Positions 1 through 64,000 of a stretch of 64,000 nt of DNA are shown here, piece after piece; position 1 is the stretch's first letter, and each line of letters begins with the position of its first letter. Location: contig JBFRWI010000086.1 in NCBI GenBank assembly GCA_051439505.1, positions 32,001 through 96,000 on the forward strand. Reading direction: 5' to 3'. Under the pieces are notes generated by a model, which saw only the letters and a list, made by a program, of their open reading frames with translations, was not told where the DNA came from and searched no databases. This DNA comes from Hormoscilla sp. Lineage in GTDB: Bacteria; Cyanobacteriota; Cyanobacteriia; Cyanobacteriales; Desertifilaceae. A program made the translations under genes and the position numbers.

Positions 1-1034
1 TGCCCGTATTATTGGTAATAGATTGCAGTCGGCTATCCGGTTCCGTAGGGGCGATCGTCCAAGGTTATCGTACTTTCGATCCCAGAATAGCACTGGCAGG
101 TGTAGTATTAAATCGGGTCGGGAGCGATCGGCATCTAGAACTGCTCTTAACTGCCCTAGAACCCTTGCAGGTGCCCATATTAGGAGTGCTGCGCCGACAG
201 GATAATATTACCATCCCCGATCGGCACTTAGGTTTAGTCCCAACGGCGGAAATTCCCCAACTGGATGCGATCGTAGACAAACTGGCCCATTTGGGAGAAA
301 ATAGCTTTGACTGGGAACGGCTCATGCCACTCGTGCAATGCTCCCCCAAATCGACTCTCACCAATGCACCAATAGCAACCCGGAGATGGCCAGTCAGATT
401 GGCGATCGCCCGGGATGCCGCGTTCAGCTTCTACTACCAGGATAACCTGGATCTATTGCAACAGCTAGGGGCAGAATTAATTCCTTGGAGTCCCCTAGCA
501 GACAAGAGTTTACCAGACCGAGTGCAGGGATTATATTTCGGAGGCGGGTTTCCAGAAATGTTTGCCCAACAGCTAGCAGAAAACATCCCCGTTCGCCAGG
601 CCCTGCGGCAGGCAATCTGGACAGGAATGCCTACCTATGCCGAATGCGGGGGTTTAATGTATTTGTGCGAATTCCTAGTTGACTTTGCCAGCAAGTCCTG
701 GCCCATGGTAGGAGTATTGCCCACATCGACGATCGCAAGCAAGCGGCTCACCTTAGGATATCGACAAGCAGTAGCATTGCGAGATAGTCCCCTGCTGCGG
801 ACGGACTTGGTCGTGCGGGGACATGAATTTCACCGTTCCCAACTGACCGCAGCACCCAAAGAACCATTATATCGGACCAAGGGATATTACTCCCAAGAGC
901 GATCGGGTACGGAAGGATGGCAGCTGTATGGAGTACATGCTTCCTACATTCATCTCCACTGGGGAGGACTCCCCTCCATTGCTGCCCAGTTTTTGCAGTC
1001 TTTGTCCGATTATGGTAAACTGAGTGAAAAATAG
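1..1034 (+). CDS. cobB: Cobyrinate a,c-diamide synthase, 5' part outside window
   Basis: Contains GVVLNRVGSDRH, IPDRHLGLV, AFSFYY, glutamine amidotransferase YAECGGLMYL, RGHEFH and ASYIHLHW motifs. Confidence 0.93.
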   Translation, partial: PVLLVIDCSRLSGSVGAIVQGYRTFDPRIALAGVVLNRVGSDRHLELLLTALEPLQVPILGVLRRQDNITIPDRHLGLVPTAEIPQLDAIVDKLAHLGENSFDWERLMPLVQCSPKSTLTNAPIATRRWPVRLAIARDAAFSFYYQDNLDLLQQLGAELIPWSPLADKSLPDRVQGLYFGGGFPEMFAQQLAENIPVRQALRQAIWTGMPTYAECGGLMYLCEFLVDFASKSWPMVGVLPTSTIASKRLTLGYRQAVALRDSPLLRTDLVVRGHEFHRSQLTAAPKEPLYRTKGYYSQERSGTEGWQLYGVHASYIHLHWGGLPSIAAQFLQSLSDYGKLSEK

Positions 1035-1049
1035 AATTGGGAATTTGTC

Positions 1050-1400
1050 GTGACTGTATCGGTACAATTTATAGATGGACTGGATGAGGAGATTGGTGGC
1101 ATTAGCTTGCGGAAACGCCGGAACGATAAAACCAAGATCGTGGTTTTAGCCTTCGATCGGCTGCGGGCGATCGAGCAATTTCGCAGCTTGACCCAAAAGA
1201 TAGACGCCCTGTTGCTGCGGGACGAAGAAGGGGAAATTCGTGTGATTCCCAGTGGCATCAAGTTTATCTTTGAAAAAGAAGACGAGCTGTCAAAAGCATT
1301 CTGTACATTTGAAGTAGACTCAAAATCTGCTTTTGAACGAGTGATGCGGTTTTTAAACCGTTATGCAGAGGCGAATGGGTTTGAGTTTCGCGATCGTTGA
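1050..1400 (+). CDS. psb28: Photosystem II assembly factor Psb28 family (Psb28-2-like)
   Basis: IQFxxGxxE-like N-terminus, LRDEEGEI, and FERVMRFLNRYAEANG C-terminus. Confidence 0.85.
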   Translation: MTVSVQFIDGLDEEIGGISLRKRRNDKTKIVVLAFDRLRAIEQFRSLTQKIDALLLRDEEGEIRVIPSGIKFIFEKEDELSKAFCTFEVDSKSAFERVMRFLNRYAEANGFEFRDR

Positions 1401-1434
1401 AAGCTGGGAAGCCGTGCCACCGGGTTCCCGGCCA

Positions 1435-1701
1435 TCAGGAGCGATCGCCCCCGATCGCCGACGGTGACGATCCCTGGTAAGATGCTAGCATCCGGCGCAT
1501 CATTGGCGGCCAGATTAACAGAAAAAAGCCCATCCAGGCTAACACGGGCACTCCGACAAGAATTGAGATCCAGATGGTCCTGAAGAGCAACCAACTGATA
1601 CTCTCAATAGCTATGCCAGTCAGGATGATTGACCAAGGCTGACACCACCAAGGTTTATAATTCCAAGGGTTAATCGGTTCTGGTGCAGAGACTTCTTTCA
1701 T
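1435..1701 (-). CDS. Small conserved cyanobacterial membrane protein (DUF6737-like)
   Basis: NPWNYKPWWCQPWSI motif followed by two hydrophobic helices. Confidence 0.75.
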   Translation of the reverse strand: MKEVSAPEPINPWNYKPWWCQPWSIILTGIAIESISWLLFRTIWISILVGVPVLAWMGFFLLIWPPMMRRMLASYQGSSPSAIGGDRS

Positions 1702-2045
1702 GGGTGAGTGGTAAGTGGTGAGTAGTTACTGTAGGATGGGGAACGGGCGATCGGGCAGTTATGGTGGTTCCATGGCTTGGGATTGATTATACAATGGGAT
1801 GTCCTTTCCACCGCAGCAGGCGATCGCCACCCAGTCAGGTGGGGTCGGCCTGTAGCCCCAGGGAATGACAACCGGTGATCGCCGGTGGTGTGGAAGCAGG
1901 GCGATCGCGCTCTGGTCGGGATTGAAAAAAAAGCGATTGCGCTGCGCGCACACGCTTCGCTACGCGATCGGGCATTATAGTAAAAAAACCAGATCGAGAC
2001 CCGATCGGGCCCGGGAGATCGCGGGTTCGGCAAGGATATGGTAAA

Positions 2046-3374
2046 ATGCCTGCCATTGCCCCCCCAGTCGGGACCCTCTCAGGCAAAAAAGATGAAAAAA
2101 GTAAAAACATGAGTAGTGAGACAAAAAAAGAACGACCGATCGCAGTAGACTTGTGCGCAGGTGCAGGAGGGATGACCCTGGGGTTTGAACAAGCAGGGTT
2201 TGACGTGCTGGCATCTGTTGACATAGATCCAATACACTGCGCTATCCACGAGTATAATTTCCCCTTTTGGTCGGTATTATGCCAGAATATAGTAGAAACT
2301 ACGGAAGCGGAAATAAGGTCAAGGTCGCAAATAGGCGATCGGGAGATAGACGTAGTGCTGGCCAGCTTGCCAACTTCTCAAGTATTCTCCACCATGGGGA
2401 AACGCGCAGCGTCGGAAAAGCGGAATTCGGTGCTGTATAATTTTCAGAGACTGGTTGCGGAGCTCAAACCGAAATATTTCGTGATGGAAAATGACCGAGG
2501 ACTGGCGATCGGGAGGCAAAAACAGCGACTGAAGAATTTGATCAAGGATTTAAGGGAAGCAGGCTATCAAGTACAAGAGGATTATAAATCTCTCAATGCT
2601 GCCAACTACGGAATACCAGAGGCTCGCGAAAGACTGTTTCTGCTGGGATGCCGGTCATCCGAGAAGTTGCCGAAATATCCGCTAGCAACGACAAAACCAG
2701 CAAAACCCAGGCTGCGCGATCGCCATCGAGATTCAGATCTGCCCCTCGGTCCCACGGTGTGGGATGCCCTGTCAGACCTACCAGAAGCGAAAAACTACCC
2801 GGAATTAGTCAAGCAGGACTGGACCCAAGCGGAGTACGGCAAGCCTAGCAATTATGCCAAAGGACTGAGCGTTCGGGACTTTTTAGCAGATAATTATGGC
2901 TACGATCGGGAATACGATCGACAATTGTTGACGTCCAGCATGCTGACCAAACATTCATTGCGATCGATGAAACGATTTGAGAATACCAAACAGGGTCAAA
3001 GGGAAAAAATCAGTCGTTTCCAGAAGCTGCATCCTGAAGGCATATGCAACAGTCTCCGGGGAGGAACGGACAGGACTCAAGGTTCTTTCACTGCCCCCAG
3101 GCCAATTCATCCCTATGTACCCAGATGTATCACGGTCAGGGAAGCAGCAAGGTTGCATTCATATCCGGACTGGTTCAGATTTCACGCGACGAAATGGCAC
3201 GGGTTCCGGCAAGTGGCAAATTCCGTACCGCCATTGCTGGCCAAGGCAGTGGCAGCAGAGATTATCCGTGCCTTGGGAGTCGTCCCCTCATCTCCCACCG
3301 GCAAGCTGCTGCTGGGAGATGAGAAATTGCTAGAATTAACTAATTCTCAAGCTAGTCAGCGTTACCGTTCCTAG
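2046..3374 (+). CDS. C5 DNA-cytosine methyltransferase homologue with degenerate catalytic motifs
   Basis: Motif I DLCAGAGG, motif IX RCITVREAARLHSYPDWF, motif X QVANSVPP. Motif IV reads LASLPTSQVFS (no PC) and motif VI reads END. Start could be 2109. Confidence 0.85.
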   Translation: MPAIAPPVGTLSGKKDEKSKNMSSETKKERPIAVDLCAGAGGMTLGFEQAGFDVLASVDIDPIHCAIHEYNFPFWSVLCQNIVETTEAEIRSRSQIGDREIDVVLASLPTSQVFSTMGKRAASEKRNSVLYNFQRLVAELKPKYFVMENDRGLAIGRQKQRLKNLIKDLREAGYQVQEDYKSLNAANYGIPEARERLFLLGCRSSEKLPKYPLATTKPAKPRLRDRHRDSDLPLGPTVWDALSDLPEAKNYPELVKQDWTQAEYGKPSNYAKGLSVRDFLADNYGYDREYDRQLLTSSMLTKHSLRSMKRFENTKQGQREKISRFQKLHPEGICNSLRGGTDRTQGSFTAPRPIHPYVPRCITVREAARLHSYPDWFRFHATKWHGFRQVANSVPPLLAKAVAAEIIRALGVVPSSPTGKLLLGDEKLLELTNSQASQRYRS

Positions 3375-3395
3375 CCTCGCCGTTCGCCGTTCGCA

Positions 3396-3420
3396 GTTCG
3401 TAGTAAGGACTTTAGTCCTT
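3396..3420 (+). repeat. REP/SDR-like hairpin GTTCGTAGT-AAGGAC-TTTA-GTCCTT
   Basis: Same foot and loop with different stems at 14546, 14739, 39488, 39523, 59838-59957 and 62931. Confidence 0.75.
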
Positions 3421-3458
3421 ACCTAAATGTGATATAGCTCAGAGAAAAGGGAGGGAAT

Positions 3459-3980
3459 ATGCCCAGAACGCAACGTAACGATAATTTCATTGACAAAAGC
3501 TTTACGGTAATGGCAGATATCATACTCAAGATCATGCCGACGAACAAAAAAGCGAAGGAAGCTTTTGCCTATTACCGGGATGGAATGTCAGCTCAAGCAG
3601 ATGGAGAATACGCGGAAGCATTGGACAATTACTATGAAGCGCTGGAGATAGAAGAAGATCCGAACGATCGCAGCTATATCCTCTATAATATCGGATTGAT
3701 CCATGCTAGCAACGGCGAACATGAGAAGGCGCTGGGTTACTATCAGCAGGCCCTGGAACAAAATGCTCGCCTCCCCCAAGCGCTGAACAATATTGCGGTC
3801 ATTTACCACTACAAGGGAGAAAGGGCAAAGGAAGCTGGTGATGATGACGCAGGTGAAGCTATGTTTGATAAAGCGGCTGAGTATTGGAAGCAAGCAATTC
3901 GCCAGGCCCCCAATAACTACATTGAAGCTCAAAATTGGCTCAAAAATACGGGGCGATCGGAAATGGATGTATTTTTCTAG
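3459..3980 (+). CDS. ycf3: Photosystem I assembly protein Ycf3
   Basis: [16 protein letters not shown] start, TPRs, [10 protein letters not shown]. Confidence 0.98.
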
Positions 3981-4106
3981 TTGTTAGTTGTTAGTTGTTA
4001 GTTGTTAGTTGTTAGTTGTTAGTTGTTAGTTGTTAGTTGACTATTGACTATTAACCACTAACCACTAACCACTGACTACTGACTACTAACCACTGACTAC
4101 TGACCA
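3978..4106. repeat. Heptamer STRR tract: (TAGTTGT)n followed by complementary (ACTAACC/ACTGACT)n
   Basis: About 8 perfect TAGTTGT units, then inverse-type heptamers able to fold back. Confidence 0.9.
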
Positions 4107-4139
4107 CCCGATATTAACCATGTTCACCAGGAACTACCG

Positions 4140-4439
4140 ATGAAGATCGATCTAGAACAAGTTCGCAAAGTTGCCCATCTGGCCCGTTTGGAATTAACTT
4201 CCTCGGAAGAGGAAAAATTTACTACTCAACTGAGCAGTATTCTGGATTATTTTGAACAGTTGAGCGAACTAGACACTAGCGAGGTGCCGCCGACAACAAG
4301 GGCAATTGATGTTAGTAATGTAACGCGGCCAGATGAACTGCAACCTGACCCTAACCGGGATGCTATTCTAGCATGTGCGCCGGACCAAGATGGCGATTTC
4401 TTCAAGGTGCCACAAATTATCAGCGACGAAGATGGCTAA
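4140..4439 (+). CDS. gatC: Asp/Glu-tRNA amidotransferase subunit C
   Basis: VRKVAHLARL...FFKVPQI. Confidence 0.95.
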   Translation: MKIDLEQVRKVAHLARLELTSSEEEKFTTQLSSILDYFEQLSELDTSEVPPTTRAIDVSNVTRPDELQPDPNRDAILACAPDQDGDFFKVPQIISDEDG

Positions 4440-4537
4440 ATAATACGAGCAAACGGGAAGGGGAAACAGGAATTGTTGAATACTGGCGAAAGAAGAATCA
4501 AACGAGTATTGACGGATTACCGACAAATATATTATCA

Positions 4538-4605
4538 TAGCTAATTGCTAATTGTTCATTGTTAATTGTTATAGCAATTAGCAATTAGCAATTAGCAATT
4601 AGCTA
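4538..4605. terminator. Inverted heptamer hairpin between convergent gatC and hom (probable bidirectional terminator)
   Basis: (AATTGCT/AATTGTT)n followed by (AGCAATT)n. Confidence 0.5.
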
Positions 4606-5889
4606 AAGAACTCGGATGATGCTGGGAATGCTGTCAACAGCATTGAGAGTGTTAATTTCCTTGAGGGCATTGCGGAAGTTACCTTCACGGGTTTCGTGGG
4701 TGAGGACGACAATTTCTGCTAGTTGACCCTGAAATCCGATTTGGACGAGGGATTCGAGGCTAACATTATTGTTGCCGAAGCTAGTGCCCAAGTGACCGAT
4801 GACGCCCGGTTGGTCTTTGGTGAGAAAGCGGACGTAAAAGCGGGTCTGGAGTTCTTCTATTGGGGCGATCGGGCAATAATGTTGATGGTGACAGGAGAGT
4901 AAAGGATGGGGTATGGGTTCGGTTTCCGTTTGCAGAATAGCGGCAACATTCATGAGATCGGCAACTACAGCACTGGCAGTGGGGCCAGCGCCCGCACCCC
5001 GTCCGTAAAACATTACCTGTCCGATCGGTTCTCCTTCGACTAAGATGGCATTATAAACGCCGCTGATACTGGCGAGGGGATGAGTTTGGGGAACCAGAGT
5101 GGGATGAACCCTCACTTGCAGGGAACCTTCTACAGATCCTTGGGCGATCGCCAGCAGTTTAATTTCAAACCCCAATTTTTCCGCATAGGCAATATCGGCG
5201 ACAGTTACATGACGAATGCCTTCGCAATAAACATCTTCTAGTTTCAAGCGTCCTCCAAACGCTAAGGATGCCAGAATCGCAATTTTATCGGCAGCATCCA
5301 AACCATCCACATCGGCAGTCGGATCTGCTTCGGCGTAACCCAACTGCTGTGCTTCCGCTAAAACATCGGCAAAATCGATGCCTTCCCGTTGCATTTTAGT
5401 GAGAATATAGTTAGTCGTACCGTTGACAATGCCGATGACCGATTGAATGCGGTTAACGACCAATGCCTGTTTCAAGGGTCCGATCGCGGGAATGCCACCC
5501 CCCACCGCCGCTTCCAGCATCACGTAGACGCCAGCGTTATTGGCCGCCGTGTAAATTTCATCGCCGTAGCGGGAAAGTACCGCTTTGTTGGCAGTGACCA
5601 CATGCTTTTTGTGGGCAATAGCTTTCAGAATCAGCGATCGGGCCGGTTCCAGTCCCCCGATCAGTTCGACAACAATATCAACTGCCGGATCTGTGACAAT
5701 TGCTTCTAGATCCGTTGTCAGCATATCAGCAGGCAATTTTACCGGGCGGGGTTTGGAGATGTCGCGCATTCCCACCCGATAGATTTCCAATTCCTGCAAT
5801 AAGGGATGACGCCCCTTGGGGTCGAGTAAAATCTCTGCGGTCCCTGCACCAACGGTACCCAGTCCTAGTAAACCAATTTTGTAAGTCAC
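4603..5889 (-). CDS. hom: Homoserine dehydrogenase with ACT domain
   Basis: GLLGLGTVG, VVTANKA, EAAVGGGIP, NGTTNYIL, GYAEADPTADVDG, GAGAGPTASAV. Confidence 0.96.
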   Translation of the reverse strand: MTYKIGLLGLGTVGAGTAEILLDPKGRHPLLQELEIYRVGMRDISKPRPVKLPADMLTTDLEAIVTDPAVDIVVELIGGLEPARSLILKAIAHKKHVVTANKAVLSRYGDEIYTAANNAGVYVMLEAAVGGGIPAIGPLKQALVVNRIQSVIGIVNGTTNYILTKMQREGIDFADVLAEAQQLGYAEADPTADVDGLDAADKIAILASLAFGGRLKLEDVYCEGIRHVTVADIAYAEKLGFEIKLLAIAQGSVEGSLQVRVHPTLVPQTHPLASISGVYNAILVEGEPIGQVMFYGRGAGAGPTASAVVADLMNVAAILQTETEPIPHPLLSCHHQHYCPIAPIEELQTRFYVRFLTKDQPGVIGHLGTSFGNNNVSLESLVQIGFQGQLAEIVVLTHETREGNFRNALKEINTLNAVDSIPSIIRVL

Positions 5890-6071
5890 GATTCCCCTTC
5901 CTGACTATGCTTGCCTTGACTATTGTGACAGACTTTCGTCAGTTTGGTTGAACTTACATCTTGCACCAATCCCGATCGCCCGCCCAATCATTTGCCAACC
6001 GGACTCCGGCGATCGCTCAAGCAAGGAACTAATATCTATACTCATTTTTGGGTGTTGTTTGCGAGTTAATT

Positions 6072-6253
6072 GTTCTTTCTATTATCCTACATCTGGGGCA
6101 GTTTGGGGAAAGGTCATCCCAAAAGTTATTATCAAATCCCAGGAAAATCATCCTCGGTATTTTATATTACATTGCTTAATGCTGCCATAGCCTACGGCAT
6201 ATCCTGCAAGTTAGCGTCTATCGGGTCTCATATCTACTGGTATGATACCTTCC
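6072..6253 (-). pseudogene. Decayed duplicate of the pilin 3' end plus its downstream intergenic segment (copy of about 7240-7430)
   Basis: Reads PIDANLQDMP*AMAALSNVI*NTEDDFPGI* against pilin PIEANLQDMTSVIEELGNVISNPEESCPGI; the TTCTTTCTATTATCCTACATCTGGGGCAGTTTG block is identical in both copies. Confidence 0.8.
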
Positions 6254-6262
6254 CAATTCGAC

Positions 6263-7198
6263 CTATTTACGATTGTTGCGCAGTATATTGATTAGAGCCC
6301 CGATCGCCATAATCAAGACACCATTAGTCGGCGAGAATTCAAAAGAGGCACCTGCCGTAGCATTATTAGTAGCTTCGGCAGTAGTAACGGCGACTTTTTT
6401 GAGGTCAGCATTAACACTCCCCCGGGTCGTGTTGTCCCCTAATGCCAACAAGTTCGGCGTCTCGTAGGGGTCGTAGGGCAATGTTAAATTCACGGCTCCT
6501 AAAGGAATACCAGCAGTATGGTCGAAAGCACTGTAGTCCCGTAGAGAACCGCTCAGAATGAGTGAATTATTTTGGAGAAGCTGGTAACTGTCCCCCTGGA
6601 TCTGGAGTTCGTAGCTGCTCAAATCAGTAGTCCCGATCGCAGTGCCCTCAGCGTGGGTAAAAAGACTGCCAGTCACGTCATCGTGCTGTGCCCAAATTTC
6701 ATTTTCCCAGAACCCCAGTTCAATACCCCGGAGGTCGCTGCTAATAGCAATGATACTAAAACCCGCCCGATCGTTGCCAACGTGGTTCTCCCTGTTAATT
6801 TTGAGGTCCAAACTGATGTTATAGCCACCATTGCGATCGAGAGTAGGGAAAGAGGCGTTAATCAAATTCGGCGTACAGGAACCAGGGAAAATCTCAATGC
6901 AGGACTCGTAGTTGCTATAGCCCCCGGCGATATCATTGGGGTCTGTTATCAAGGTATTAGTAACAGCAGTATTCAACTGAGTCCCGCCCGAGATCTGGGT
7001 TTGAGTAGCTTGAGGCAGATTGACCGTAATTGGGCTCACAGTAACAGATGCAGGAGCCGTTGTAAATTCCAGCCAGCCCTGACTGTCGGGAGTGCCAGAC
7101 AATGAGCCATCGTAGAGAGTAACAGATGCACCAGTTGCCCGGTTAGCTCCCAGAATCAATGTCAAGCCAAGTGTCATAGCAGTTATAGCAGTTTTCAT
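6263..7198 (-). CDS. Secreted surface protein (choice-of-anchor Y-like domain) with PFE-CTERM-like tail
   Basis: RBS GGAGGAG then signal peptide MKTAITAM...; DRAGFSIIAISSDLRGIELGFW and LGDNT motifs; C-terminus SFEFSPTNG, hydrophobic helix, RNNRK. Confidence 0.7.
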   Translation of the reverse strand: MKTAITAMTLGLTLILGANRATGASVTLYDGSLSGTPDSQGWLEFTTAPASVTVSPITVNLPQATQTQISGGTQLNTAVTNTLITDPNDIAGGYSNYESCIEIFPGSCTPNLINASFPTLDRNGGYNISLDLKINRENHVGNDRAGFSIIAISSDLRGIELGFWENEIWAQHDDVTGSLFTHAEGTAIGTTDLSSYELQIQGDSYQLLQNNSLILSGSLRDYSAFDHTAGIPLGAVNLTLPYDPYETPNLLALGDNTTRGSVNADLKKVAVTTAEATNNATAGASFEFSPTNGVLIMAIGALINILRNNRK

Positions 7199-7301
7199 TT
7201 CTTCTCCTCCCTGATGGGTGAATCTTGAGTCGAGGTTCGTTCTTTCTATTATCCTACATCTGGGGCAGTTTGCGGACTTTGGGGACAGGTCATCCCAAAA
7301 A

Positions 7302-7889
7302 TTATTCCACAATTCCAGGACAAGACTCCTCCGGATTTGATATGACATTGCCTAATTCTTCTATAACCGACGTCATATCCTGCAAGTTTGCTTCTATCGG
7401 TTCTGGTATACAGATCTGCATATTACCTTCTTTCAGATATACAACTCCTGCATAACTTCTCACACAGTCAATCTTAGACGCAGCTACGTGAATTGCCATT
7501 GGCTCGTCATCATCATCCATCGCTATGATAACATAAAGGTAATTTTTTGATTCCTTTGAAGAAACTTCTATATCACTAGACGAGGCAAAAGCTGCTAATG
7601 CAGCTACCTCACTGTCATATTCTTCCTCTACAGATTCGATCGCAAAGTTCAATTTGGCAAAATTTAGGCTAAAGTTTCCTTTCTCAGTGTAGTATGCTTG
7701 CTGCGATCGGCTTGAATTTCCAATGTTAATTGTTGCTTCAGCTTCTCTAGCCTTACAAACTGCTTTTTGGGAAGCTGGCAAGGCAATGCTTGACAAAATT
7801 CCGAGGATGACGATAACCACTAGCAATTCTACTAGCGTCATCCCCCGATCGCATCTTTTCTGCCACAATGTTCTGAGTAAATTATTCAT
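7302..7889 (-). CDS. Type IV pilin-like protein (prepilin cleavage/methylation motif)
   Basis: RG|MTLVELLVVIVILGILSSIALP with E5; KAREAEA...RSQQAYYTEKGNF is typical of cyanobacterial pilins. Confidence 0.88.
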   Translation of the reverse strand: MNNLLRTLWQKRCDRGMTLVELLVVIVILGILSSIALPASQKAVCKAREAEATINIGNSSRSQQAYYTEKGNFSLNFAKLNFAIESVEEEYDSEVAALAAFASSSDIEVSSKESKNYLYVIIAMDDDDEPMAIHVAASKIDCVRSYAGVVYLKEGNMQICIPEPIEANLQDMTSVIEELGNVISNPEESCPGIVE

Positions 7890-7938
7890 GATTACACCCT
7901 CAAATACAATTTTTAACCCTGGTGGTGGGCGGTGCCCA

Positions 7939-10900
7939 CTACATGTCATGATTATTCATACTCAGATAAAAGAGCAAATTGTCCAATGCTTCGGACATTT
8001 GGGTGGCGGCGGGCAGACTCGCTATTATCCCTTGTAACAACCATTTTGCAGTATTCAGTTGCTTTCGTTGTGCCACCTTTTGAGGGTTTGCTCCCACAGA
8101 TGCTAACATATTTACCTGCTCTAATGCTTGCTCTTTATCTTCTGCTGTTAATCCCGGTTCGGTCTCAATTGCTGCTTTTAATTGCTCTAATAGTTCCGGG
8201 AATTTAGGTTTCACTGTACCCCGTAATTCTTGCCATGTCTTGGTAAACTCCGCTGGATTTTGGCAAATCACTGGTAACCAAGTAGCGCAGGGAAATTCAT
8301 CCTCTAACCCTTGCAGCTTTTCCCGCGCTTCCCGCACTGCTACATATAAGGTTTTGCCGCTGGCATATGCTTGCAGTAAATTATTTAAAAATGCTTGGGC
8401 TACTGGGTTGGGCACCGGTTCCCGCATGACAATTATCTGCGGTATGTGCAAGTTCTCTAGCTGTCTTGCTAACCCTAATCCATCGCATGAGTTGAAGATC
8501 GCTAGCTGCAATCCTCGCCCGATCGCATATATTAAGGCTTTTTCTAATTCTTCCAGCTTGATGTCCCTGTCCCCCAGTTGAAAACGACCGCTGTTCCCAT
8601 CTGTTTTGCTGGTACTATGGCCCGAAAAACAGAGTATGTCCCAACCCCGATCGTCCCACAGACTGCTATCCAGTGAGGCGCGATCGGGCTTTACCAAAAA
8701 TACGGATTCGGCATCGGGGAGACTCTGTAGAAGTTCCCTGTCTTTTTCGACATCAATCCCTTCGTCATCACCCATGACGGCTAATATTCGGATCTTTTCT
8801 CTGTCAGGGACTGACTTTTTGATGCGGTTTCCCTCGGGCAGACTCAGGGCCACTTCCGCCGATCGGTATTCCTGGAAAAAATCCCACAGATGCCAGGGAA
8901 GGCGTCGCAGTTGGGAGTCTTCTGATTGTACGATGACTCGCACTCTATCCTCGGGATTAAATTGGGAGCGCAATTTCTTCTGAATGGGATAAAATGCCTC
9001 GGAGTTCAGCCAACTATCCAACTGCTTTTCCAACTCCTTGGCTAACTTTTTCATATCTCTCTTCACATCCGGCATGTCCCGATCGGACAGCTGGGATACT
9101 TGACCTGGCTTTTTCTTGATGCGGGACTTCAACCCTTGATTCTCATGTAACCGTCGCAGATGTTCGTGTTTCCCCTGCCATTCCTGATAGAGTCGGGGAA
9201 TTTCTGGTTGGGGCGGTAATTTGCCAGGGAAGTTCTTGGGCAGAGAATGACCATCCGACCAAATCTGCGCTTTGACAGCGATAAACCCTTGCGCACAATT
9301 CCCTGGCCCCAAATCGATGACTACTAATCTATCTGAGATAATTGGATTTTTGGGAAAGGGCATGGGGTGAGTTGCCACATACTCGAGGATGCGTTTTAAG
9401 CTAGCGTTATGCTCGCGAAATCGTTTAATCAGTGCTTCTTTACCCTCCAGTTTTAGCTTATATTTCTCCTCTAATGATTTTATACTCTGTTCGTATATTT
9501 GCATAAACTCGTGATGAATTCTGGCTTTGCTAGTCTCCGGCGGCACGGCGACTTTCACAACTATTACGCCCTCTCCTTTGTTTTCGATGCCCTGAATATA
9601 GAGTTCCGTACCTTCATTCTCTACTTGCAGCTGTTTGAAGGATGACATGAATGCTCTCCAGTCTATGCCATCCCGGAAGATCAAGTCAACGGTATTCAAA
9701 ACTTCTTGAAAGAGACTGGTAAAGTCTCCCGGGGCAAATTCGCCGCTGCTGGGACGGCGTTCCCTGTCGTCCGTGCCCGGTTTGGGATGTTCCAGCAGAT
9801 ACACATATCTCGACTCGACATCATCTAGCTGTGTGCTGCTGTCTATGTTCCAATTTTCTAGGCTAACTCCTGTCATTTGTGCCCAGGTGAAGTTCGCACT
9901 AATGACTTGCACTTCTGTCAGGTTTGCCCCGTCTAAACAGGCTGCATGGAGAGAGGCTTCTGTTAAGTCCGCTGTCCTCAAATTGGCATCCTTGAGATGC
10001 GCACTATTTAAGTTAGCGCCTCGGAGGTTCGCACCTTCATAGTTTTTGCCCTCACCATCTCCGCTGACCAGTAAATCCCGCACTTTTGGGTCTATTAAGA
10101 TGGTATCATCAACTCGGGCGTAGTTCAGCTCTCGGGCTTGCCACCAGAATGTGCGAGTGGTGTTCGCTATTTGGAAATTACTGCTCTTCAGGGTGGCGTT
10201 GCTGAAGTTGGCATCGGTTAAGTTGGCATCCCTAAAGCTGGTTCCCCCGATCGCGCCTAGGAAAATGCCAATTTGGCGAATAAGATTGTATTGGGGGTCT
10301 TCCGCCAGTACTTGCCGGGCTATTTTACTGCTCAAATACACGATCGTAGCTGCGATCGCTACAGCGCTAATAACTGCTAGTATTTGTAGCGACTGTGATA
10401 GTATTATTTGTCGCGGCGGCACTACCAAGACCTTAATATCTTGATGCTTTTGCGGGCAAAAAGATTCCAATAAATTTTGATTAGTGATGGCATAAACTAT
10501 GACAGCATAAATGCCTGCGCCTGCGAAGGCTAAACTGCTAACTATAGGTTCAGGAACAATGGTGGCTAAAGCTACTTTGCCGATCGAATACACGACAGCA
10601 ACTGCGATCGCTACAGCGCTAAGAACTGCTAGTATTTGTAGCAGTTCTAATATACCAGATTCCTTGATTTGTGGTGGAAAATATTTCGGGCAGAGATATC
10701 TGGCTCTGTTTTTGGTCGTGATGGCAGCAACGATGACAGCTAAAGTGCCTGCGCCTGCGATCGCCAAGTTGCTGACTCTGGGAGAGGTGACAATGGTGGC
10801 TAAAACTACGGCGAGGGCGAGGGCGATAATGGCGGCGGTAGTAGCAGCCACAGCTATGAAGAAACCAATTATTACTACGGCGATCGGTCTATCGGTTCCC

Positions 10901-11400
10901 TGGGTTGTAGCCTCGATAAAAACCGTCAGTTGAAACCCTCTAAACCAATCGGTCAATTTCGAGTTATCGTTGCCCAAAGCACTTAAAATTCCAATCACGG
11001 GGATGGCGATCGCCACGCTAGCAACGACTGTCATCAATGCTTTTTGCAGTCCTTGATGCAGAGTAATCTTTAAAATAGCGAGGCTGGTTAAGATGTTCGC
11101 CACACTGGCGAGAAAATAGTCTTCCTGCGAGGGGCTAGGAAGGATATATCTGATGGGAATATAGCCCTCGATCGCGGCTGCTGCGCCGGCAATGACTGAC
11201 AGAAGTGCTGCTAGGAGAAATATGGCTATTGCCCAACTCGGTTGCAGTCCCGCTTTGGCATAAGTGAAGTTGGCACCTTCTAGGTTGGCACCTGTAAAGT
11301 CGGCACTTCTAATGTCGCTGCGGGAAAAGTCCGCACCTTGTAGGTCTTCATTTTTGAAAGAACGTCCTTGATGAGAACGGCGATCTAGATTTAGAAACAT
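7939..11400 (-). CDS. Membrane protein: pentapeptide repeats, multi-TM region, pentapeptide repeats, coiled coil, CHAT (caspase-like) protease
   Basis: A(D/N)L/F repeats, many TM helices, ERRPSSGEF, RRLPWHLWDFF, catalytic FSGHS and FNSCDG, REPVP...WLPVICQNP. Confidence 0.88.
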   Translation of the reverse strand: MFLNLDRRSHQGRSFKNEDLQGADFSRSDIRSADFTGANLEGANFTYAKAGLQPSWAIAIFLLAALLSVIAGAAAAIEGYIPIRYILPSPSQEDYFLASVANILTSLAILKITLHQGLQKALMTVVASVAIAIPVIGILSALGNDNSKLTDWFRGFQLTVFIEATTQGTDRPIAVVIIGFFIAVAATTAAIIALALAVVLATIVTSPRVSNLAIAGAGTLAVIVAAITTKNRARYLCPKYFPPQIKESGILELLQILAVLSAVAIAVAVVYSIGKVALATIVPEPIVSSLAFAGAGIYAVIVYAITNQNLLESFCPQKHQDIKVLVVPPRQIILSQSLQILAVISAVAIAATIVYLSSKIARQVLAEDPQYNLIRQIGIFLGAIGGTSFRDANLTDANFSNATLKSSNFQIANTTRTFWWQARELNYARVDDTILIDPKVRDLLVSGDGEGKNYEGANLRGANLNSAHLKDANLRTADLTEASLHAACLDGANLTEVQVISANFTWAQMTGVSLENWNIDSSTQLDDVESRYVYLLEHPKPGTDDRERRPSSGEFAPGDFTSLFQEVLNTVDLIFRDGIDWRAFMSSFKQLQVENEGTELYIQGIENKGEGVIVVKVAVPPETSKARIHHEFMQIYEQSIKSLEEKYKLKLEGKEALIKRFREHNASLKRILEYVATHPMPFPKNPIISDRLVVIDLGPGNCAQGFIAVKAQIWSDGHSLPKNFPGKLPPQPEIPRLYQEWQGKHEHLRRLHENQGLKSRIKKKPGQVSQLSDRDMPDVKRDMKKLAKELEKQLDSWLNSEAFYPIQKKLRSQFNPEDRVRVIVQSEDSQLRRLPWHLWDFFQEYRSAEVALSLPEGNRIKKSVPDREKIRILAVMGDDEGIDVEKDRELLQSLPDAESVFLVKPDRASLDSSLWDDRGWDILCFSGHSTSKTDGNSGRFQLGDRDIKLEELEKALIYAIGRGLQLAIFNSCDGLGLARQLENLHIPQIIVMREPVPNPVAQAFLNNLLQAYASGKTLYVAVREAREKLQGLEDEFPCATWLPVICQNPAEFTKTWQELRGTVKPKFPELLEQLKAAIETEPGLTAEDKEQALEQVNMLASVGANPQKVAQRKQLNTAKWLLQGIIASLPAATQMSEALDNLLFYLSMNNHDM

Positions 11401-11468
11401 GGTTTTGGTGAATGTTGTTGTTACGTAGGGCGGGCGTCTCGCCTGCCCGGGAAGAGGACATAGGGCTG

Positions 11469-11680
11469 AATGGCACAGACTTAAGGGACAAAGTTATTAA
11501 TGTCATTGCGAGGGGGGTGGGAAAGCGAAAAATCATCATCTTACATTAGCATCCCCCCCGAAGCAATCTCCTGGGGAGCTGTTGGTGGGGAGATTGCTTC
11601 GGGGGGTCTGTTGGCGGAGTTCCCCAAAATCTCGGTTTGGGATCGCCCCCTCGCAATGACAGCTTAAGTCAGTGACCATT
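11469..11680. mobile_element. MITE-like nested palindrome
   Basis: Outer IR AATGGCACAGACTTAAG / CTTAAGTCAGTGACCATT; inner IRs TGTCATTGCGAGGGGG / CCCCCTCGCAATGACA and CCCCCCGAAGCAATCTCC / GGAGATTGCTTCGGGGGG; same core at 26597-26758. Confidence 0.75.
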
Positions 11681-11969
11681 ACTCGTACTCACGATCTACC
11701 TCATGTAGGGCTTTGTAAATCACCTCATCGCTAACCCCCCGACGCCTTAAACTATCTATCAACACCGATACTTTATCATTTTCCAATCGTTCCATATCTA
11801 CCCGCAAACCCTGACCAATATAAGCCCGCATTAATGGTTGATAACCAGAAAATCCCAGCACTAGCGCAACCTGTTTCAGGTCTGACACCACGTCCTCGGG
11901 CATGCGAATCGTTACCTCGGTCATGGGACGATTTTTATCCAATCTTTTTCGCAAAACTTCAGGTTTCAT
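11679..11969 (-). CDS. Ribbon-helix-helix (BrnA/CopG-like) antitoxin-type protein, no intact toxin partner
   Basis: RPMTEVTIRMPEDVVSDLK...GYQPLMRAYIGQGLR. Confidence 0.65.
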   Translation of the reverse strand: MKPEVLRKRLDKNRPMTEVTIRMPEDVVSDLKQVALVLGFSGYQPLMRAYIGQGLRVDMERLENDKVSVLIDSLRRRGVSDEVIYKALHEVDREYE

Positions 11970-12074
11970 GGTCTTACCGTTCCTTGCGCTTGGTTGGGCC
12001 GATCGCCCCATTACCGCTGGCGATATCGCCATACAGCACCGGTGATGACCGATCGGGGGGGGGACGCGGGTAGA

Positions 12075-12249
12075 CCAGAAACCGGGTTTCTGCGATGATT
12101 TTCGCATTACTACCGAGATCTTCAAAGAAACCCGGTTTCTCAACTCCCACCCGACGATCCCGTTTTGAAGACCAGAAACCGGGTTTCTGCGAGAATTTTC
12201 GCATCTACACCGAGATCTTGAAAGAAACCCGGTTTCTCAACTCCCACCA
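12075..12249. repeat. Two tandem copies of an AGAAACCGGGTTTCT...AGAAACCCGGTTTCT palindromic element
   Basis: About 75-bp units with inverted ends; related copies near 17890-17953 and 39700-39735. Confidence 0.8.
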
Positions 12250-12605
12250 GAATATAGATCCAACTCCTGAATCAATCATCCAACATTTTTAGTATATACC
12301 TCCAACGCCTGAATAGATCATTTAATTGCCTAAAAAAAATGTTAAATTGTATGAACACAAAAAAATCAGCGCATGACAAAATTACTCAATGCCATTGAGT
12401 AGTAAATTAAAATATTTAAAGCCAAGCATTTTGACTTTTGAGAATGTTTTAAAACGCTTATGGTGCGCGGATTTGCTGGCATTTATGATTGTTGAATTTC
12501 ATATTATTAAACTCCAGGTAACGAGTTGTATGCAACCGGTGAACGAGGGCTGCCCAACCGGTGGTGAAAAGGATGCACCGGTGGGCGGTGCCGGCGGTAC
12601 ACACC

Positions 12606-13532
12606 CTACAGGTGAAAGTCTTGAGTTACTTTCGCTTCTCCCAGGGTCACGGCAACGGTGAACTGTTCCCCCTCCTCCGCGCTGAATTCCAATTGAATAA
12701 AGTTGTCTGCTTCTCTGGAAAATGTTTCCAATACCTCCTCTCCTGATTCATCGATGACTATTAGTTTCAACCCCGATGGCAAGTAGATTTCATCTTTGGC
12801 AGGATGCACTTGCACCCTCATGTCTACTTCCATTTCGTCTGCGCCTGAAAGCAGGGAGACAACCAAGGCAACTGATTTCCCTTCTAGTTGCAGTCCTAAG
12901 TCAATCTCCCGACCCCGCGTGATTTCTAATGGCCTGTATCCCAGGGCAAAATTCATTTGTTCGCTGCTTAAAAGTTCTGACAATGTTTGCCAACTAGACT
13001 CGAACTGCTTATCGAACCATTGCCGCAAGTTGACTGGTTCTGCTTGGCGAATTTCACTCATGTACAGCAGCATTTCTTCGGGCGATCGCAGTTGAGTCAG
13101 AGGCACTTCCCGGGCGGGGGTTCTGACAAATCCCAAGACCGTCGCTTCTCGAAGAGATTGACTCAACCTGACAGCTACATAACCAACTCTATCCGACCAA
13201 ACCTCCGCAGGAATATGCATCACTTCGGCATTTGGCAAGACGGGGCGACATTCTAATTTGCCCAACTGCTTGACATCTAAATCTGCCACATCCAGGAATT
13301 TCAGCATCAGGGAGTTGCGACTGTCGCTACTTTCCCAATTGCTTTCCCATCCCATGCAGCGCAGGTAATATTCCACCGCGTAGACTGCTAAGCTATTCAG
13401 ATACACCTGTTTGCCTTTGCGCGGATGGGGTTGCTGGCGGCGACATTCTTGGGCAATTTCGTGGGCGCTAAAGGATAGGATAACTGTAAAAGTCAATGGT
13501 TCTGTTTCTGCTACTTTGCTCATCTTTAACAT
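12606..13532 (-). CDS. DUF1822 family protein (candidate anti-sigma factor)
   Basis: KQVYLNSLAVYAV, ADLDV..GKLECRPV, GYVAV.L...A.VLGF, VNLRQW, QVHP...YLPSGLKL, SREADNFIQLEF. Confidence 0.88.
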   Translation of the reverse strand: MLKMSKVAETEPLTFTVILSFSAHEIAQECRRQQPHPRKGKQVYLNSLAVYAVEYYLRCMGWESNWESSDSRNSLMLKFLDVADLDVKQLGKLECRPVLPNAEVMHIPAEVWSDRVGYVAVRLSQSLREATVLGFVRTPAREVPLTQLRSPEEMLLYMSEIRQAEPVNLRQWFDKQFESSWQTLSELLSSEQMNFALGYRPLEITRGREIDLGLQLEGKSVALVVSLLSGADEMEVDMRVQVHPAKDEIYLPSGLKLIVIDESGEEVLETFSREADNFIQLEFSAEEGEQFTVAVTLGEAKVTQDFHL

Positions 13533-13556
13533 ATCTGTTTGTTAGTCCTTAGTTAA

Positions 13557-14189
13557 TCAGTCCTGTAAATAATTATCGAAATAGGACTGGAATTTTCGCA
13601 AATTGCGCTTAAAAAAATTAGCAAGAGTTGAAACTGGGATTCCCATTGTCTGAGAAATACTCTCCCAGGTCTGGTCTTCAACGTATTTCGCCCAGGCGAT
13701 CGATTGAAAGGTGACGTCCGGACGCCCTCTGATATGTTCGGCCCGCAAAAGGTTTTCCGGGTCATCTGCTAGAAATTCTCGTACCAGTTCCGCGTCGGAG
13801 TCAACTGTTTCCGTTTGTTCCGAATCTAGGTCTATTTCCTCTAGGGATGGGATGGAAACGTTTCGTCTGTTCCGATTCTGATGTTCGCCGACAACATTTA
13901 AAAACTCATAACGCAGCATGTTGTTCACCCACGCCATGACTGGGTGTTCCGAATTGTATTCGTCAATAGTTTCGCAAATCTTCTGGAAGGTTCGCGAAAC
14001 TGCTTCATCATAAAGGTCTCGATAAACATTAGCTGGCCAATTCCCCCTTTGGGGATGACCGAGTTGGTTCGATCGCGTAATTTCATCTATTAACGAATTT
14101 AATGCTTGCTGTCGTTCCCTACTTTGCGCTCTCGTATTCTGAGCTTTTTGGGCGATCGCTTGCAGTCGGCGATCGAATTCATCTGTCAT
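13557..14189 (-). CDS. ECF-like sigma-70 family factor
   Basis: RBS AAGGAG. Region-2-like DLYDEAVSRTF..ICETIDEY...VMAWVN and region-4-like HTH TWESISQTMGIPVSTLANFF. Directly upstream of DUF1822. Confidence 0.8.
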   Translation of the reverse strand: MTDEFDRRLQAIAQKAQNTRAQSRERQQALNSLIDEITRSNQLGHPQRGNWPANVYRDLYDEAVSRTFQKICETIDEYNSEHPVMAWVNNMLRYEFLNVVGEHQNRNRRNVSIPSLEEIDLDSEQTETVDSDAELVREFLADDPENLLRAEHIRGRPDVTFQSIAWAKYVEDQTWESISQTMGIPVSTLANFFKRNLRKFQSYFDNYLQD

Positions 14190-14358
14190 TTGACTCTCCT
14201 TATTGCTATTAACTGTCACTTATCTCTTGGTCCGCTGACCCGCCGGTTTTCCCGCTGGTCCGCCGGTTTTCCCGCCGGTCCGGGGTGGCAACCACCGGCG
14301 GGCGATCGGGAAAGCTGCAATCCGACGATCGCCGGTGAATACCAGACCCAATCATTGA

Positions 14359-14410
14359 GCCTCTACTCTGTATTTGCCTGACGGGGGTAATTTTTTTCTC
14401 AAAATCATGG
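14359..14410 (-). promoter_or_regulatory. Putative autoregulatory ECF-type promoter of the sigma operon
   Basis: Minus strand reads ATGATTTTGAGAAAAAAA-N14-CAAAT-N8-GAGGC, with the same blocks and spacing as the three plus-strand copies. Confidence 0.6.
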
Positions 14411-14414
14411 AATT

Positions 14415-14432
14415 GTTACAAAACTTTACATT
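14415..14432. promoter_or_regulatory. HLR1 (RpaB-binding) direct repeat
   Basis: GTTACAAA-AC-TTTACATT is a perfect match to (G/T)TTACA(T/A)(T/A)-N2-(G/T)TTACA(T/A)(T/A). Confidence 0.65.
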
Positions 14433-14455
14433 TCGGGAGCGTCCAAAAAAATTCC

Positions 14456-14933
14456 TGTGATTTGCGAAAAAAAGTGGGCTGTACTTCCAAATGTTAATAG
14501 GAGGCAGGGACGAGGGGCGCCGGTCGGTGCCGGTGTAACGATGGCGTTCGTAGTGAGGACTTTAGTCCTCTCCAGGGCTAAAACCCTGACCGAGAACCGG
14601 TGAAACGCCAGTCCTAGGAGCCGGTGGAGGGCAGTTCCAGAAATTTTCTGTGATTTGCGAAAAAAACTGGGCTGTAAATCCAAATGTTAATAGGAGGCAG
14701 GGACGAGGGGCGCTGGTCGGTGCCAGTGTAACGCTGGCGTTCGTAGTGAGGACTTTAGTCCTCTCCAGGGCTCAAACCCTGACCGAGAACTGGTGCTACC
14801 TGTCCTCGGAGCCAGGGCCGGGCAGTTCGGTGAAAATTTTCACCAGATTTGCGAAAAAAACTGGGCTGTAAATCCAAGTCTTAATAGGAGGCAGGGACGA
14901 GGGGCGCTGGTCGGTGCCGGTGTAACGATGGCG
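14456..14933 (+). repeat. About 193-bp tandem repeat, 2.5 copies: promoter-like motif plus structured segment
   Basis: GATTTGCGAAAAAAA begins at 14459, 14652 and 14846; the third copy is truncated at a HIP1 site and runs into the first PEP-CTERM leader. Confidence 0.92.
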
Positions 14934-14983
14934 ATCGCTCGTTCAAGTTCACGTAATTTATATTCCAAGGAGGAAATTGTCCT

Positions 14984-15862
14984 ATGAACGCAATTAATAA
15001 ATTCTCAATGGCTACGCTTTCGTCAGCAATTGTCCTTTCAGGAACAGCCGCATCATCTGTGCAAGCAGCAACCTTATCTCCGGAGCCACAGCCGATCGAT
15101 TTAAGCACTTGGAAACAGGAACGTTTGCCAACGAATCGCAATTGGATGCGGGATAATGGCAATTGGGAAGTGAGTCCTGACGGAAAATCAGTGCTGCAAA
15201 CAATCAATGGAAAGCCAACTTTCTTTGTCAGTCCCGACGACTTTATCAACACGACCATCAACGGGAAAATTAAGGTCGAAACCCATATAGATGACGATTT
15301 GATCGGATTTGTGTTTGGTTATCAATCACCAGCAGTTAATCAATTCGATTTGATGCTGTTTGATTGGAAACAAACGGAACAAACTGTAGATAACTTAGGA
15401 AAAGCTCACGAAGGTTTCAGTTTAGCTAAAGTCGATGAAACGCTTAATAAATATAGTCCTTTTTGGAAACGGAAAAACGACACTGGTTTCAATGTGCTTG
15501 CATCTGACTATGGCAGTCGCAAGGGATGGAAAGATGAGACTGAACATGACTTTACTCTGCTTTATCAAAGCGATCGCGTCAAGATTGACATTGATGGAAA
15601 GACCATCTTTGATATTAGCGCAGATGAAGTAGGTGGAGAGTTTCAGGCCGGTCGCTTCGGTTTTTATAACTTTTCTCAAGGGGATGTTCTTTATTCGGGG
15701 TTTACCCAGAATGACATTCCACCCACCCCATCCACCCCATCCACCCCACCCAAAACTGTACCCGAACCATCTTCTGGATTGGGTTTATTGGCTTTTGGTG
15801 CAGTCGGTGCCGGTTCCCTGCTGAAGCGCAAGTTGCAAAAGAAAGCTTCTCTTAGCGCGTGA
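14984..15862 (+). CDS. PEP-CTERM surface protein with a thrombospondin C-terminal-like (L-lectin fold) domain
   Basis: Signal peptide; DDDLIGFVFGYQS, DWKQ and GRFGFYNFSQ motifs; VPEPSS, TM helix, basic tail. Confidence 0.8.
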   Translation: MNAINKFSMATLSSAIVLSGTAASSVQAATLSPEPQPIDLSTWKQERLPTNRNWMRDNGNWEVSPDGKSVLQTINGKPTFFVSPDDFINTTINGKIKVETHIDDDLIGFVFGYQSPAVNQFDLMLFDWKQTEQTVDNLGKAHEGFSLAKVDETLNKYSPFWKRKNDTGFNVLASDYGSRKGWKDETEHDFTLLYQSDRVKIDIDGKTIFDISADEVGGEFQAGRFGFYNFSQGDVLYSGFTQNDIPPTPSTPSTPPKTVPEPSSGLGLLAFGAVGAGSLLKRKLQKKASLSA

Positions 15863-15953
15863 CATCCCCCCGTCCTACGAACATATCTCAAGGAGAAACA
15901 AACAAGGAAAAACAAACATTGCCAAACTGTTCACCTTTTTGGAGGAAAAATCA

Positions 15954-16709
15954 ATGACTAAGTTAAGATGTAATTCTGCTGCAATCAAACATAGCCTGAC
16001 TGGAACGCTGCTGACACTCGGTCTGTTAATGACTGAAACCAATCAAGCAATTGCTGCCACTATCACTACAACCCTTACAGCCGACAACTACTACGGTCTC
16101 TATTATGGTAATGCTGACGGTAGTGATCTGACCTTTGTTGGTCGAAATGGCAAGGGGACTTTTCATGTTCCAGACAAGAATCCGCCTGTCCCCCTCTCTC
16201 CTTGTTCTGGTCTTCAGTGGGCTTGCCCTGAAGCCTGGGAATTCAACATGGACCCCGGCGATTACATATATGTCCTAGCCTGGGACTATGGCGGTTTGGG
16301 ATGGTGGCTTGGTGAGTTCCAAACACCAGATGGTTTGCTTCTGTCAAATACTAGCGATTGGGAATACACAACTGCTGGTCCCCACTCCGGTATTTCCGGT
16401 GACCTTCCCTCCCTGACAGATGTTAAGACCCAAATAGCTAGCGCCACTTGGTCTACTCCACAATTCTTGGTTTCAAATAATCCTTCTTCTAAGGGTACGA
16501 TTTCACAAGACATCTCTTTGGACGCTGATTATCTATGGAGCAATGGTCCCAACCATAGCGATTTTCTAATTTTCAGAACGAAAAAACCTGTTGTCTCCGA
16601 GACAGTCCCCGAACCGAGTTCTCTGCTGGGCTTACTTGCCTTTGGTGCTGTCGGTACGGGTTCGCTGCTGAAGCGCAAGTTGCAAAAGAAAGCTTCTCTT
16701 AGCGCCTGA
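15954..16709 (+). CDS. PEP-CTERM surface protein
   Basis: RBS GGAGG, signal peptide, LTADNYYGLYYG domain, VPEPSS...KRKLQKKASLSA. Confidence 0.85.
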   Translation: MTKLRCNSAAIKHSLTGTLLTLGLLMTETNQAIAATITTTLTADNYYGLYYGNADGSDLTFVGRNGKGTFHVPDKNPPVPLSPCSGLQWACPEAWEFNMDPGDYIYVLAWDYGGLGWWLGEFQTPDGLLLSNTSDWEYTTAGPHSGISGDLPSLTDVKTQIASATWSTPQFLVSNNPSSKGTISQDISLDADYLWSNGPNHSDFLIFRTKKPVVSETVPEPSSLLGLLAFGAVGTGSLLKRKLQKKASLSA

Positions 16710-16820
16710 CGTTCCCCCCGGACTACGAACCGCTGCCCGATCGCCCTCTTGTTCCGTGCGATCGGGCCCCTGGGCCTCCCCAAGTTCACGAAATTGAAAT
16801 CTCAAGGAGAAACGAATCCT

Positions 16821-17741
16821 ATGAATACGATCTCTAAATTATCAATGGCTGCGATCGCGACGGCAGCAGTCGTTCTGGGAACAGGAAAAACTGCACGGGC
16901 AGCTTCTCTTTCTCAGGAAATAGACGTACTCTGGTACGGTCAGCGGGGAATCTACAATGCAAAAATGTCTGAAATAGCAGAGAAAGCGAGCAGCTTCGAT
17001 CCTGCGGACGATGGCAGTCTGGACTGGAATCTCACTATCTGGAATCCCAGCGACCCAGCTCCCAACTTTTCCGATTACGATGTCTTCGTGATTGGGAACG
17101 CTTTTCCTCAAGCACGATACTTTGGGTTTGACGCTTCCGGGATCTTGAACAACAAAGATGCCATCTCAGCAGCGCGGGGCAATCGCACTTTTCTGAGCGG
17201 TCAAGATGCAGACTTACACTACATACTTAACGTTGGTCCACGTCCCGATGGTCCGCTTGGCTTTTTGGTGAATGCCGTTAACTGGGCTGCAAGTGGCACG
17301 GGGATGGGTATTGTCTCCCTTCCTGATGTTTACGATCAGTGGTGGCTCGATGAGAATTCCTTCTTGAAGGATGAATTGGAGGGATATGTATCCTATATAT
17401 ATGACGAGAGGGTTATTATCCCAACAGCAACTTCTGACTTTCCTGTTAATGAAGGGTTGACGACAGCAGGTCTGAGTAATTGGAAGCTTTCTGCTCACGC
17501 TGGCTTTAACAAAGATATCCCAGGCTACATATCAATCAATGATGCAGGATCGGCATGGAATTCTGATAATGTTATAACGATCGTCACTGGAAGCGAGGCT
17601 GATGGCTGCACGAATAATTGCAAAGACAACGTGAAAGTTCCCGAACCATCTTCGGTGTTGGGTTTATTCGCCTTTGGTGCAGTCGGTGCGGGTTCCCTGC
17701 TGAAGCGCCAGCTGCAAAAGAAAGCTTCTCTTAGCGCCTGA
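16821..17741 (+). CDS. PEP-CTERM surface protein
   Basis: RBS AAGGAG, signal peptide MNTISKLSMA, SGQDADLH...NAVNWAA domain, VPEPSS...KRQLQKKASLSA. Confidence 0.85.
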   Translation: MNTISKLSMAAIATAAVVLGTGKTARAASLSQEIDVLWYGQRGIYNAKMSEIAEKASSFDPADDGSLDWNLTIWNPSDPAPNFSDYDVFVIGNAFPQARYFGFDASGILNNKDAISAARGNRTFLSGQDADLHYILNVGPRPDGPLGFLVNAVNWAASGTGMGIVSLPDVYDQWWLDENSFLKDELEGYVSYIYDERVIIPTATSDFPVNEGLTTAGLSNWKLSAHAGFNKDIPGYISINDAGSAWNSDNVITIVTGSEADGCTNNCKDNVKVPEPSSVLGLFAFGAVGAGSLLKRQLQKKASLSA

Positions 17742-17948
17742 CTTTTCCCCCGTCCTACGAACCGCTGCCCGATCGCCCTCTTGGAGGAAGTGCGATCGGG
17801 CAGAGGGATCCTCTTGACTCTCCCTCCCGAAAGGCGATCGCCTCAAGCATCCTTTACAGTCATGCTGAGGTGCGATCGCGTTCCGATTGAGAAACCGGGT
17901 TTCTTTGTCAAATCTCGTTCTCCTGCCAATATTTTCCTAGAAACCCGG

Positions 17949-18490
17949 TTTCTGGCCGCCAGGGTTAAGGGGGTGCTGTTCGGGGCGCGATCGCCGTTTC
18001 TGAGGCGGCAACGATGGCGGGCGATCGCCTCCATTTCTGAACCACAATTTGCCCAATTTGTCAAGCAAAATTATTCCCAAAAACCCTGCAAAGATAAGGA
18101 CGGCAATAATATTTTCTGTCTTGAATAGCGATCGCCCTTGAATTAATCTTTCCTCTTTCCTCCTTCCTCTTTGACAACGGGCGTGAGGGCTTTGGTGGGC
18201 GGTGCCCACCCTACGTTATTACTACCATATTATGCTATTAGTCGGTTTTAACCGACTTGAGCTATTAGCCGGGGGTTTTAACCCCCGGCGGGCTGACAGC
18301 GAAGTTTCTGGCCGCGAGGGTGAAGGGGGTGCTGTTCGGGGGGCGATCGCCGTTTCTGAGGCGGCAACGATGGGGCGGGCGATCTGCTCTATCTTTTAAT
18401 CACAAATTACCTAATTTATCAAGCAGGATGATTCTCAAAAATCCCGCTCATATGAGCATAGCAATCGTCTGTTGCGAATAGCGATCGCTC
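17949..18490 (-). pseudogene. Two diverged direct copies (about 190 bp; 17949-18138 and 18305-18490) of a gene 3'-end fragment
   Basis: Shared TTTCTGGCCGC...GCGATCGCCGTTTCTGAGGCGGCAACGATGG...GAATAGCGATCGC. Minus strand gives IIAVLIFAGFLGIILLDKLGKLW, and the second copy contains stops. Confidence 0.6.
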
Positions 18491-18648
18491 TTTGGGGCAT
18501 AATTTATCTTTAATCCTATCCGCTAGCGCGATCGCCATCAAACCGGTATCCCTGAAGGCGGCCCATCTGGGTAAGGAGGGGGTTATTTTGTCCCTTTTTG
18601 ACGATGGGCCACCATTGGAGAGCTGTTTGCCAGTAATCGGAGATGATA

Positions 18649-18993
18649 TCATCCATTCAACAGGGATTCAAACTCCGTCTTGAGGGAATGAACATCAGCT
18701 ACCCGGGCCACTAACAGGCTGCGATCGCCGGCATCCTGTAAGCGCCGCCTCCAATGCCGGATGCTATCGGAGTTTTTCATCCAATAGCCGATAACGCTGT
18801 CCACCACCCGATCGAAGTCCCAACCGCGAATCTGAGGCACTGTCTCCACCGATTCCAGAAAAGCATCCAAGGTACAATGGTAACTGGCCACATATTCCGC
18901 ACCAGCACGGGGTTGTTGTTCGATCTTCTCCTGCTGATGATTAAAAAAATGCAAAATTGGCGATACGCCGAGGATGTCAAATGTGTAATTCAT
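18649..18993 (-). CDS. Conserved cyanobacterial hypothetical protein
   Basis: MNYTFDILGVSPIL...YHCTLDAFL...LLVARV; RBS GAGGA. Confidence 0.75.
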   Translation of the reverse strand: MNYTFDILGVSPILHFFNHQQEKIEQQPRAGAEYVASYHCTLDAFLESVETVPQIRGWDFDRVVDSVIGYWMKNSDSIRHWRRRLQDAGDRSLLVARVADVHSLKTEFESLLNG

Positions 18994-19136
18994 GACAAAT
19001 TCCTCAATTTACTATATTTCCGATATTTCTGTGATATGATATTTTGATAAGCAGTGGAGTAACCGATTGTACTAAGCAGCCCCATTTTTGACATCGCTGG
19101 GGTTAAAATAAGTAAAATAGTAGAATAACCATACCT

Positions 19137-19224
19137 GGAGAGGTGGCAGAGCGGTTGAATGCGGCGCACTCGAAATGCGTTATAGGCTAAAACCCTATCG
19201 GGGGTTCGAATCCCCCCCTCTCCG
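19137..19224 (+). tRNA. trnS: tRNA-Ser(CGA)
   Basis: GGAGAGG/CCTCTCC acceptor stem, anticodon loop CT-CGA-AA, long variable arm, GGTTCGAATCC, discriminator G. Confidence 0.96.
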
Positions 19225-19231
19225 TACAGCA

Positions 19232-19858
19232 CTAAACCTTTTGGGCCTGGATAACCTGGAGACTACCACCGGCGTAGAGCTGCTGGCGCTGAAGCTGAAA
19301 ACCAATCTCCCCCAGCAGTTGGGGTAAGTCAGTACGCAGCAGTTCCCAGGCCGTCTCGGTTTCAAATAAAAGCATAAATAGGGATAAGCCGGGCCAAAAT
19401 AGCCAGTTATTGGGGGCGTGCAAATCTACCAGGGCAAAGATGCCTCCCGGTTTCAACACCCGGTACACCTCCTGGAGGATCTGCCGCAGCTGCATGGTTT
19501 CCATTTCGTGCAGGGCGACGCTGGTATGCACGATATCAAACTGATTGTCGCTGAAAGGCATGTTTTCCGCAAAGGCTTCCACATAGGATGCAGCGGGAAC
19601 ATTCTGCTGGGCCCGTTTGAGAGATAAGGGCGAGGCATCTAAACCGGTGACCTCCCGGGACTGCTGCACCAGAAATTTAGTTGCCTGACCGCTGCCACAG
19701 CAGAGATCCAGTATTCGGGTTTGCGAGGTGACGGTTAAATCTTGTAGCGGTAACTGACGAAATCTGCTTTCGCCCCCGACGGCCAGGGCCGAAAGTCGGG
19801 CGATCGCATCATAGAGCCATTGATAGCGATAACTTAAATCTCTGAGAATGGTAGCCAT
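19232..19858 (-). CDS. Class I SAM-dependent methyltransferase (UbiE-like)
   Basis: ILDLCCGSG, GLDAS, MPFSDNQFD, RVLKPGG. Confidence 0.9.
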   Translation of the reverse strand: MATILRDLSYRYQWLYDAIARLSALAVGGESRFRQLPLQDLTVTSQTRILDLCCGSGQATKFLVQQSREVTGLDASPLSLKRAQQNVPAASYVEAFAENMPFSDNQFDIVHTSVALHEMETMQLRQILQEVYRVLKPGGIFALVDLHAPNNWLFWPGLSLFMLLFETETAWELLRTDLPQLLGEIGFQLQRQQLYAGGSLQVIQAQKV

Positions 19859-19862
19859 ATAA

Positions 19863-19896
19863 GTAGTTCGTAGTTCGTAGTTCGTAGTTCGTAGTT
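19863..19896. repeat. (GTAGTTC)n heptamer tract
   Basis: About 5 tandem units. Confidence 0.8.
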
Positions 19897-20092
19897 GGGA
19901 AAAGAGAGCTTCAAATGCTTACCCAGTAAGGGCTATAGCCTTTTTAACAATAGGAGAAAAATATTCAAATAATTATGTCCTGCTACTTAAGCGTGAGTGC
20001 TGTCGGTTTTATTGATAGAGTATACTTATTAACTCAGGTAAGGGCAGTTTCTCGGTTTGGGTGCATCGAAAGCGATCGGCACAGATTCAAGC

Positions 20093-20750
20093 CTAAAACT
20101 CATCATCTTCATCGGATGCCTCAATCTCCATAGCTACAAGTTCTCGCCATAATGATACCACAGATTCATCTACCTCTGCTGCCACTAACCCATCTAACAC
20201 CGCTCCTGACTCCACCTTTAACTCCGGAAATGTCAATAATAACATCGCCAAATCCCGCCAATCTGTACCCGCCTTGGGCTTGCCACGGCGCTGATGGTAT
20301 AAAATTACCTTACTTACTACCAACTCTGCTGGAGCCATCACCAAAACCGCGTAGCGTTGCGAGGTACGAAGCAATCTCGATACAGCGAGAATCTGGTAGC
20401 ATCTCTACCTGTCGAATATCCATCAAATGGCGATTTCCCTTTTTCCGATCCTGATATAACCGATAACCCTGTCCTCCCTCTACCATTCTCACCCGCACGG
20501 CAATGTAAAACCTTTCGCTCAAATAACTCCGCAATTCTTCTGCCAAAGAAGCTGCTTGTAGCGACAACACGTCAATATCCTGTGTCATACGCGGCTCCCC
20601 GACATAGGCATTTACCGCCTGGGCTCCAAATAAAACAACATCTTGGCGATCGCGCAAAAACTCAAACACTGCACGATGCAACGTCGCCAATGGCAAAGAT
20701 TCGCGATTCATAAACTCTTGAAAACTTAAGGTATCTGCAATTAAAACCAT
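20093..20750 (-). pseudogene. Nucleotidyltransferase-family gene, frameshifted near 20350-20380
   Basis: FGAQAVNAY...RMTQDIDV in one frame and SKV...DWRDLAMLL in another; a TTGCGAGGTACGAAGCAATCTC insert sits at the junction. Confidence 0.75.
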
Positions 20751-20799
20751 AACGCCTGATGCGGTGTTCTCTGTTCTGTGTTCTCTGTTTTCTCTAATA

Positions 20800-20904
20800 G
20801 CTAGCTGCAACCATAGCGCCGCTGTCTGCAACCATAGCGCCGCTAGCTGCAACCGTTGCGCGGCTGTCTGCAACCGTTGCGCGGCTGGCTGCAACCATTG
20901 CGCC
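20800..20904. repeat. Five 21-bp tandem repeats GCTNNCTGCAACCRTWGCGCS
   Basis: Units start at 20800, 20821, 20842, 20863 and 20884. Confidence 0.85.
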
Positions 20905-20962
20905 GCAGTAATGCTTGCCCTTGCCTTCACCAGATGCCAGTATAATGCTACTGGGTCGGCAA

Positions 20963-21010
20963 TGCTCTCCTCTCCGCGTGCTCGCTGAGGCGCACGCGGA
21001 GAGGAGAGCA
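20963..21010. other. Perfect 19-bp-stem hairpin upstream of terY
   Basis: TGCTCTCCTCTCCGCGTGC / GCACGCGGAGAGGAGAGCA. Confidence 0.8.
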
Positions 21011-21111
21011 GCCCCGGGTGCAAATGTAACGGGACACAGCCACAGAAATTACCGCTCACTTGCTACAAATTAGAAGAACATGAAACAGAACAACCGATTA
21101 ACGACCTAGCC

Positions 21112-21786
21112 ATGCTGGATAGCTTAAGACTAGACGAAGCAGTAGAATTTGCCGAAAACCCAGAACCTCGTTGTCCCTGCGTTCTCCTCCTGGATACCTC
21201 TGGCTCCATGCAGGGACCGGCTCTTGATGCCTTAAATCAAGGACTGCAAACTTTTAGAGCTGACTTGATTAAAGATTCCCTCGCGGCCCGCCGGGTGGAA
21301 GTGGCGATCGTCACCTTTAATAACGAGATTAGAATTGAGCAAGATTTTGTTACTGCTGACCAGTTTGAACCCCCAATTCTGACAGCCCAAGGCCAGACTT
21401 TCATGGGCAGCGCCATTCACAAAGCCCTGGACATGATCCAAGCCCGCAAAGCCGAATATCGGGCCAATGGCATTGCTTACTATCGCCCCTGGATATTTAT
21501 GATTACCGATGGATCGCCCCAGGGAGAAGGGGAAGATGTGGTCGGTAAGGCCGCCCAGCGCATTAGAGATGAAGAAGTTCAGAAACACGTGGCCTTCTTT
21601 GCCGTGGGGGTGGAAAATGCGGACATGGAACGTCTGGCCGAAATCGTGACCCGCACGCCAGTGAAGCTCAAAGGACTAAATTTTGTGGAGATGTTCCTCT
21701 GGCTTTCCGCTAGTATGTCAGCAGTGTCTCATTCTAAGCTAGACGATCAGGTGGCCTTGCCGCCGCCCGGTTGGGGAACTGTTTGA
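21112..21786 (+). CDS. terY: vWA-domain TerY-like protein
   Basis: PRCPCVLLLDTSGSM (MIDAS), YYRPWIFMITDG, FLWLSASM. Confidence 0.88.
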   Translation: MLDSLRLDEAVEFAENPEPRCPCVLLLDTSGSMQGPALDALNQGLQTFRADLIKDSLAARRVEVAIVTFNNEIRIEQDFVTADQFEPPILTAQGQTFMGSAIHKALDMIQARKAEYRANGIAYYRPWIFMITDGSPQGEGEDVVGKAAQRIRDEEVQKHVAFFAVGVENADMERLAEIVTRTPVKLKGLNFVEMFLWLSASMSAVSHSKLDDQVALPPPGWGTV

Positions 21787-22595
21787 TGAGTAAAAGTGAA
21801 GCGAAAAATTTACAGGCCATAGATTACTGGCGGGTGGTGCCAGCATCAGTGCAGGGCACGGGCCATGAAAAGCGGGGACAGCCTTGTCAAGATGCCTATG
21901 ATTGGGCTAGATTGCCAAAAGGAATCCTGGTGGCAGCGGTGGCTGATGGTGCGGGTTCGGCGGCACTCTCAGAGGTGGGATCTGCGATAGCGACTCAAAC
22001 TGCTGTAGCTACCCTGGGTAACAATACTGCAACCTTACAATTGCAAAAGGACGATCGGGCTTGGCAGTCGCTCTTGAGTGAGGCCGCTTCTGCCGCCCAA
22101 CAGGCGATCGCGGCAGAAGCGGCAGCGCGGGATGTAGAACTGCGGGACTTAGCGACCACTTTAATTATCGTAGTAGCCACGCCAGAATTGGTTGCTGCGG
22201 CCCAGGTGGGTGACGGGGCGGCGGTGGTGCGGGATAATGAAGGCAATCTGAGTGCGCTCACTACCCCAGAAACTGGTGAATATGCCAATGAAACTGTATT
22301 CTTGCTCTCACCCGAAGTGGTAGAAGCGGCCCAAGTTAAAATATGGCGGGGGGAAGTATCTCATCTAGCGATCTTCTCCGATGGACTACAGCGACTGGCC
22401 TTGAAACTTCCCGAAGGAACGCCCCACCCACCATTTTTCTCGCCTCTGTTCCGGTTTGTAGCAGAGGCAACAGATGAAGAGTCAGCAAAGGAGCAATTGA
22501 TGGAATTCTTGCGTCACCCCCGGATTACAGAACGCACGGATGATGATTTAACAATCTTGTTAGCAACTCTCAATCCACTGATGGCTGATAGCTAA
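21786..22595 (+). CDS. PP2C-like phosphatase of a TerY-P triad
   Basis: SVQGTGH...PCQD, VADGAGS, QVGDG, GEYANET, SDGL, TDDD; TGATG overlap with terY. Confidence 0.88.
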   Translation: MSKSEAKNLQAIDYWRVVPASVQGTGHEKRGQPCQDAYDWARLPKGILVAAVADGAGSAALSEVGSAIATQTAVATLGNNTATLQLQKDDRAWQSLLSEAASAAQQAIAAEAAARDVELRDLATTLIIVVATPELVAAAQVGDGAAVVRDNEGNLSALTTPETGEYANETVFLLSPEVVEAAQVKIWRGEVSHLAIFSDGLQRLALKLPEGTPHPPFFSPLFRFVAEATDEESAKEQLMEFLRHPRITERTDDDLTILLATLNPLMADS

Positions 22596-22694
22596 AGGAA
22601 GAAGAGATAACTGTAGGGTGGGCACCGCCCACCACAAAGGAATGGGTGTAAGTACAATAACAATTAACAATTAACAATTAGAAAAAAGAAAGCG

Positions 22695-24983
22695 ATGGGG
22701 CTACAACGGCAATCTAATCGACAATTAATTACTCTAGATAAGGGGTCAGAACTGGGGGCAGGCGGTGAAGCGCGGGTATTCGCTGTCCCGGGAGAACCCA
22801 GTTTAGTAGCAAAGGTTTATCGCCAGCCAAAACCGATGCATGGCCACAAATTGGCGGCGATGCTGGCAAACCCACCGGATAATCCGACGGCATCACTCGG
22901 ACATATGTCTTTCGCTTGGCCTGTTGACTTGCTGTTAACTACAGGGACAAATAAAGTGGCGGGTTTTCTGATGCCGCGAGTGAGGAATATGCGCCCGTTG
23001 ATTGAGTTTTATAACCCGAAAAGTCGCCGCGAGAACTGTCCGTTGTTCAATTATCTTTATCTCCATCGCACGGCCCGCAATTTGGCAGGGGCTGTTAGCG
23101 CCCTACATGCTAGAGGCTATTGTATAGGTGATGTGAATGAGTCGAATATTCTCCTGACAGAGACGGCCCTCTGCACTTTCGTGGATATGGATTCTTTGCA
23201 GGTACCCGATCGCCAGACGGGGGCAATTTACCGCTGTCCGGTAGGGAAGCCAGAATTTACACCACCAGAGTTGCAGGGTAAGTCTTTTGCTGATTTCGAC
23301 AGAAGGCCAGAACAGGATCTGTTTGGGTTGGCGGTGCTGATTTTTCAGCTGTTAATGGAAGGTACTCATCCTTTTGCTGGTGTTTACAGACTGCCGGGAG
23401 AACCGCCCCCGATCGAGAAGCGCATTGCCGCTAATCACTTTCCTTATGGCAGTCGGAAGGTGCCCTTCAATCCGATGCCAGCAGCACCGCCGATAGAGTT
23501 ACTGCATCCGACATTGCGACAACTATTTATGCGCTGCTTTGAAGACGGACATTCTCTCCCTAGCGTTCGCCCCAATGCTAAGACTTGGCAGGTAGCACTC
23601 AAGGAAGCGGAAGATAGTTTGGTAACCTGCGCTAAAAATGAGCAGCATCGCTATGGCAATCATCTACGCAGCTGCCCTTGGTGCGAAAGGACTCGAATTT
23701 TGAAAGGACGAGACCCTTTTCCTTCAGTGGCGGCGGTGCAAAGCGGGCAGCATCTGCAACCGCTAAAACCGAAAAAAATCCCGATCGTGCCAGCGCCATT
23801 ACAGCATTTACCTGCCTATCCCCGGTTGCAGACGCCTGTTGCCTATGGACAGAGTTCCTATAAACTACCGCAACCAGCACCAATATATACTCCCACCCAA
23901 CTGAGTAGACCCAGAAGGATGGAGGTAAACTTGCCATCGGTTAACCCTTTGGTTGCAGGTTTGTTTATCCTCGCATTGGCAGGTGCAGGAGTTTGGTATG
24001 GCAGAAATGGCGGTCCTCCCGTGCATTTAATAGAACCTTTGCTAAAATCGATGCCAGCAGCAAAGGACTCTCCCAGTCCATCTAGTAATTTCAAGATTAA
24101 GGTGCTCTACGGGATTCAGTACCAAGCGGCAGCAGTTCAGGCGATCGCCTTCAGCAGAGATGGTAAGATTTTAGTTAGCGATAAAGACGATGGTGCTATC
24201 TTAATGTGGGGGCTGGAGGGGATGCCAGAAATTAAGCTAATTAATACTTTACAGGGAAAATCTGCGGTCAGCGCGATCGCCATTAGCAGAGATGGTCAGA
24301 TATTAGCGAGTGCTAGTCGCAATGATGACAAAATTAACCTGTGGAAGATGGATACGGGAAAATTCCTAGGCGCGATCGCAGCTAACGAAGGTATAGTGTC
24401 TCTAGCGATCGCTCCCGAACGCCAAATTATCGTAACGGGTAGCCGAGACACAACTTTTAAACTCTGGAATCTTGCTAATGGCACTCGCAAGCTAACTTTT
24501 AAGTGGAATTCTGGGTGGGTAAATGCTGTGGGTATTAGTCCAGATTTACAAACTTTGGTCGCTGGCACGGAATCGGGTACTATTCATCTAGTTGACCTGA
24601 ATACCCTGAAGGAAAAACCATCTCTCAAAAATGGTTCTATGTCAGTTGAATCTGTTGCTTTTACTCCCGATGGCAAAACCCTGGTTAGCAGTCACGGTCG
24701 CGAGATTAATCTCTGGAATATGGCGACGGGACAACGTAAAAGCACTATGACTGGACATATTGGGGAAATTAAGGCGATCGCCATCAGTCCCGATGGTAAG
24801 ATTCTCGCCAGTGGCAGTGCGGATAAGAGTATCAAAATTTGGGAACTGCATACTGGCCAGCTGCTGGAGACTCTCAATAATCATGAAAGGGAAGTAAGGG
24901 CGATCGCATTCAGTCCCGATGGAAAAATACTTGCTAGTAGCAGCGCAGATGGCATGATTAGGCTTTGGCAAATATCAAAATGA
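22695..24983 (+). CDS. TerY-P Ser/Thr kinase with Zn ribbon, TM helix and C-terminal WD40 propeller
   Basis: GAGGEA, AKVY, GDVNESN, DMDS, GKPEFTPPE, EGTHPF, C..N..H...CPWC, then a hydrophobic helix and WD40 repeats. Confidence 0.88.
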   Translation: MGLQRQSNRQLITLDKGSELGAGGEARVFAVPGEPSLVAKVYRQPKPMHGHKLAAMLANPPDNPTASLGHMSFAWPVDLLLTTGTNKVAGFLMPRVRNMRPLIEFYNPKSRRENCPLFNYLYLHRTARNLAGAVSALHARGYCIGDVNESNILLTETALCTFVDMDSLQVPDRQTGAIYRCPVGKPEFTPPELQGKSFADFDRRPEQDLFGLAVLIFQLLMEGTHPFAGVYRLPGEPPPIEKRIAANHFPYGSRKVPFNPMPAAPPIELLHPTLRQLFMRCFEDGHSLPSVRPNAKTWQVALKEAEDSLVTCAKNEQHRYGNHLRSCPWCERTRILKGRDPFPSVAAVQSGQHLQPLKPKKIPIVPAPLQHLPAYPRLQTPVAYGQSSYKLPQPAPIYTPTQLSRPRRMEVNLPSVNPLVAGLFILALAGAGVWYGRNGGPPVHLIEPLLKSMPAAKDSPSPSSNFKIKVLYGIQYQAAAVQAIAFSRDGKILVSDKDDGAILMWGLEGMPEIKLINTLQGKSAVSAIAISRDGQILASASRNDDKINLWKMDTGKFLGAIAANEGIVSLAIAPERQIIVTGSRDTTFKLWNLANGTRKLTFKWNSGWVNAVGISPDLQTLVAGTESGTIHLVDLNTLKEKPSLKNGSMSVESVAFTPDGKTLVSSHGREINLWNMATGQRKSTMTGHIGEIKAIAISPDGKILASGSADKSIKIWELHTGQLLETLNNHEREVRAIAFSPDGKILASSSADGMIRLWQISK

Positions 24984-26248
24984 ATTATTATCTTGGCATA
25001 GATTTTGGAACTTCTGGTGCGCGGGCAGTAATAATTGATGTTGCTGGTATTGTTCAAGCTGAAGCACAATCTTCTTTCGGGGAAGAAACGCTTACAAAAT
25101 CAGATCGCCTAGCTACTGACTGGCAGCATACTTTATTTTCCCTGATTGAACAAATTTCCCCTAATGTCAGAAACTCGGTGAAGGCGATCGCCCTGAATGG
25201 GACTTCTTCTACAGTATTGTTATGCGATGCTGAGGGATTACCCGTTGAAGACCCCATTCTCTACAATGATGCCCGGGGTGTGGTAATGATGGAAAAACTG
25301 AAGGCGATCGCCCCTCCACATCATACCGTAATCAGCGCCACTTCCACTCTCGCTAAACTCCTGTGGTTAATAGAAAATGTCCCATACCAAACTCAACATT
25401 ATTATTTCTTGCATCAAGCTGATTGGTTAGCATTCCATCTGCACGGCAAGCTGGGTGTTAGTGACTATCATAATGCCTTAAAACTGGGTTACGATGTGGA
25501 AAATTTATCTTACCCGGCCTGGTTAGAAAATCTGCAATTACCCTTTCATTTGCCTCAAGTGCTGGCCCCCGGATGCCCGATCGGGCCAATAACACCCCTC
25601 ATTGCCGAAGGGCTGAGTTTACCCCGTGATTGTATCGTCTGTGCGGGTACTACAGATAGTATTGCGGCCTTTCTCGCTAGCGGTGCCAGCAGTCCTGGGG
25701 AAGCGGTAACTTCTCTGGGTTCTACTTTAGTGCTAAAGTTGTTAAGCACCACTCCCGTAAATGATGCCCGATCGGGGATTTACAGTCATAGGTTAGGTAA
25801 TTTGTGGCTAGTGGGCGGTGCTTCTAATACAGGAGGGGCCGTGTTGCGGCAATTCTTTACCGATGGAGAGTTAGAATATCTCAGTAGCCAGATAGATCCG
25901 GTACAAGCAAGTCCTCTCGATTATTATCCTTTACCACAAACGGGCGATCGCTTCCCCATCAACGACCCAAATTTACCCCCCCGACTGGAACCACGTCCTG
26001 ACAACCCAGTAGAATTTTTGCATGGGTTGCTCGAAAGCATGGCCAGAATTGAAGCCCGGGGTTATCAACTACTGCAACAATTCGGTGCCACTCCCCTAAG
26101 TCGCGTTTATACTGCTGGTGGTGGCGCGAAGAATTCCACCTGGACTGCTATTCGCCAGCGTCATCTGCAAGTACCGATGGTGACACCCATCAACACCGCT
26201 GCTGCCTACGGCACGGCCTTATTGGCCTTGCGGGCCGTAAAGCAGTAG
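24980..26248 (+). CDS. FGGY-family carbohydrate (pentulose) kinase
   Basis: LGIDFGTSG, GTTDSIAA, SLGSTL, GGASNTGG, TAGGGA; ATGA overlap with the kinase gene. Confidence 0.92.
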   Translation: MNYYLGIDFGTSGARAVIIDVAGIVQAEAQSSFGEETLTKSDRLATDWQHTLFSLIEQISPNVRNSVKAIALNGTSSTVLLCDAEGLPVEDPILYNDARGVVMMEKLKAIAPPHHTVISATSTLAKLLWLIENVPYQTQHYYFLHQADWLAFHLHGKLGVSDYHNALKLGYDVENLSYPAWLENLQLPFHLPQVLAPGCPIGPITPLIAEGLSLPRDCIVCAGTTDSIAAFLASGASSPGEAVTSLGSTLVLKLLSTTPVNDARSGIYSHRLGNLWLVGGASNTGGAVLRQFFTDGELEYLSSQIDPVQASPLDYYPLPQTGDRFPINDPNLPPRLEPRPDNPVEFLHGLLESMARIEARGYQLLQQFGATPLSRVYTAGGGAKNSTWTAIRQRHLQVPMVTPINTAAAYGTALLALRAVKQ

Positions 26249-26574
26249 GCTGAGTAATTAATCATTTTCCCATTTTTCATCACCAATCAGATCGCCGATG
26301 GGATCTCTCAATAAAAAGCCGCTTTCTTCCAGTTCGCGCTTCTTCCTCGATCATATCTATGGAGTATTTGACATTATAGTTACCTCTCTTTTTGGCTATA
26401 CCCTAGAATCTTTCCCTAGTGAAAAATGCTGATTTTATAGCTCGAACTTTTCATTGTACTCATTCTAGCTGCGGGCTCCTCGATCGCGATCTTAGTTGTA
26501 ACAAAATGAAACATTATGGCCTCCCGTGTCTCCGGGGAGCGCTAACCGCACAAAAGGGGAGACACGGCCACACT

Positions 26575-26794
26575 CAATACTTCTCGGTTAAGAACCTGTC
26601 ATTGCGAGGGGGAAACCAAAACTGACATTTTAGGGAACTCCGTCAGGATCCCCCCGAAGCAATCTCACCGACTTATACCGGACGGGGGGATTGCTTCGGG
26701 GGGGGTTAAGGAGATTTCCCATAAGTTATCGCTACTTACCCCCCCCCTCGCAATGACAAATGTACCTGCCGCCATGCAAAACCTTGAAGTATTG
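26575..26794. mobile_element. 220-bp MITE carrying the nested GTCATTGCGAG/GAAGCAATC palindrome
   Basis: TIRs CAATACTTC..GGTT / AACC..GAAGTATTG; flanking direct repeat CGGCCACAC(T/C) at 26565 and 26795. Confidence 0.8.
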
Positions 26795-26846
26795 CGGCCA
26801 CACCATCTTGAAGGCCCGGTTCCTACCAGAAACCGGGCTCGTCGAA

Positions 26847-29177
26847 TTATTCTAATTTTTGCAACTGGTCTAGTTGCGGGTCGATAATCTTTTGGCCAGC
26901 GCCAGGAAATTTAATCGCCACAGAGATTTTCTGGCCTTTGCCAAAGACGTGAGTGATTTCGCCAGGGCCAAAGCTGCGGTGAACCACCCGATCGCCCTTA
27001 CGCCAATTTTGACTTGTGCTTGTCCCAGCAATGCGTCCAGGAGATCCCCCCTTCCTAAGGGAACGGCCTAGATGAGGGGAACTCAGCAAGTCGCGAGGTA
27101 GTTCGTCCAAAAACTGAGAAGGAATAGCAGCTTCCCGGTACCCCCCCCAGAGGCGACGTCTCAGGGCATGGGATAGAAACAGCATGTCTTCAGCGCGGGT
27201 AATACCGACATAACACAAGCGGCGTTCTTCCTCCAAGGCAGGCGGATCCTCAATGCTGCGGTAATTGGGAAATAATCCCTGCTCTAATCCTACTAAAAAT
27301 ACTACTGGAAACTCCAATCCTTTGGCAGAATGCAAGGTCATCAAAGAGATTGCTTCTTGTCCCTCTTTTAAGTTATCCAAATCTGAGGCCAGGGCCGCCT
27401 CCGCGATAAAATTCTCTAGATTTGCTTCTTCATTCTCCTCTTCAAATTGCGCGATCGCGTTGAACAGTTCAAAAACATTTTGCCGTCGATCTTCCGCTTC
27501 ATCCGTTCCCTGATTTTTCAAGTCTTCAATGTAACCAGATTCTTCCATTATCCCCCGGGCAATCTCAGAAGCTGTCAGATTATTTACTTCCTGCTTCCAT
27601 TTGGCGATTAACTGGGCAAAACGGATTACTGCTTTGGCCGATCGCCCGGCCATGGTATTCACCGAAGTCTCATCGCTAATTATTTCCCAGAGAGGCACTC
27701 CTAATTCGATCGCCGCATATATCAGCTTGTCAACTGTGGTTTTACCAATGTTGCGTTTGGGAGTATTGATAACGCGGGTGAGACTGATACTATCTGCTGG
27801 GTTTACCAGGATGCGCAGATAGGCCAGGGCGTCTTTCACTTCTTTGCGATCGTAGAATTTGAACCCCCCGACAATCCGATAGGGCAGATTCGATCGCACC
27901 AAAATCTCTTCAAAGGCCCGGGACTGGGCATTAACGCGATAGAGAATAGCAAAGCAACCCCAGTGCAGTTCCGGGTTATCGCCGTTAAGCTGGCGAATTT
28001 TCTGGATAACAAATTCCGCTTCTTCCTGTTCGTTATCAGCGCAATAGCAATAAATTGGATCCCCAGCACCGCGAGTTGGTCTGAGAACTTTCTCAATGCG
28101 TTCTACATTGTTTTCTATCAGATGATTTGCTGCCTCTAAAATCGGTTCCCGCGATCGATAATTTTCTTCCAACTTTACCAGAGTGCGGGTCTCCTCATCG
28201 GGCAGGCGATCGCCAAAATCATGTTGGAAGTCCAGGAGAATGGTAAAATCAGCCATGCGGAAACTATAAATTGACTGGTCGGCATCACCCACTACAAATA
28301 TCGAACGCTGTTCCCAATCATTGAAGCTATAGGAATTTACTCCCCCTGTGGTCAGCAAACGAATCAGGTCGTACTGAGTATGATTGGTATCTTGATATTC
28401 ATCCACGAGGATGTGACGAAAGCGTCGGTTCCAGTAGGCCAATACCTGCTCGTTTTGCCGAAACATCTGCACGGGCACCAGGATCAAATCGTCAAAATCC
28501 AGGGCATTATTTTCGGCCAGCTTCTCTTGGTAGATACTGTATACTTGGGAAATGACGCGACCTTTATAATCCGGCTCCGCTTCCTGATAAGCTTGAGGCG
28601 ACCAGCCTTTATTTTTGCCGTTACTGATGCTATAGCGCACCTTCTTATGGTTAAACTTTTTCGGATCTAGATTCAGTTCCTGAGTAACAATTTGCTTCAC
28701 CAGTTTTTGGGCATCATCTTCGTCAAAAATAGAGAAAGTTTTCGTCCATCTGCGTCCTCGTTCGTCTTGGTATTTTTCGATATCGTAGCGCAGCATCCGC
28801 GCGCACAAAGCATGAAATGTGCCCACCCACAGGGGTTTAATGTAGCGGTGGTAAATGCGCGATCGCAATTTCATCTGCTCTTCGGGGGTCAAAGCTGACC
28901 AAGGTTTATCATACTGGGTGAGAGCCAGTTGTTGGGCAAACAATTGTTCGATGCGATTTTTCATCTCCCGTGCGGCCTTATTAGTAAAAGTGACCGCCAG
29001 GATATTTTCCGGATCGACCCCATGCTTGAGAATGAGGTTAGCGATCCGATAGGTTAAGGCCCTAGTTTTGCCAGAACCAGCTCCAGCGGCGACCAGCAAG
29101 GGACCGCAAAAATGTTCGGCTGCTTGGCGCTGACTGGGGTTAAGGGAACTGAGAATGTCATTTTTAGTTTGTGTCAT
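26847..29177 (-). CDS. pcrA: UvrD/PcrA DNA helicase
   Basis: AGAGSGKT, TFTNKAA, VDEYQD, GDADQSIY, NYRS, HSAKGLEF, EERRLCYVGITRA. Confidence 0.96.
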   Translation of the reverse strand: MTQTKNDILSSLNPSQRQAAEHFCGPLLVAAGAGSGKTRALTYRIANLILKHGVDPENILAVTFTNKAAREMKNRIEQLFAQQLALTQYDKPWSALTPEEQMKLRSRIYHRYIKPLWVGTFHALCARMLRYDIEKYQDERGRRWTKTFSIFDEDDAQKLVKQIVTQELNLDPKKFNHKKVRYSISNGKNKGWSPQAYQEAEPDYKGRVISQVYSIYQEKLAENNALDFDDLILVPVQMFRQNEQVLAYWNRRFRHILVDEYQDTNHTQYDLIRLLTTGGVNSYSFNDWEQRSIFVVGDADQSIYSFRMADFTILLDFQHDFGDRLPDEETRTLVKLEENYRSREPILEAANHLIENNVERIEKVLRPTRGAGDPIYCYCADNEQEEAEFVIQKIRQLNGDNPELHWGCFAILYRVNAQSRAFEEILVRSNLPYRIVGGFKFYDRKEVKDALAYLRILVNPADSISLTRVINTPKRNIGKTTVDKLIYAAIELGVPLWEIISDETSVNTMAGRSAKAVIRFAQLIAKWKQEVNNLTASEIARGIMEESGYIEDLKNQGTDEAEDRRQNVFELFNAIAQFEEENEEANLENFIAEAALASDLDNLKEGQEAISLMTLHSAKGLEFPVVFLVGLEQGLFPNYRSIEDPPALEEERRLCYVGITRAEDMLFLSHALRRRLWGGYREAAIPSQFLDELPRDLLSSPHLGRSLRKGGSPGRIAGTSTSQNWRKGDRVVHRSFGPGEITHVFGKGQKISVAIKFPGAGQKIIDPQLDQLQKLE

Positions 29178-29501
29178 GGCTATTATTCGTTCATAATCAG
29201 CACGAAACTTGCTTGCTGTGAGTATTTATTTCTACCTGTGGGTTGCTAATTGACATCGTTTAATGTCTGTGGAGAATATTTTAACATTCCCTAACGGGTT
29301 ATTGTGGCGATCGCCTCCATGACCCGATCGCCTCTTCTCGCTCATATCCTAGCAGCTGCCAGAGTCTAGTTACTGGACCAGCGATCCCGTTCCAACCGAT
29401 CCCGAGCCCTGACTACTCGCAACCGCTGGCAAAAAACTATGGTAGACTAAAATTCAGACAGGAGTCATTGGTTGGGGTTGCAAGTCTGCCAAACAGATAC
29501 T

Positions 29502-30467
29502 ATGGATGCGATCGAACTACTGAAGCGGTATAAAGCAAAACAGAGAGACTTCCAGGGTGTAGACCTAGAAGGGATCAACCTGCGGAAGGCGACATTGATG
29601 AACATCAACCTGAGTGGAGCCAACCTGAGTAATGCCAACTTGTTTCTTGCCAACCTGAGCGGTGCTAATCTGGCGCAAGCGGATCTGATTAAAGCCGATC
29701 TGTTTGGTGTCAACCTCATCTGTGCGGATTTGAGTGGTGCCGAACTGATTTTTGTCAACCTGATTCAAGCAGACTTAAGTGGTGTTAATCTTATTTGTGC
29801 CAACCTCGCTCAAGCAAACCTGAGTGGTGCCAATCTCGGGGATGCTAACCTCGCTCAAGCTAACCTGGCTGGTGCTAATCTGATTCAAGCGGATCTCAGG
29901 GGTGCTAATTTATCAGGAGCCAACTTAAGTCAGTCTAACCTAGCTTATGCTCAGTTGAACTACGCTGACTTACACCATGCCGATTTAACTGATGCCAATT
30001 TAGCTGGAACTGACTTTACTGACGCCCTGCTGAATGAAGCTAACCTGAAGGGCACCATCCTGCAACCAATGGCACGCAACTATGAATTTCTGCCTCATCA
30101 AAGATTTATGTACTGGAAGCAGCAATTAAGCTTTCATTCCCACCCAGAGCTGGAAATTGCCAAAGCGCTTGACCGAGCAGGAGTCCTTTATTTTCCTAGC
30201 AGTTTAGCGCGGATATGTACATCAGAAGGGCCGAAAAACAAAGAGCCTGACTTTCTGGTTTGCTGCCCAACTCCCCAGGGTTTTAAGTGGGGAATTATTG
30301 AGGTAGATAACCTTAACTACACCCCAGAGCAACAAACCGAAGAACAACAGTGGCATCTACTATTCCAGCAGAACGGAGTACCAGTATACCGATTTGACTG
30401 GAACCGATGTGAAAATGAACCCGAGGATGTGGTACGGGAATTTCTTCAGCTTTTGAATGATTGGTAA
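29502..30467 (+). CDS. Pentapeptide-repeat protein with a C-terminal PD-(D/E)XK-like domain
   Basis: Long A(N/D)L repeat run, then S..E..IAKALD...EPDFLV...GIIEVD. Confidence 0.78.
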   Translation: MDAIELLKRYKAKQRDFQGVDLEGINLRKATLMNINLSGANLSNANLFLANLSGANLAQADLIKADLFGVNLICADLSGAELIFVNLIQADLSGVNLICANLAQANLSGANLGDANLAQANLAGANLIQADLRGANLSGANLSQSNLAYAQLNYADLHHADLTDANLAGTDFTDALLNEANLKGTILQPMARNYEFLPHQRFMYWKQQLSFHSHPELEIAKALDRAGVLYFPSSLARICTSEGPKNKEPDFLVCCPTPQGFKWGIIEVDNLNYTPEQQTEEQQWHLLFQQNGVPVYRFDWNRCENEPEDVVREFLQLLNDW

Positions 30468-30492
30468 ATTCCCTTACTTCCTGATATCAAAC

Positions 30493-31383
30493 CTACATTA
30501 TGGGGGGAGTTGGCCGATCGCCATTCTGAAAGCGCCGCCAAGCCTCTTTAACCGATGCTGGAGCCGGATGGGTAACATCGTAGGTGACAATAATATTGGT
30601 TAAATTCCGCTCGGGGGGAAGCAGAATCTTGCCACTTTGAGCTAGGGCCAGGGATGCGCCGCCATCCAGATTCATCGCTTCATAACAGCCGATCGCCTTC
30701 ATCACTTCTGCCTCTTGCTGTAAAGTCAGGATCGAGAGAAAAGTAATAATAAATATTTTTTGACCGTCGGCAGTAAATCCAATAGCAGTACGATAACTAG
30801 AGCCCAATACATTCGGATCCTTGAAGCCTTCTACCTTGGGGTCGAGCCAAATTTCTCCTGCTTTCATCAGGCGAGGACCGCAGGTGATGGAAAACCAATG
30901 TTCCGTCCAGTCTGGTTTGCCTTCAACCCGCGCGGTAATCATTTCCGGCCTATTCCCTGCTTTCAGTCCCAAAGTCGTACCGAAGTTTTCCCACTGACTG
31001 TATTTCAAGAAACGACCTTCCGAAACCATATTCCCCATCACCCGCTTTTGAGCATCTTGGCTAAAAAACGTACCGTTATTTACCACCGCCGCCCCCGGAT
31101 ACCTAGCTACCATGCGAGCAAAAAGTTCGTCCCCGTTTTGGACTCGGTTGCTATTAGCAAGTCTGGCATTGTTGGCTAGACCGATCGTCATTACCGTTTC
31201 TCGATCGCTCAGGTCAATGGCAGTTTGATAGAAGTTAGCACCAGCAACCGTCCGTTTAGTTACCTGTACGGGGGCGGCCCGAACAGGAGAAGCGATCGCC
31301 ACCCCCTTTGCCACCGCCGCGCCAGCCAAAAATAACAAACTGCGCCGTCCTATTTTTTGCTCGATCGGGAATCTTGTCTGCAT
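30493..31383 (-). CDS. Phosphodiester glycosidase (NAGPA-like) family protein with Tat-like signal
   Basis: GRRSLL signal; NGTFF, GPRL, RTAIG and AMNLDGGAS motifs. Confidence 0.85.
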   Translation of the reverse strand: MQTRFPIEQKIGRRSLLFLAGAAVAKGVAIASPVRAAPVQVTKRTVAGANFYQTAIDLSDRETVMTIGLANNARLANSNRVQNGDELFARMVARYPGAAVVNNGTFFSQDAQKRVMGNMVSEGRFLKYSQWENFGTTLGLKAGNRPEMITARVEGKPDWTEHWFSITCGPRLMKAGEIWLDPKVEGFKDPNVLGSSYRTAIGFTADGQKIFIITFLSILTLQQEAEVMKAIGCYEAMNLDGGASLALAQSGKILLPPERNLTNIIVTYDVTHPAPASVKEAWRRFQNGDRPTPPIM

Positions 31384-31473
31384 TGCCCTAGCCCTAATTT
31401 TCGATGATAGCGTTTTTTTACTTCTTCATTCTTGCTGCCATTAACGAGCTGTCATGGAAAGGCTTTTGTAGTG

Positions 31474-31724
31474 CTAACGCCCGCGAGTACCAAAATCACC
31501 TGCATAGGTGGGAAATTCCATAACTTCTCCCCGAATCATTTGTGCAACTAATTTAGTTACCTTACCACCAATGCGATCGTTAAACTTAAATAATTCCGAT
31601 AATTTAGGATCTTCCACAATAGTGGACAATCTTGGTTCTCTCACATCTCTTTCAACTGTAAATATAAACTTGTATTGTTCCTTCCCCAAATCTTCTGTTT
31701 GATTGCTAAAACTGTTGCTTTCAT
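31474..31724 (-). pseudogene. Probable frameshifted small hypothetical gene
   Basis: ATG at 31724 (MKATVLAIK) is out of frame with a protein-like downstream ORF (EQYKFIFTV...EFPTYAGDFG). Confidence 0.3.
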
Positions 31725-31748
31725 TTTAGCAACCTAACTAACCATTAC

Positions 31749-31807
31749 GGCGTTGCACAACTCCGGGATGATGAGGGTTGCTATCATCGGTAAAAATGTG
31801 CAACGCC
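31749..31807. mobile_element. 59-bp mini-MITE
   Basis: TIR GGCGTTGCAC/GTGCAACGCC and 8-bp TSD ACCATTAC; the right 29 bp recur exactly at 43737-43765. Confidence 0.8.
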
Positions 31808-31973
31808 ACCATTACCAGGTAAGCTGTCGTGCATTTAAATTGCATAGGCCGAGCCGCCGATATCCTTGCTCTCAGGGACTTTCCCAATTTTTAATTTTTA
31901 ATTTTTAATTTTGAATTGCTTAAGGTGGGCAGTGCCCACCCTACATTTAGTAGCGTAAGGTGGACCGATCGCA

Positions 31974-33230
31974 TTATACAGCCGCCGCCGACTTACTCAA
32001 TGCTTCCTTCAACAACTCAACCTTATCCGTTTTTTCCCAAGGCAAGTCCAGATCCGGACGACCGAAGTGACCGTAAGCAGCCACATCCTGATAAAAACGT
32101 CCCCCGCGTTCTCCTGGCAAGTTGCGCAAATTGAACGCCTGAATAATACCTGCTGGGCGGAATTCAAATATCTTCTTCACTGCTTCCAACAGGCTATCTT
32201 CATCTACCTTGCCCGTACCAAAGGTATCAATTAACATGCTCACGGGACGCGCTACCCCGATCGCATATGACAGCTGCACCTCACATTTTTCTGCTAACCC
32301 AGCAGCCACAATATTCTTCGCCGCATATCGACAAGCATAAGCTGCACTGCGGTCTACCTTGGTGGGGTCTTTTCCGGAGAACGCGCCGCCACCGTGACGG
32401 GAATAACCGCCATAGGTATCGACGATAATTTTACGACCCGTTAAGCCCGCATCCCCTTGAGGACCGCCTACCACAAATTTACCCGTCGGGTTCACCAGAA
32501 AGCGGGTTTGATCGTCAGGCTTGGTATCAATATCTGCGAACGTGGGTTCAACCACTGCTGACCACAGGTCTTCTTTAATCTTTGCCTGCACCGCTGCTTC
32601 ATCAGTAATCTCGCCAATACTCGGCGCATGTTGGGTAGAAATCAGAATCGTGTCGATCCCCACAGGCCGTCCGTCTTCATAGGCCACTGTCACCTGACTT
32701 TTCCCATCCGGACGCAGGTAAGGCAATTGTCCTGTTTTCCGCACCGCTGCCAGTCGCCGACAAATCCGATGGGCCAAACTGATCGGTAAAGGCATCATTT
32801 CGGGAGTTTCGTTGCAGGCGAAGCCAAACATCAAACCTTGATCTCCGGCACCCACAGAGTCCAGTTTCTCTTCCGAAGACATCTCCCGTTGTTCCTGGGC
32901 GCTGTTCACCCCTTGGGCAATGTCAGGAGACTGTTCGTCTAAAGCTATCAAAACTGCACAGCTATTGGCAGAGAAGCCACTATCGGCACCCAAGTAACCA
33001 ATCTCAGTGATTTTTTTCCGCGCTAGATCGATAAAGTTAATTTGAGCCTTGGAGGTAATTTCACCCGTAATCAAGACTAAACCCGTGTTGACCACAGCTT
33101 CCGCTGCTACCCTACTGGTGGGGTCTTCCGCCAACAACGCATCCAGGATCGTGTCTGAGATTTGATCGCAGATTTTGTCTGGATGTCCTTCCGTTACGGA
33201 TTCCGAACTAAATAGATAACGACGTGTCAA
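31974..33230 (-). CDS. metK: S-adenosylmethionine synthetase
   Basis: [33 protein letters not shown]. Confidence 0.98.
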
Positions 33231-33308
33231 TGATATCTCCTTTATTTGCTAAATTCAATTTTTTCACCCATCACCCCTGTCGATCGGGGATCATTGGCTG
33301 ATCCCACT

Positions 33309-34049
33309 TTACCCTATTACTTGCATTTCGTCTGGTTGAGCGATCGCCACCTCTGCCTTTTCCAGATTTACTGTGCCAGTCCATCCCCAGCTGACTCCCA
33401 CCACCCCTGCTGCACCGGCTGCCCTTCCCATATCAAAATCTGCCGGTGAATCTCCTACCATCAATGTACGATCTGGCGCTACTCCCAGCTGCAGACATGC
33501 TTCCTGAAATACTTTAGGGTCCGGTTTATGCAAGTCGGGAAGCACTCCCATCTTTAAGCTTACGTAAGACTCCAGATTGTATGTCTTAACAAAATCTTTA
33601 ACATTTTCCGTGATATCTGAAGATACAATTCCCACCTTCACCCCTGCTGTCCAAAGAGATTTCAGCAGAGGGGCCGCACCTGCAAATATAGGTGTCTCCA
33701 GTGCCTTCCGCTGCATATATCCGTCAGCTTCGTCAAAAGCAGAAGCAACAATTTCCAGAGATGCAATCCAATCGCGACCGGTTTCTGCCACGTAAGCAGC
33801 GGCAGCAATTTCACTTTCCCGACGGCTGCCCACCGCCATTAACCCCCCTGGGTTCAATTGATTTTCCTCCAGTCCCAAGGCCATCAGCAGCGGTTCCCCC
33901 ACACCGGGAATTTGGGCATCAATCAGGCGCGATCGCCTCAGGGCCAGGCTGCGCAAAAAAGCTTCTGAATTCGCCAGGGTACCATCTTTATCAAAAATCA
34001 CCGCCTCGATCTGCGCGAACGTCATCGCACCACACTTAATTCTTGCCAA
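33309..34049 (-). CDS. HAD-family hydrolase
   Basis: IFDKDGTL, KPDP, MVGDS..D; probable TTG start at 34049. Confidence 0.88.
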   Translation of the reverse strand: MARIKCGAMTFAQIEAVIFDKDGTLANSEAFLRSLALRRSRLIDAQIPGVGEPLLMALGLEENQLNPGGLMAVGSRRESEIAAAAYVAETGRDWIASLEIVASAFDEADGYMQRKALETPIFAGAAPLLKSLWTAGVKVGIVSSDITENVKDFVKTYNLESYVSLKMGVLPDLHKPDPKVFQEACLQLGVAPDRTLMVGDSPADFDMGRAAGAAGVVGVSWGWTGTVNLEKAEVAIAQPDEMQVIG

Positions 34050-34129
34050 GGCGTTTACGTTTGCTCCACTCAAATAGCTCAAAATATATGTAGGGTGGGT
34101 ATAATGCCCACCCTACATCAACGCTATAC

Positions 34130-35473
34130 CTACTCAGCCGAAACCAGCTCGGACTCCTTCTGCTCCGTCGCAGTGGGTAATTCTTCTGTCCCAGGGGGGG
34201 TATCCTCTGAAATCTCATCTGCCATCTCATTTGATGTCTCGTCTGATGTTTCAGCTGCCATCTCACTTGATGTCTCATCTGATGTTTCAACTGGCGTTTC
34301 CGCTGCTGTCTCATCTGATGTTTCAACTGGCGTTTCCGCTGCTGTCTCATCTGATGTCTCAACTGGCGTTTCCGCTGCTGTCTCATCTGATATCTCAACT
34401 GGCGTTTCCGCTGCTGTCTCATCCGATATCTCAACTGGCGTTTCCGCTGCTGTCTCATCCGATGTCTCAACTGGCGTTTCCGCTGCTGTCTCATCTGATG
34501 TCTCAACTGGCGTTTCCGCTGCTGTCTCATCTGATGTTTCAGATGCAGTCTCATCTGCTGGTTGTTCGCCTTCCTGTTGAGAGCGCAGTTTTTGGCGATA
34601 TTTTTCTGCCATTTCTTCTGCCTTGTCGTAAACCAGCTGAGGATTTTTCACCATATCCCCTGGTTCTGGCTCCAACTGTTTGGTAGAAAGCGATATCCTG
34701 CCCCGTTCCGCATCCAAGTCAATGATCATCACTTTGATTTCATCATTAACATTGAACACGCTGTGAGGGGTATCGATGTGGTCGTGAGAAATTTCCGAAA
34801 TATGCAGTAGGCCGCTGACACCGCCAATATCGATAAAGGCACCATAAGGTTTGAGTCCCCGCACCGTACCGATGACCACTTCGGTAACTTCCAAGCGGTT
34901 CATCTTCCGCTCCACCAGCGCTCGTCTGTGACTCAGCACTAGCCGGTTCCTTTCTTCGTCTACCTCCAAGAACTTCAGAGGTAGTTCTTCTCCCATCAGA
35001 TCGTCCTTGTTTTTGCGGGTACTGATGTGAGAACCGGGAATAAAGCCCCGCAACCCTTCTATTCTGACCAATGCCCCGCCCCGGTTGGTCGCAAATACTT
35101 GCGATCGCACCGTTGCATCTTCGGCCTGCAACTGTCGCACTCGTTCCCAAGCCCGCATATACTCTATCCGGCGGATGGAAAGCGTCAGTTGTCCGTCTTC
35201 ATTCTCATCTGTCAGGATAAAAAACTCGCGAGTCTCATTCGATTGCAACACTTCCTCCGGACCTTCTATCCGGTTGATTGACATTTCCTGAATCGGTATG
35301 TATGCAGCTGTTTTTGCACCGATGTCAATCAGAGCGCCCCTCGGCTCCAGGTTAAATACCGTTCCCGCGACAATGTCGCCGGGACTAAAGTGATAGTCGT
35401 ACTTGTCGAGTAGGGCTGCGAAATCTGCGTGAGTGAAGCCTATGTCTGTAGCCGTTATTTGCTGATTGACCAT
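34130..35473 (-). CDS. rpsA: 30S ribosomal protein S1 with an acidic repeat tail
   Basis: Three S1 domains (GALIDIG, GFIPGSHIS, GLLHISEIS) plus 7x E(T/I)SDETAAETPV. Confidence 0.95.
   Translation of the reverse strand: MVNQQITATDIGFTHADFAALLDKYDYHFSPGDIVAGTVFNLEPRGALIDIGAKTAAYIPIQEMSINRIEGPEEVLQSNETREFFILTDENEDGQLTLSIRRIEYMRAWERVRQLQAEDATVRSQVFATNRGGALVRIEGLRGFIPGSHISTRKNKDDLMGEELPLKFLEVDEERNRLVLSHRRALVERKMNRLEVTEVVIGTVRGLKPYGAFIDIGGVSGLLHISEISHDHIDTPHSVFNVNDEIKVMIIDLDAERGRISLSTKQLEPEPGDMVKNPQLVYDKAEEMAEKYRQKLRSQQEGEQPADETASETSDETAAETPVETSDETAAETPVETSDETAAETPVEISDETAAETPVEISDETAAETPVETSDETAAETPVETSDETAAETPVETSDETSSEMAAETSDETSNEMADEISEDTPPGTEELPTATEQKESELVSAE
34271..34542. repeat. 36-bp coding tandem repeat (7 full copies plus a partial one)
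   Basis: Units of TGTCTCATCYGATRTYTCAACTGGCGTTTCCGCTGC. Confidence 0.93.
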
Positions 35474-35728
35474 GCTGATTGTTTCCTGGATGATTCTACT
35501 CCTTATTTTTTTGTGTCTTTTACTTCGGTGGACGCTTCCGGTTTGGGAGCCGTCCCAGCCGTGCAGATGAATAGGATCGGATTATCTATTCAGACTGCGG
35601 TGAGCGTCCCCGCGCGTAGCGCTAGTCGAACCGCTCCTGCAAGTCCAGACATATTATCATACCGTAATTTACCCGCTGAGTACAAGCTTTATAACTCAAC
35701 GGGTAGATTTTTTGCCTTTATACTTGTT

Positions 35729-36310
35729 CTAGGTCTGTTTTTCTGGCTCAACCGCTACCTCAGTTAATGATGCTGGCGATGCTGGCAGGGTCCCAGTTGC
35801 GACGTTGCTATTATAGATGTCAGCACCTGCGCCATCTTTGAGCAAACGCATCAAACTGGCCATTTCCAGAGCACTCATGGCATAGTCCCAACCCAGATTA
35901 CTTTTAATGCCCGCCCGTTCCAAGGCTTGCTGCATGGTATCGGTGGTCAAGACGCCAAAGATGACCGGCACTCCCGTCTGTAAGGCTGTGGCCGCAATTC
36001 CCTTGGATACCTCAGCTGAGACGTAGTCAAAATGGGGAGTTTGACCCCGGATCACGGCACCCAAGCCAATTACGGCATCATAGCGATTGCTGAGCACCAG
36101 TTGACGGGCCACGATGGGGATTTCCCAACTGCCAGGCACCCAAGCATAGTCTACTTGAGTGCCTAGAGGATTGATATCGACCCCGTGGCGTTTCAAGCAA
36201 TCTTGACATCCGGCTAACAGCTTGTTTGTGACCAGGTCGTTGAAGCGACCGATCACGATCGCAAACCGTAATGATGAAGCCCGATCGAATGTTCCCTCGA
36301 AAACTGTCAT
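35729..36310 (-). CDS. ribH: 6,7-dimethyl-8-ribityllumazine synthase
   Basis: [29 protein letters not shown]. Confidence 0.96.
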
Positions 36311-36420
36311 GTTATTTGTTGGTGGTCCGTTGCGTAGGACGGGCGGTGCGCCTGTCCAAAGTCACTGTTAACTGGTGGGCAGGGTACGTCGATCGCGACC
36401 ACTGACCGATCGCATACCGT

Positions 36421-36609
36421 TCAAACCACCAAAAAATTCAAGGCACCCACGATCAGCACTAGAAGCACCCAGATCCCAGATCCCAGTAAGATCAGGTTTT
36501 TAGATTGCTCGGAGTCTTCAGGGGAAGCATAGGCGACTGGGACACCTACGACCATGACGAAGGACATGATTACCAGAGCAGCTAGTGTAATTTGAAATAT
36601 GATTGACAT
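36421..36609 (-). CDS. psbZ: Photosystem II protein Z
   Basis: 62 aa, two TM helices, [11 protein letters not shown]; canonical position beside ribH. Confidence 0.93.
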
Positions 36610-36751
36610 GTTTGCTCTCCTAACAACAGCGTCTGACTAGACTATACCAGTACGGCTAGCAATCTTAAGCTACCAAAAAATGATCCTCAAGCGCAGAGAT
36701 TTAACTCCTAGCATGGGGAAAAGACTGACTGCCTTGGTGACGGAGCCAAAT

Positions 36752-39481
36752 ATGGATTTAATTTTGTGTCATACCACAGCTGATTTTGACTGTTTGGGTG
36801 CAGCTGTGGGTCTAACGAGGCTGAAACCAGGAGCGAAGTTGGTGCTGACTGGCGGTTCTCACCCGACTGTGCGAGATTTTTTGGCTCTGCATCGGGATGA
36901 GTATGCCCCGATCGAACGTCGGGCAGTCAACCCCAAACTGATTCGTTCCCTATCGGTGGTGGATACCCAGCAGCGCGATCGCTTGGGGAAGGCGGCGGAG
37001 TGGTTGGACTTACCGCAACTGTCGGCAGTAGAAGTTTACGACCATCACCGGTCGGTCCTGGGAGATATTCAGGCCACTTATACTCAGATCGAGTCTGTGG
37101 GGGCGACCACTACTCTGATAGTAGAACAGTTGCAGCTCAAACAGATTAGTCTCACCCCAGCAGAGGCAACTGTAATGGCCTTGGGGATCCATGTGGATAC
37201 GGGTTCTCTCACTTTTGAATCTAGCACGGCAAGAGATGCTTTGGCCTTGGCCTGGTTGATGCAGCAGGGGGCCAGTCAAGGAGCGATCGCGGATTATGTT
37301 TCACCTAGTTTATCTGGCCAGCTACAAGAGTTGTTAACAGTAGCGCTGGAAAACTTGCAAGTGGAAACGGTAAGCGGTCACCAGGTAGCTTCGGTGTTGC
37401 TGTGTACTGATGGTTTTGTGCCGGGGTTGTCTAGTCTGGCAACGCGACTGCTGGAGTTAACCAATGCTGATGCTTTGCTATTGGGATGTCGCTATCGGGC
37501 CAAGTCTTCCGGAGAAGAACGCTTGAGCGCGATCGGGCGATCGGGCATATCCGGCACGGATCTCAATGAGATTTTCGGACCCTTGGGAGGCGGCGGTCAT
37601 GCCCAAGCGGCCTCTGTAACCTGGCGGGGAGAAGATCCACAGACAATTTTCGCGCAACTGCTAGATCGACTGAAAGCCCAAATTCCTCAACCACTGACGG
37701 CCCGGGAGTTAATGTCCTCCCCTGTCCGGACCATTTTACCTCAAACTACGATTCGCGAAGCCAGTAGAATTCTGCTCAGATACGGTCATTCCGGTTTATT
37801 CGTAGTGGACGCGATCGGTCAGTTAGTAGGAATTATCTCCCGACGAGATATCGATCTTGCCCTGCACCACGGTTTTTCTCATGCCCCCGTCAAGGGTTAC
37901 ATGACCAAGAACCTAAAAACAATTACTCCCGATACCGGACTTAGGGCGATCGAGTCTCTGATGATGACCTATGATATCGGGCGCTTGCCAGTTTTGCAAG
38001 CTGGTCAGTTGGTGGGCAGTGTCACCCGCACCGATGTTTTGCGCCAGTTGCATACCGAACATATCCAGGCCAAACCAACAGCCAAATCGCGCAGCGTTGC
38101 GATCGCCAGCGAAGCAATCCCCTTGCAAACATGCTTGCTGCCAGAGTTGCGATCGCGCCTCACTCCACAACTCTGGCATCTTCTCAAGATGGCCGCCAAT
38201 GCCGCTGTTAGTCGCGGTTGGCATCTGTATCTAGTCGGTGGCGCCGTCCGTGATTTACTGCTGGCCGACACAGATAATTTAGTAATGCTACAAGATATTG
38301 ATTTAGTTGTAGATGGCTTCCACCGTTCTGCTGATGCCGGTGCCGGAGTCGAACTAGCCAAAGAACTACAACAACTCTACCCAGGGGCCCGTTTGCAAGT
38401 GCATGGACGTTTTCAAACTGCTGCCTTGCTGTGGCACAAAGACCCCGAATTAGATAATCTCTGGCTCGATATTGCCACGGCCCGAACCGAATTTTATCCC
38501 TATCCCGCTGCTAACCCAGAAGTAGAGGCAAGTTCTATTCGTCAAGACCTCTATCGTCGTGATTTTACCATCAATGCCTTGGCATTGCGGCTCACGCCAC
38601 CCCGTGCCGGTGAATTATTAGATTTCTTTGGCGGTTTGCTAGATTTAGATGCCAAGTTAATTCGCGTTTTACACGCCAATAGCTTTATTGAAGACCCCAC
38701 CCGCATTTATCGCGCCGTCCGGTTTGCCGTCCGCTTGGGCTTTGAAATTGAATCCCAGACTGAAGCATATATCCATTATGCCATAGAAAGTGGAGTTTAC
38801 AATCGCTCTGTCGCTGAAAATAGCAGAGCACCTGCTCTAGAAACCAGGCTCAAGAATGAATTAAAATATATCTTGCAAGCGCCTTACTGGAAACTAGCAT
38901 TGCAGATATTGGGAGATTTAGGAGCCTTACGCTGCATTCATCCTACTCTGGAATTGAACGAGCAACTCTGGAAACAGATGCGCTTAGTCGATCGGTGTTT
39001 GCGGCGGTTCAGCAAATTAAATCCTCAATTACCAAGTTGGGAAATGCTGCTAGAGGTTTTGATTACTCAGATATTACCAGAGGAAAGGGGGAAGGTAGCG
39101 ACAAATCTCCAGTTACCTGCCCAGACTATTGAACGACTCAGTCAGCTTGACAAAGTAGCATCAGTTGTGCTAGAGAAATTGCCAGAATGTCAGCGTCCTA
39201 GTCAGATCCTGCAACTGTTGCAACCCTATGATGTGGCTACTTTAATTTTAATTGCAGTGGGGAGTCCGAGAAGCGTAAGACAGAAAATTTGGCGTTATTT
39301 AACGGAATTTGCACAAGTGAAATCTCCCTTAAATGGCAATGACCTCAAGCAGTTGGGTTATCAAAGGGGCCCTCAGTTTAAGCAAATGCTGGATGCTTTA
39401 TTGGTCGCGAAGCTGGATGGTCTAGTGGGCGATCGGGCGTCAGCGGAGGCTTATCTAGCAGAACATTTCCCCCTGAAATGA
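36752..39481 (+). CDS. tRNA nucleotidyltransferase with DHH and CBS domains
   Basis: ADFD, YDHH, GGGGH, CBS pair, [38 protein letters not shown]. Confidence 0.9.
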
Positions 39482-39487
39482 AAAGTC

Positions 39488-39553
39488 GTTTGTAGTAATC
39501 ACTTTAGTGATTTACCGGTCCAGTTTGTAGTAATCACTTTAGTGATTTACCGG
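39488..39553 (+). repeat. Two copies of REP-like hairpin GTTTGTAGT-AATCAC-TTTA-GTGATT
   Basis: 31-bp direct repeats at 39488 and 39523. Confidence 0.8.
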
Positions 39554-39780
39554 CGCGAAGCGCAGAGAGTCGTTTGTAGCCCGATCGCCGTCACCCTCAG
39601 CAGGAGTTAGAACGGGGAGAGATTGCTTCTTTTGCATTTCCTGATATAATGCTGTCAGTGACTCAGATGTTTAGTTAATCAGCTACCACCATTGAGATGA
39701 AGAAACCCGGTTTTCGGTAAAAACCAGGTTTCTGGGCCTTCGATGTGAATACTAAACAGAATCTCAAGCTCCCGATCGCT

Positions 39781-40101
39781 TTAATTATCACCCGCTTCGT
39801 TCGAGAGTGTTTTTTCGACAAGCAGCTTGAGAATGTCCACAATCTCTCCTTGACGGTTGTCCAATTTGTTGATTAGCCTGTACATATTTGCGGTAGTGTC
39901 GCCTTGAACCTTGGCTAAATTAGCCAAAGCATTGCCTTGAGTCTCTGCTAGACTAGCTAAGGTTTCCCTGATCGCGGCCATTTCCTGCTTCGCTTGGCGA
40001 TCGCTCTCTCTCAGTTCTGCCAGAGAATCTGCCACTGCCGCAATAGCGCGAGCATTGGACTCGATTAACTTTTTCAGTTCATCATCATTAGCTTCAGTCA
40101 T
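39781..40101 (-). CDS. Small coiled-coil hypothetical protein
   Basis: RBS GGAG; LKKLIESNARAI coiled-coil pattern. Confidence 0.65.
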   Translation of the reverse strand: MTEANDDELKKLIESNARAIAAVADSLAELRESDRQAKQEMAAIRETLASLAETQGNALANLAKVQGDTTANMYRLINKLDNRQGEIVDILKLLVEKTLSNEAGDN

Positions 40102-40511
40102 CCTTAACTCCTGTGTTGTTTCTAGATTCTTAATGTTATCATATATGTAATCGGATCAAACTAGGTTTATGGCATCGGAGAAAACCCCGATCGCCCGATC
40201 GCCTACAAAAAATGTGCTGGGAATAATTGTTTTGGCTTTTCTGGCTAGTGCAACGCCGAGAAAATATATCACTAGCAAGCCGCAGACGTAGATCTCGATC
40301 GCGCGTGCGATCTCATAAGTAGACAGAAGGCAGAACTCGCAGCTCAATGGTGGGCTCCTACGCCAAGACTGGTACAGTAAGGCCCCATAGGGTCAGGGTA
40401 CAACCGGCGAATGTGGAAGGGCCCCTGGGGGAAATTCCTCTCAGTCGAAACGCGAGATTGAGAAAAAAGTAGTTATAATTTTTGTAAAGACCGCACCCAA
40501 ACATTGTTTAC

Positions 40512-40838
40512 ATGAGTGATCCTCTAGTTCGCGCCTTCTTTGTCGGCAGGGCCCTAGCTGAGGCCCTCGGCGAGCAGCTAGCATATACCCTGACAGATGC
40601 CATCAGTGCCCTGGGTAAGTTCGATGCCGAGCAACGGGAACGCTGGCGTAACTTTGCCGAGCAAGTAATTGCACGGGCAGACCAGGCCCAAGCAACAGCA
40701 ACTCAGGAGACAACTCCGACCACCGTTGCCCCCAATAGCACCCAACAATCTGACCTGCAAGAGATGATCGATAAACTGCGGGCAGAAACAGCTCAGTTAC
40801 GTGCTGAGTTGCAACGCTATCGATCGCGCTCAACATAA
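40512..40838 (+). CDS. Conserved cyanobacterial protein (DUF6825-like)
   Basis: AFFVGRALAE...GKFDAEQRE...IDKLRAE. Confidence 0.8.
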   Translation: MSDPLVRAFFVGRALAEALGEQLAYTLTDAISALGKFDAEQRERWRNFAEQVIARADQAQATATQETTPTTVAPNSTQQSDLQEMIDKLRAETAQLRAELQRYRSRST

Positions 40839-40885
40839 ACTATTCTCTCTGCACACAGACCAAGCATCTTAAAACTGTCGAACCA

Positions 40886-42571
40886 ATGGAAAAAGCCTAT
40901 AACAATCGGGCTTATCGGTGGAATCGCCCCAAATATTCTCGTCACCGGCGATATCTGGATATCTGGACCTTTGTCTGGCTGTTACTGGGCGGATTCTGGC
41001 TGAACGGCAAACCCTGGAGCTACCGGGGTGGTATGACAGAGGAGAAGAAAAATATCAGACGCCGCGAACAAGCAGTCTGGATCCGCGAGAGCCTTTTGGA
41101 TTTGGGCCCCACATTTATCAAGGTGGGGCAGCTATTCTCCACCAGGGCCGATCTATTTCCCACCGAATATGTAGAAGAACTCTCTAAACTGCAAGATAAG
41201 GTGCCGGCTTTTGGCGACGAGCAGGTGGAGGCGATCGTAGGACAGGACTTAGGTAAGCCGATCGCCGAACTATACCGCAGTTTCGATCCCATACCCCTGG
41301 CAGCAGCTAGCTTAGGTCAAGTCCATCGAGCTATGCTACACACCGGCGAAGAGGTAGCGGTAAAGGTACAACGACCGGGGTTGCAGCAGCTGTTTACCAT
41401 AGATTTAAGCATTCTCAAGGGTATTACCCGCTACTTTCAAAACCATCCTCGATGGGGTAGGGGTCGCGACTGGCTCGGCATTTATGATGAATGCTGTCGG
41501 ATCCTCTGGGAAGAGATAGATTATATTAATGAAGGTCGCAATGCCGATACCTTCCGCCGCAATTTTCGCTCTTGTAGCTGGGTGCAGGTTCCCAGAGTCC
41601 ACTGGCGCTATACAGCAGGCCGCGTTCTTACCTTGGAGTATATCCCCGGAATTAAGATTAGCCATTACGAAGCCCTAGAAGCGGCGGGTCTCGATCGCAA
41701 GACCTTGGCTCAACTAGGTGCCAAGGCTTATCTGATGCAAATCCTCAACAATGGCTTCTTTCACGCCGATCCTCACCCGGGGAATATTGCAGTTAACCCA
41801 GAAGGGGCACTGATATTCTATGATTTCGGTATGATGGGGGAGATCCAGCCGATTACCCGGGAGAAACTCCTAGATACCTTTTTTGGCATTGCCCAAAAAG
41901 ATGGAAACCGGGTGATGAACTCCCTGATTGAGTTAGGTGCCTTAGCGAGAGTCGAAGATATGGGACCGGTGCGGCGCTCTATCCAGTATATGCTGGATAA
42001 TTTTATGGATCAGCCCTTTGAAAATCAATCGGTCAATCAAATCAGCGATGACTTGTATGAGATCGCCTACGACCAGCCCTTTCGCTTTCCGGCCACCTTT
42101 ACCTTCGTGATGCGGGCCTTCTCTACTCTCGAAGGTGTGGGTAAGGGACTCGACCCTGAGTTTAACTTTATGGAGGTAGCAAGACCCTTTGCCACGCAGA
42201 TTATGACCGATGGAAACTCAAAACCAGGAAATGACCTGTTTAGCGAACTGGGCCGCCAAGCTGCCCAAGTGAGTAATACGGCCTTGAGTCTGCCACGACG
42301 CCTGGAGATGACCCTCGATAAACTAGAACAGGGAGATATCCGCCTGCGGGTCCGCTCTACGGAAACAGATCGGCTGATTAGACGTCTCAGTAGCGTTAAT
42401 ATGGCTACTAACTATGTATTGTCGATCGCGGCTTTGACATTATCAGCTACAATACTGTTTGTCAGCGGCTATCCAGGGTTAGCGGTGGTAGTGGTAGCAG
42501 GAGCGATAATATTGGCAGTCGCTCTGTTCCGTCTACTGCGCTCTATCAGCCGTTTCGACCGCATGCCTTGA
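40886..42571 (+). CDS. AarF/ABC1/UbiB atypical kinase
   Basis: LGPTFIKVGQ, AAASLGQVH, VAVKVQRP, HADPHPGN, YDFGM. Confidence 0.95.
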   Translation: MEKAYNNRAYRWNRPKYSRHRRYLDIWTFVWLLLGGFWLNGKPWSYRGGMTEEKKNIRRREQAVWIRESLLDLGPTFIKVGQLFSTRADLFPTEYVEELSKLQDKVPAFGDEQVEAIVGQDLGKPIAELYRSFDPIPLAAASLGQVHRAMLHTGEEVAVKVQRPGLQQLFTIDLSILKGITRYFQNHPRWGRGRDWLGIYDECCRILWEEIDYINEGRNADTFRRNFRSCSWVQVPRVHWRYTAGRVLTLEYIPGIKISHYEALEAAGLDRKTLAQLGAKAYLMQILNNGFFHADPHPGNIAVNPEGALIFYDFGMMGEIQPITREKLLDTFFGIAQKDGNRVMNSLIELGALARVEDMGPVRRSIQYMLDNFMDQPFENQSVNQISDDLYEIAYDQPFRFPATFTFVMRAFSTLEGVGKGLDPEFNFMEVARPFATQIMTDGNSKPGNDLFSELGRQAAQVSNTALSLPRRLEMTLDKLEQGDIRLRVRSTETDRLIRRLSSVNMATNYVLSIAALTLSATILFVSGYPGLAVVVVAGAIILAVALFRLLRSISRFDRMP

Positions 42572-42616
42572 TCGATCTATTGTTAAATTGCTGTTTGATG
42601 CTGCCCACTCTTATTT

Positions 42617-43357
42617 ATGAAACGCTTCTTTAAAGGTCTAACTGATACAGGAGTTGTCCGTTCCGTCAATCAAGATCATTACCATTGCGATCTCGAAGGG
42701 CGATTTTTTATAGTAGCAGATGGAATGGGAGGCCATACGGGCGGTCAAGAGGCAAGTCAGATCGCCACTTCGACCATTGCCAGCTATCTGGAGGAGAAGT
42801 GGGATAGTTCCCTAACATCCCCAAATCTGCTAGAAGAGGCTTTATACAAGGCAAATAAAGCAATCTTGCTCGATCAGCAGCAGCATCCAGAACGATCGGA
42901 TATGGGAACAACGATCGTGGTGCTGATGTTTAGAGAAGATCGACACCGACCCTGGTGTGCTCATATTGGCGATTCTCGCCTCTATAGATTGCGGGGACAT
43001 GGCCTAGAGCAAATTACCGAAGATCATACTTGGGTGGCCCGTGCGGTAAGTTCGGGCGCACTCGCTCCCGATCTGGCCCGGACTCATCCTTGGCGTCATG
43101 TATTATCTCAATGTCTGGGTCGCGAGGACTTGAACGAAATCGAAATCCAATCTCTAGACGTAAAAGCAGGCGATCGCCTACTTTTATGTAGTGACGGCTT
43201 GACTGAAGAACTCTCCGACCATCAGATTGAGTCTAAACTCAAAAGCATTCGCGCCAGTGAAAAAGCCGCCCAAACTCTGATTGACACCGCCAAAGAGAAG
43301 GGCGGACGGGATAATATCACCGTTATAATTGTGATGATTGACGACGATTCCCATTGA
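42617..43357 (+). CDS. PP2C Ser/Thr phosphatase (PphA-like)
   Basis: NQD, VADGMGGH, MGTT, HIGDSR, CSDGL, GGRDNIT. Confidence 0.92.
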   Translation: MKRFFKGLTDTGVVRSVNQDHYHCDLEGRFFIVADGMGGHTGGQEASQIATSTIASYLEEKWDSSLTSPNLLEEALYKANKAILLDQQQHPERSDMGTTIVVLMFREDRHRPWCAHIGDSRLYRLRGHGLEQITEDHTWVARAVSSGALAPDLARTHPWRHVLSQCLGREDLNEIEIQSLDVKAGDRLLLCSDGLTEELSDHQIESKLKSIRASEKAAQTLIDTAKEKGGRDNITVIIVMIDDDSH

Positions 43358-43391
43358 GCAATTGTTAATTATTGCACAATATGATAGTGTT

Positions 43392-43553
43392 GATTGATGA
43401 TCGAGCGGTTATTGGTCATAAATATCAATATTTGTCTAAATTATCTATCCCTAAAGGCACTTCTTATTAGCAATTAGCAATCAGCAATTCGCAACCATCA
43501 TCCTGAAAAAACGAAACTGACCCCAGGAACAGATTGTTTCTGGGGTATTTTGT
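43392..43553 (+). ncRNA. Candidate sRNA (possibly PsrR1-like)
   Basis: TATGAT -10 at 43380; no ORF in the track; ends in GAAACTG-ACCCCAGGAACA..TGTTTCTGGGGT-ATTTT terminator hairpin. Family resemblance is from memory only. Confidence 0.3.
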
Positions 43554-43799
43554 TCGTTGCGAGCATCTTTACCCATGGCAACTTGCTAAAACTGAATTAG
43601 TTGCCATTATCGAACTCTGGTCGATATGTCAAATATCTGTTATATTTTGTAATATAAAAAGCCCAATTGACTCTGGCCATAGGATATAGCGCATCATTTC
43701 ATTCTTGCTGAGCACTGCCAACTGGATTTCTCAGACTGCTATCATCGGTAAAAATGTGCAACGCCCCGATTTTTACCCAATCCGAAAATTGTAGCTCCT

Positions 43800-44690
43800 A
43801 TGTTTAAGCGTGCTTTAATCTCTACAGATTTAGCGGACGGTTTGCATCGGCTAGTGGATTTTGTGCCAGATCTGGCTGCTAGCGGTTTGCAGCAGATAGT
43901 TTTCCTGCATACGGTGCCCCTGTGGCAGGAGGGGAGAATCCCCAGAGAAGATACCGAAAAAATCCAGCAGGCGAAATCTCGCCTGTCAGCGGCACAAGGG
44001 ACTTCCGAAGTGGATGTCAAAGTTGAGGTCTTCACCTCCAATAAACCCCACGAGGCCATATTGCAGACCGCCGAAACCTACCAGTCAGATATCATTATCT
44101 TGGGTGCTTCTACCCAGAATCTGCTGAACGAAAAGCTGTTTGGTTCTACCAGCGTGACTGTATCTCAGCAAACGGAAACGCCGTTGATGGTGCTGCGCCC
44201 CCGGCTAGTCTCTGTCTACACTACCGAGGAGCTTTCCCTGCGCTGTCAGCATCTGTTCCGCTATTTGATGATTCCTTACGATGGCAGCGACTCAGCTGAT
44301 TATTTGCTCCAACAGATTAAGCAATACGCCCAAGACCGCCCGTCGGGACTCTCCCATTGTCTGCTGATCTGGGTAGTTGAGGAGGGAGGGATCAGGGAAC
44401 TGCGCAAGCATGAAGAATTACAACTTGCCCGGGAAGCCCTCGAATCAGTTAAAGCAGATTTGTCACAACTAGACTTGGAGGTAATTGTGGAGATACGGCA
44501 GGGAGATCCCCTACCGGAGATTTTTAATGCGGCTCTCGAATATGATATCGCCGCGATCGCCATCACCTCTTTACGACACAACAAGTTACTCGACTGGTCA
44601 GTTCCCAGCTTTAGCAGCCAGTTGTTGCGTCGTAGTTGGCATCCGATCGTCTTTTTCCCACCCCCGCGATCGGGCCATCATCGCGGTTAA
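43800..44690 (+). CDS. Tandem universal stress protein
   Basis: ALISTD, DIIILG...FGST, second domain IPYDGS. Confidence 0.9.
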   Translation: MFKRALISTDLADGLHRLVDFVPDLAASGLQQIVFLHTVPLWQEGRIPREDTEKIQQAKSRLSAAQGTSEVDVKVEVFTSNKPHEAILQTAETYQSDIIILGASTQNLLNEKLFGSTSVTVSQQTETPLMVLRPRLVSVYTTEELSLRCQHLFRYLMIPYDGSDSADYLLQQIKQYAQDRPSGLSHCLLIWVVEEGGIRELRKHEELQLAREALESVKADLSQLDLEVIVEIRQGDPLPEIFNAALEYDIAAIAITSLRHNKLLDWSVPSFSSQLLRRSWHPIVFFPPPRSGHHRG

Positions 44691-46387
44691 AATTTGCTGC
44701 GATGCTGCTGCGCAGCCGCTTCGCGATCGCAACCGAGAGCAAAAGAGCCCGAATCACCCGATTCCAACTTGAGCAAAATCTGCGGTTGCAGCTTGTCAAG
44801 CTCTTGCTTGAGCAGCTCTTTGCTCAAGCTAGGTTGGTTCTCTGGCAATAGCCTACTCTTGTTGGTCCAGTCTAGCAGCCGCCGACATTGCTCTTGGCTC
44901 AGAGAGATTGTCATCACCTCCGCACAGGTATGGGGCCCCTCCAAGGGAAACAATAGCAGCCGGTAGCGACCGATTTCCCCTAATTGTCTGGCCATTTGCT
45001 GTCCGGTAGCTGTCTTTAAATCCAGATAGCAAGGTAGCCATCTCGGACCCTGCCGCTGGTTGTAAAGGACTGTCAGCCACAGCACCATGGGATGGGGAGC
45101 CATCGAGCAGAGAAAGTTTTTGTAGAGCTTATTGTAGAGTTTATTCACCAGACGCTGCTCGATTTCCCGTGCTGACAGCATCGCCCATAGGGTCACCAAA
45201 GTCTGGGACCCTCCAGAACCCACTTTGATCGGATGGGGAAATACAATTTGAGCAAGGGGTTTGTTCTTTGGCCAAGACTGGGCCTGACAGATTTCATCTG
45301 CCCCAGGCACATCCTGTTGGGGTTCGACTGCCGTTAACCGATCCGATTTTTCCCGAACGGTGGGGGTTTTGCTAATTTTTTGCTTGATGGGCTGAGACGG
45401 GGGGCCAGAGGGGGTTTTGCTAATCTCTGGCTCGATGGGTTGAGACTTTGACTGAGACTTGGGTTGGGACTTTGGCTGGGACGGAGGACGAGAAAAATTT
45501 TCTAGGTCTTTTTCTAGGGCTTGTAAACTCTTGAAAATTTCTCTGGCGCTTTCGGGACGAGACTTGGGGTTTTTGGCCAGACATTTCATCACCAACTTTT
45601 CTAGTTCCTGGGGCAGATTTAAGTTGAGTTCTACTGACTTAAAAGACCGAGGGGCTTGAGATTGATGAGCTTTATACCAGGCCCCGAAAGTGTGGGTTTT
45701 TACCTCCAGGGGCATTTTTCCCGTGAGCATTTGGAACATCATCACCCCCAGACTATAAAGGTCTGAGGCGCTAGTTAATTCCTTGCCATCCATCTGTTCT
45801 GGAGAAGAGTAGGCCAAAGTCCCCATGAAACAATTGGTTACCCCAGCGTCTTCTTGCAGCAGCTTAGCTATGCCAAAATCAAGGATCTTCACTAACTCCT
45901 CTAATGTCGGATCTTGACTCACCAGAATATTGCTAGGCTTAATATCTCGATGGATGATGGGAATAATTTTGTCGTCTTTTTCGATTCCGGCGTGAGCGCA
46001 CTCCAAACCCAAGCATATTTGGCGGGCTAGACTCAAAAACCTCGGCAATAATAGGGGTTGATTGCTAATGATATCACTCAGGCTTTCTCCTTGCAGATAT
46101 TCCATTACGTAGAATGGGGTTTCGTCTTCGGTGACCCCATAGTCCGTCACCCGGACTATATGCATGCTGTTCTGCCCTAACTGAGCGCTAGTCTTCGCTT
46201 CGGTTTCAAACCGTTCGCGCATCCTTTTGTTCAACATTGCCTGGGAGAGAAACTTGATGGCAACTTTTACCCCTCCCACTCTCTTGTCCTTCGCCAGATA
46301 CACCTGTCCCATTGCTCCTTTTCCTATCGGCTCTACTAGCTGATAGCGATTGAATAGTATGCGGCCTATATTAGAGTCAATGGGCAT
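44687..46387 (-). CDS. Hanks-type Ser/Thr kinase (SpkA-like)
   Basis: GKGAMG, VAIK, HRDIKPSN, DFG, SPE; cyanobacterial C-terminal domain (HPMVLW...PRWLPCYLD). Confidence 0.92.
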   Translation of the reverse strand: MPIDSNIGRILFNRYQLVEPIGKGAMGQVYLAKDKRVGGVKVAIKFLSQAMLNKRMRERFETEAKTSAQLGQNSMHIVRVTDYGVTEDETPFYVMEYLQGESLSDIISNQPLLLPRFLSLARQICLGLECAHAGIEKDDKIIPIIHRDIKPSNILVSQDPTLEELVKILDFGIAKLLQEDAGVTNCFMGTLAYSSPEQMDGKELTSASDLYSLGVMMFQMLTGKMPLEVKTHTFGAWYKAHQSQAPRSFKSVELNLNLPQELEKLVMKCLAKNPKSRPESAREIFKSLQALEKDLENFSRPPSQPKSQPKSQSKSQPIEPEISKTPSGPPSQPIKQKISKTPTVREKSDRLTAVEPQQDVPGADEICQAQSWPKNKPLAQIVFPHPIKVGSGGSQTLVTLWAMLSAREIEQRLVNKLYNKLYKNFLCSMAPHPMVLWLTVLYNQRQGPRWLPCYLDLKTATGQQMARQLGEIGRYRLLLFPLEGPHTCAEVMTISLSQEQCRRLLDWTNKSRLLPENQPSLSKELLKQELDKLQPQILLKLESGDSGSFALGCDREAAAQQHRSKF

Positions 46388-46463
46388 GTACGTTGTTAGT
46401 TGTCAGTTGTTAGTTGTCAATACAAGCATTTTGCATGGAGTCAGATTATCTGCCAGTTACCAG

Positions 46464-46913
46464 TTATTTATGAAGGCGACGTTCTATAATTGCTTCCATC
46501 GTACTGGTCAGATGATAACCGGACATCATGCCACTGGAGATATGATAGGTATTGGAGTCTATGCGGCGTAGGGTTTCAAAGCTACTGCGGCGTTCTTTGT
46601 CACCCAGCACCCAGTAGCGCTGCACTATTGATTCTGGGGCTATCCAGCCTTCTCCTTCTACTTTACCTAATAGACTATGCTGGAGTACGAAGGTATACTG
46701 ACGATCTCCTAAATCTAGGCGTCCCCGATATGTTAGGGAAATTTCTGGGCGGTCTGTTTCTGGAAATTCTAGCTTGGTTACCATTGTAAACCAGTTATCT
46801 AGCTGCCATTTTATTAATGTTTTACCTTTTACTGGGATTGGCATTCCCTGCTTTTCTAGCCAATTTCCCTCTAATACCCAGCCTCCCGGCTCTACTAAAA
46901 ATGTGTGAGTCAC
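46464..46913 (-). CDS. Conserved cyanobacterial hypothetical protein
   Basis: HTFLVEPG.W...LGKVEGEGWI. Confidence 0.75.
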   Translation of the reverse strand: MTHTFLVEPGGWVLEGNWLEKQGMPIPVKGKTLIKWQLDNWFTMVTKLEFPETDRPEISLTYRGRLDLGDRQYTFVLQHSLLGKVEGEGWIAPESIVQRYWVLGDKERRSSFETLRRIDSNTYHISSGMMSGYHLTSTMEAIIERRLHK

Positions 46914-46977
46914 AGCGCTATCCTTTATTTTATCGCCTGCCTATCTGCCCGTCAACTGGTTCCTTTCTACTATCCTA

Positions 46978-48183
46978 TCATGGGTTGCCTCCACCGCATC
47001 CACCTACATGGATTTCCCCTAACAGCATCTCTCGCGGAGCACCTGTTACTCCGGGAACGTTACCTGCTATGCCATGGTAGCGCCAGTAGGCCAAGACTGC
47101 AAAGGCGATCGCTTCTTTATCTGAGGCATTCAAACCTACTTCATCTGTTGTTAACACCGGTATTGTCCCTAACTGCTTTTGCAAACGCTGTCGCAGGTAG
47201 AGATTGCGGCTACCTCCTCCACACAATAGCACTTCCTCTGGCATTTGCGGTAAATATTCTCGGTAATTTTGGACTATTGATACTGCTGTCAGTTCTGTCA
47301 GAGTTGCTAGTATATCCTCTTGTTTGATTATATCATTCTTTTGAGCATCTGTCAAACATTCCTGTAAGAATTGACTGCCAAATTCCTCCCTGCCTGTTGA
47401 TTTGGGGGGCGCTTGTTGAAAAAAGCCGTGTTTCAGCCACTGGTTTACTAGGGGGGTACAGGGTACGCCCCGTGCTGCCCAGGCACCATCTCGATCGTAT
47501 GTCTTGGCCCCACCTGTGAACTGCTGCACTGCTAGGTCTAGTAGCATATTACCCGGACCTGTGTCCCAGCCGCCAACTTTTTCTAGCTGTCCGATTGGCC
47601 CGGCTGGCAGATAGGTGAGGTTGCTAATGCCACCTATATTTTGGATACAGCGACTCACCCTGGGATTTCCCAATAAATAGGCATCTACTCGCGGTACTAG
47701 GGGGGCCCCCTGTCCCCCGGCGGCCAAGTCTGCCTTTCGGAAGTTACTCACTGTGGTTATCCCTGTCTGATGGGCGATCGCCTCTCCTCTCCCTAATTGC
47801 ATACTATAACCCAATTGGGTACTTGATGACTGGCTAGCAGATGTTTTTCTGCGAGGGCGATGATATATTGTTTGACCGTGGGAACCGATCAATTCCGCTT
47901 TTCCCTCGTTACCTGGGGACCGCCTGGTAACGCTTGCTTCCAGGGTTTTTGCTGCGATCGCGAACTCCGATGCGATCGCGTCGTCTAATTCTGCTAATTC
48001 TAGCATCGTCATGGCCGCACCGCCAGCCACTGCCAATATTTTCGACTGCAAATCTACCGAATATGGATATGTTTCCGCCGCTATAACTCGCACGTGCAGC
48101 TTTTGGGCATCTCCATCTATCTCTACCATTGCCGCATCTATGCCATCTACTGATGTACCACTTATGAGACCTATTACTCGCAT
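46978..48183 (-). CDS. anmK: Anhydro-N-acetylmuramic acid kinase
   Basis: [46 protein letters not shown]. Confidence 0.95.
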
Positions 48184-48243
48184 ATTCCCCTTCTCTCATC
48201 TGCCTATTTCTGCACCCACGAATGACAGTGGGTGCGGCCCACC

Positions 48244-48939
48244 CTACATTGGTAATTTTTTGATGTCCTTATTTGCCCCTATTAACACCATTTTCGCTCC
48301 TTTCCGTAACTTTTGAACGCCTGTGGTATTTATTTCTAATTTTTTGTTCTCACTCAGGGCGATCAAATTGAGACCATAACGGTTTCTCAGTTCTATTTCG
48401 GCCAGGGTCTTACCCTCAAATTCCGCTGGCACCATTACTTCTACTATGCTATAATCTGGATCTAGTTCCAACCTTTCTAAAATGTTTGGTTGGGTGAGCG
48501 ATCGGGCCATTCCGCAACCCATTTCATGCTCGGGAAATACTACCAAATCTGCTCCTACTTTTTTCAGCAGTTTTTCGTGAATCTTTGATGAAGCTTTGGC
48601 GATCGCATAATTCACCCCTTTTTCTTTTAAGTTCAACACCGTGATGACACTTTCTTCAATATAATTTCCTATTGCTACGATCACCGTATCAAATTCAAAA
48701 ATTCCTGCCTGCTTCAGGGCCGATGGATCTGTTGAGTCTAATTCTAGTACGTGGGTCGCGATCTCGTCGTTGGCTGTTTGAGCCACCCGCTTTTCATCTT
48801 TGTCAACCCCCATTACCTCATATCCCATGCCATACAGCGTCGCACAGACTGCGCGACCAAACCTACCCAGACCAATGACTGCAAACTGCTTACTTTCTCG
48901 GCGCCGACTGCGGAAGAAACTCATAGATGATAAATGCAC
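48244..48939 (-). CDS. ktrA: Ktr/Trk K+ uptake NAD-binding (RCK) subunit
   Basis: VIGLGRFG, VVFPE, RCK_C domain. Confidence 0.9.
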   Translation of the reverse strand: MHLSSMSFFRSRRRESKQFAVIGLGRFGRAVCATLYGMGYEVMGVDKDEKRVAQTANDEIATHVLELDSTDPSALKQAGIFEFDTVIVAIGNYIEESVITVLNLKEKGVNYAIAKASSKIHEKLLKKVGADLVVFPEHEMGCGMARSLTQPNILERLELDPDYSIVEVMVPAEFEGKTLAEIELRNRYGLNLIALSENKKLEINTTGVQKLRKGAKMVLIGANKDIKKLPM

Positions 48940-48966
48940 TGTCTCACCTCTTTTCTATCTTCATAC

Positions 48967-50316
48967 TTACCCGATCAATAAATTTTCCTCTGGGTACCGG
49001 ACGATCTGTGGTTTACTGTTTCCCCGAAATACCGCCATCAGCAGCAACACTCCTACTCTCCCTATATACATTGTCCCGATCAATACCAGTTTAGCACCCA
49101 GGGGTACACTTGCTGTAATCCCTGTAGATATGCCCGTAGTCCCAAAGGCGGACACGACTTCAAAAAAGCTTTGGATAAAGTTAAACCCTTGCTCTCTTGC
49201 TGTCATGGTAAATAAAGTGGTGGCCAAAATTACCACTAACATGGATCCTACCACGACGCCAACGGCTTTCAGAATTAATGTTGTGGGAATCTGTCGTTTA
49301 TAGCATATCACTTCTTCCTCCCCTTTCAGTGCTGCTCTGGTACAGCTGACCAATATTCTGGATGTGGTGGTTTTTATCCCCCCACCGGTACTGCCCGGAC
49401 TCGCCCCGATCGACATTAGGGCTATGGTAATAAATAACGACGTGATCGTCATGCTGCCCATGTCGATCGTATTGAACCCTGCCGTCCGACTGGTGACTGA
49501 TTGAAACCACGCTGCCATCATTTTACCCCCTAAGTTTAGCTGCCCTAGGGTTTCGGGATTGTTAAATTCTGTTTGGAAAAATGCGATCGTCCCTAATACC
49601 AATAGAAATATCGTGGTACTGGTGACCATTTTGAAATGCAAGGAAAAACCACTGCTTCTACGGCGACTGCGGTCTCGACACCATTGATATAGTTCCATGA
49701 TTACTTGATATCCCAAACCGCCAAATATAATTAACAAGGTTATTACTATGTTCAAAATTGGCGCACTCACATATCCTACCAGACTATCACTAAATAGACT
49801 AAACCCGGCATTATTGAAGGCACTTATGCTATGAAATATTGATAGCCACAGTCCCTGGATAAATCCATAATCTGGTACGAATACTAGCAGCAAACCAAAT
49901 ACTCCAGTCATCTCAAAAATTAAGGTAACTGCAATAATTGATTTGACTAGCTGGCCGACTCCCGCTATTCCTTCTACATCCAGTGATTGTTGTAGGGCGA
50001 CTTTATCTCGCAAGCCTAATTTACGCCCTAGCAGTAGCAACATAAATGTGTTAGCTGTCATGTATCCTAAGCCGCCAAATTGAAATAAAATGCAAATCAA
50101 CAGATGCCCCCAAAATGAGTAATATTGGCTGACATCTACTATGGATAAACCCGTGACACATACAGCGGATGTCGCGGTAAATAATGCTTTGATTACGTAA
50201 TCTAAGGGGCCCGATATCGCCGCATCAGAGTTAATGGCAAATGGCAGCATTAACAGACCGGTGCCCAACGCGATCGCCCCTAGAAAACTCAAGCAAATTG
50301 TTCTCGAAACAGTCAT
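48967..50316 (-). CDS. ktrB: Ktr/Trk K+ uptake membrane subunit
   Basis: SAVCVTGL, FNNAGF, RTAGF, STGGGIK, SAFGTTG. Confidence 0.92.
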   Translation of the reverse strand: MTVSRTICLSFLGAIALGTGLLMLPFAINSDAAISGPLDYVIKALFTATSAVCVTGLSIVDVSQYYSFWGHLLICILFQFGGLGYMTANTFMLLLLGRKLGLRDKVALQQSLDVEGIAGVGQLVKSIIAVTLIFEMTGVFGLLLVFVPDYGFIQGLWLSIFHSISAFNNAGFSLFSDSLVGYVSAPILNIVITLLIIFGGLGYQVIMELYQWCRDRSRRRSSGFSLHFKMVTSTTIFLLVLGTIAFFQTEFNNPETLGQLNLGGKMMAAWFQSVTSRTAGFNTIDMGSMTITSLFITIALMSIGASPGSTGGGIKTTTSRILVSCTRAALKGEEEVICYKRQIPTTLILKAVGVVVGSMLVVILATTLFTMTAREQGFNFIQSFFEVVSAFGTTGISTGITASVPLGAKLVLIGTMYIGRVGVLLLMAVFRGNSKPQIVRYPEENLLIG

Positions 50317-50612
50317 TTGTTAATTGCTAATGGCTAATTGCTAATTGTTAATTGCTAATTGTTAATTGCTAATTGCTAATTGTTAATTGCTAATTGCTAA
50401 TTGTTAGTTGTGGGTTGACCACTGACCACTAACTACTAACTACTAACTACTAACTACTAACTACTAACTACTGACGGGTGCGGTCTTGCACCAGTTGGTA
50501 ATACCACACCCGCTTCTGACAGTGGGTGCGGCCCACCCTACTGATGCAACGACTGCCGGAGCCACACCCACTACTGACTACCGACCACTGACTACTACCC
50601 ACTGACTACTGA
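50317..50612. repeat. Compound heptamer STRR tract plus REP-like GTGGGTGCGGCCCACCCTAC
   Basis: About 12 (TTGYTAA) units, then (ACTAACT)n and (ACTGACY)n; REP also at 48228-48247. Confidence 0.88.
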
Positions 50613-50662
50613 CAAGATCGCGATTTATTGTACCATAAACTCTTGAGATAAAACAATCAACC

Positions 50663-51520
50663 ATGAATCAGACAATTTCTGAAGAAATTAAGGAATTTTA
50701 CGATGCTTCCTCGGGTCTGTGGGAGCGGGTTTGGGGAGAACACATGCACCACGGCTACTATGGCGAAAGCGGTCGGGAAAGGAAGGACCGGCGTCAGGCC
50801 CAAATCGAGCTGATGGCAGAACTGCTGCGCTGGGCAGGGGTCCGGCAGGCCGATCGGATCCTGGATGTGGGCTGTGGGATAGGTGGTAGTTCTCTTTATC
50901 TTACAGAAAAGTTTAATGCACAAGTGACTGGCATCACTCTCTCTCCGGTACAGGCCAGCAGGGCCACTCAAAGAGCTGGGGCCGCAGCGCAGTCCGATCG
51001 GACCCAATTTATGGTAGCAGATGCCCTGAATATGCCTTTCGCTGCTAACTCCTTTGATTTGGTTTGGTCCCTCGAAAGCGGCGAACATATGCCCGATAAG
51101 GAAAAATTCCTGGCGGAATGCTACCGGGTGCTGCAACCGGGGGGAACGCTGCTACTGGCCACTTGGTGCCATCGCCCTACCAAAAAACCGGGTTGGCCCC
51201 TGACGGCAGATGAGCAAAAGCATCTAGAAGAGATTTATCGCGTCTATTGTTTACCTTACGTTATTGGGTTGCCAGAATATCAGGCGATCGCCCATTCAGT
51301 AGGTTTTGAGGGCATTCGCATCCGTGATTGGTCATCGGCGGTAGCCCCCTTTTGGGATGAAGTGATTTTTTCGGCCATGAATCCCGATGCTATACTGGAC
51401 TTACTCGGCTGTGGTTGGCAGACTATTGTTGCTGCCCTCTCCCTGCCCTTGATGGTCTCGGGCTATCGACGTGGCTTGATCCGCTACGGGTTGCTCTCCG
51501 CTAGGAAATCAGGTTCGTGA
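50663..51520 (+). CDS. vte4: Gamma-tocopherol methyltransferase
   Basis: FYDASSGLWE.VWGEHMHHGYY, LDVGCGIGGS, SLESGEHMPDK, ATWCHR. Confidence 0.85.
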   Translation: MNQTISEEIKEFYDASSGLWERVWGEHMHHGYYGESGRERKDRRQAQIELMAELLRWAGVRQADRILDVGCGIGGSSLYLTEKFNAQVTGITLSPVQASRATQRAGAAAQSDRTQFMVADALNMPFAANSFDLVWSLESGEHMPDKEKFLAECYRVLQPGGTLLLATWCHRPTKKPGWPLTADEQKHLEEIYRVYCLPYVIGLPEYQAIAHSVGFEGIRIRDWSSAVAPFWDEVIFSAMNPDAILDLLGCGWQTIVAALSLPLMVSGYRRGLIRYGLLSARKSGS

Positions 51521-51605
51521 AGTGAGGATATATCTGGGGGGCAAACATCCCCCCTCTGGCTAAATCTAACAGTTATCATCAATTAAGTCAGGTAAATTAA
51601 CAATT

Positions 51606-52760
51606 GTGAAACGGATTTATCTCAGAAAAAGGCTTCATAGGGTTGTGCTGCTTTCAGTTCTGCTGATCTCTATGTTTTCGGTGGTCCTGTGGCAGCCCGA
51701 TCGTCTTCTAGAGTCTAACTCCGATAGACAGGAAACAACAGTAGAATCACCTGTAGCTAGTGCGGCTATTGATGAACCAATTCAGCCAATTCCCCTGCAG
51801 CTGGATCTGGATGAAAATAAGGTAAAATTGGGCGAAAAACTATTTCACGATCCGAAATTATCGGGAAATAATACGATTTCTTGTGCTAGCTGCCATAATT
51901 TGCAGACTGGCGGTACGGACCGCTTGCCCAAAACCCTGGGAATTAATGGTGCAGTTGGCGATCGCAATTCGCCGACGGTGTTTAATAGTGGATTTAATTT
52001 CAAGCAGTTTTGGGACGGGCGATCGGAAAGTTTGGCAGCTCAGGTTGACGGACCGCTCAATAATCCGATCGAAATGGGGTCTTCTTGGCCAGAAGCGATC
52101 GGGAAACTCCAGCGCGAGTCTGATTATGTTTATATGTTTGACAAGCTGTACCCCGATGGGATAAAAAGGGAGAATATAAGAGATGCGCTCGCGACTTTTG
52201 TGCAGTCTCTATATACTCCTAACTCCCGCTTTGACAAGTTCCTGCGGGGGGATACCTCAGCAATAACTGAGTCGGAAAAGGAGGGATATCGCCGGTTCAA
52301 AGCCTCTGGATGCGTCAGCTGTCATCAAGGTGTGAATGTGGGGGGGAATATGTTCCAGACCATGGGAATTATGGCAGATTACTTTGGCGATCGGGGCGAG
52401 GATCGAATAGCAGAAGATGCCGGGCGCTTTAACGTGACTGGCGATGAAGGCGATCGGCAGCTATTTAAGGTTCCCAGTCTGCGCAACATTGCTCTGACTG
52501 CTCCTTATTTTCACGATGGCTCTGCCCCTACCCTAGAAGGGGCAGTTGCTATCATGGCAAAATATCAATTAGGACGGCAGATGTCGTCACGAGATATCGA
52601 AGTCATTGTCAAGTTCCTCCATACCCTCACGGGCGAATATAAAGGGCAACCGCTAGGCAATTCAAAATTCGAAATTCAAAATTCAAAATTGGGACAGTCT
52701 TTGGGCGCAAGGAGCGCGCGCAGATCGGCCTATGCAATTTCAATACACGACAGCTTATGA
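51606..52760 (+). CDS. Di-haem cytochrome c peroxidase (CcP/MauG family), membrane-anchored
   Basis: N-terminal TM helix; CASCH and CVSCH haem motifs; [28 protein letters not shown]. Confidence 0.92.
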
Positions 52761-55702
52761 AACTAGAAAAACTGCTAAATATATCGATCGGAATCAGTGG
52801 TTCTCTGCTATTGGTCTTTCTGGTGGGAAAGACCCAGTCGATCGAATTTACCGAACACGAGGAATATCATGCAAATTTGGTTAAGCTGAAGGAAAATCAT
52901 GCCATACTCAATCATGATTTGCTGAAAGCTCGTTACGAGATAGCAACATCATATGATGGTTTTGTCAAGGAATTATCGGAATTAAAACAGACTCAGTCGG
53001 AGATGAAAACAATTCCGACATTCATAGGTGCAGATGGTGTAATTGAAATTAAGCAGCTTCTGACAAAAAATGCAGCAGTTATCAAGGAAAAAGATAGTTT
53101 GATTGAACGCTTCAAATCTCAAAATGCGATTCTGAAAACTTCCCTACGTTACTTGCCAGAGTTGACTAGAGAATTGGGGGATAATTCCCAACGTCGGGAC
53201 TGGTATCTGGAAAATACTCTCAATGATTTGCTGTACAATATCCTGCTTTACAATCTGACTTCGGATGAGAAAATGGCCCCGGAGATCGAGAGCCAAATAG
53301 AACAATTGTCCCAGATCAAAGACCAGTATGCTGTCCGGGATAGGTCTCTAATAGAACTGGCGATCGCCCATACTAGAACGATTTTGCTGTACAAACCCCA
53401 GGTAGATGTCTTAACTAAACAGCTGCTAGAATTGCCCACAGTGCAGTTGAGTGACGAACTCTATGAAGCCTACGAGCGCGGATATGAAAAAGCTCTGAAA
53501 ACTGTCAATCTTTACCGTTTATATGCCTACATTTTCTCTTTGATATTCCTGGGTTGGATTTCTTATATAATTATATATAACTTAGCGAAAGCACGTGCAA
53601 CTGCCCTAGAAGCGGTGCAGGCAAAGTCCCAATTTCTGGCTAATATGAGCCACGAAATTCGCACCCCGATGAATGGGGTCTTGGGGATGGCGGATTTGCT
53701 GGCGAAAACTGCTTTGAATGCCGAACAACGATCGTTTGTGGAGACGATCCAAGTTAGCGGCCAGGGTCTGCTGACGCTGATTAACGATATCCTGGACTTG
53801 TCTAAGCTGGAAGCTGGGAAAATGCTGTTGGAGACTGTGGAGTTTGATTTGACCAAAGCTGTAGACAATGTCGTAGAATTATTGGCAGATAAAGCCCAGG
53901 GAAAGGGAATAGAATTAATTGCCTGGATCGATCGGGATGTGCCGAGAAAATTACAGGGCGATCCCACTCGCCTGCGTCAGATTCTGATTAATCTCGCGGG
54001 CAATGCGATTAAATTTACTGCCTCTGGAGAAGTGGTGGTGCGGATATCTGTTAACTCCCAACTACCTGATAATAATCGGATCGACATGCGGTTTGCAGTC
54101 AAGGATACGGGGATTGGTATTGCCCCAGAAGACCAGAAAAAATTGTTCCAATCTTTCTCCCAAGTGGATGCTTCCACTACTCGCGAATACGGAGGGACGG
54201 GTTTGGGTCTGGCAATTTGCAAGCAGTTGGTAGAAATGATGGGCGGTGCTATTGGGGTGGATAGCGAAGTGGGACAGGGTTCGACTTTTTGCTTTACCGC
54301 TATCTTGGGTAACTTGTCAACCCCTGGGACTAAATATGTTAGGGAAGAATTAAAAGAACAAAGGTTGTTGGTGGCGGACAGTCATGCTACCTATGGGGAA
54401 TTTGTCAATTACCATGCCTCGGGGTGGGGGATGGAGGTCGAGCGGGCGACGGCGGCCTCCGCAGCAACGGAGAAACTCCTGGCATCTGTGGCTGAAAAGA
54501 GATCCTATAATGTCGTCCTGCTGGATATAGAGATGCCAGAAATAGATGAAACAATAGAACAATTAATTGACGGGGATGCAGATCTGAGTCAGACTAAGTT
54601 AATCGCCTGCGCTACCCGCGTTCGGCAAGAGGAAGCTAAGCGGTTTTTGACTTTGGGTTTTGTCGGCTATTTAATTAAACCGATTACAGAATCGAAATTA
54701 CTTGAGAGTTTAATAGCAGCAGTTACAGGTCAGTCTCCAGAGTCGGACGGTCTTTCCGACTTGGTCTATAACTCAGAGTCACGGGCGTTGTCAGTCAGTT
54801 TTGACGGAGAGGTTCTGCCCTCAAAAGACCTCGAACTTGAGGTAAAGACAGAGTCACCGAAAATTCTGTTGGTAGAAGATACAGAAATTAATCGGAAAGT
54901 GGTGCTAAATCAACTGAAAATGTTGGGATACAGGGCAGATGTTGCTGGTAACGGTCAGGAGGCCCTCGATATTTTAGCCGCCAAGCACTACGATATCGTC
55001 TTCATGGATTGCCAAATGCCGGTGCTAGATGGCTACAGTGCTACCCAACAGCTACGGCAACGAGAGGGTTCCGACCGGCATACGATCGCGATCGCTATGA
55101 CGGCACATGCGATGTCGGGCGATCGGGAGAAATGTCTGGCCGCAGGTATGGACGATTATCTGAGTAAACCGGTGGATATGACGGCATTGGCAGCTATGTT
55201 GGAAAAATGGTCTGGCCCCAGTCAGTCGTCACCCTTGTCAGTCAATTCCAACGGGTCAAGATCTGTTTTACCACCAGGGTCGGAACCCACAGATAGTCAA
55301 GAGTCAACGGTGTCCTTGGAGATCCCTAAAAGCACTACCCCAGGCGATACGACCGATAATCTTTTGTTCGATCGGGACCGTCTGCATCAAATCTCCCATG
55401 GGAATGAGGAATTCCAACTGGAACTTTTGCAAATATTTGTGCAGGATACTCAAGCTTACCTGGAAGAACTCAAACAAGGATTATCAGCAAATGATGTTGC
55501 CAAGGTTGGCCGTCAAGCTCATACCATTAAAGGTGCGAGTGGGAATGTGGGAGCAACATCAATGCAAGAGGTTGCTGCCGAACTGGAACGTCAGGCCCGA
55601 ATGGAAGCAAGTCTGGAAGATGCGCCGGAATTGGTGGCTGACTTAGAAGATATCCTCGATGCTGTTCGTGCTTTCGTTAAACCGATGGCAGAAGTTAAAT
55701 AA
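52757..55702 (+). CDS. Hybrid histidine kinase: DAHL-like helical sensor, HisKA, HATPase, REC, REC, Hpt
   Basis: TM, helical periplasmic domain ([19 protein letters not shown]), [34 protein letters not shown] overlap with ccp. Confidence 0.9.
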
Positions 55703-55752
55703 GTAGGGTGGGCATTGCCCACCGCATCGCCCAGCTGTTCCCATTTTCAGCC

Positions 55753-55878
55753 GGGTGTGGTCAAAAGTAGTTGATAGCTGGGTGCATCGCCCGATAGTAA
55801 TATAGCCCGCGCAGGCGGGCTTTGTTCATGTAGCCGGGCCCTTTAGGGTTGGGCGACCAACGGGTTTTGACCACACCC
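55753..55878. mobile_element. 126-bp MITE
   Basis: Perfect 14-bp TIR GGGTGTGGTCAAAA/TTTTGACCACACCC; 9-bp TSD TTTTCAGCC at 55744 and 55879. Confidence 0.9.
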
Positions 55879-55886
55879 TTTTCAGC

Positions 55887-56513
55887 CTATGTTAGCTGAC
55901 CGAGATGCTTGAGTATTTTCAGGACATTATACAGATCGTTCTCCCGTTTTTTAAGCATATCAAAGGGGTCAGATGTGGCATACTGAGAAGGGTTGCCTTG
56001 GACTAATTTGAGGAAGAGGAAACTGCCGCCATTGGTAATCATGCCAAAACTAGGTTTTTCTGGCTGAGGGTTAGCTAACATATAAGAGAGAATTTGTGCT
56101 CTACCTGCTTCCAAAGAGTAAAATGCCTGTTTGGACTCGATCACCGTTACCCACAACTGATCCTTGAGGACTAAGACATCCATCTTCCCCTCGACGATCC
56201 TACCATCATCCTCTCCCTCTAATGTCACCGTATTTTCATACTTGATGTGAAAGGGAGAGAGAAAAAAGTCAGCGAAAAATAGCAAGGGAGCAATTACTGC
56301 CATTCGGATGGGGTGTTCCAGCAAGGGAGGGTGTCTGAGTAGGTTAAAGTAACCTGCTTTCACCTTGTCTAACATTTGCTTCTCCGCGTCCGGGATCTCG
56401 GGTAAGTTGGTTTGCCATTCTGGGAAAAAATGCTCGTCATCAACTTCCACAAGGTTAAATCTTGCTTCTAATTCATCGATGGGAATAACTGAGGCCGATA
56501 TTTTGTTGACCAT
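55887..56513 (-). CDS. Stand-alone restriction-endonuclease-like (HsdR N-terminal-like, PD-(D/E)XK) protein
   Basis: EGKMDVLVL...VIESK, QILSYM, GMITNG. Confidence 0.78.
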   Translation of the reverse strand: MVNKISASVIPIDELEARFNLVEVDDEHFFPEWQTNLPEIPDAEKQMLDKVKAGYFNLLRHPPLLEHPIRMAVIAPLLFFADFFLSPFHIKYENTVTLEGEDDGRIVEGKMDVLVLKDQLWVTVIESKQAFYSLEAGRAQILSYMLANPQPEKPSFGMITNGGSFLFLKLVQGNPSQYATSDPFDMLKKRENDLYNVLKILKHLGQLT

Positions 56514-56680
56514 GAGAGTAAACAAGTACAGGTTTGAGCGTCATTAGCTTGACGATTGCTTTCAGTTTAGCATATAATCCAAGTGAATAGCAAGTGAAAA
56601 AAAAGACGATCGAGAAGATCCCCCATTAACTCATCAATATATCCATCCCATTAACTCATCTAACAACCGACAAAGATAAT

Positions 56681-57308
56681 ATGGCATATAGTGAATTTAC
56701 GACGATCGCCAAAGCGAGAGAAACTTTTAACCTTATGGTTGAAGAAAAGATTCACCTGTTTACTGAGATCGAACCGATCGCACCCAGCGACTACCTAAAA
56801 ATTACTCTGGATGAGAATTTACCTCTCGCTAACGCTATTAACACAGAAAAAGCCCGATCGGAGTTAATTATCACTCCGGTTTTACTAGAAGTGAGACGAA
56901 TATTAAACTTCCAAATAGGGTTTTTTTCGGGGACTGACTGTCGAGTCCCAAGTGGGACTGAATGGATGCTGCGATTATATCCTGACGGCATCCAGGAAAA
57001 TGTATGAAATCAGAACTCCTGTTGTGACCTTAGTGGAAGCAAAGAATGAAAATATTAAAGGGGGACTGGGACAGTGTATTGCAGAAATGGTAGCTGCTCA
57101 AAGATTTAATCTTCGACATGATGAGGAAGTGCCAGCTATATATGGCGCAGTCACGACGGGGACTATTTGGAAGTTTCTCAAATTGAGCGCCCAAATGATT
57201 GATATGGATCTGAGCGATTATTATATTAAAGAGGTGGACGATATTTTGGGTATTTTAGCAACCCCTTTGCGGGAGGCGATCGCTTTATTAAGTTGCCCTC
57301 AAGAATGA
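56681..57308 (+). pseudogene. Frameshifted PD-(D/E)XK-like conserved protein
   Basis: MAYSEF...EKARSELII...FFSG in one frame; GLNG.CDY...VEAKNE...GQCIAEM...TTGTIWKF in another; shift near 56935. Confidence 0.8.
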
Positions 57309-57420
57309 TATGATGATAGTCGAGCAAAAGCAAACCTGTTGGCGAAAAAAACAGATTTTCTTAATGAATAGGGGAGCTGCGATCGGATACAATTGATCCT
57401 GAACCATATTGAGGGGCATT

Positions 57421-58377
57421 ATGAGTCAAAGTTACGATATTCAGTCTCCCGGAGAACAGCCAGGTAATACTAGACAATGGTTTTACTCCTTGTGGAAGTT
57501 CTCTCGTCCTCACACTATTATTGGCACGACCTTGAGTGTGGTGGCCCTTTACGCGATCGCGGTAGCCCAGTCGCCCTCTGTACCCTTTGGTTCCGGTGGG
57601 ATACAGCTATTGGGGACTCTGGTTGCCTGTTGGTGCGGCAATGTCTATATTGTGGGGCTAAACCAGTTGTACGATGTGGAGATCGATAAAATCAATAAGC
57701 CTCATTTGCCGGTGGCGGCGGAGGAGTTTTCCCGTCGGACGGGCCAGTCGATCGTCGCTATTACCGGTATAGGGGCCCTGCTGCTGGCGGCCCTGACCGG
57801 TCCTTGGCTGTTGGGGACGGTGGGCATTAGTTTGGCGATCGGGACTGCCTATTCTCTCCCGCCAGTGCGACTGAAGCGGTTTCCCTTTTGGGCCGGGTTC
57901 TGCATCTATACGGTCCGGGGTTTGGTGGTTAATTTAGGTTTGTTCTGGCACTTTAGCTGGACTCTGTCAGATAAAATTATTGTGGTGCCACCGGCGGTTT
58001 GGGCCCTGACCCTGTTTATTCTGGGGTATACCTTCGCGATCGCCATTTTTAAGGATATCCCCGATATGGAGGGCGATCGGATCTATAATATTTCTACCTT
58101 TACCCTGCGGCTTGGTGCTAAAGTGGTATTCTATCTGGGACTAGGAGTGATTACCGCGTGCTATCTGAGCCTAATTGTGGTAGGCTTGTTAGGGATCGAA
58201 GGAGTTAATCCCATCGGATTGATAGTTGCTCATATTTTAGCCTTGGGCTTGCTATGGTGGCGCAGTTTTGATGTAGACTTAGAAGAACGTCCTGCGATCG
58301 CCAGCTTCTATCAGTTCATCTGGAAGTTGTTTTTCCTGGAATACCTGATCTTTCCAGCAGCTTGTCTGTTCAAATAA
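57421..58377 (+). CDS. hpt: Homogentisate phytyltransferase
   Basis: KFSRPHTIIGT, NQLYDVEIDKINKP, FKDIPDMEGD, YQFIWKLF. Confidence 0.93.
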   Translation: MSQSYDIQSPGEQPGNTRQWFYSLWKFSRPHTIIGTTLSVVALYAIAVAQSPSVPFGSGGIQLLGTLVACWCGNVYIVGLNQLYDVEIDKINKPHLPVAAEEFSRRTGQSIVAITGIGALLLAALTGPWLLGTVGISLAIGTAYSLPPVRLKRFPFWAGFCIYTVRGLVVNLGLFWHFSWTLSDKIIVVPPAVWALTLFILGYTFAIAIFKDIPDMEGDRIYNISTFTLRLGAKVVFYLGLGVITACYLSLIVVGLLGIEGVNPIGLIVAHILALGLLWWRSFDVDLEERPAIASFYQFIWKLFFLEYLIFPAACLFK

Positions 58378-58471
58378 AATATCGGTGGAAATCCGATTTT
58401 TCCGGAACGGTAAGGAAACGGTTGTAGTGAAGGTATGATGAGCGCCCCTTGTCTTATGGGTATGAAGTAAA

Positions 58472-61400
58472 ATGGTACAGCATGCAAATAATGAAAAATT
58501 GAGCGAGGGTTTGGGTTACTACCAAGCAGGACGCCTGGATGAGGCGAGGACTGTTTATTGGGAAATTATCCAAGAACAGCCTCACCAGGTGGAAGCGATC
58601 GCGATGCTGGGAATTATTGCTCATCAGACGGGGGCATACGATCGGGCGATCGGCTATTACCAAGAGGCGTTAGCGATAAAACCAGATTACCCTGAGGCTT
58701 ATAATAATCTGGGGGCTAGCTTCTGGGAACAGGGCCAGATGGAACGGGCGGTCGCTGTCTACAAACAGGCGATCGCCATTAAACCAGATTATATTGATGC
58801 CTATAATAACCTGGCGATCGCACTCTCAAGGCAGGGAAAAATATCGGAGGCGACGGCAGTTTACCAGCAAGTTGTCTTACTAAGGCCGGAGAGTGGAGAG
58901 GCCCGGCAAAAGTTGGCGGATCTGCTGAAAAAGGGCAGGCGTTGGGATGAGGCAATGGCCAATTACCAACAGGCGATCGCCCTTAATCCCGAAAACCCAG
59001 AATTGTATAATAGTCTGGGAGAAGTCCTCAAGGAAAAGGGAGAAATAACCCACGCGAAGGAAAATTTTCAACGGGCGATCGGCCTGAAGCCAGACTATTA
59101 CGAGGCCCTAAATAATCTGGCCTTTGTGTTTGTGGCGGAAAAGCAATTAGAAAGGGCGGCAGAGTTATTTCAGCAGATGATCGCCCTGAAGCCGCAGATA
59201 CCGGAAACCTATAATAATTTAGGTGCTACCCTCAAGCAGCTAGACAGGGTAGAAGAGGCGATCGCTTGCTATGAAAAAGCTTTGGCTCTCAAACCAGAGT
59301 TTAGAGAAGTATATAATAATCTGGGGGCGGCGCGACAAGAGCAAGCGTTAAATCAATTGCCAGAGGCGATCGCTAATTATCGCACCTGCATTGCGATCGA
59401 TCCTGAAGATGCCATGGCCCACAGTCGTCTGGGAATGGCCTTGTTGCTGAGTGGTAATTTCCCCGAGGGATGGGTTGAATATGAATGGCGCTGGCAAACG
59501 GCAGATTTACTCTCCAGTAGGTTGAAGACTACTAAACCTGTATGGGATGGTAGGGAACTAGCCGGAAAAACCATTCTGCTAGACTCGGAACAGGGATTTG
59601 GCGATACAATTCAGTTTATTCGCTATGTTCCCCTAGTTGCCAAGGGTGGTGGTAAAGTCATTGTCCAAACCTATACCGGACTGCAACGCTTATTTGCGAC
59701 AGTCCCGGGGATCGATCGGGTGATAATTAAGGGGGAAGAATTACCGGAATTTGATTGCCACGCCCCTTTAATGAGTCTCCCCCATATCCTGGGTACGAGG
59801 AAAGAAACAATTCCCTCTCAAGTTCCTTACTTACAAACGGAAACACTAAAGTGTTTACTACGAACCCCGGAAACACTAAAGTGTTTACTACGAACCCCGG
59901 AAACACTAAAGTGTTTACTACGAACCCCGGAAACACTAAAGTGTTTACTACGAACCCAGAAGCTGAGGGTGGGTATTGCTTGGACGGTTAATCCTCAAAG
60001 CGCCACTGCTTACAAACGCGCTTGTCCCCTTAGCTATTTTCTGGAACTGCTAGAGGAAATCCCAGAAATTACTCTCTATAGTTTGGAGGTGTCGGACGAA
60101 GCAAAGCAGGAAATCGAAAAAACCCCCATACAAGATTTAAGTCATCTGCTGAAAGACTTTGCCGATACTGCTGCTGTGATCTCACAATTGGATTTGGTAA
60201 TCTCTGTAGATACGGCTGTGGCTCATTTGGCCGGGGCCTTGGGAAAAATAGTCTGGGTGCTGTTACCTTTTTCTCCCGACTGGCGTTGGCAGTTGCATGG
60301 AGAAGAGACTCCTTGGTATCCGACTATGCGCTTGTTTCGGCAAGCAAAACGATCCTGTTGGTCGGAACTGTTCGATCGGGTGAAGGTGGCCCTGGGATCC
60401 CAGACGGATAATCAAACATCTGCCCTGCTACAGATGGCCCAGAAACACGAACAAGCTGGAAATGTAGATGCTGCGGCCCAAATTTATCGCGATATTCTCT
60501 CATCCCATCCCCGACAGACTCAGACCCTGCATTACCTGGGCTGTCTGGTCCACAAGCAAGGGTTACTGCAAGAGGCGATCGACCTCTATCAACGGGCGAT
60601 CGCGATCGATCCTCACTACGTAGATGTTTACAATAACTTAGCCCTGGCCTTTACGACCGTCAGACAATTGCCAACCGCCATCGAGTATTATAATCAAGCT
60701 TTGCGGTTAGATCCGGAAAATGCGAGCGGCCATTTAGGTAAAGGGTTGGCGCTGCTGCTGATGGGGGACATGGGTCGCGGTTTCGTTGAATATGAATGGC
60801 GTTTTGCGGTGCAACATCAGGGAAAGGGAGTTCCCCCACGTCTATTTCAGCAACCAACTTGGCAGGGAGAACCCCTTGGGGGACGTACTATTCTCCTCTA
60901 TGGAGAACAGGGGTATGGTGATGCTATTCAGTTTATTCGCTACGCGCCCCTAGTGGCCCAAAGGGGAGGAAGGGTAATTGTAGAATGTCACTCATCTCTA
61001 GTCCGACTGTTTGCAACTGTTAGTGGCATTGAGAGAATTATAGCTGAGGGAACGGTACTGCCAGATTTCGATCTGCAAGCACCCTTGATGAGTTTGCCTC
61101 GGATCCTGTGTACAACTTTAGAAACAATTCCTAATCAAGTACCTTACCTCAAAATATCCGGGACTCTCCTGTCCCCTATCCCACGCAATTCCCAATTCAA
61201 GATCGGATTTGTTTGGTCGGGACATATCGCCTATCGAGGGGATATCACTCACTTGCGTGCTTATCCCGTGGGTTATTTTCTGGAACTTGCCCAGATCCCG
61301 GAGGTGACTTTATATAGTCTGCAAAAATATCCATCGGCGGCAGAAATAGCTGCCTTAGAAAAAAATAATGTCCTGTCTCTGCACGATCGCCTCTCCGATT

Positions 61401-64000
61401 TTGCCGATACAGCAGCTATAATTAACCAACTAGACTTAGTGATCTCGGTAGATACGGCGGTGGCCCATTTAGCAGGGGCCTTGGGAAAACCAGTCTGGGT
61501 ACTGCTACCTTTTGCCCCCGACTGGCGTTGGATGCTAGATCGATCCGATAGCCCTTGGTATCCCACGATGCGGCTATTTCGTCAAGAACAGCCAAAAGAT
61601 TGGCAAAGACGGTTTGCTGATGTTAAAATAGCTTTACGAGAACTTTTAAGTATGGCAAATAATAGTAAAAATACTGTGAAAATTAATGAAAGTTTAGTCA
61701 AAGCCCATAGTTTATATCAAGGGGGAGAAGGTGACAAGGCGATCGCCCTATGTCGGCAATTGCTATTAACCTATCCGGGACATAGTGAAACCACCTATTT
61801 GTTGGGAGTGTTCCTGCAAAATACCGGGAAAATAGCAGAGGCGATCGGGGTTTATCGGCAGGCGATCGCCCGACAGCCCCAGGACATGCGTTTGCACAAT
61901 AATTTGGGCGTAGCTTTGCGCAGCTTGGGCCGCGATGATGAGGCGATCGCCTGCTACGAACAGGCCATCACCATTGACCCCAACTGTGGGGAAGCTTACC
62001 ATAATTTGGCCATTATTCTGGAAGCCCAGGACCGGAGAGAAGAGGCGATCGCCTATTATGAAAAAACCATTGCCATTAAACCAGAAAAGGCGGAATTTTA
62101 CAATCGGCTGGGTTACTGCTATCAACAAGGGGGCGACTTAGCAGAGGCGGCGAGACGGTATCAAGAGGCTTTAAGGATAAAACCAGACTATCTGGAGGCA
62201 ATTTGCAACCTGGGGATCACATTACAACGGCAGGGTAACATAGTAGAGGCGATCGCCCAATATCGTCAGGCCCTGGCAATTAAACCAGATTATCCAGAAG
62301 TTTACAATAATATGGGTACGGCTTGGGAAAGTCAGGGGAAATTGCCAGAGGCGATCGGGTGCCACCAACAGGCGATCGCCCTGAAACCAGACTTTGCCGA
62401 AGCATACAGCGACCTGGGTTTTGCCCTGCAAGGACAAAAGCAATTCCAACAGGCGGCTGGCTATTACCGCCATGCTATTGCCTTAAAGCCCGATGAAGTA
62501 ATGGCCCACGTGCGCCTGGGAATGTGCTTATTATTATTGCAGGACTTTCAACGAGGATTTGCCGAATATGAATGGCGCTGGCGGACAAAATCACAGACCC
62601 CGGCAGAACGCTTGGGAAAACCCCTTTGGGATGGTTCGTCCCTGGCAGGAAAAACCATTCTCCTACATACAGAACAGGGATGCGGGGATGCTATTCAGTT
62701 CGTCCGTTACGCCCCCTTAGTCGCCCAGCAAGGAACTCAAGTAATTCTGGAAACCTATCGGGATCTTGGGCGCTTGTTTACTACGGTTCCTGGGGTGCAG
62801 CAAGTGGTAATTAAGGGCGAACAGTTACCAGCATTTGACCTGCAAGCCCCCCTGATGAGTCTTCCCCGGATCCTGGGTACGACGGTGGAAACTATTCCTG
62901 CTGAAGTTCCCTATTTGCACGCTGAAGGGACGGAAGCACTAAAGTGCTTACTACGAACGGAAGGAGAGGTAAAAGTCGGCATTGTGTGGGCTGTTAATGC
63001 TAAAAGTCCTACTGCTAGCAAGCGGTCTTGTCCAGTCTCCCTGTTTCTGGAACTGTTGGAGATCCCAGGAATTTCTCTTTATAGTTTGCAAAAGGAACAT
63101 GCAGATATCCTCGATGGCACGGCTATTCAGGATTTAAGTACGCATTTGCATGACTTCGCTGATACGGCGGCGGCGATCGCCCAACTAGACTTAGTTATAT
63201 CTGTAGATACAGCAGTGGCCCATTTAGCGGGTGCTTTAGGAAAACCTGTCTGGGTGTTGCTACCATTTTCTCCTGACTGGCGCTGGTTGCTAGATCGATC
63301 GGACAGCCCCTGGTATCCGACAATGCGGCTATTTCGTCAAGCAAAACAGTCCGACTGGCAAAGCGTGTTTGCCCAAGTTAAGGCAGCATTAACTGCCAAG
63401 GATGAGTCGTCAGTTCGTAGGACAGGCGTCTCGCCTGTTACTGGTGAGTCGAACGAACAACAACCAAAAACCCAGGTGATTTCCATCGATCGGGGTTTAG
63501 AAATTGCCCGCAACCACCACGAACTGGGACAAACTCAACAGGCGATCGATATCTGTCGGCAAATTCTCTCCTCATTTCCCGCACATGCAGATACTCTCTA
63601 TTCTCTGGGGTCATTCCTCCACAGGAAAGATAATCTAGATGAGGCGATCGCCCTCTACCAACAGGCGATCGCCAGCGATCCCAATCATTTTGAAGCCCGT
63701 CTTAACTTAGGATTGGCTATTTGTCAACAAGGAGACAAGGAAAAGGCGATCGCCATCTACCAGGAGGCTTTAAGCATCCAACCGGACCGGGCTGAGATTT
63801 ACTATAACCTGGGTAATGCCCTCCAAGAACAAGAGAAATATGAAGAGGCGATGGCCAATTACCAACAGGCGATCGCCCGGAAGCCAGACTATCCTAAAGC
63901 TTACAATAACTGGGGCAATTGCCTGAAAACAGTAGGACGGTTAGATGAGGCCATCGCCCAATACCGGCAGGCCATCGCCCTGGACCCCAACTACGCCGGG
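58472..64000 (+). CDS. Giant TPR / glycosyltransferase (GT9-like) multi-module protein, running off the window (at least 1843 aa)
   Basis: Starts MVQHANNEK. Spot checks at 59822, 60782, 62522 and 63962 are all in one frame. Three modules of TPRs-EYEWR-EQGxGDxIQFxRY-DFADTAA-LDLVISVDT-DWRW-PWYPTMRLFRQ, then more TPRs. Confidence 0.9.
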   Translation, partial: MVQHANNEKLSEGLGYYQAGRLDEARTVYWEIIQEQPHQVEAIAMLGIIAHQTGAYDRAIGYYQEALAIKPDYPEAYNNLGASFWEQGQMERAVAVYKQAIAIKPDYIDAYNNLAIALSRQGKISEATAVYQQVVLLRPESGEARQKLADLLKKGRRWDEAMANYQQAIALNPENPELYNSLGEVLKEKGEITHAKENFQRAIGLKPDYYEALNNLAFVFVAEKQLERAAELFQQMIALKPQIPETYNNLGATLKQLDRVEEAIACYEKALALKPEFREVYNNLGAARQEQALNQLPEAIANYRTCIAIDPEDAMAHSRLGMALLLSGNFPEGWVEYEWRWQTADLLSSRLKTTKPVWDGRELAGKTILLDSEQGFGDTIQFIRYVPLVAKGGGKVIVQTYTGLQRLFATVPGIDRVIIKGEELPEFDCHAPLMSLPHILGTRKETIPSQVPYLQTETLKCLLRTPETLKCLLRTPETLKCLLRTPETLKCLLRTQKLRVGIAWTVNPQSATAYKRACPLSYFLELLEEIPEITLYSLEVSDEAKQEIEKTPIQDLSHLLKDFADTAAVISQLDLVISVDTAVAHLAGALGKIVWVLLPFSPDWRWQLHGEETPWYPTMRLFRQAKRSCWSELFDRVKVALGSQTDNQTSALLQMAQKHEQAGNVDAAAQIYRDILSSHPRQTQTLHYLGCLVHKQGLLQEAIDLYQRAIAIDPHYVDVYNNLALAFTTVRQLPTAIEYYNQALRLDPENASGHLGKGLALLLMGDMGRGFVEYEWRFAVQHQGKGVPPRLFQQPTWQGEPLGGRTILLYGEQGYGDAIQFIRYAPLVAQRGGRVIVECHSSLVRLFATVSGIERIIAEGTVLPDFDLQAPLMSLPRILCTTLETIPNQVPYLKISGTLLSPIPRNSQFKIGFVWSGHIAYRGDITHLRAYPVGYFLELAQIPEVTLYSLQKYPSAAEIAALEKNNVLSLHDRLSDFADTAAIINQLDLVISVDTAVAHLAGALGKPVWVLLPFAPDWRWMLDRSDSPWYPTMRLFRQEQPKDWQRRFADVKIALRELLSMANNSKNTVKINESLVKAHSLYQGGEGDKAIALCRQLLLTYPGHSETTYLLGVFLQNTGKIAEAIGVYRQAIARQPQDMRLHNNLGVALRSLGRDDEAIACYEQAITIDPNCGEAYHNLAIILEAQDRREEAIAYYEKTIAIKPEKAEFYNRLGYCYQQGGDLAEAARRYQEALRIKPDYLEAICNLGITLQRQGNIVEAIAQYRQALAIKPDYPEVYNNMGTAWESQGKLPEAIGCHQQAIALKPDFAEAYSDLGFALQGQKQFQQAAGYYRHAIALKPDEVMAHVRLGMCLLLLQDFQRGFAEYEWRWRTKSQTPAERLGKPLWDGSSLAGKTILLHTEQGCGDAIQFVRYAPLVAQQGTQVILETYRDLGRLFTTVPGVQQVVIKGEQLPAFDLQAPLMSLPRILGTTVETIPAEVPYLHAEGTEALKCLLRTEGEVKVGIVWAVNAKSPTASKRSCPVSLFLELLEIPGISLYSLQKEHADILDGTAIQDLSTHLHDFADTAAAIAQLDLVISVDTAVAHLAGALGKPVWVLLPFSPDWRWLLDRSDSPWYPTMRLFRQAKQSDWQSVFAQVKAALTAKDESSVRRTGVSPVTGESNEQQPKTQVISIDRGLEIARNHHELGQTQQAIDICRQILSSFPAHADTLYSLGSFLHRKDNLDEAIALYQQAIASDPNHFEARLNLGLAICQQGDKEKAIAIYQEALSIQPDRAEIYYNLGNALQEQEKYEEAMANYQQAIARKPDYPKAYNNWGNCLKTVGRLDEAIAQYRQAIALDPNYAG
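59838..59957. repeat. Four perfect 30-bp in-frame repeats (ETLKCLLRTP) derived from the REP-like hairpin
   Basis: CGGAAACACTAAAGTGTTTACTACGAACCC x4; a single variant copy at 62931-62958. Confidence 0.93.

Follow-up and report, generated by a model that had tools for sequence, protein, structure and literature searches.

Do the genes around a predicted sigma factor in Hormoscilla sp. form a proteolytic switch for exported proteins, and which genes would such a switch control? We approached this question in a 64,000-nt stretch of DNA, hereafter the window (assembly GCA_051439505.1, contig JBFRWI010000086.1, positions 32,001-96,000 of the forward strand). A first-pass annotation had read sigma, DUF1822, CHAT, pilin and PFE-CTERM-type genes on the minus strand and a divergent PEP-CTERM trio, all of which were recovered at the positions listed below. 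The reading that we favor, at slightly better than even odds (roughly 0.55), is a three-part transcription switch in which the DUF1822 protein would hold the sigma factor, the CHAT protease would cut its linker, and the freed sigma would transcribe its own gene together with the PEP-CTERM genes. Gene content, catalytic dyad, gene order and a motif found on both arms and in relatives were taken from sequence; two folds and the sigma-DUF1822 interface come from models.

Gene content and limits of the locus

Features are given by their position in the window.

6263-7198, minus: choice-of-anchor Y protein with a weak PFE-CTERM-like tail (NF050052 E 3e-54; NF050011 under cut-off)
7302-7886, minus: gene for a type IV pilin-like protein, 53 nt after CHAT
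7939-11400, minus: membrane CHAT (caspase-like) protease, 1153 aa (Pfam, hydropathy)
11419-12168: insertion, outside the system, with an 18-bp hairpin, a CopG-antitoxin-like ORF and short repeats
11679-11969, minus: CopG-antitoxin-like ORF, 96 aa (PF12441 E 0.042)
12575-12591, minus: terminator-like hairpin directly 3' of DUF1822
12606-13523, minus: DUF1822 protein, 305 aa (PF08852 E 2.7e-65)
13557-14189, minus: ECF-fold sigma factor, 210 aa (TIGR02937 and predicted fold)
14359-14403, minus: promoter-like site ahead of the sigma gene (boxes 14403-14391, 14376-14372, 14365-14362)
14415-14432, strandless: perfect HLR1 direct repeat (RpaB-type site), upstream of the sigma site
14441-14937, plus: three tandem units of ~193 nt, the third truncated, ahead of the PEP-CTERM genes
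14984-15862, plus: PEP-CTERM protein with a thrombospondin C-terminal (TSP_C) domain
15954-16709, plus: PEP-CTERM protein whose passenger matches no known family
16821-17741, plus: PEP-CTERM protein, likewise with a passenger outside known families

The sigma-DUF1822-CHAT neighborhood is not new. It was listed computationally by Kaur et al. 2021 (PMC8195603), whose section 9 already describes the same arrangement, and the earlier view that the configuration was uncharacterised, as far as known, has to be given up. What we add, from models and sequence comparison, is a probable domain layout for DUF1822, a predicted sigma clamp, a conserved linker arginine, a promoter-like motif and its putative targets.

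In relatives, the sigma gene is followed by DUF1822 in 38/40 loci and a CHAT gene comes next in 27/40, which bears out the conserved linkage of the three genes that had been expected. An adjacent divergent PEP-CTERM gene is rare among them (2/40), which counts against the switch. Two genomes of another family (G016 and G050) have the motif on both arms as well as divergent PEP-CTERM genes. The pilin and PFE-CTERM genes, which the first-pass annotation had placed on the sigma arm, show no link to the sigma: the promoter-like motif was not found ahead of either, a regex search recovered them in none of 40 more distant relative loci, and a terminator-like hairpin and the insertion separate them from the sigma gene. 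On one contig from a relative, the pilin and CHAT genes are joined.

Sigma, DUF1822 and the promoter might work as described but the pair be controlled by a paralogous CHAT protein or without proteolysis, the CHAT gene of this locus being loosely attached. The terminator-like hairpin after DUF1822 and the 1.2-kb gap between DUF1822 and CHAT, which holds the insertion, speak for such an arrangement, as do the unusual N-terminal fusion of the protease, the genome's five other EACC2-type CHAT genes and the 11/38 sigma-DUF1822 pairs without an adjacent CHAT gene. The hairpin itself is weak evidence because the region holds 20 terminator-like sites vs 13.9 +/- 3.7 in shuffles. Against loose attachment, a relative's contig skips the insertion (its joint runs from 11418 to 12169) and keeps the order DUF1822 then CHAT; a protease of the same architecture, 50% identical, lies behind a DUF1822-C protein on contig C175 of the genome; and the motif is also found at an unlinked CHAT-CHASE2 gene of genome G010. 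Overall, we consider loose attachment unlikely.

A predicted complex between sigma factor and DUF1822

By domain content, 13557-14189 probably encodes an ECF (group 4)-like sigma factor. Its match to TIGR02937 (E 1.8e-5, 24.4 bits) is below the cut-off of 42.9, and its family profile matches SigK and SigE at E 0.0015-0.003. The predicted structure (pLDDT 80) has a sigma2 and sigma4 fold without region 3, resembles region 2 of M. tuberculosis SigC (VIA Z 10.5, rmsd 1.9, 86 residues) and gave region-4 matches for residues 121-210 in the fold search. A GTG at 14219 could serve as an alternative upstream start.

The model of the DUF1822 protein (pLDDT 91.8) comprises an N-terminal PD-(D/E)XK-fold domain (residues ~10-160), which we predict to be the anti-sigma part, and an Ig-like beta-sandwich at the C-terminus (residues ~200-305). 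The fold assignment rests on middling Z values obtained with a predicted model, namely I-Ssp6803I (2ost; Z 9.7, rmsd 2.7, 112 residues), Hje (1ob8; Z 8.7) and 1gef (Z 7.5); sequence searches found no related solved structure. The model holds no TPRs, and the TPR reading of DUF1822 in PMC8195603 was set aside.

Complex prediction for sigma and DUF1822 gave an ipSAE of 0.85 vs 0.00 for the best of three controls, in line with the binding that the first-pass annotation had assumed. This score mark was reached by 116/157 solved complexes and 2/215 mismatched pairs, counts which hold only roughly here, as our own alignments were used. The runs share at least 79% of contacts with partner pLDDT of at least 82, and the predicted interface involves only residues 10-156 of DUF1822 while spanning regions 2 and 4 of the sigma factor. 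Interface residues were no more conserved than the remaining ones (0.48 vs 0.51; 0.47 vs 0.46).

A nuclease fold also admits a counter-invader system, in which the protease would free an active DUF1822 nuclease and the sigma factor would be its inhibitor. Asp81 (34/36) and Glu91 (35/36) are conserved, which favors this reading, but they could be structural. Compared with the PD-(D/E)XK residues that we take to be catalytic, the usual lysine is replaced by Arg93 (29/36) and the first-helix glutamate position is Val/Ile, a mapping that is approximate and made from a range alignment only. Some family CHAT proteins bear STAND NTPases, a point in favor, whereas the targets of the motif are exported proteins rather than defense genes. 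Kaur et al. (PMC8195603), in the part that deals with these genes, class such systems as conflict systems; for this locus we regard a nuclease role as very improbable.

The linker, the C-terminal domain and the protease

The CHAT protein consists of pentapeptide repeats, nine hydrophobic segments (57-356), a second pentapeptide stretch, an unnamed alpha-beta region (~530-680), an EACC2-type region (~690-800) and the CHAT domain (800-1033). The EACC2-type label was given by position and by the architecture listed in supplement 3 of PMC8195603; a conserved region at this place precedes CHAT throughout the family. The catalytic dyad, already noted as intact, comprises His928 in FSGHS and Cys972 in NSCD and is complete in 31/31 family CHAT domains.

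A candidate cut site is Arg197 in the DUF1822 linker (codon 12933-12935). Across the family this position is Arg in 32/36 and Lys in 3/36 proteins, with far less conserved flanks, and the arginine is retained in the C175 paralog, which differs from DUF1822 in its N domain as well as in its sigma. The C-terminal domain appears from sequence comparison to travel with the CHAT gene. Among 36 newly fetched proteins carrying it, 14/14 with the DUF1822 N domain follow this sigma family, vs 0/22 without that domain, of which 16 precede a CHAT gene.

These data also bear on a reading near to the proposal in section 9 of PMC8195603, namely that CHAT processes itself or another protein, and that uncut DUF1822 tethers the sigma and releases it upon a conformational change. 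The C domain accompanies CHAT even without a sigma partner, some such proteins lack the linker Arg motif (C62 and C67 of the same genome show no clear one), and the predicted cut at Arg197 falls outside the sigma interface. However, the linker arginine stands well above its flanks and is kept in the C175 paralog, and the published sections on the three characterised analogues describe cleavage of the anti-sigma in each. We therefore see this adaptor role as a real but clearly less probable possibility than linker cleavage.

A promoter-like motif on both arms and its putative targets

The pattern TTTG(A/C)GAAAAAAA-N14-CAA(A/G)T has four sites in the 6.47-Mb genome, all within 14359-14891 and thus ahead of both arms, as had been proposed, and none in each of three shuffled genomes. 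One site precedes the sigma gene and one lies in each 193-nt unit before the PEP-CTERM genes (14461, 14654, 14848), with exact N14/N5 spacing in 2/3 plus-strand units. This triplication in a tandem unit had escaped the first-pass annotation; the two full units also hold a 25-nt dispersed repeat with 86 genome matches at up to two mismatches. In a relative's contig the sigma-site boxes are unchanged, and 1/60 motif positions differ (an allowed change) vs 31/235 others (p 0.0045).

Because the locus pattern was written from its own sites, independent support comes only from the family motif, which was found de novo upstream of the relatives' sigma genes. It stands ahead of 26/39 of these genes after removal of near-duplicates, with scores of 19.8-35.3 vs a maximum of 18.2 in 195 shuffles, and suggests that the sigma factor has a self-promoter here as in relatives, as earlier supposed. 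Learned from relatives only, the motif gives the four locus sites scores of 16.2-17.8, within the upper end of what shuffles reach (95th percentile 11.9, maximum 18.2); they depart from the consensus in the middle box.

The exact family pattern has 52 sites in 25/351 genomes (reversed control, 0). Thirteen precede a sigma gene, six of them in genomes outside the training set and seven circular, being in training genomes. Exported-type genes, PEP-CTERM included, follow 30/39 of the non-sigma sites: 9 PEP-CTERM, 2 possible PEP-CTERM, 10 DUF4114-type, 4 CAP-RTX, 2 DUF4347, 1 TPS, 1 trypsin and 1 small signal-peptide protein, with 9 other targets; five assignments were made by eye as orthologs. 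One over-represented genus supplies 26/52 sites, and outside it the share is 14/18. This enrichment agrees with the exported-protein targets proposed before. Exact sites occur in 0/7 genomes without a sigma match, a co-occurrence that is uninformative because 23/34 genomes with a match also have none.

Here the regulon is local, since no PEP-CTERM regex match outside the locus, of 22 in all, reaches a motif score of 13 and the family matrix finds one site scoring at least 19 in this genome vs 6-7 in shuffles. The three PEP-CTERM genes score 19.3, 19.7 and 18.3 bits against TIGR02595 (cut-off 16) and show the C-terminal PEP motif, TM helix and basic tail; the genome encodes cyanoexosortases A and B. 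The gene at 15954-16709 shares C-terminal tail DNA with its neighbors. A paralog of the TSP_C PEP-CTERM protein at 14984-15862, 62% identical to it, lies on C175 beside a second sigma/CHAT locus.

The perfect HLR1 repeat at 14415-14432, absent from the first-pass annotation, is one of 22 in the genome (motif as defined in PMC6525291). Members of the RpaB (HLR1) regulon have an RpaB-bound repeat whose center falls between -66 and -45 relative to a mapped start; here the center lies ~60 nt upstream of an inferred, unmapped sigma start. With up to two mismatches, HLR1 occurs at fixed distances upstream of 21/47 family sites vs 0.3% of shuffles, which raises the possibility that RpaB together with a different sigma reads the motif, this sigma gene being one regulon member. 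Such a reading is doubtful: the motif varies with the sigma, the window's divergent sigma having a private variant at its own locus only and its closest relatives a common middle box of their own, and C175, with an unrelated ECF, has a different repeated unit. Moreover, ECF sigmas usually have self-promoters, as stated in part of PMC10028731.

Proposed order of events

In the favored switch, we predict that DUF1822 keeps the ECF-fold sigma inactive through its N-terminal domain. Docked on the Ig-like C-terminal domain, membrane CHAT would cleave the linker after Arg197; as this cut lies outside the interface, like those in CalpT and Csx30, a second degradation step would free the sigma. Once free, the sigma would drive transcription of its own gene and of the divergent PEP-CTERM trio from the common motif, the three tandem promoter copies raising output toward the PEP-CTERM cassettes, and RpaB might provide input through HLR1. 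Since the protease has no extracellular sensor domain, the likeliest trigger is a membrane change or oligomerization through the pentapeptide part. Both here and in relatives, the motif stands ahead of sigma genes and of genes for surface proteins, so exported proteins are the likely output of the switch.

Comparison with known systems

The neighborhoods described in PMC8195603 combine an EACC2-caspase, an ECF sigma and a DUF1822 gene, with autopeptidase activation and transcriptional output via the sigma proposed there. The window has the same three genes, with the insertion between DUF1822 and CHAT, and its protease has the architecture that the supplement lists for a Cyanothece protein (Pentapeptide+TM+Pentapeptide+EACC2+CASPASE). 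That account is computational only and, in the part dealing with these genes, offers neither an anti-sigma role nor a cut site, promoter or targets; its main text and supplement 3 do not mention PEP-CTERM.

In Anabaena, HetF, also a membrane CHAT protease, cuts the anti-sigma PatU3 after Arg117 (PMC9457339, section on cleavage). HetZ is likewise ECF-type, co-transcribed with its inhibitor and an activator of its own operon; it differs in three insertions, a TCCGGA -35 box and an unlinked hetF (PMC13342950, as far as its account of HetZ goes). HetZ itself was rejected as an identity for the 210-aa sigma: NF037963 finds three other loci in the genome, and BLASTP against the genome's own above-cut-off HetZ gave no significant similarity (E 0.18). 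Nor do DUF1822 profiles match the gene behind hetZ, called PatU by position only. The Csx29-Csx30-CASP-sigma system of type III-E CRISPR, whose protease is of the TPR-CHAT type, shares a CHAT protease, an N-terminal sigma-binding substrate domain, a cut outside the interface and sigma motifs in its own locus, but is described in the relevant part of PMC10028731 as activated by Cas7-11 target RNA and directed at defense genes; no Cas7-11, Csx30 or Csx31-like genes were found among the ORFs of the window's cluster.

CalpL-CalpT-CalpS, unnamed in the first-pass annotation, is a closer analogue than these examples. CalpL is a cA4-activated Lon-SAVED protease of a CRISPR locus, whereas the window's pentapeptide-TM-CHAT protease has no SAVED, and Pfam found neither Lon-SAVED nor TPR in it. 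CalpT has a MazF-like N domain, a DUF2080 C domain and an Ala-rich cut motif exposing a degron, compared with a linker Arg and an N domain that is not MazF-like here, because it is modeled as PD-(D/E)XK; CalpT was not among the matches of fold or sequence searches with DUF1822. According to the account in 10.1101/2024.05.08.593097, the toxin/nuclease-fold N domain of CalpT binds an ECF sigma and its C domain the protease, the linker is cut at a distance from the sigma interface, and the sigma is released after further degradation. The predicted layout of DUF1822 parallels this order, with an N-terminal sigma-binding domain, a candidate linker cut site and a putative C-terminal protease-side domain, and a probable protease/anti-sigma/ECF-type switch of this kind is widespread in this cyanobacterial order.

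Gene content of the locus

The assembly (6.47 Mb) is cyanobacterial, with the window lying on contig C86 of this genome (G000), and every gene named in the first-pass annotation was recovered in its place:

13557-14189, minus strand: sigma-like gene, 210 aa
12606-13523, minus strand: DUF1822 gene
7939-11400, minus strand: pentapeptide/membrane/CHAT protein, 1153 aa, with His928 and Cys972 present
Minus strand: pilin gene and choice-of-anchor Y protein gene
14984-17741, plus strand: three PEP-CTERM genes with C-terminal tail DNA in common
Intergenic region: three tandem units of ~193 nt

The promoter-like motif that had been proposed to precede both arms was found once in each tandem unit and once on the opposite strand before the sigma gene. 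Within the whole genome, this variant of the motif is confined to these intergenic copies. The tandem units also contain a 25-nt element (14546-14570, 14739-14763) with 86 matches across the genome, where it often forms short tandem arrays. Elsewhere in the window, similar stretches on either side of the PFE-CTERM-like gene (6070-6260 and 7225-7420) give the impression of a duplicated 3' end of the pilin region, a tRNA-like sequence lies near 19000, and consecutive vWA, PP2C-like phosphatase and kinase-WD40 genes (21112-24983) resemble a TerY-P-type triad by eye. In the CHAT protein, an unnamed alpha-beta region (residues ~530-680) follows the pentapeptide repeats; it has no match in Pfam, a search of the ESM Atlas with residues 525-690 gave none either, and the region recurs in pentapeptide proteins without CHAT (C3). 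Profile matches to TcdB_N and T3SS effectors were discarded as below cut-off or generic pentapeptide matches.

In a related strain (run X1), contigs hold the same locus, roughly 88-95% identical to that of the window and without the 750-nt insertion. The contigs of this run derive from an RNA library and count as evidence of a related locus, not of transcription; the gap that they leave at the cassettes was used solely via contigs joining 14674 to 17675. By this joint, the cassette region of the relative is different and shorter, and its tail is the same. Within the intergenic stretch, the relative departs from the window at 1 of 60 motif positions versus 31 of 235 other positions (p 0.0045). 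At the level of sequence, promoter boxes are evidently kept while cassettes vary between the two strains.

Conserved linkage of sigma, DUF1822 and CHAT genes

The sequence profile score of the sigma protein falls under the cut-off; its structural model, however, contains a sigma2 domain of ECF type, which matches SigC region 2 with Z 10.5 and rmsd 1.9 over 86 residues, and a sigma4 domain. Of 41 genomes sampled in the order, 34 contain relatives of this family, often in several copies each. We surveyed 20 kb around the best-scoring 40 of 62 matches outside the window's own genome, leaving out two matches on very short contigs and one broken match. Among these 40 loci, DUF1822 comes next after sigma in 38 and a CHAT gene next after DUF1822 in 27, and the His-Cys dyad is intact in 31/31 CHAT domains, four of which are from G000. 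The expected conserved neighbourhood was thus borne out for sigma, DUF1822 and CHAT, but not for a divergent adjacent PEP-CTERM gene, present in only 2/40 loci. The pilin and PFE-CTERM genes, earlier listed behind the CHAT gene, were both found by regex in 0/40 relative loci, and no finding links them to sigma.

A search of genome and metagenome contigs for the locus found nothing with the single sigma as query and five loci with the sigma alignment. PDB sequence searches with the single sigma and with DUF1822 gave nothing useful, and Foldseek returned no match with E < 0.001 for either model. Two unusual architectures also occur. On contig C157 of G000 (11915-14953), a sigma domain of this family is fused to the C-terminus of a 1012-aa HTH-NACHT-HEAT protein, possibly a one-component version of the system. 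In another locus (L146, 2999-4771), the gene upstream of DUF1822 encodes a protein of 590 aa that carries three sigma-like domains in tandem.

DUF1822 as a candidate anti-sigma factor

The DUF1822 model (pLDDT 91.8) has two domains and no TPRs, and a TPR label was discarded given its secondary structure. Residues 34-163 resemble PD-(D/E)XK nucleases, matching I-Ssp6803I (Z 9.7, rmsd 2.7 over 112 residues) and Hje (Z 8.7); for residues ~200-305, the model shows an Ig-like sandwich. In an approximate mapping of the catalytic residues of PD-(D/E)XK nucleases, Asp81 and Glu91 are conserved and the usual Lys position is Arg, so that the N domain is likely disarmed. At its end, the linker carries a conserved motif in which 32 of 36 sequences have Arg and 3 have Lys. 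Neither CalpT/DUF2080 nor TPR proteins appeared among the fold matches listed, and a kinship with CalpT may still hold. An identity of sigma with HetZ was rejected; that of DUF1822 with PatU is improbable, as DUF1822 profiles gave no match to the gene behind hetZ, taken for patU by its position.

The binding of DUF1822 to sigma proposed at first is supported by complex prediction, which scored 0.85 compared to 0.00 for the best control. The score mark is reached by 116/157 solved complexes and 2/215 mismatched pairs, a calibration only roughly valid here, as our own alignments were used. At least 79% of contacts agree between runs, with a partner pLDDT of at least 82. The predicted interface involves only residues 10-156 of DUF1822, which would cover sigma region 2 as well as region 4, in the manner expected of an anti-sigma factor. 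Conservation of the predicted interface residues is not unusual.

Possible modular exchange of the N domain

A profile of the DUF1822 C domain gave 57 matches in 20 genomes other than G000. We fetched 37 regions around matches not met earlier, of which 35 were annotated, containing 36 such proteins. All 14 with a window-type N domain follow the window-type sigma family. Among those without this domain, none stands behind such a sigma (0/22) and 16/22 are followed by a CHAT gene. By eye, many of these 22 appear to form a DUF1822 subfamily of their own, farther removed from that of the window and placed behind a different sigma-like gene. In L142-L145, L147, L149, L151, L152, L157, L158 and L162, such a second, distant DUF1822 subfamily comes after another family of sigma-like genes and lies upstream of EACC2-type CHAT genes, which suggests that several sigma/anti-sigma pairs may be served by a single protease platform. 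In G000, an EACC2-type CHAT gene is next after 6/7 full C-domain genes. An N-only DUF1822 on contig C15 behind a sigma-domain gene is no clean negative, because a TPR-CHAT-type gene lies 1.3 kb upstream.

One further locus of G000 repeats the window layout with other parts:

Contig C175, 43974-52767 (L076): TSP_C PEP-CTERM gene (62% identical to that of the window); intergenic region with a promoter-like unit of ~75 nt present three times, differing in sequence from the window's units; ECF sigma unrelated to that of the window; DUF1822-C protein; Rpn-like insertion; membrane CHAT protein (50% identical)

Its DUF1822-C protein combines a different N domain with the same Arg motif and C domain; the sole lead for this N domain in the ESM Atlas is a weak one to PemK/MazF (0.76). 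Of natural systems with a CHAT protease, this locus would come closest to CalpS-CalpT.

Promoter motif and predicted targets

A single motif emerged when the regions upstream of 45 relative sigma genes were searched de novo. After dropping six near-duplicate regions, TTTGC(A/G)TAAAA-N14-C(C/A/T)GAGA-N5-ATAGAGG was present in 26/39 upstream regions, above all 195 shuffles, and its spacing would fit a -35, a -10 and a start site. The exact pattern occurs at 52 sites, half of them supplied by one genus, in 25/351 genomes (0 when reversed). Thirteen of these sites precede sigma genes, six of them in genomes outside training. Of the other 39, nine precede PEP-CTERM genes (two of these with a 64-aa ORF in between, three scoring slightly below the profile cut-offs), two possible PEP-CTERM genes, ten DUF4114-type, four CAP-RTX, two DUF4347, one TPS and one trypsin gene, one a small signal-peptide protein, and nine other or no clear genes, including an unlinked CHAT-CHASE2 gene. 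Outside the dominant genus, exported-type genes lie downstream of 14/18 non-sigma sites. The 64-aa ORF, conserved and of no known family, lies between motif and PEP-CTERM genes in two genomes (G016 and G050; L092 1590-1784, L121 5892-6083).

The window's own sites are a variant, scoring only 16-18 with the family matrix. None of the PEP-CTERM genes of G000 beyond this locus (25 regex matches in the genome, two doubtful) has a motif site. A genome-wide regulon in G000 was therefore rejected, and the regulon predicted there extends no further than this locus. A sigma-70 promoter scan remained at chance level (17 versus 15.5). When up to two mismatches are allowed, HLR1, an RpaB-type repeat, lies no more than 45 nt upstream of the motif at 21/47 sites, compared to 0.3% of shuffles. 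The window copy (14415-14432) is perfect and ~60 nt from the presumed start, a range linked to activation (PMC6525291).

Proposed mechanism and relation to known systems

Altogether, we favour a protease-gated release of sigma followed by cassette transcription, with a probability of roughly 55% for the full mechanism. CHAT would dock on the Ig domain of DUF1822 and cut after Arg197, the N fragment would be degraded further, and the sigma factor thus set free would amplify its own expression and transcribe the cassettes. The CHAT gene may have a separate promoter, because a terminator-like hairpin follows DUF1822. By analogy, a relay resembling CalpL-CalpT-CalpS with a CHAT protease is the best and a somewhat probable reading.

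A broader, rather tentative possibility is that the DUF1822 proteins are anti-sigma factors of modular build and make up a large family so far unrecognised as such. The N domain (disarmed PD-(D/E)XK here, possibly MazF-like on C175) would be swappable and silence the matching ECF sigma, while the Arg linker and Ig domain would stay constant and connect it with caspase-like CHAT receptors that differ in their sensor parts. In filamentous cyanobacteria, such a CRISPR-independent, RpaB-gated signalling class of caspase type might control exported proteins and the PEP-CTERM proteins of the surface. For PEP-CTERM genes whose dependence on SigJ is only indirect, it might be the direct regulator that is missing.

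If the mechanism holds, a common class of cyanobacterial caspase-like proteins would have its substrate, cut site and output defined, DUF1822 would gain a function, and the protease/two-domain anti-sigma/ECF design of CRISPR loci would also serve ordinary signalling. The regulon is directly testable via the promoter motif. In Nostoc punctiforme, PEP-CTERM export is required for motility and biofilm formation, and five hormogonium PEP-CTERM genes are SigJ-dependent, yet lack a SigJ box (PMC12188702); the system is a candidate answer to this open point.

The view that the locus had no prior characterisation needs amendment: Kaur et al. 2021 (PMC8195603) describe the neighbourhood in a few sentences and list this protease architecture, but the mechanism is uncharacterised. 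The locus is real and, as a gene neighbourhood, ordinary. In the freely accessible literature searched, this was the single paper found naming the sigma/DUF1822/CHAT neighbourhood, without a tested mechanism, and none was found that casts DUF1822 as an anti-sigma factor or reports this promoter or its targets; DUF1822 is absent from the main text and part of the supplement of the ECF classification (PMC7826278). The protease/anti-sigma/sigma logic was set by HetF-PatU3-HetZ (PMC9457339, PMC13342950), where HetF likewise cuts after Arg (PMC9457339), by Csx29-Csx30-CASP-sigma (PMC10028731) and by CalpL-CalpT-CalpS (bioRxiv 10.1101/2024.05.08.593097). By its gene neighbourhood, the window locus is a member of the systems of Kaur et al. 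2021, and it is none of these three.
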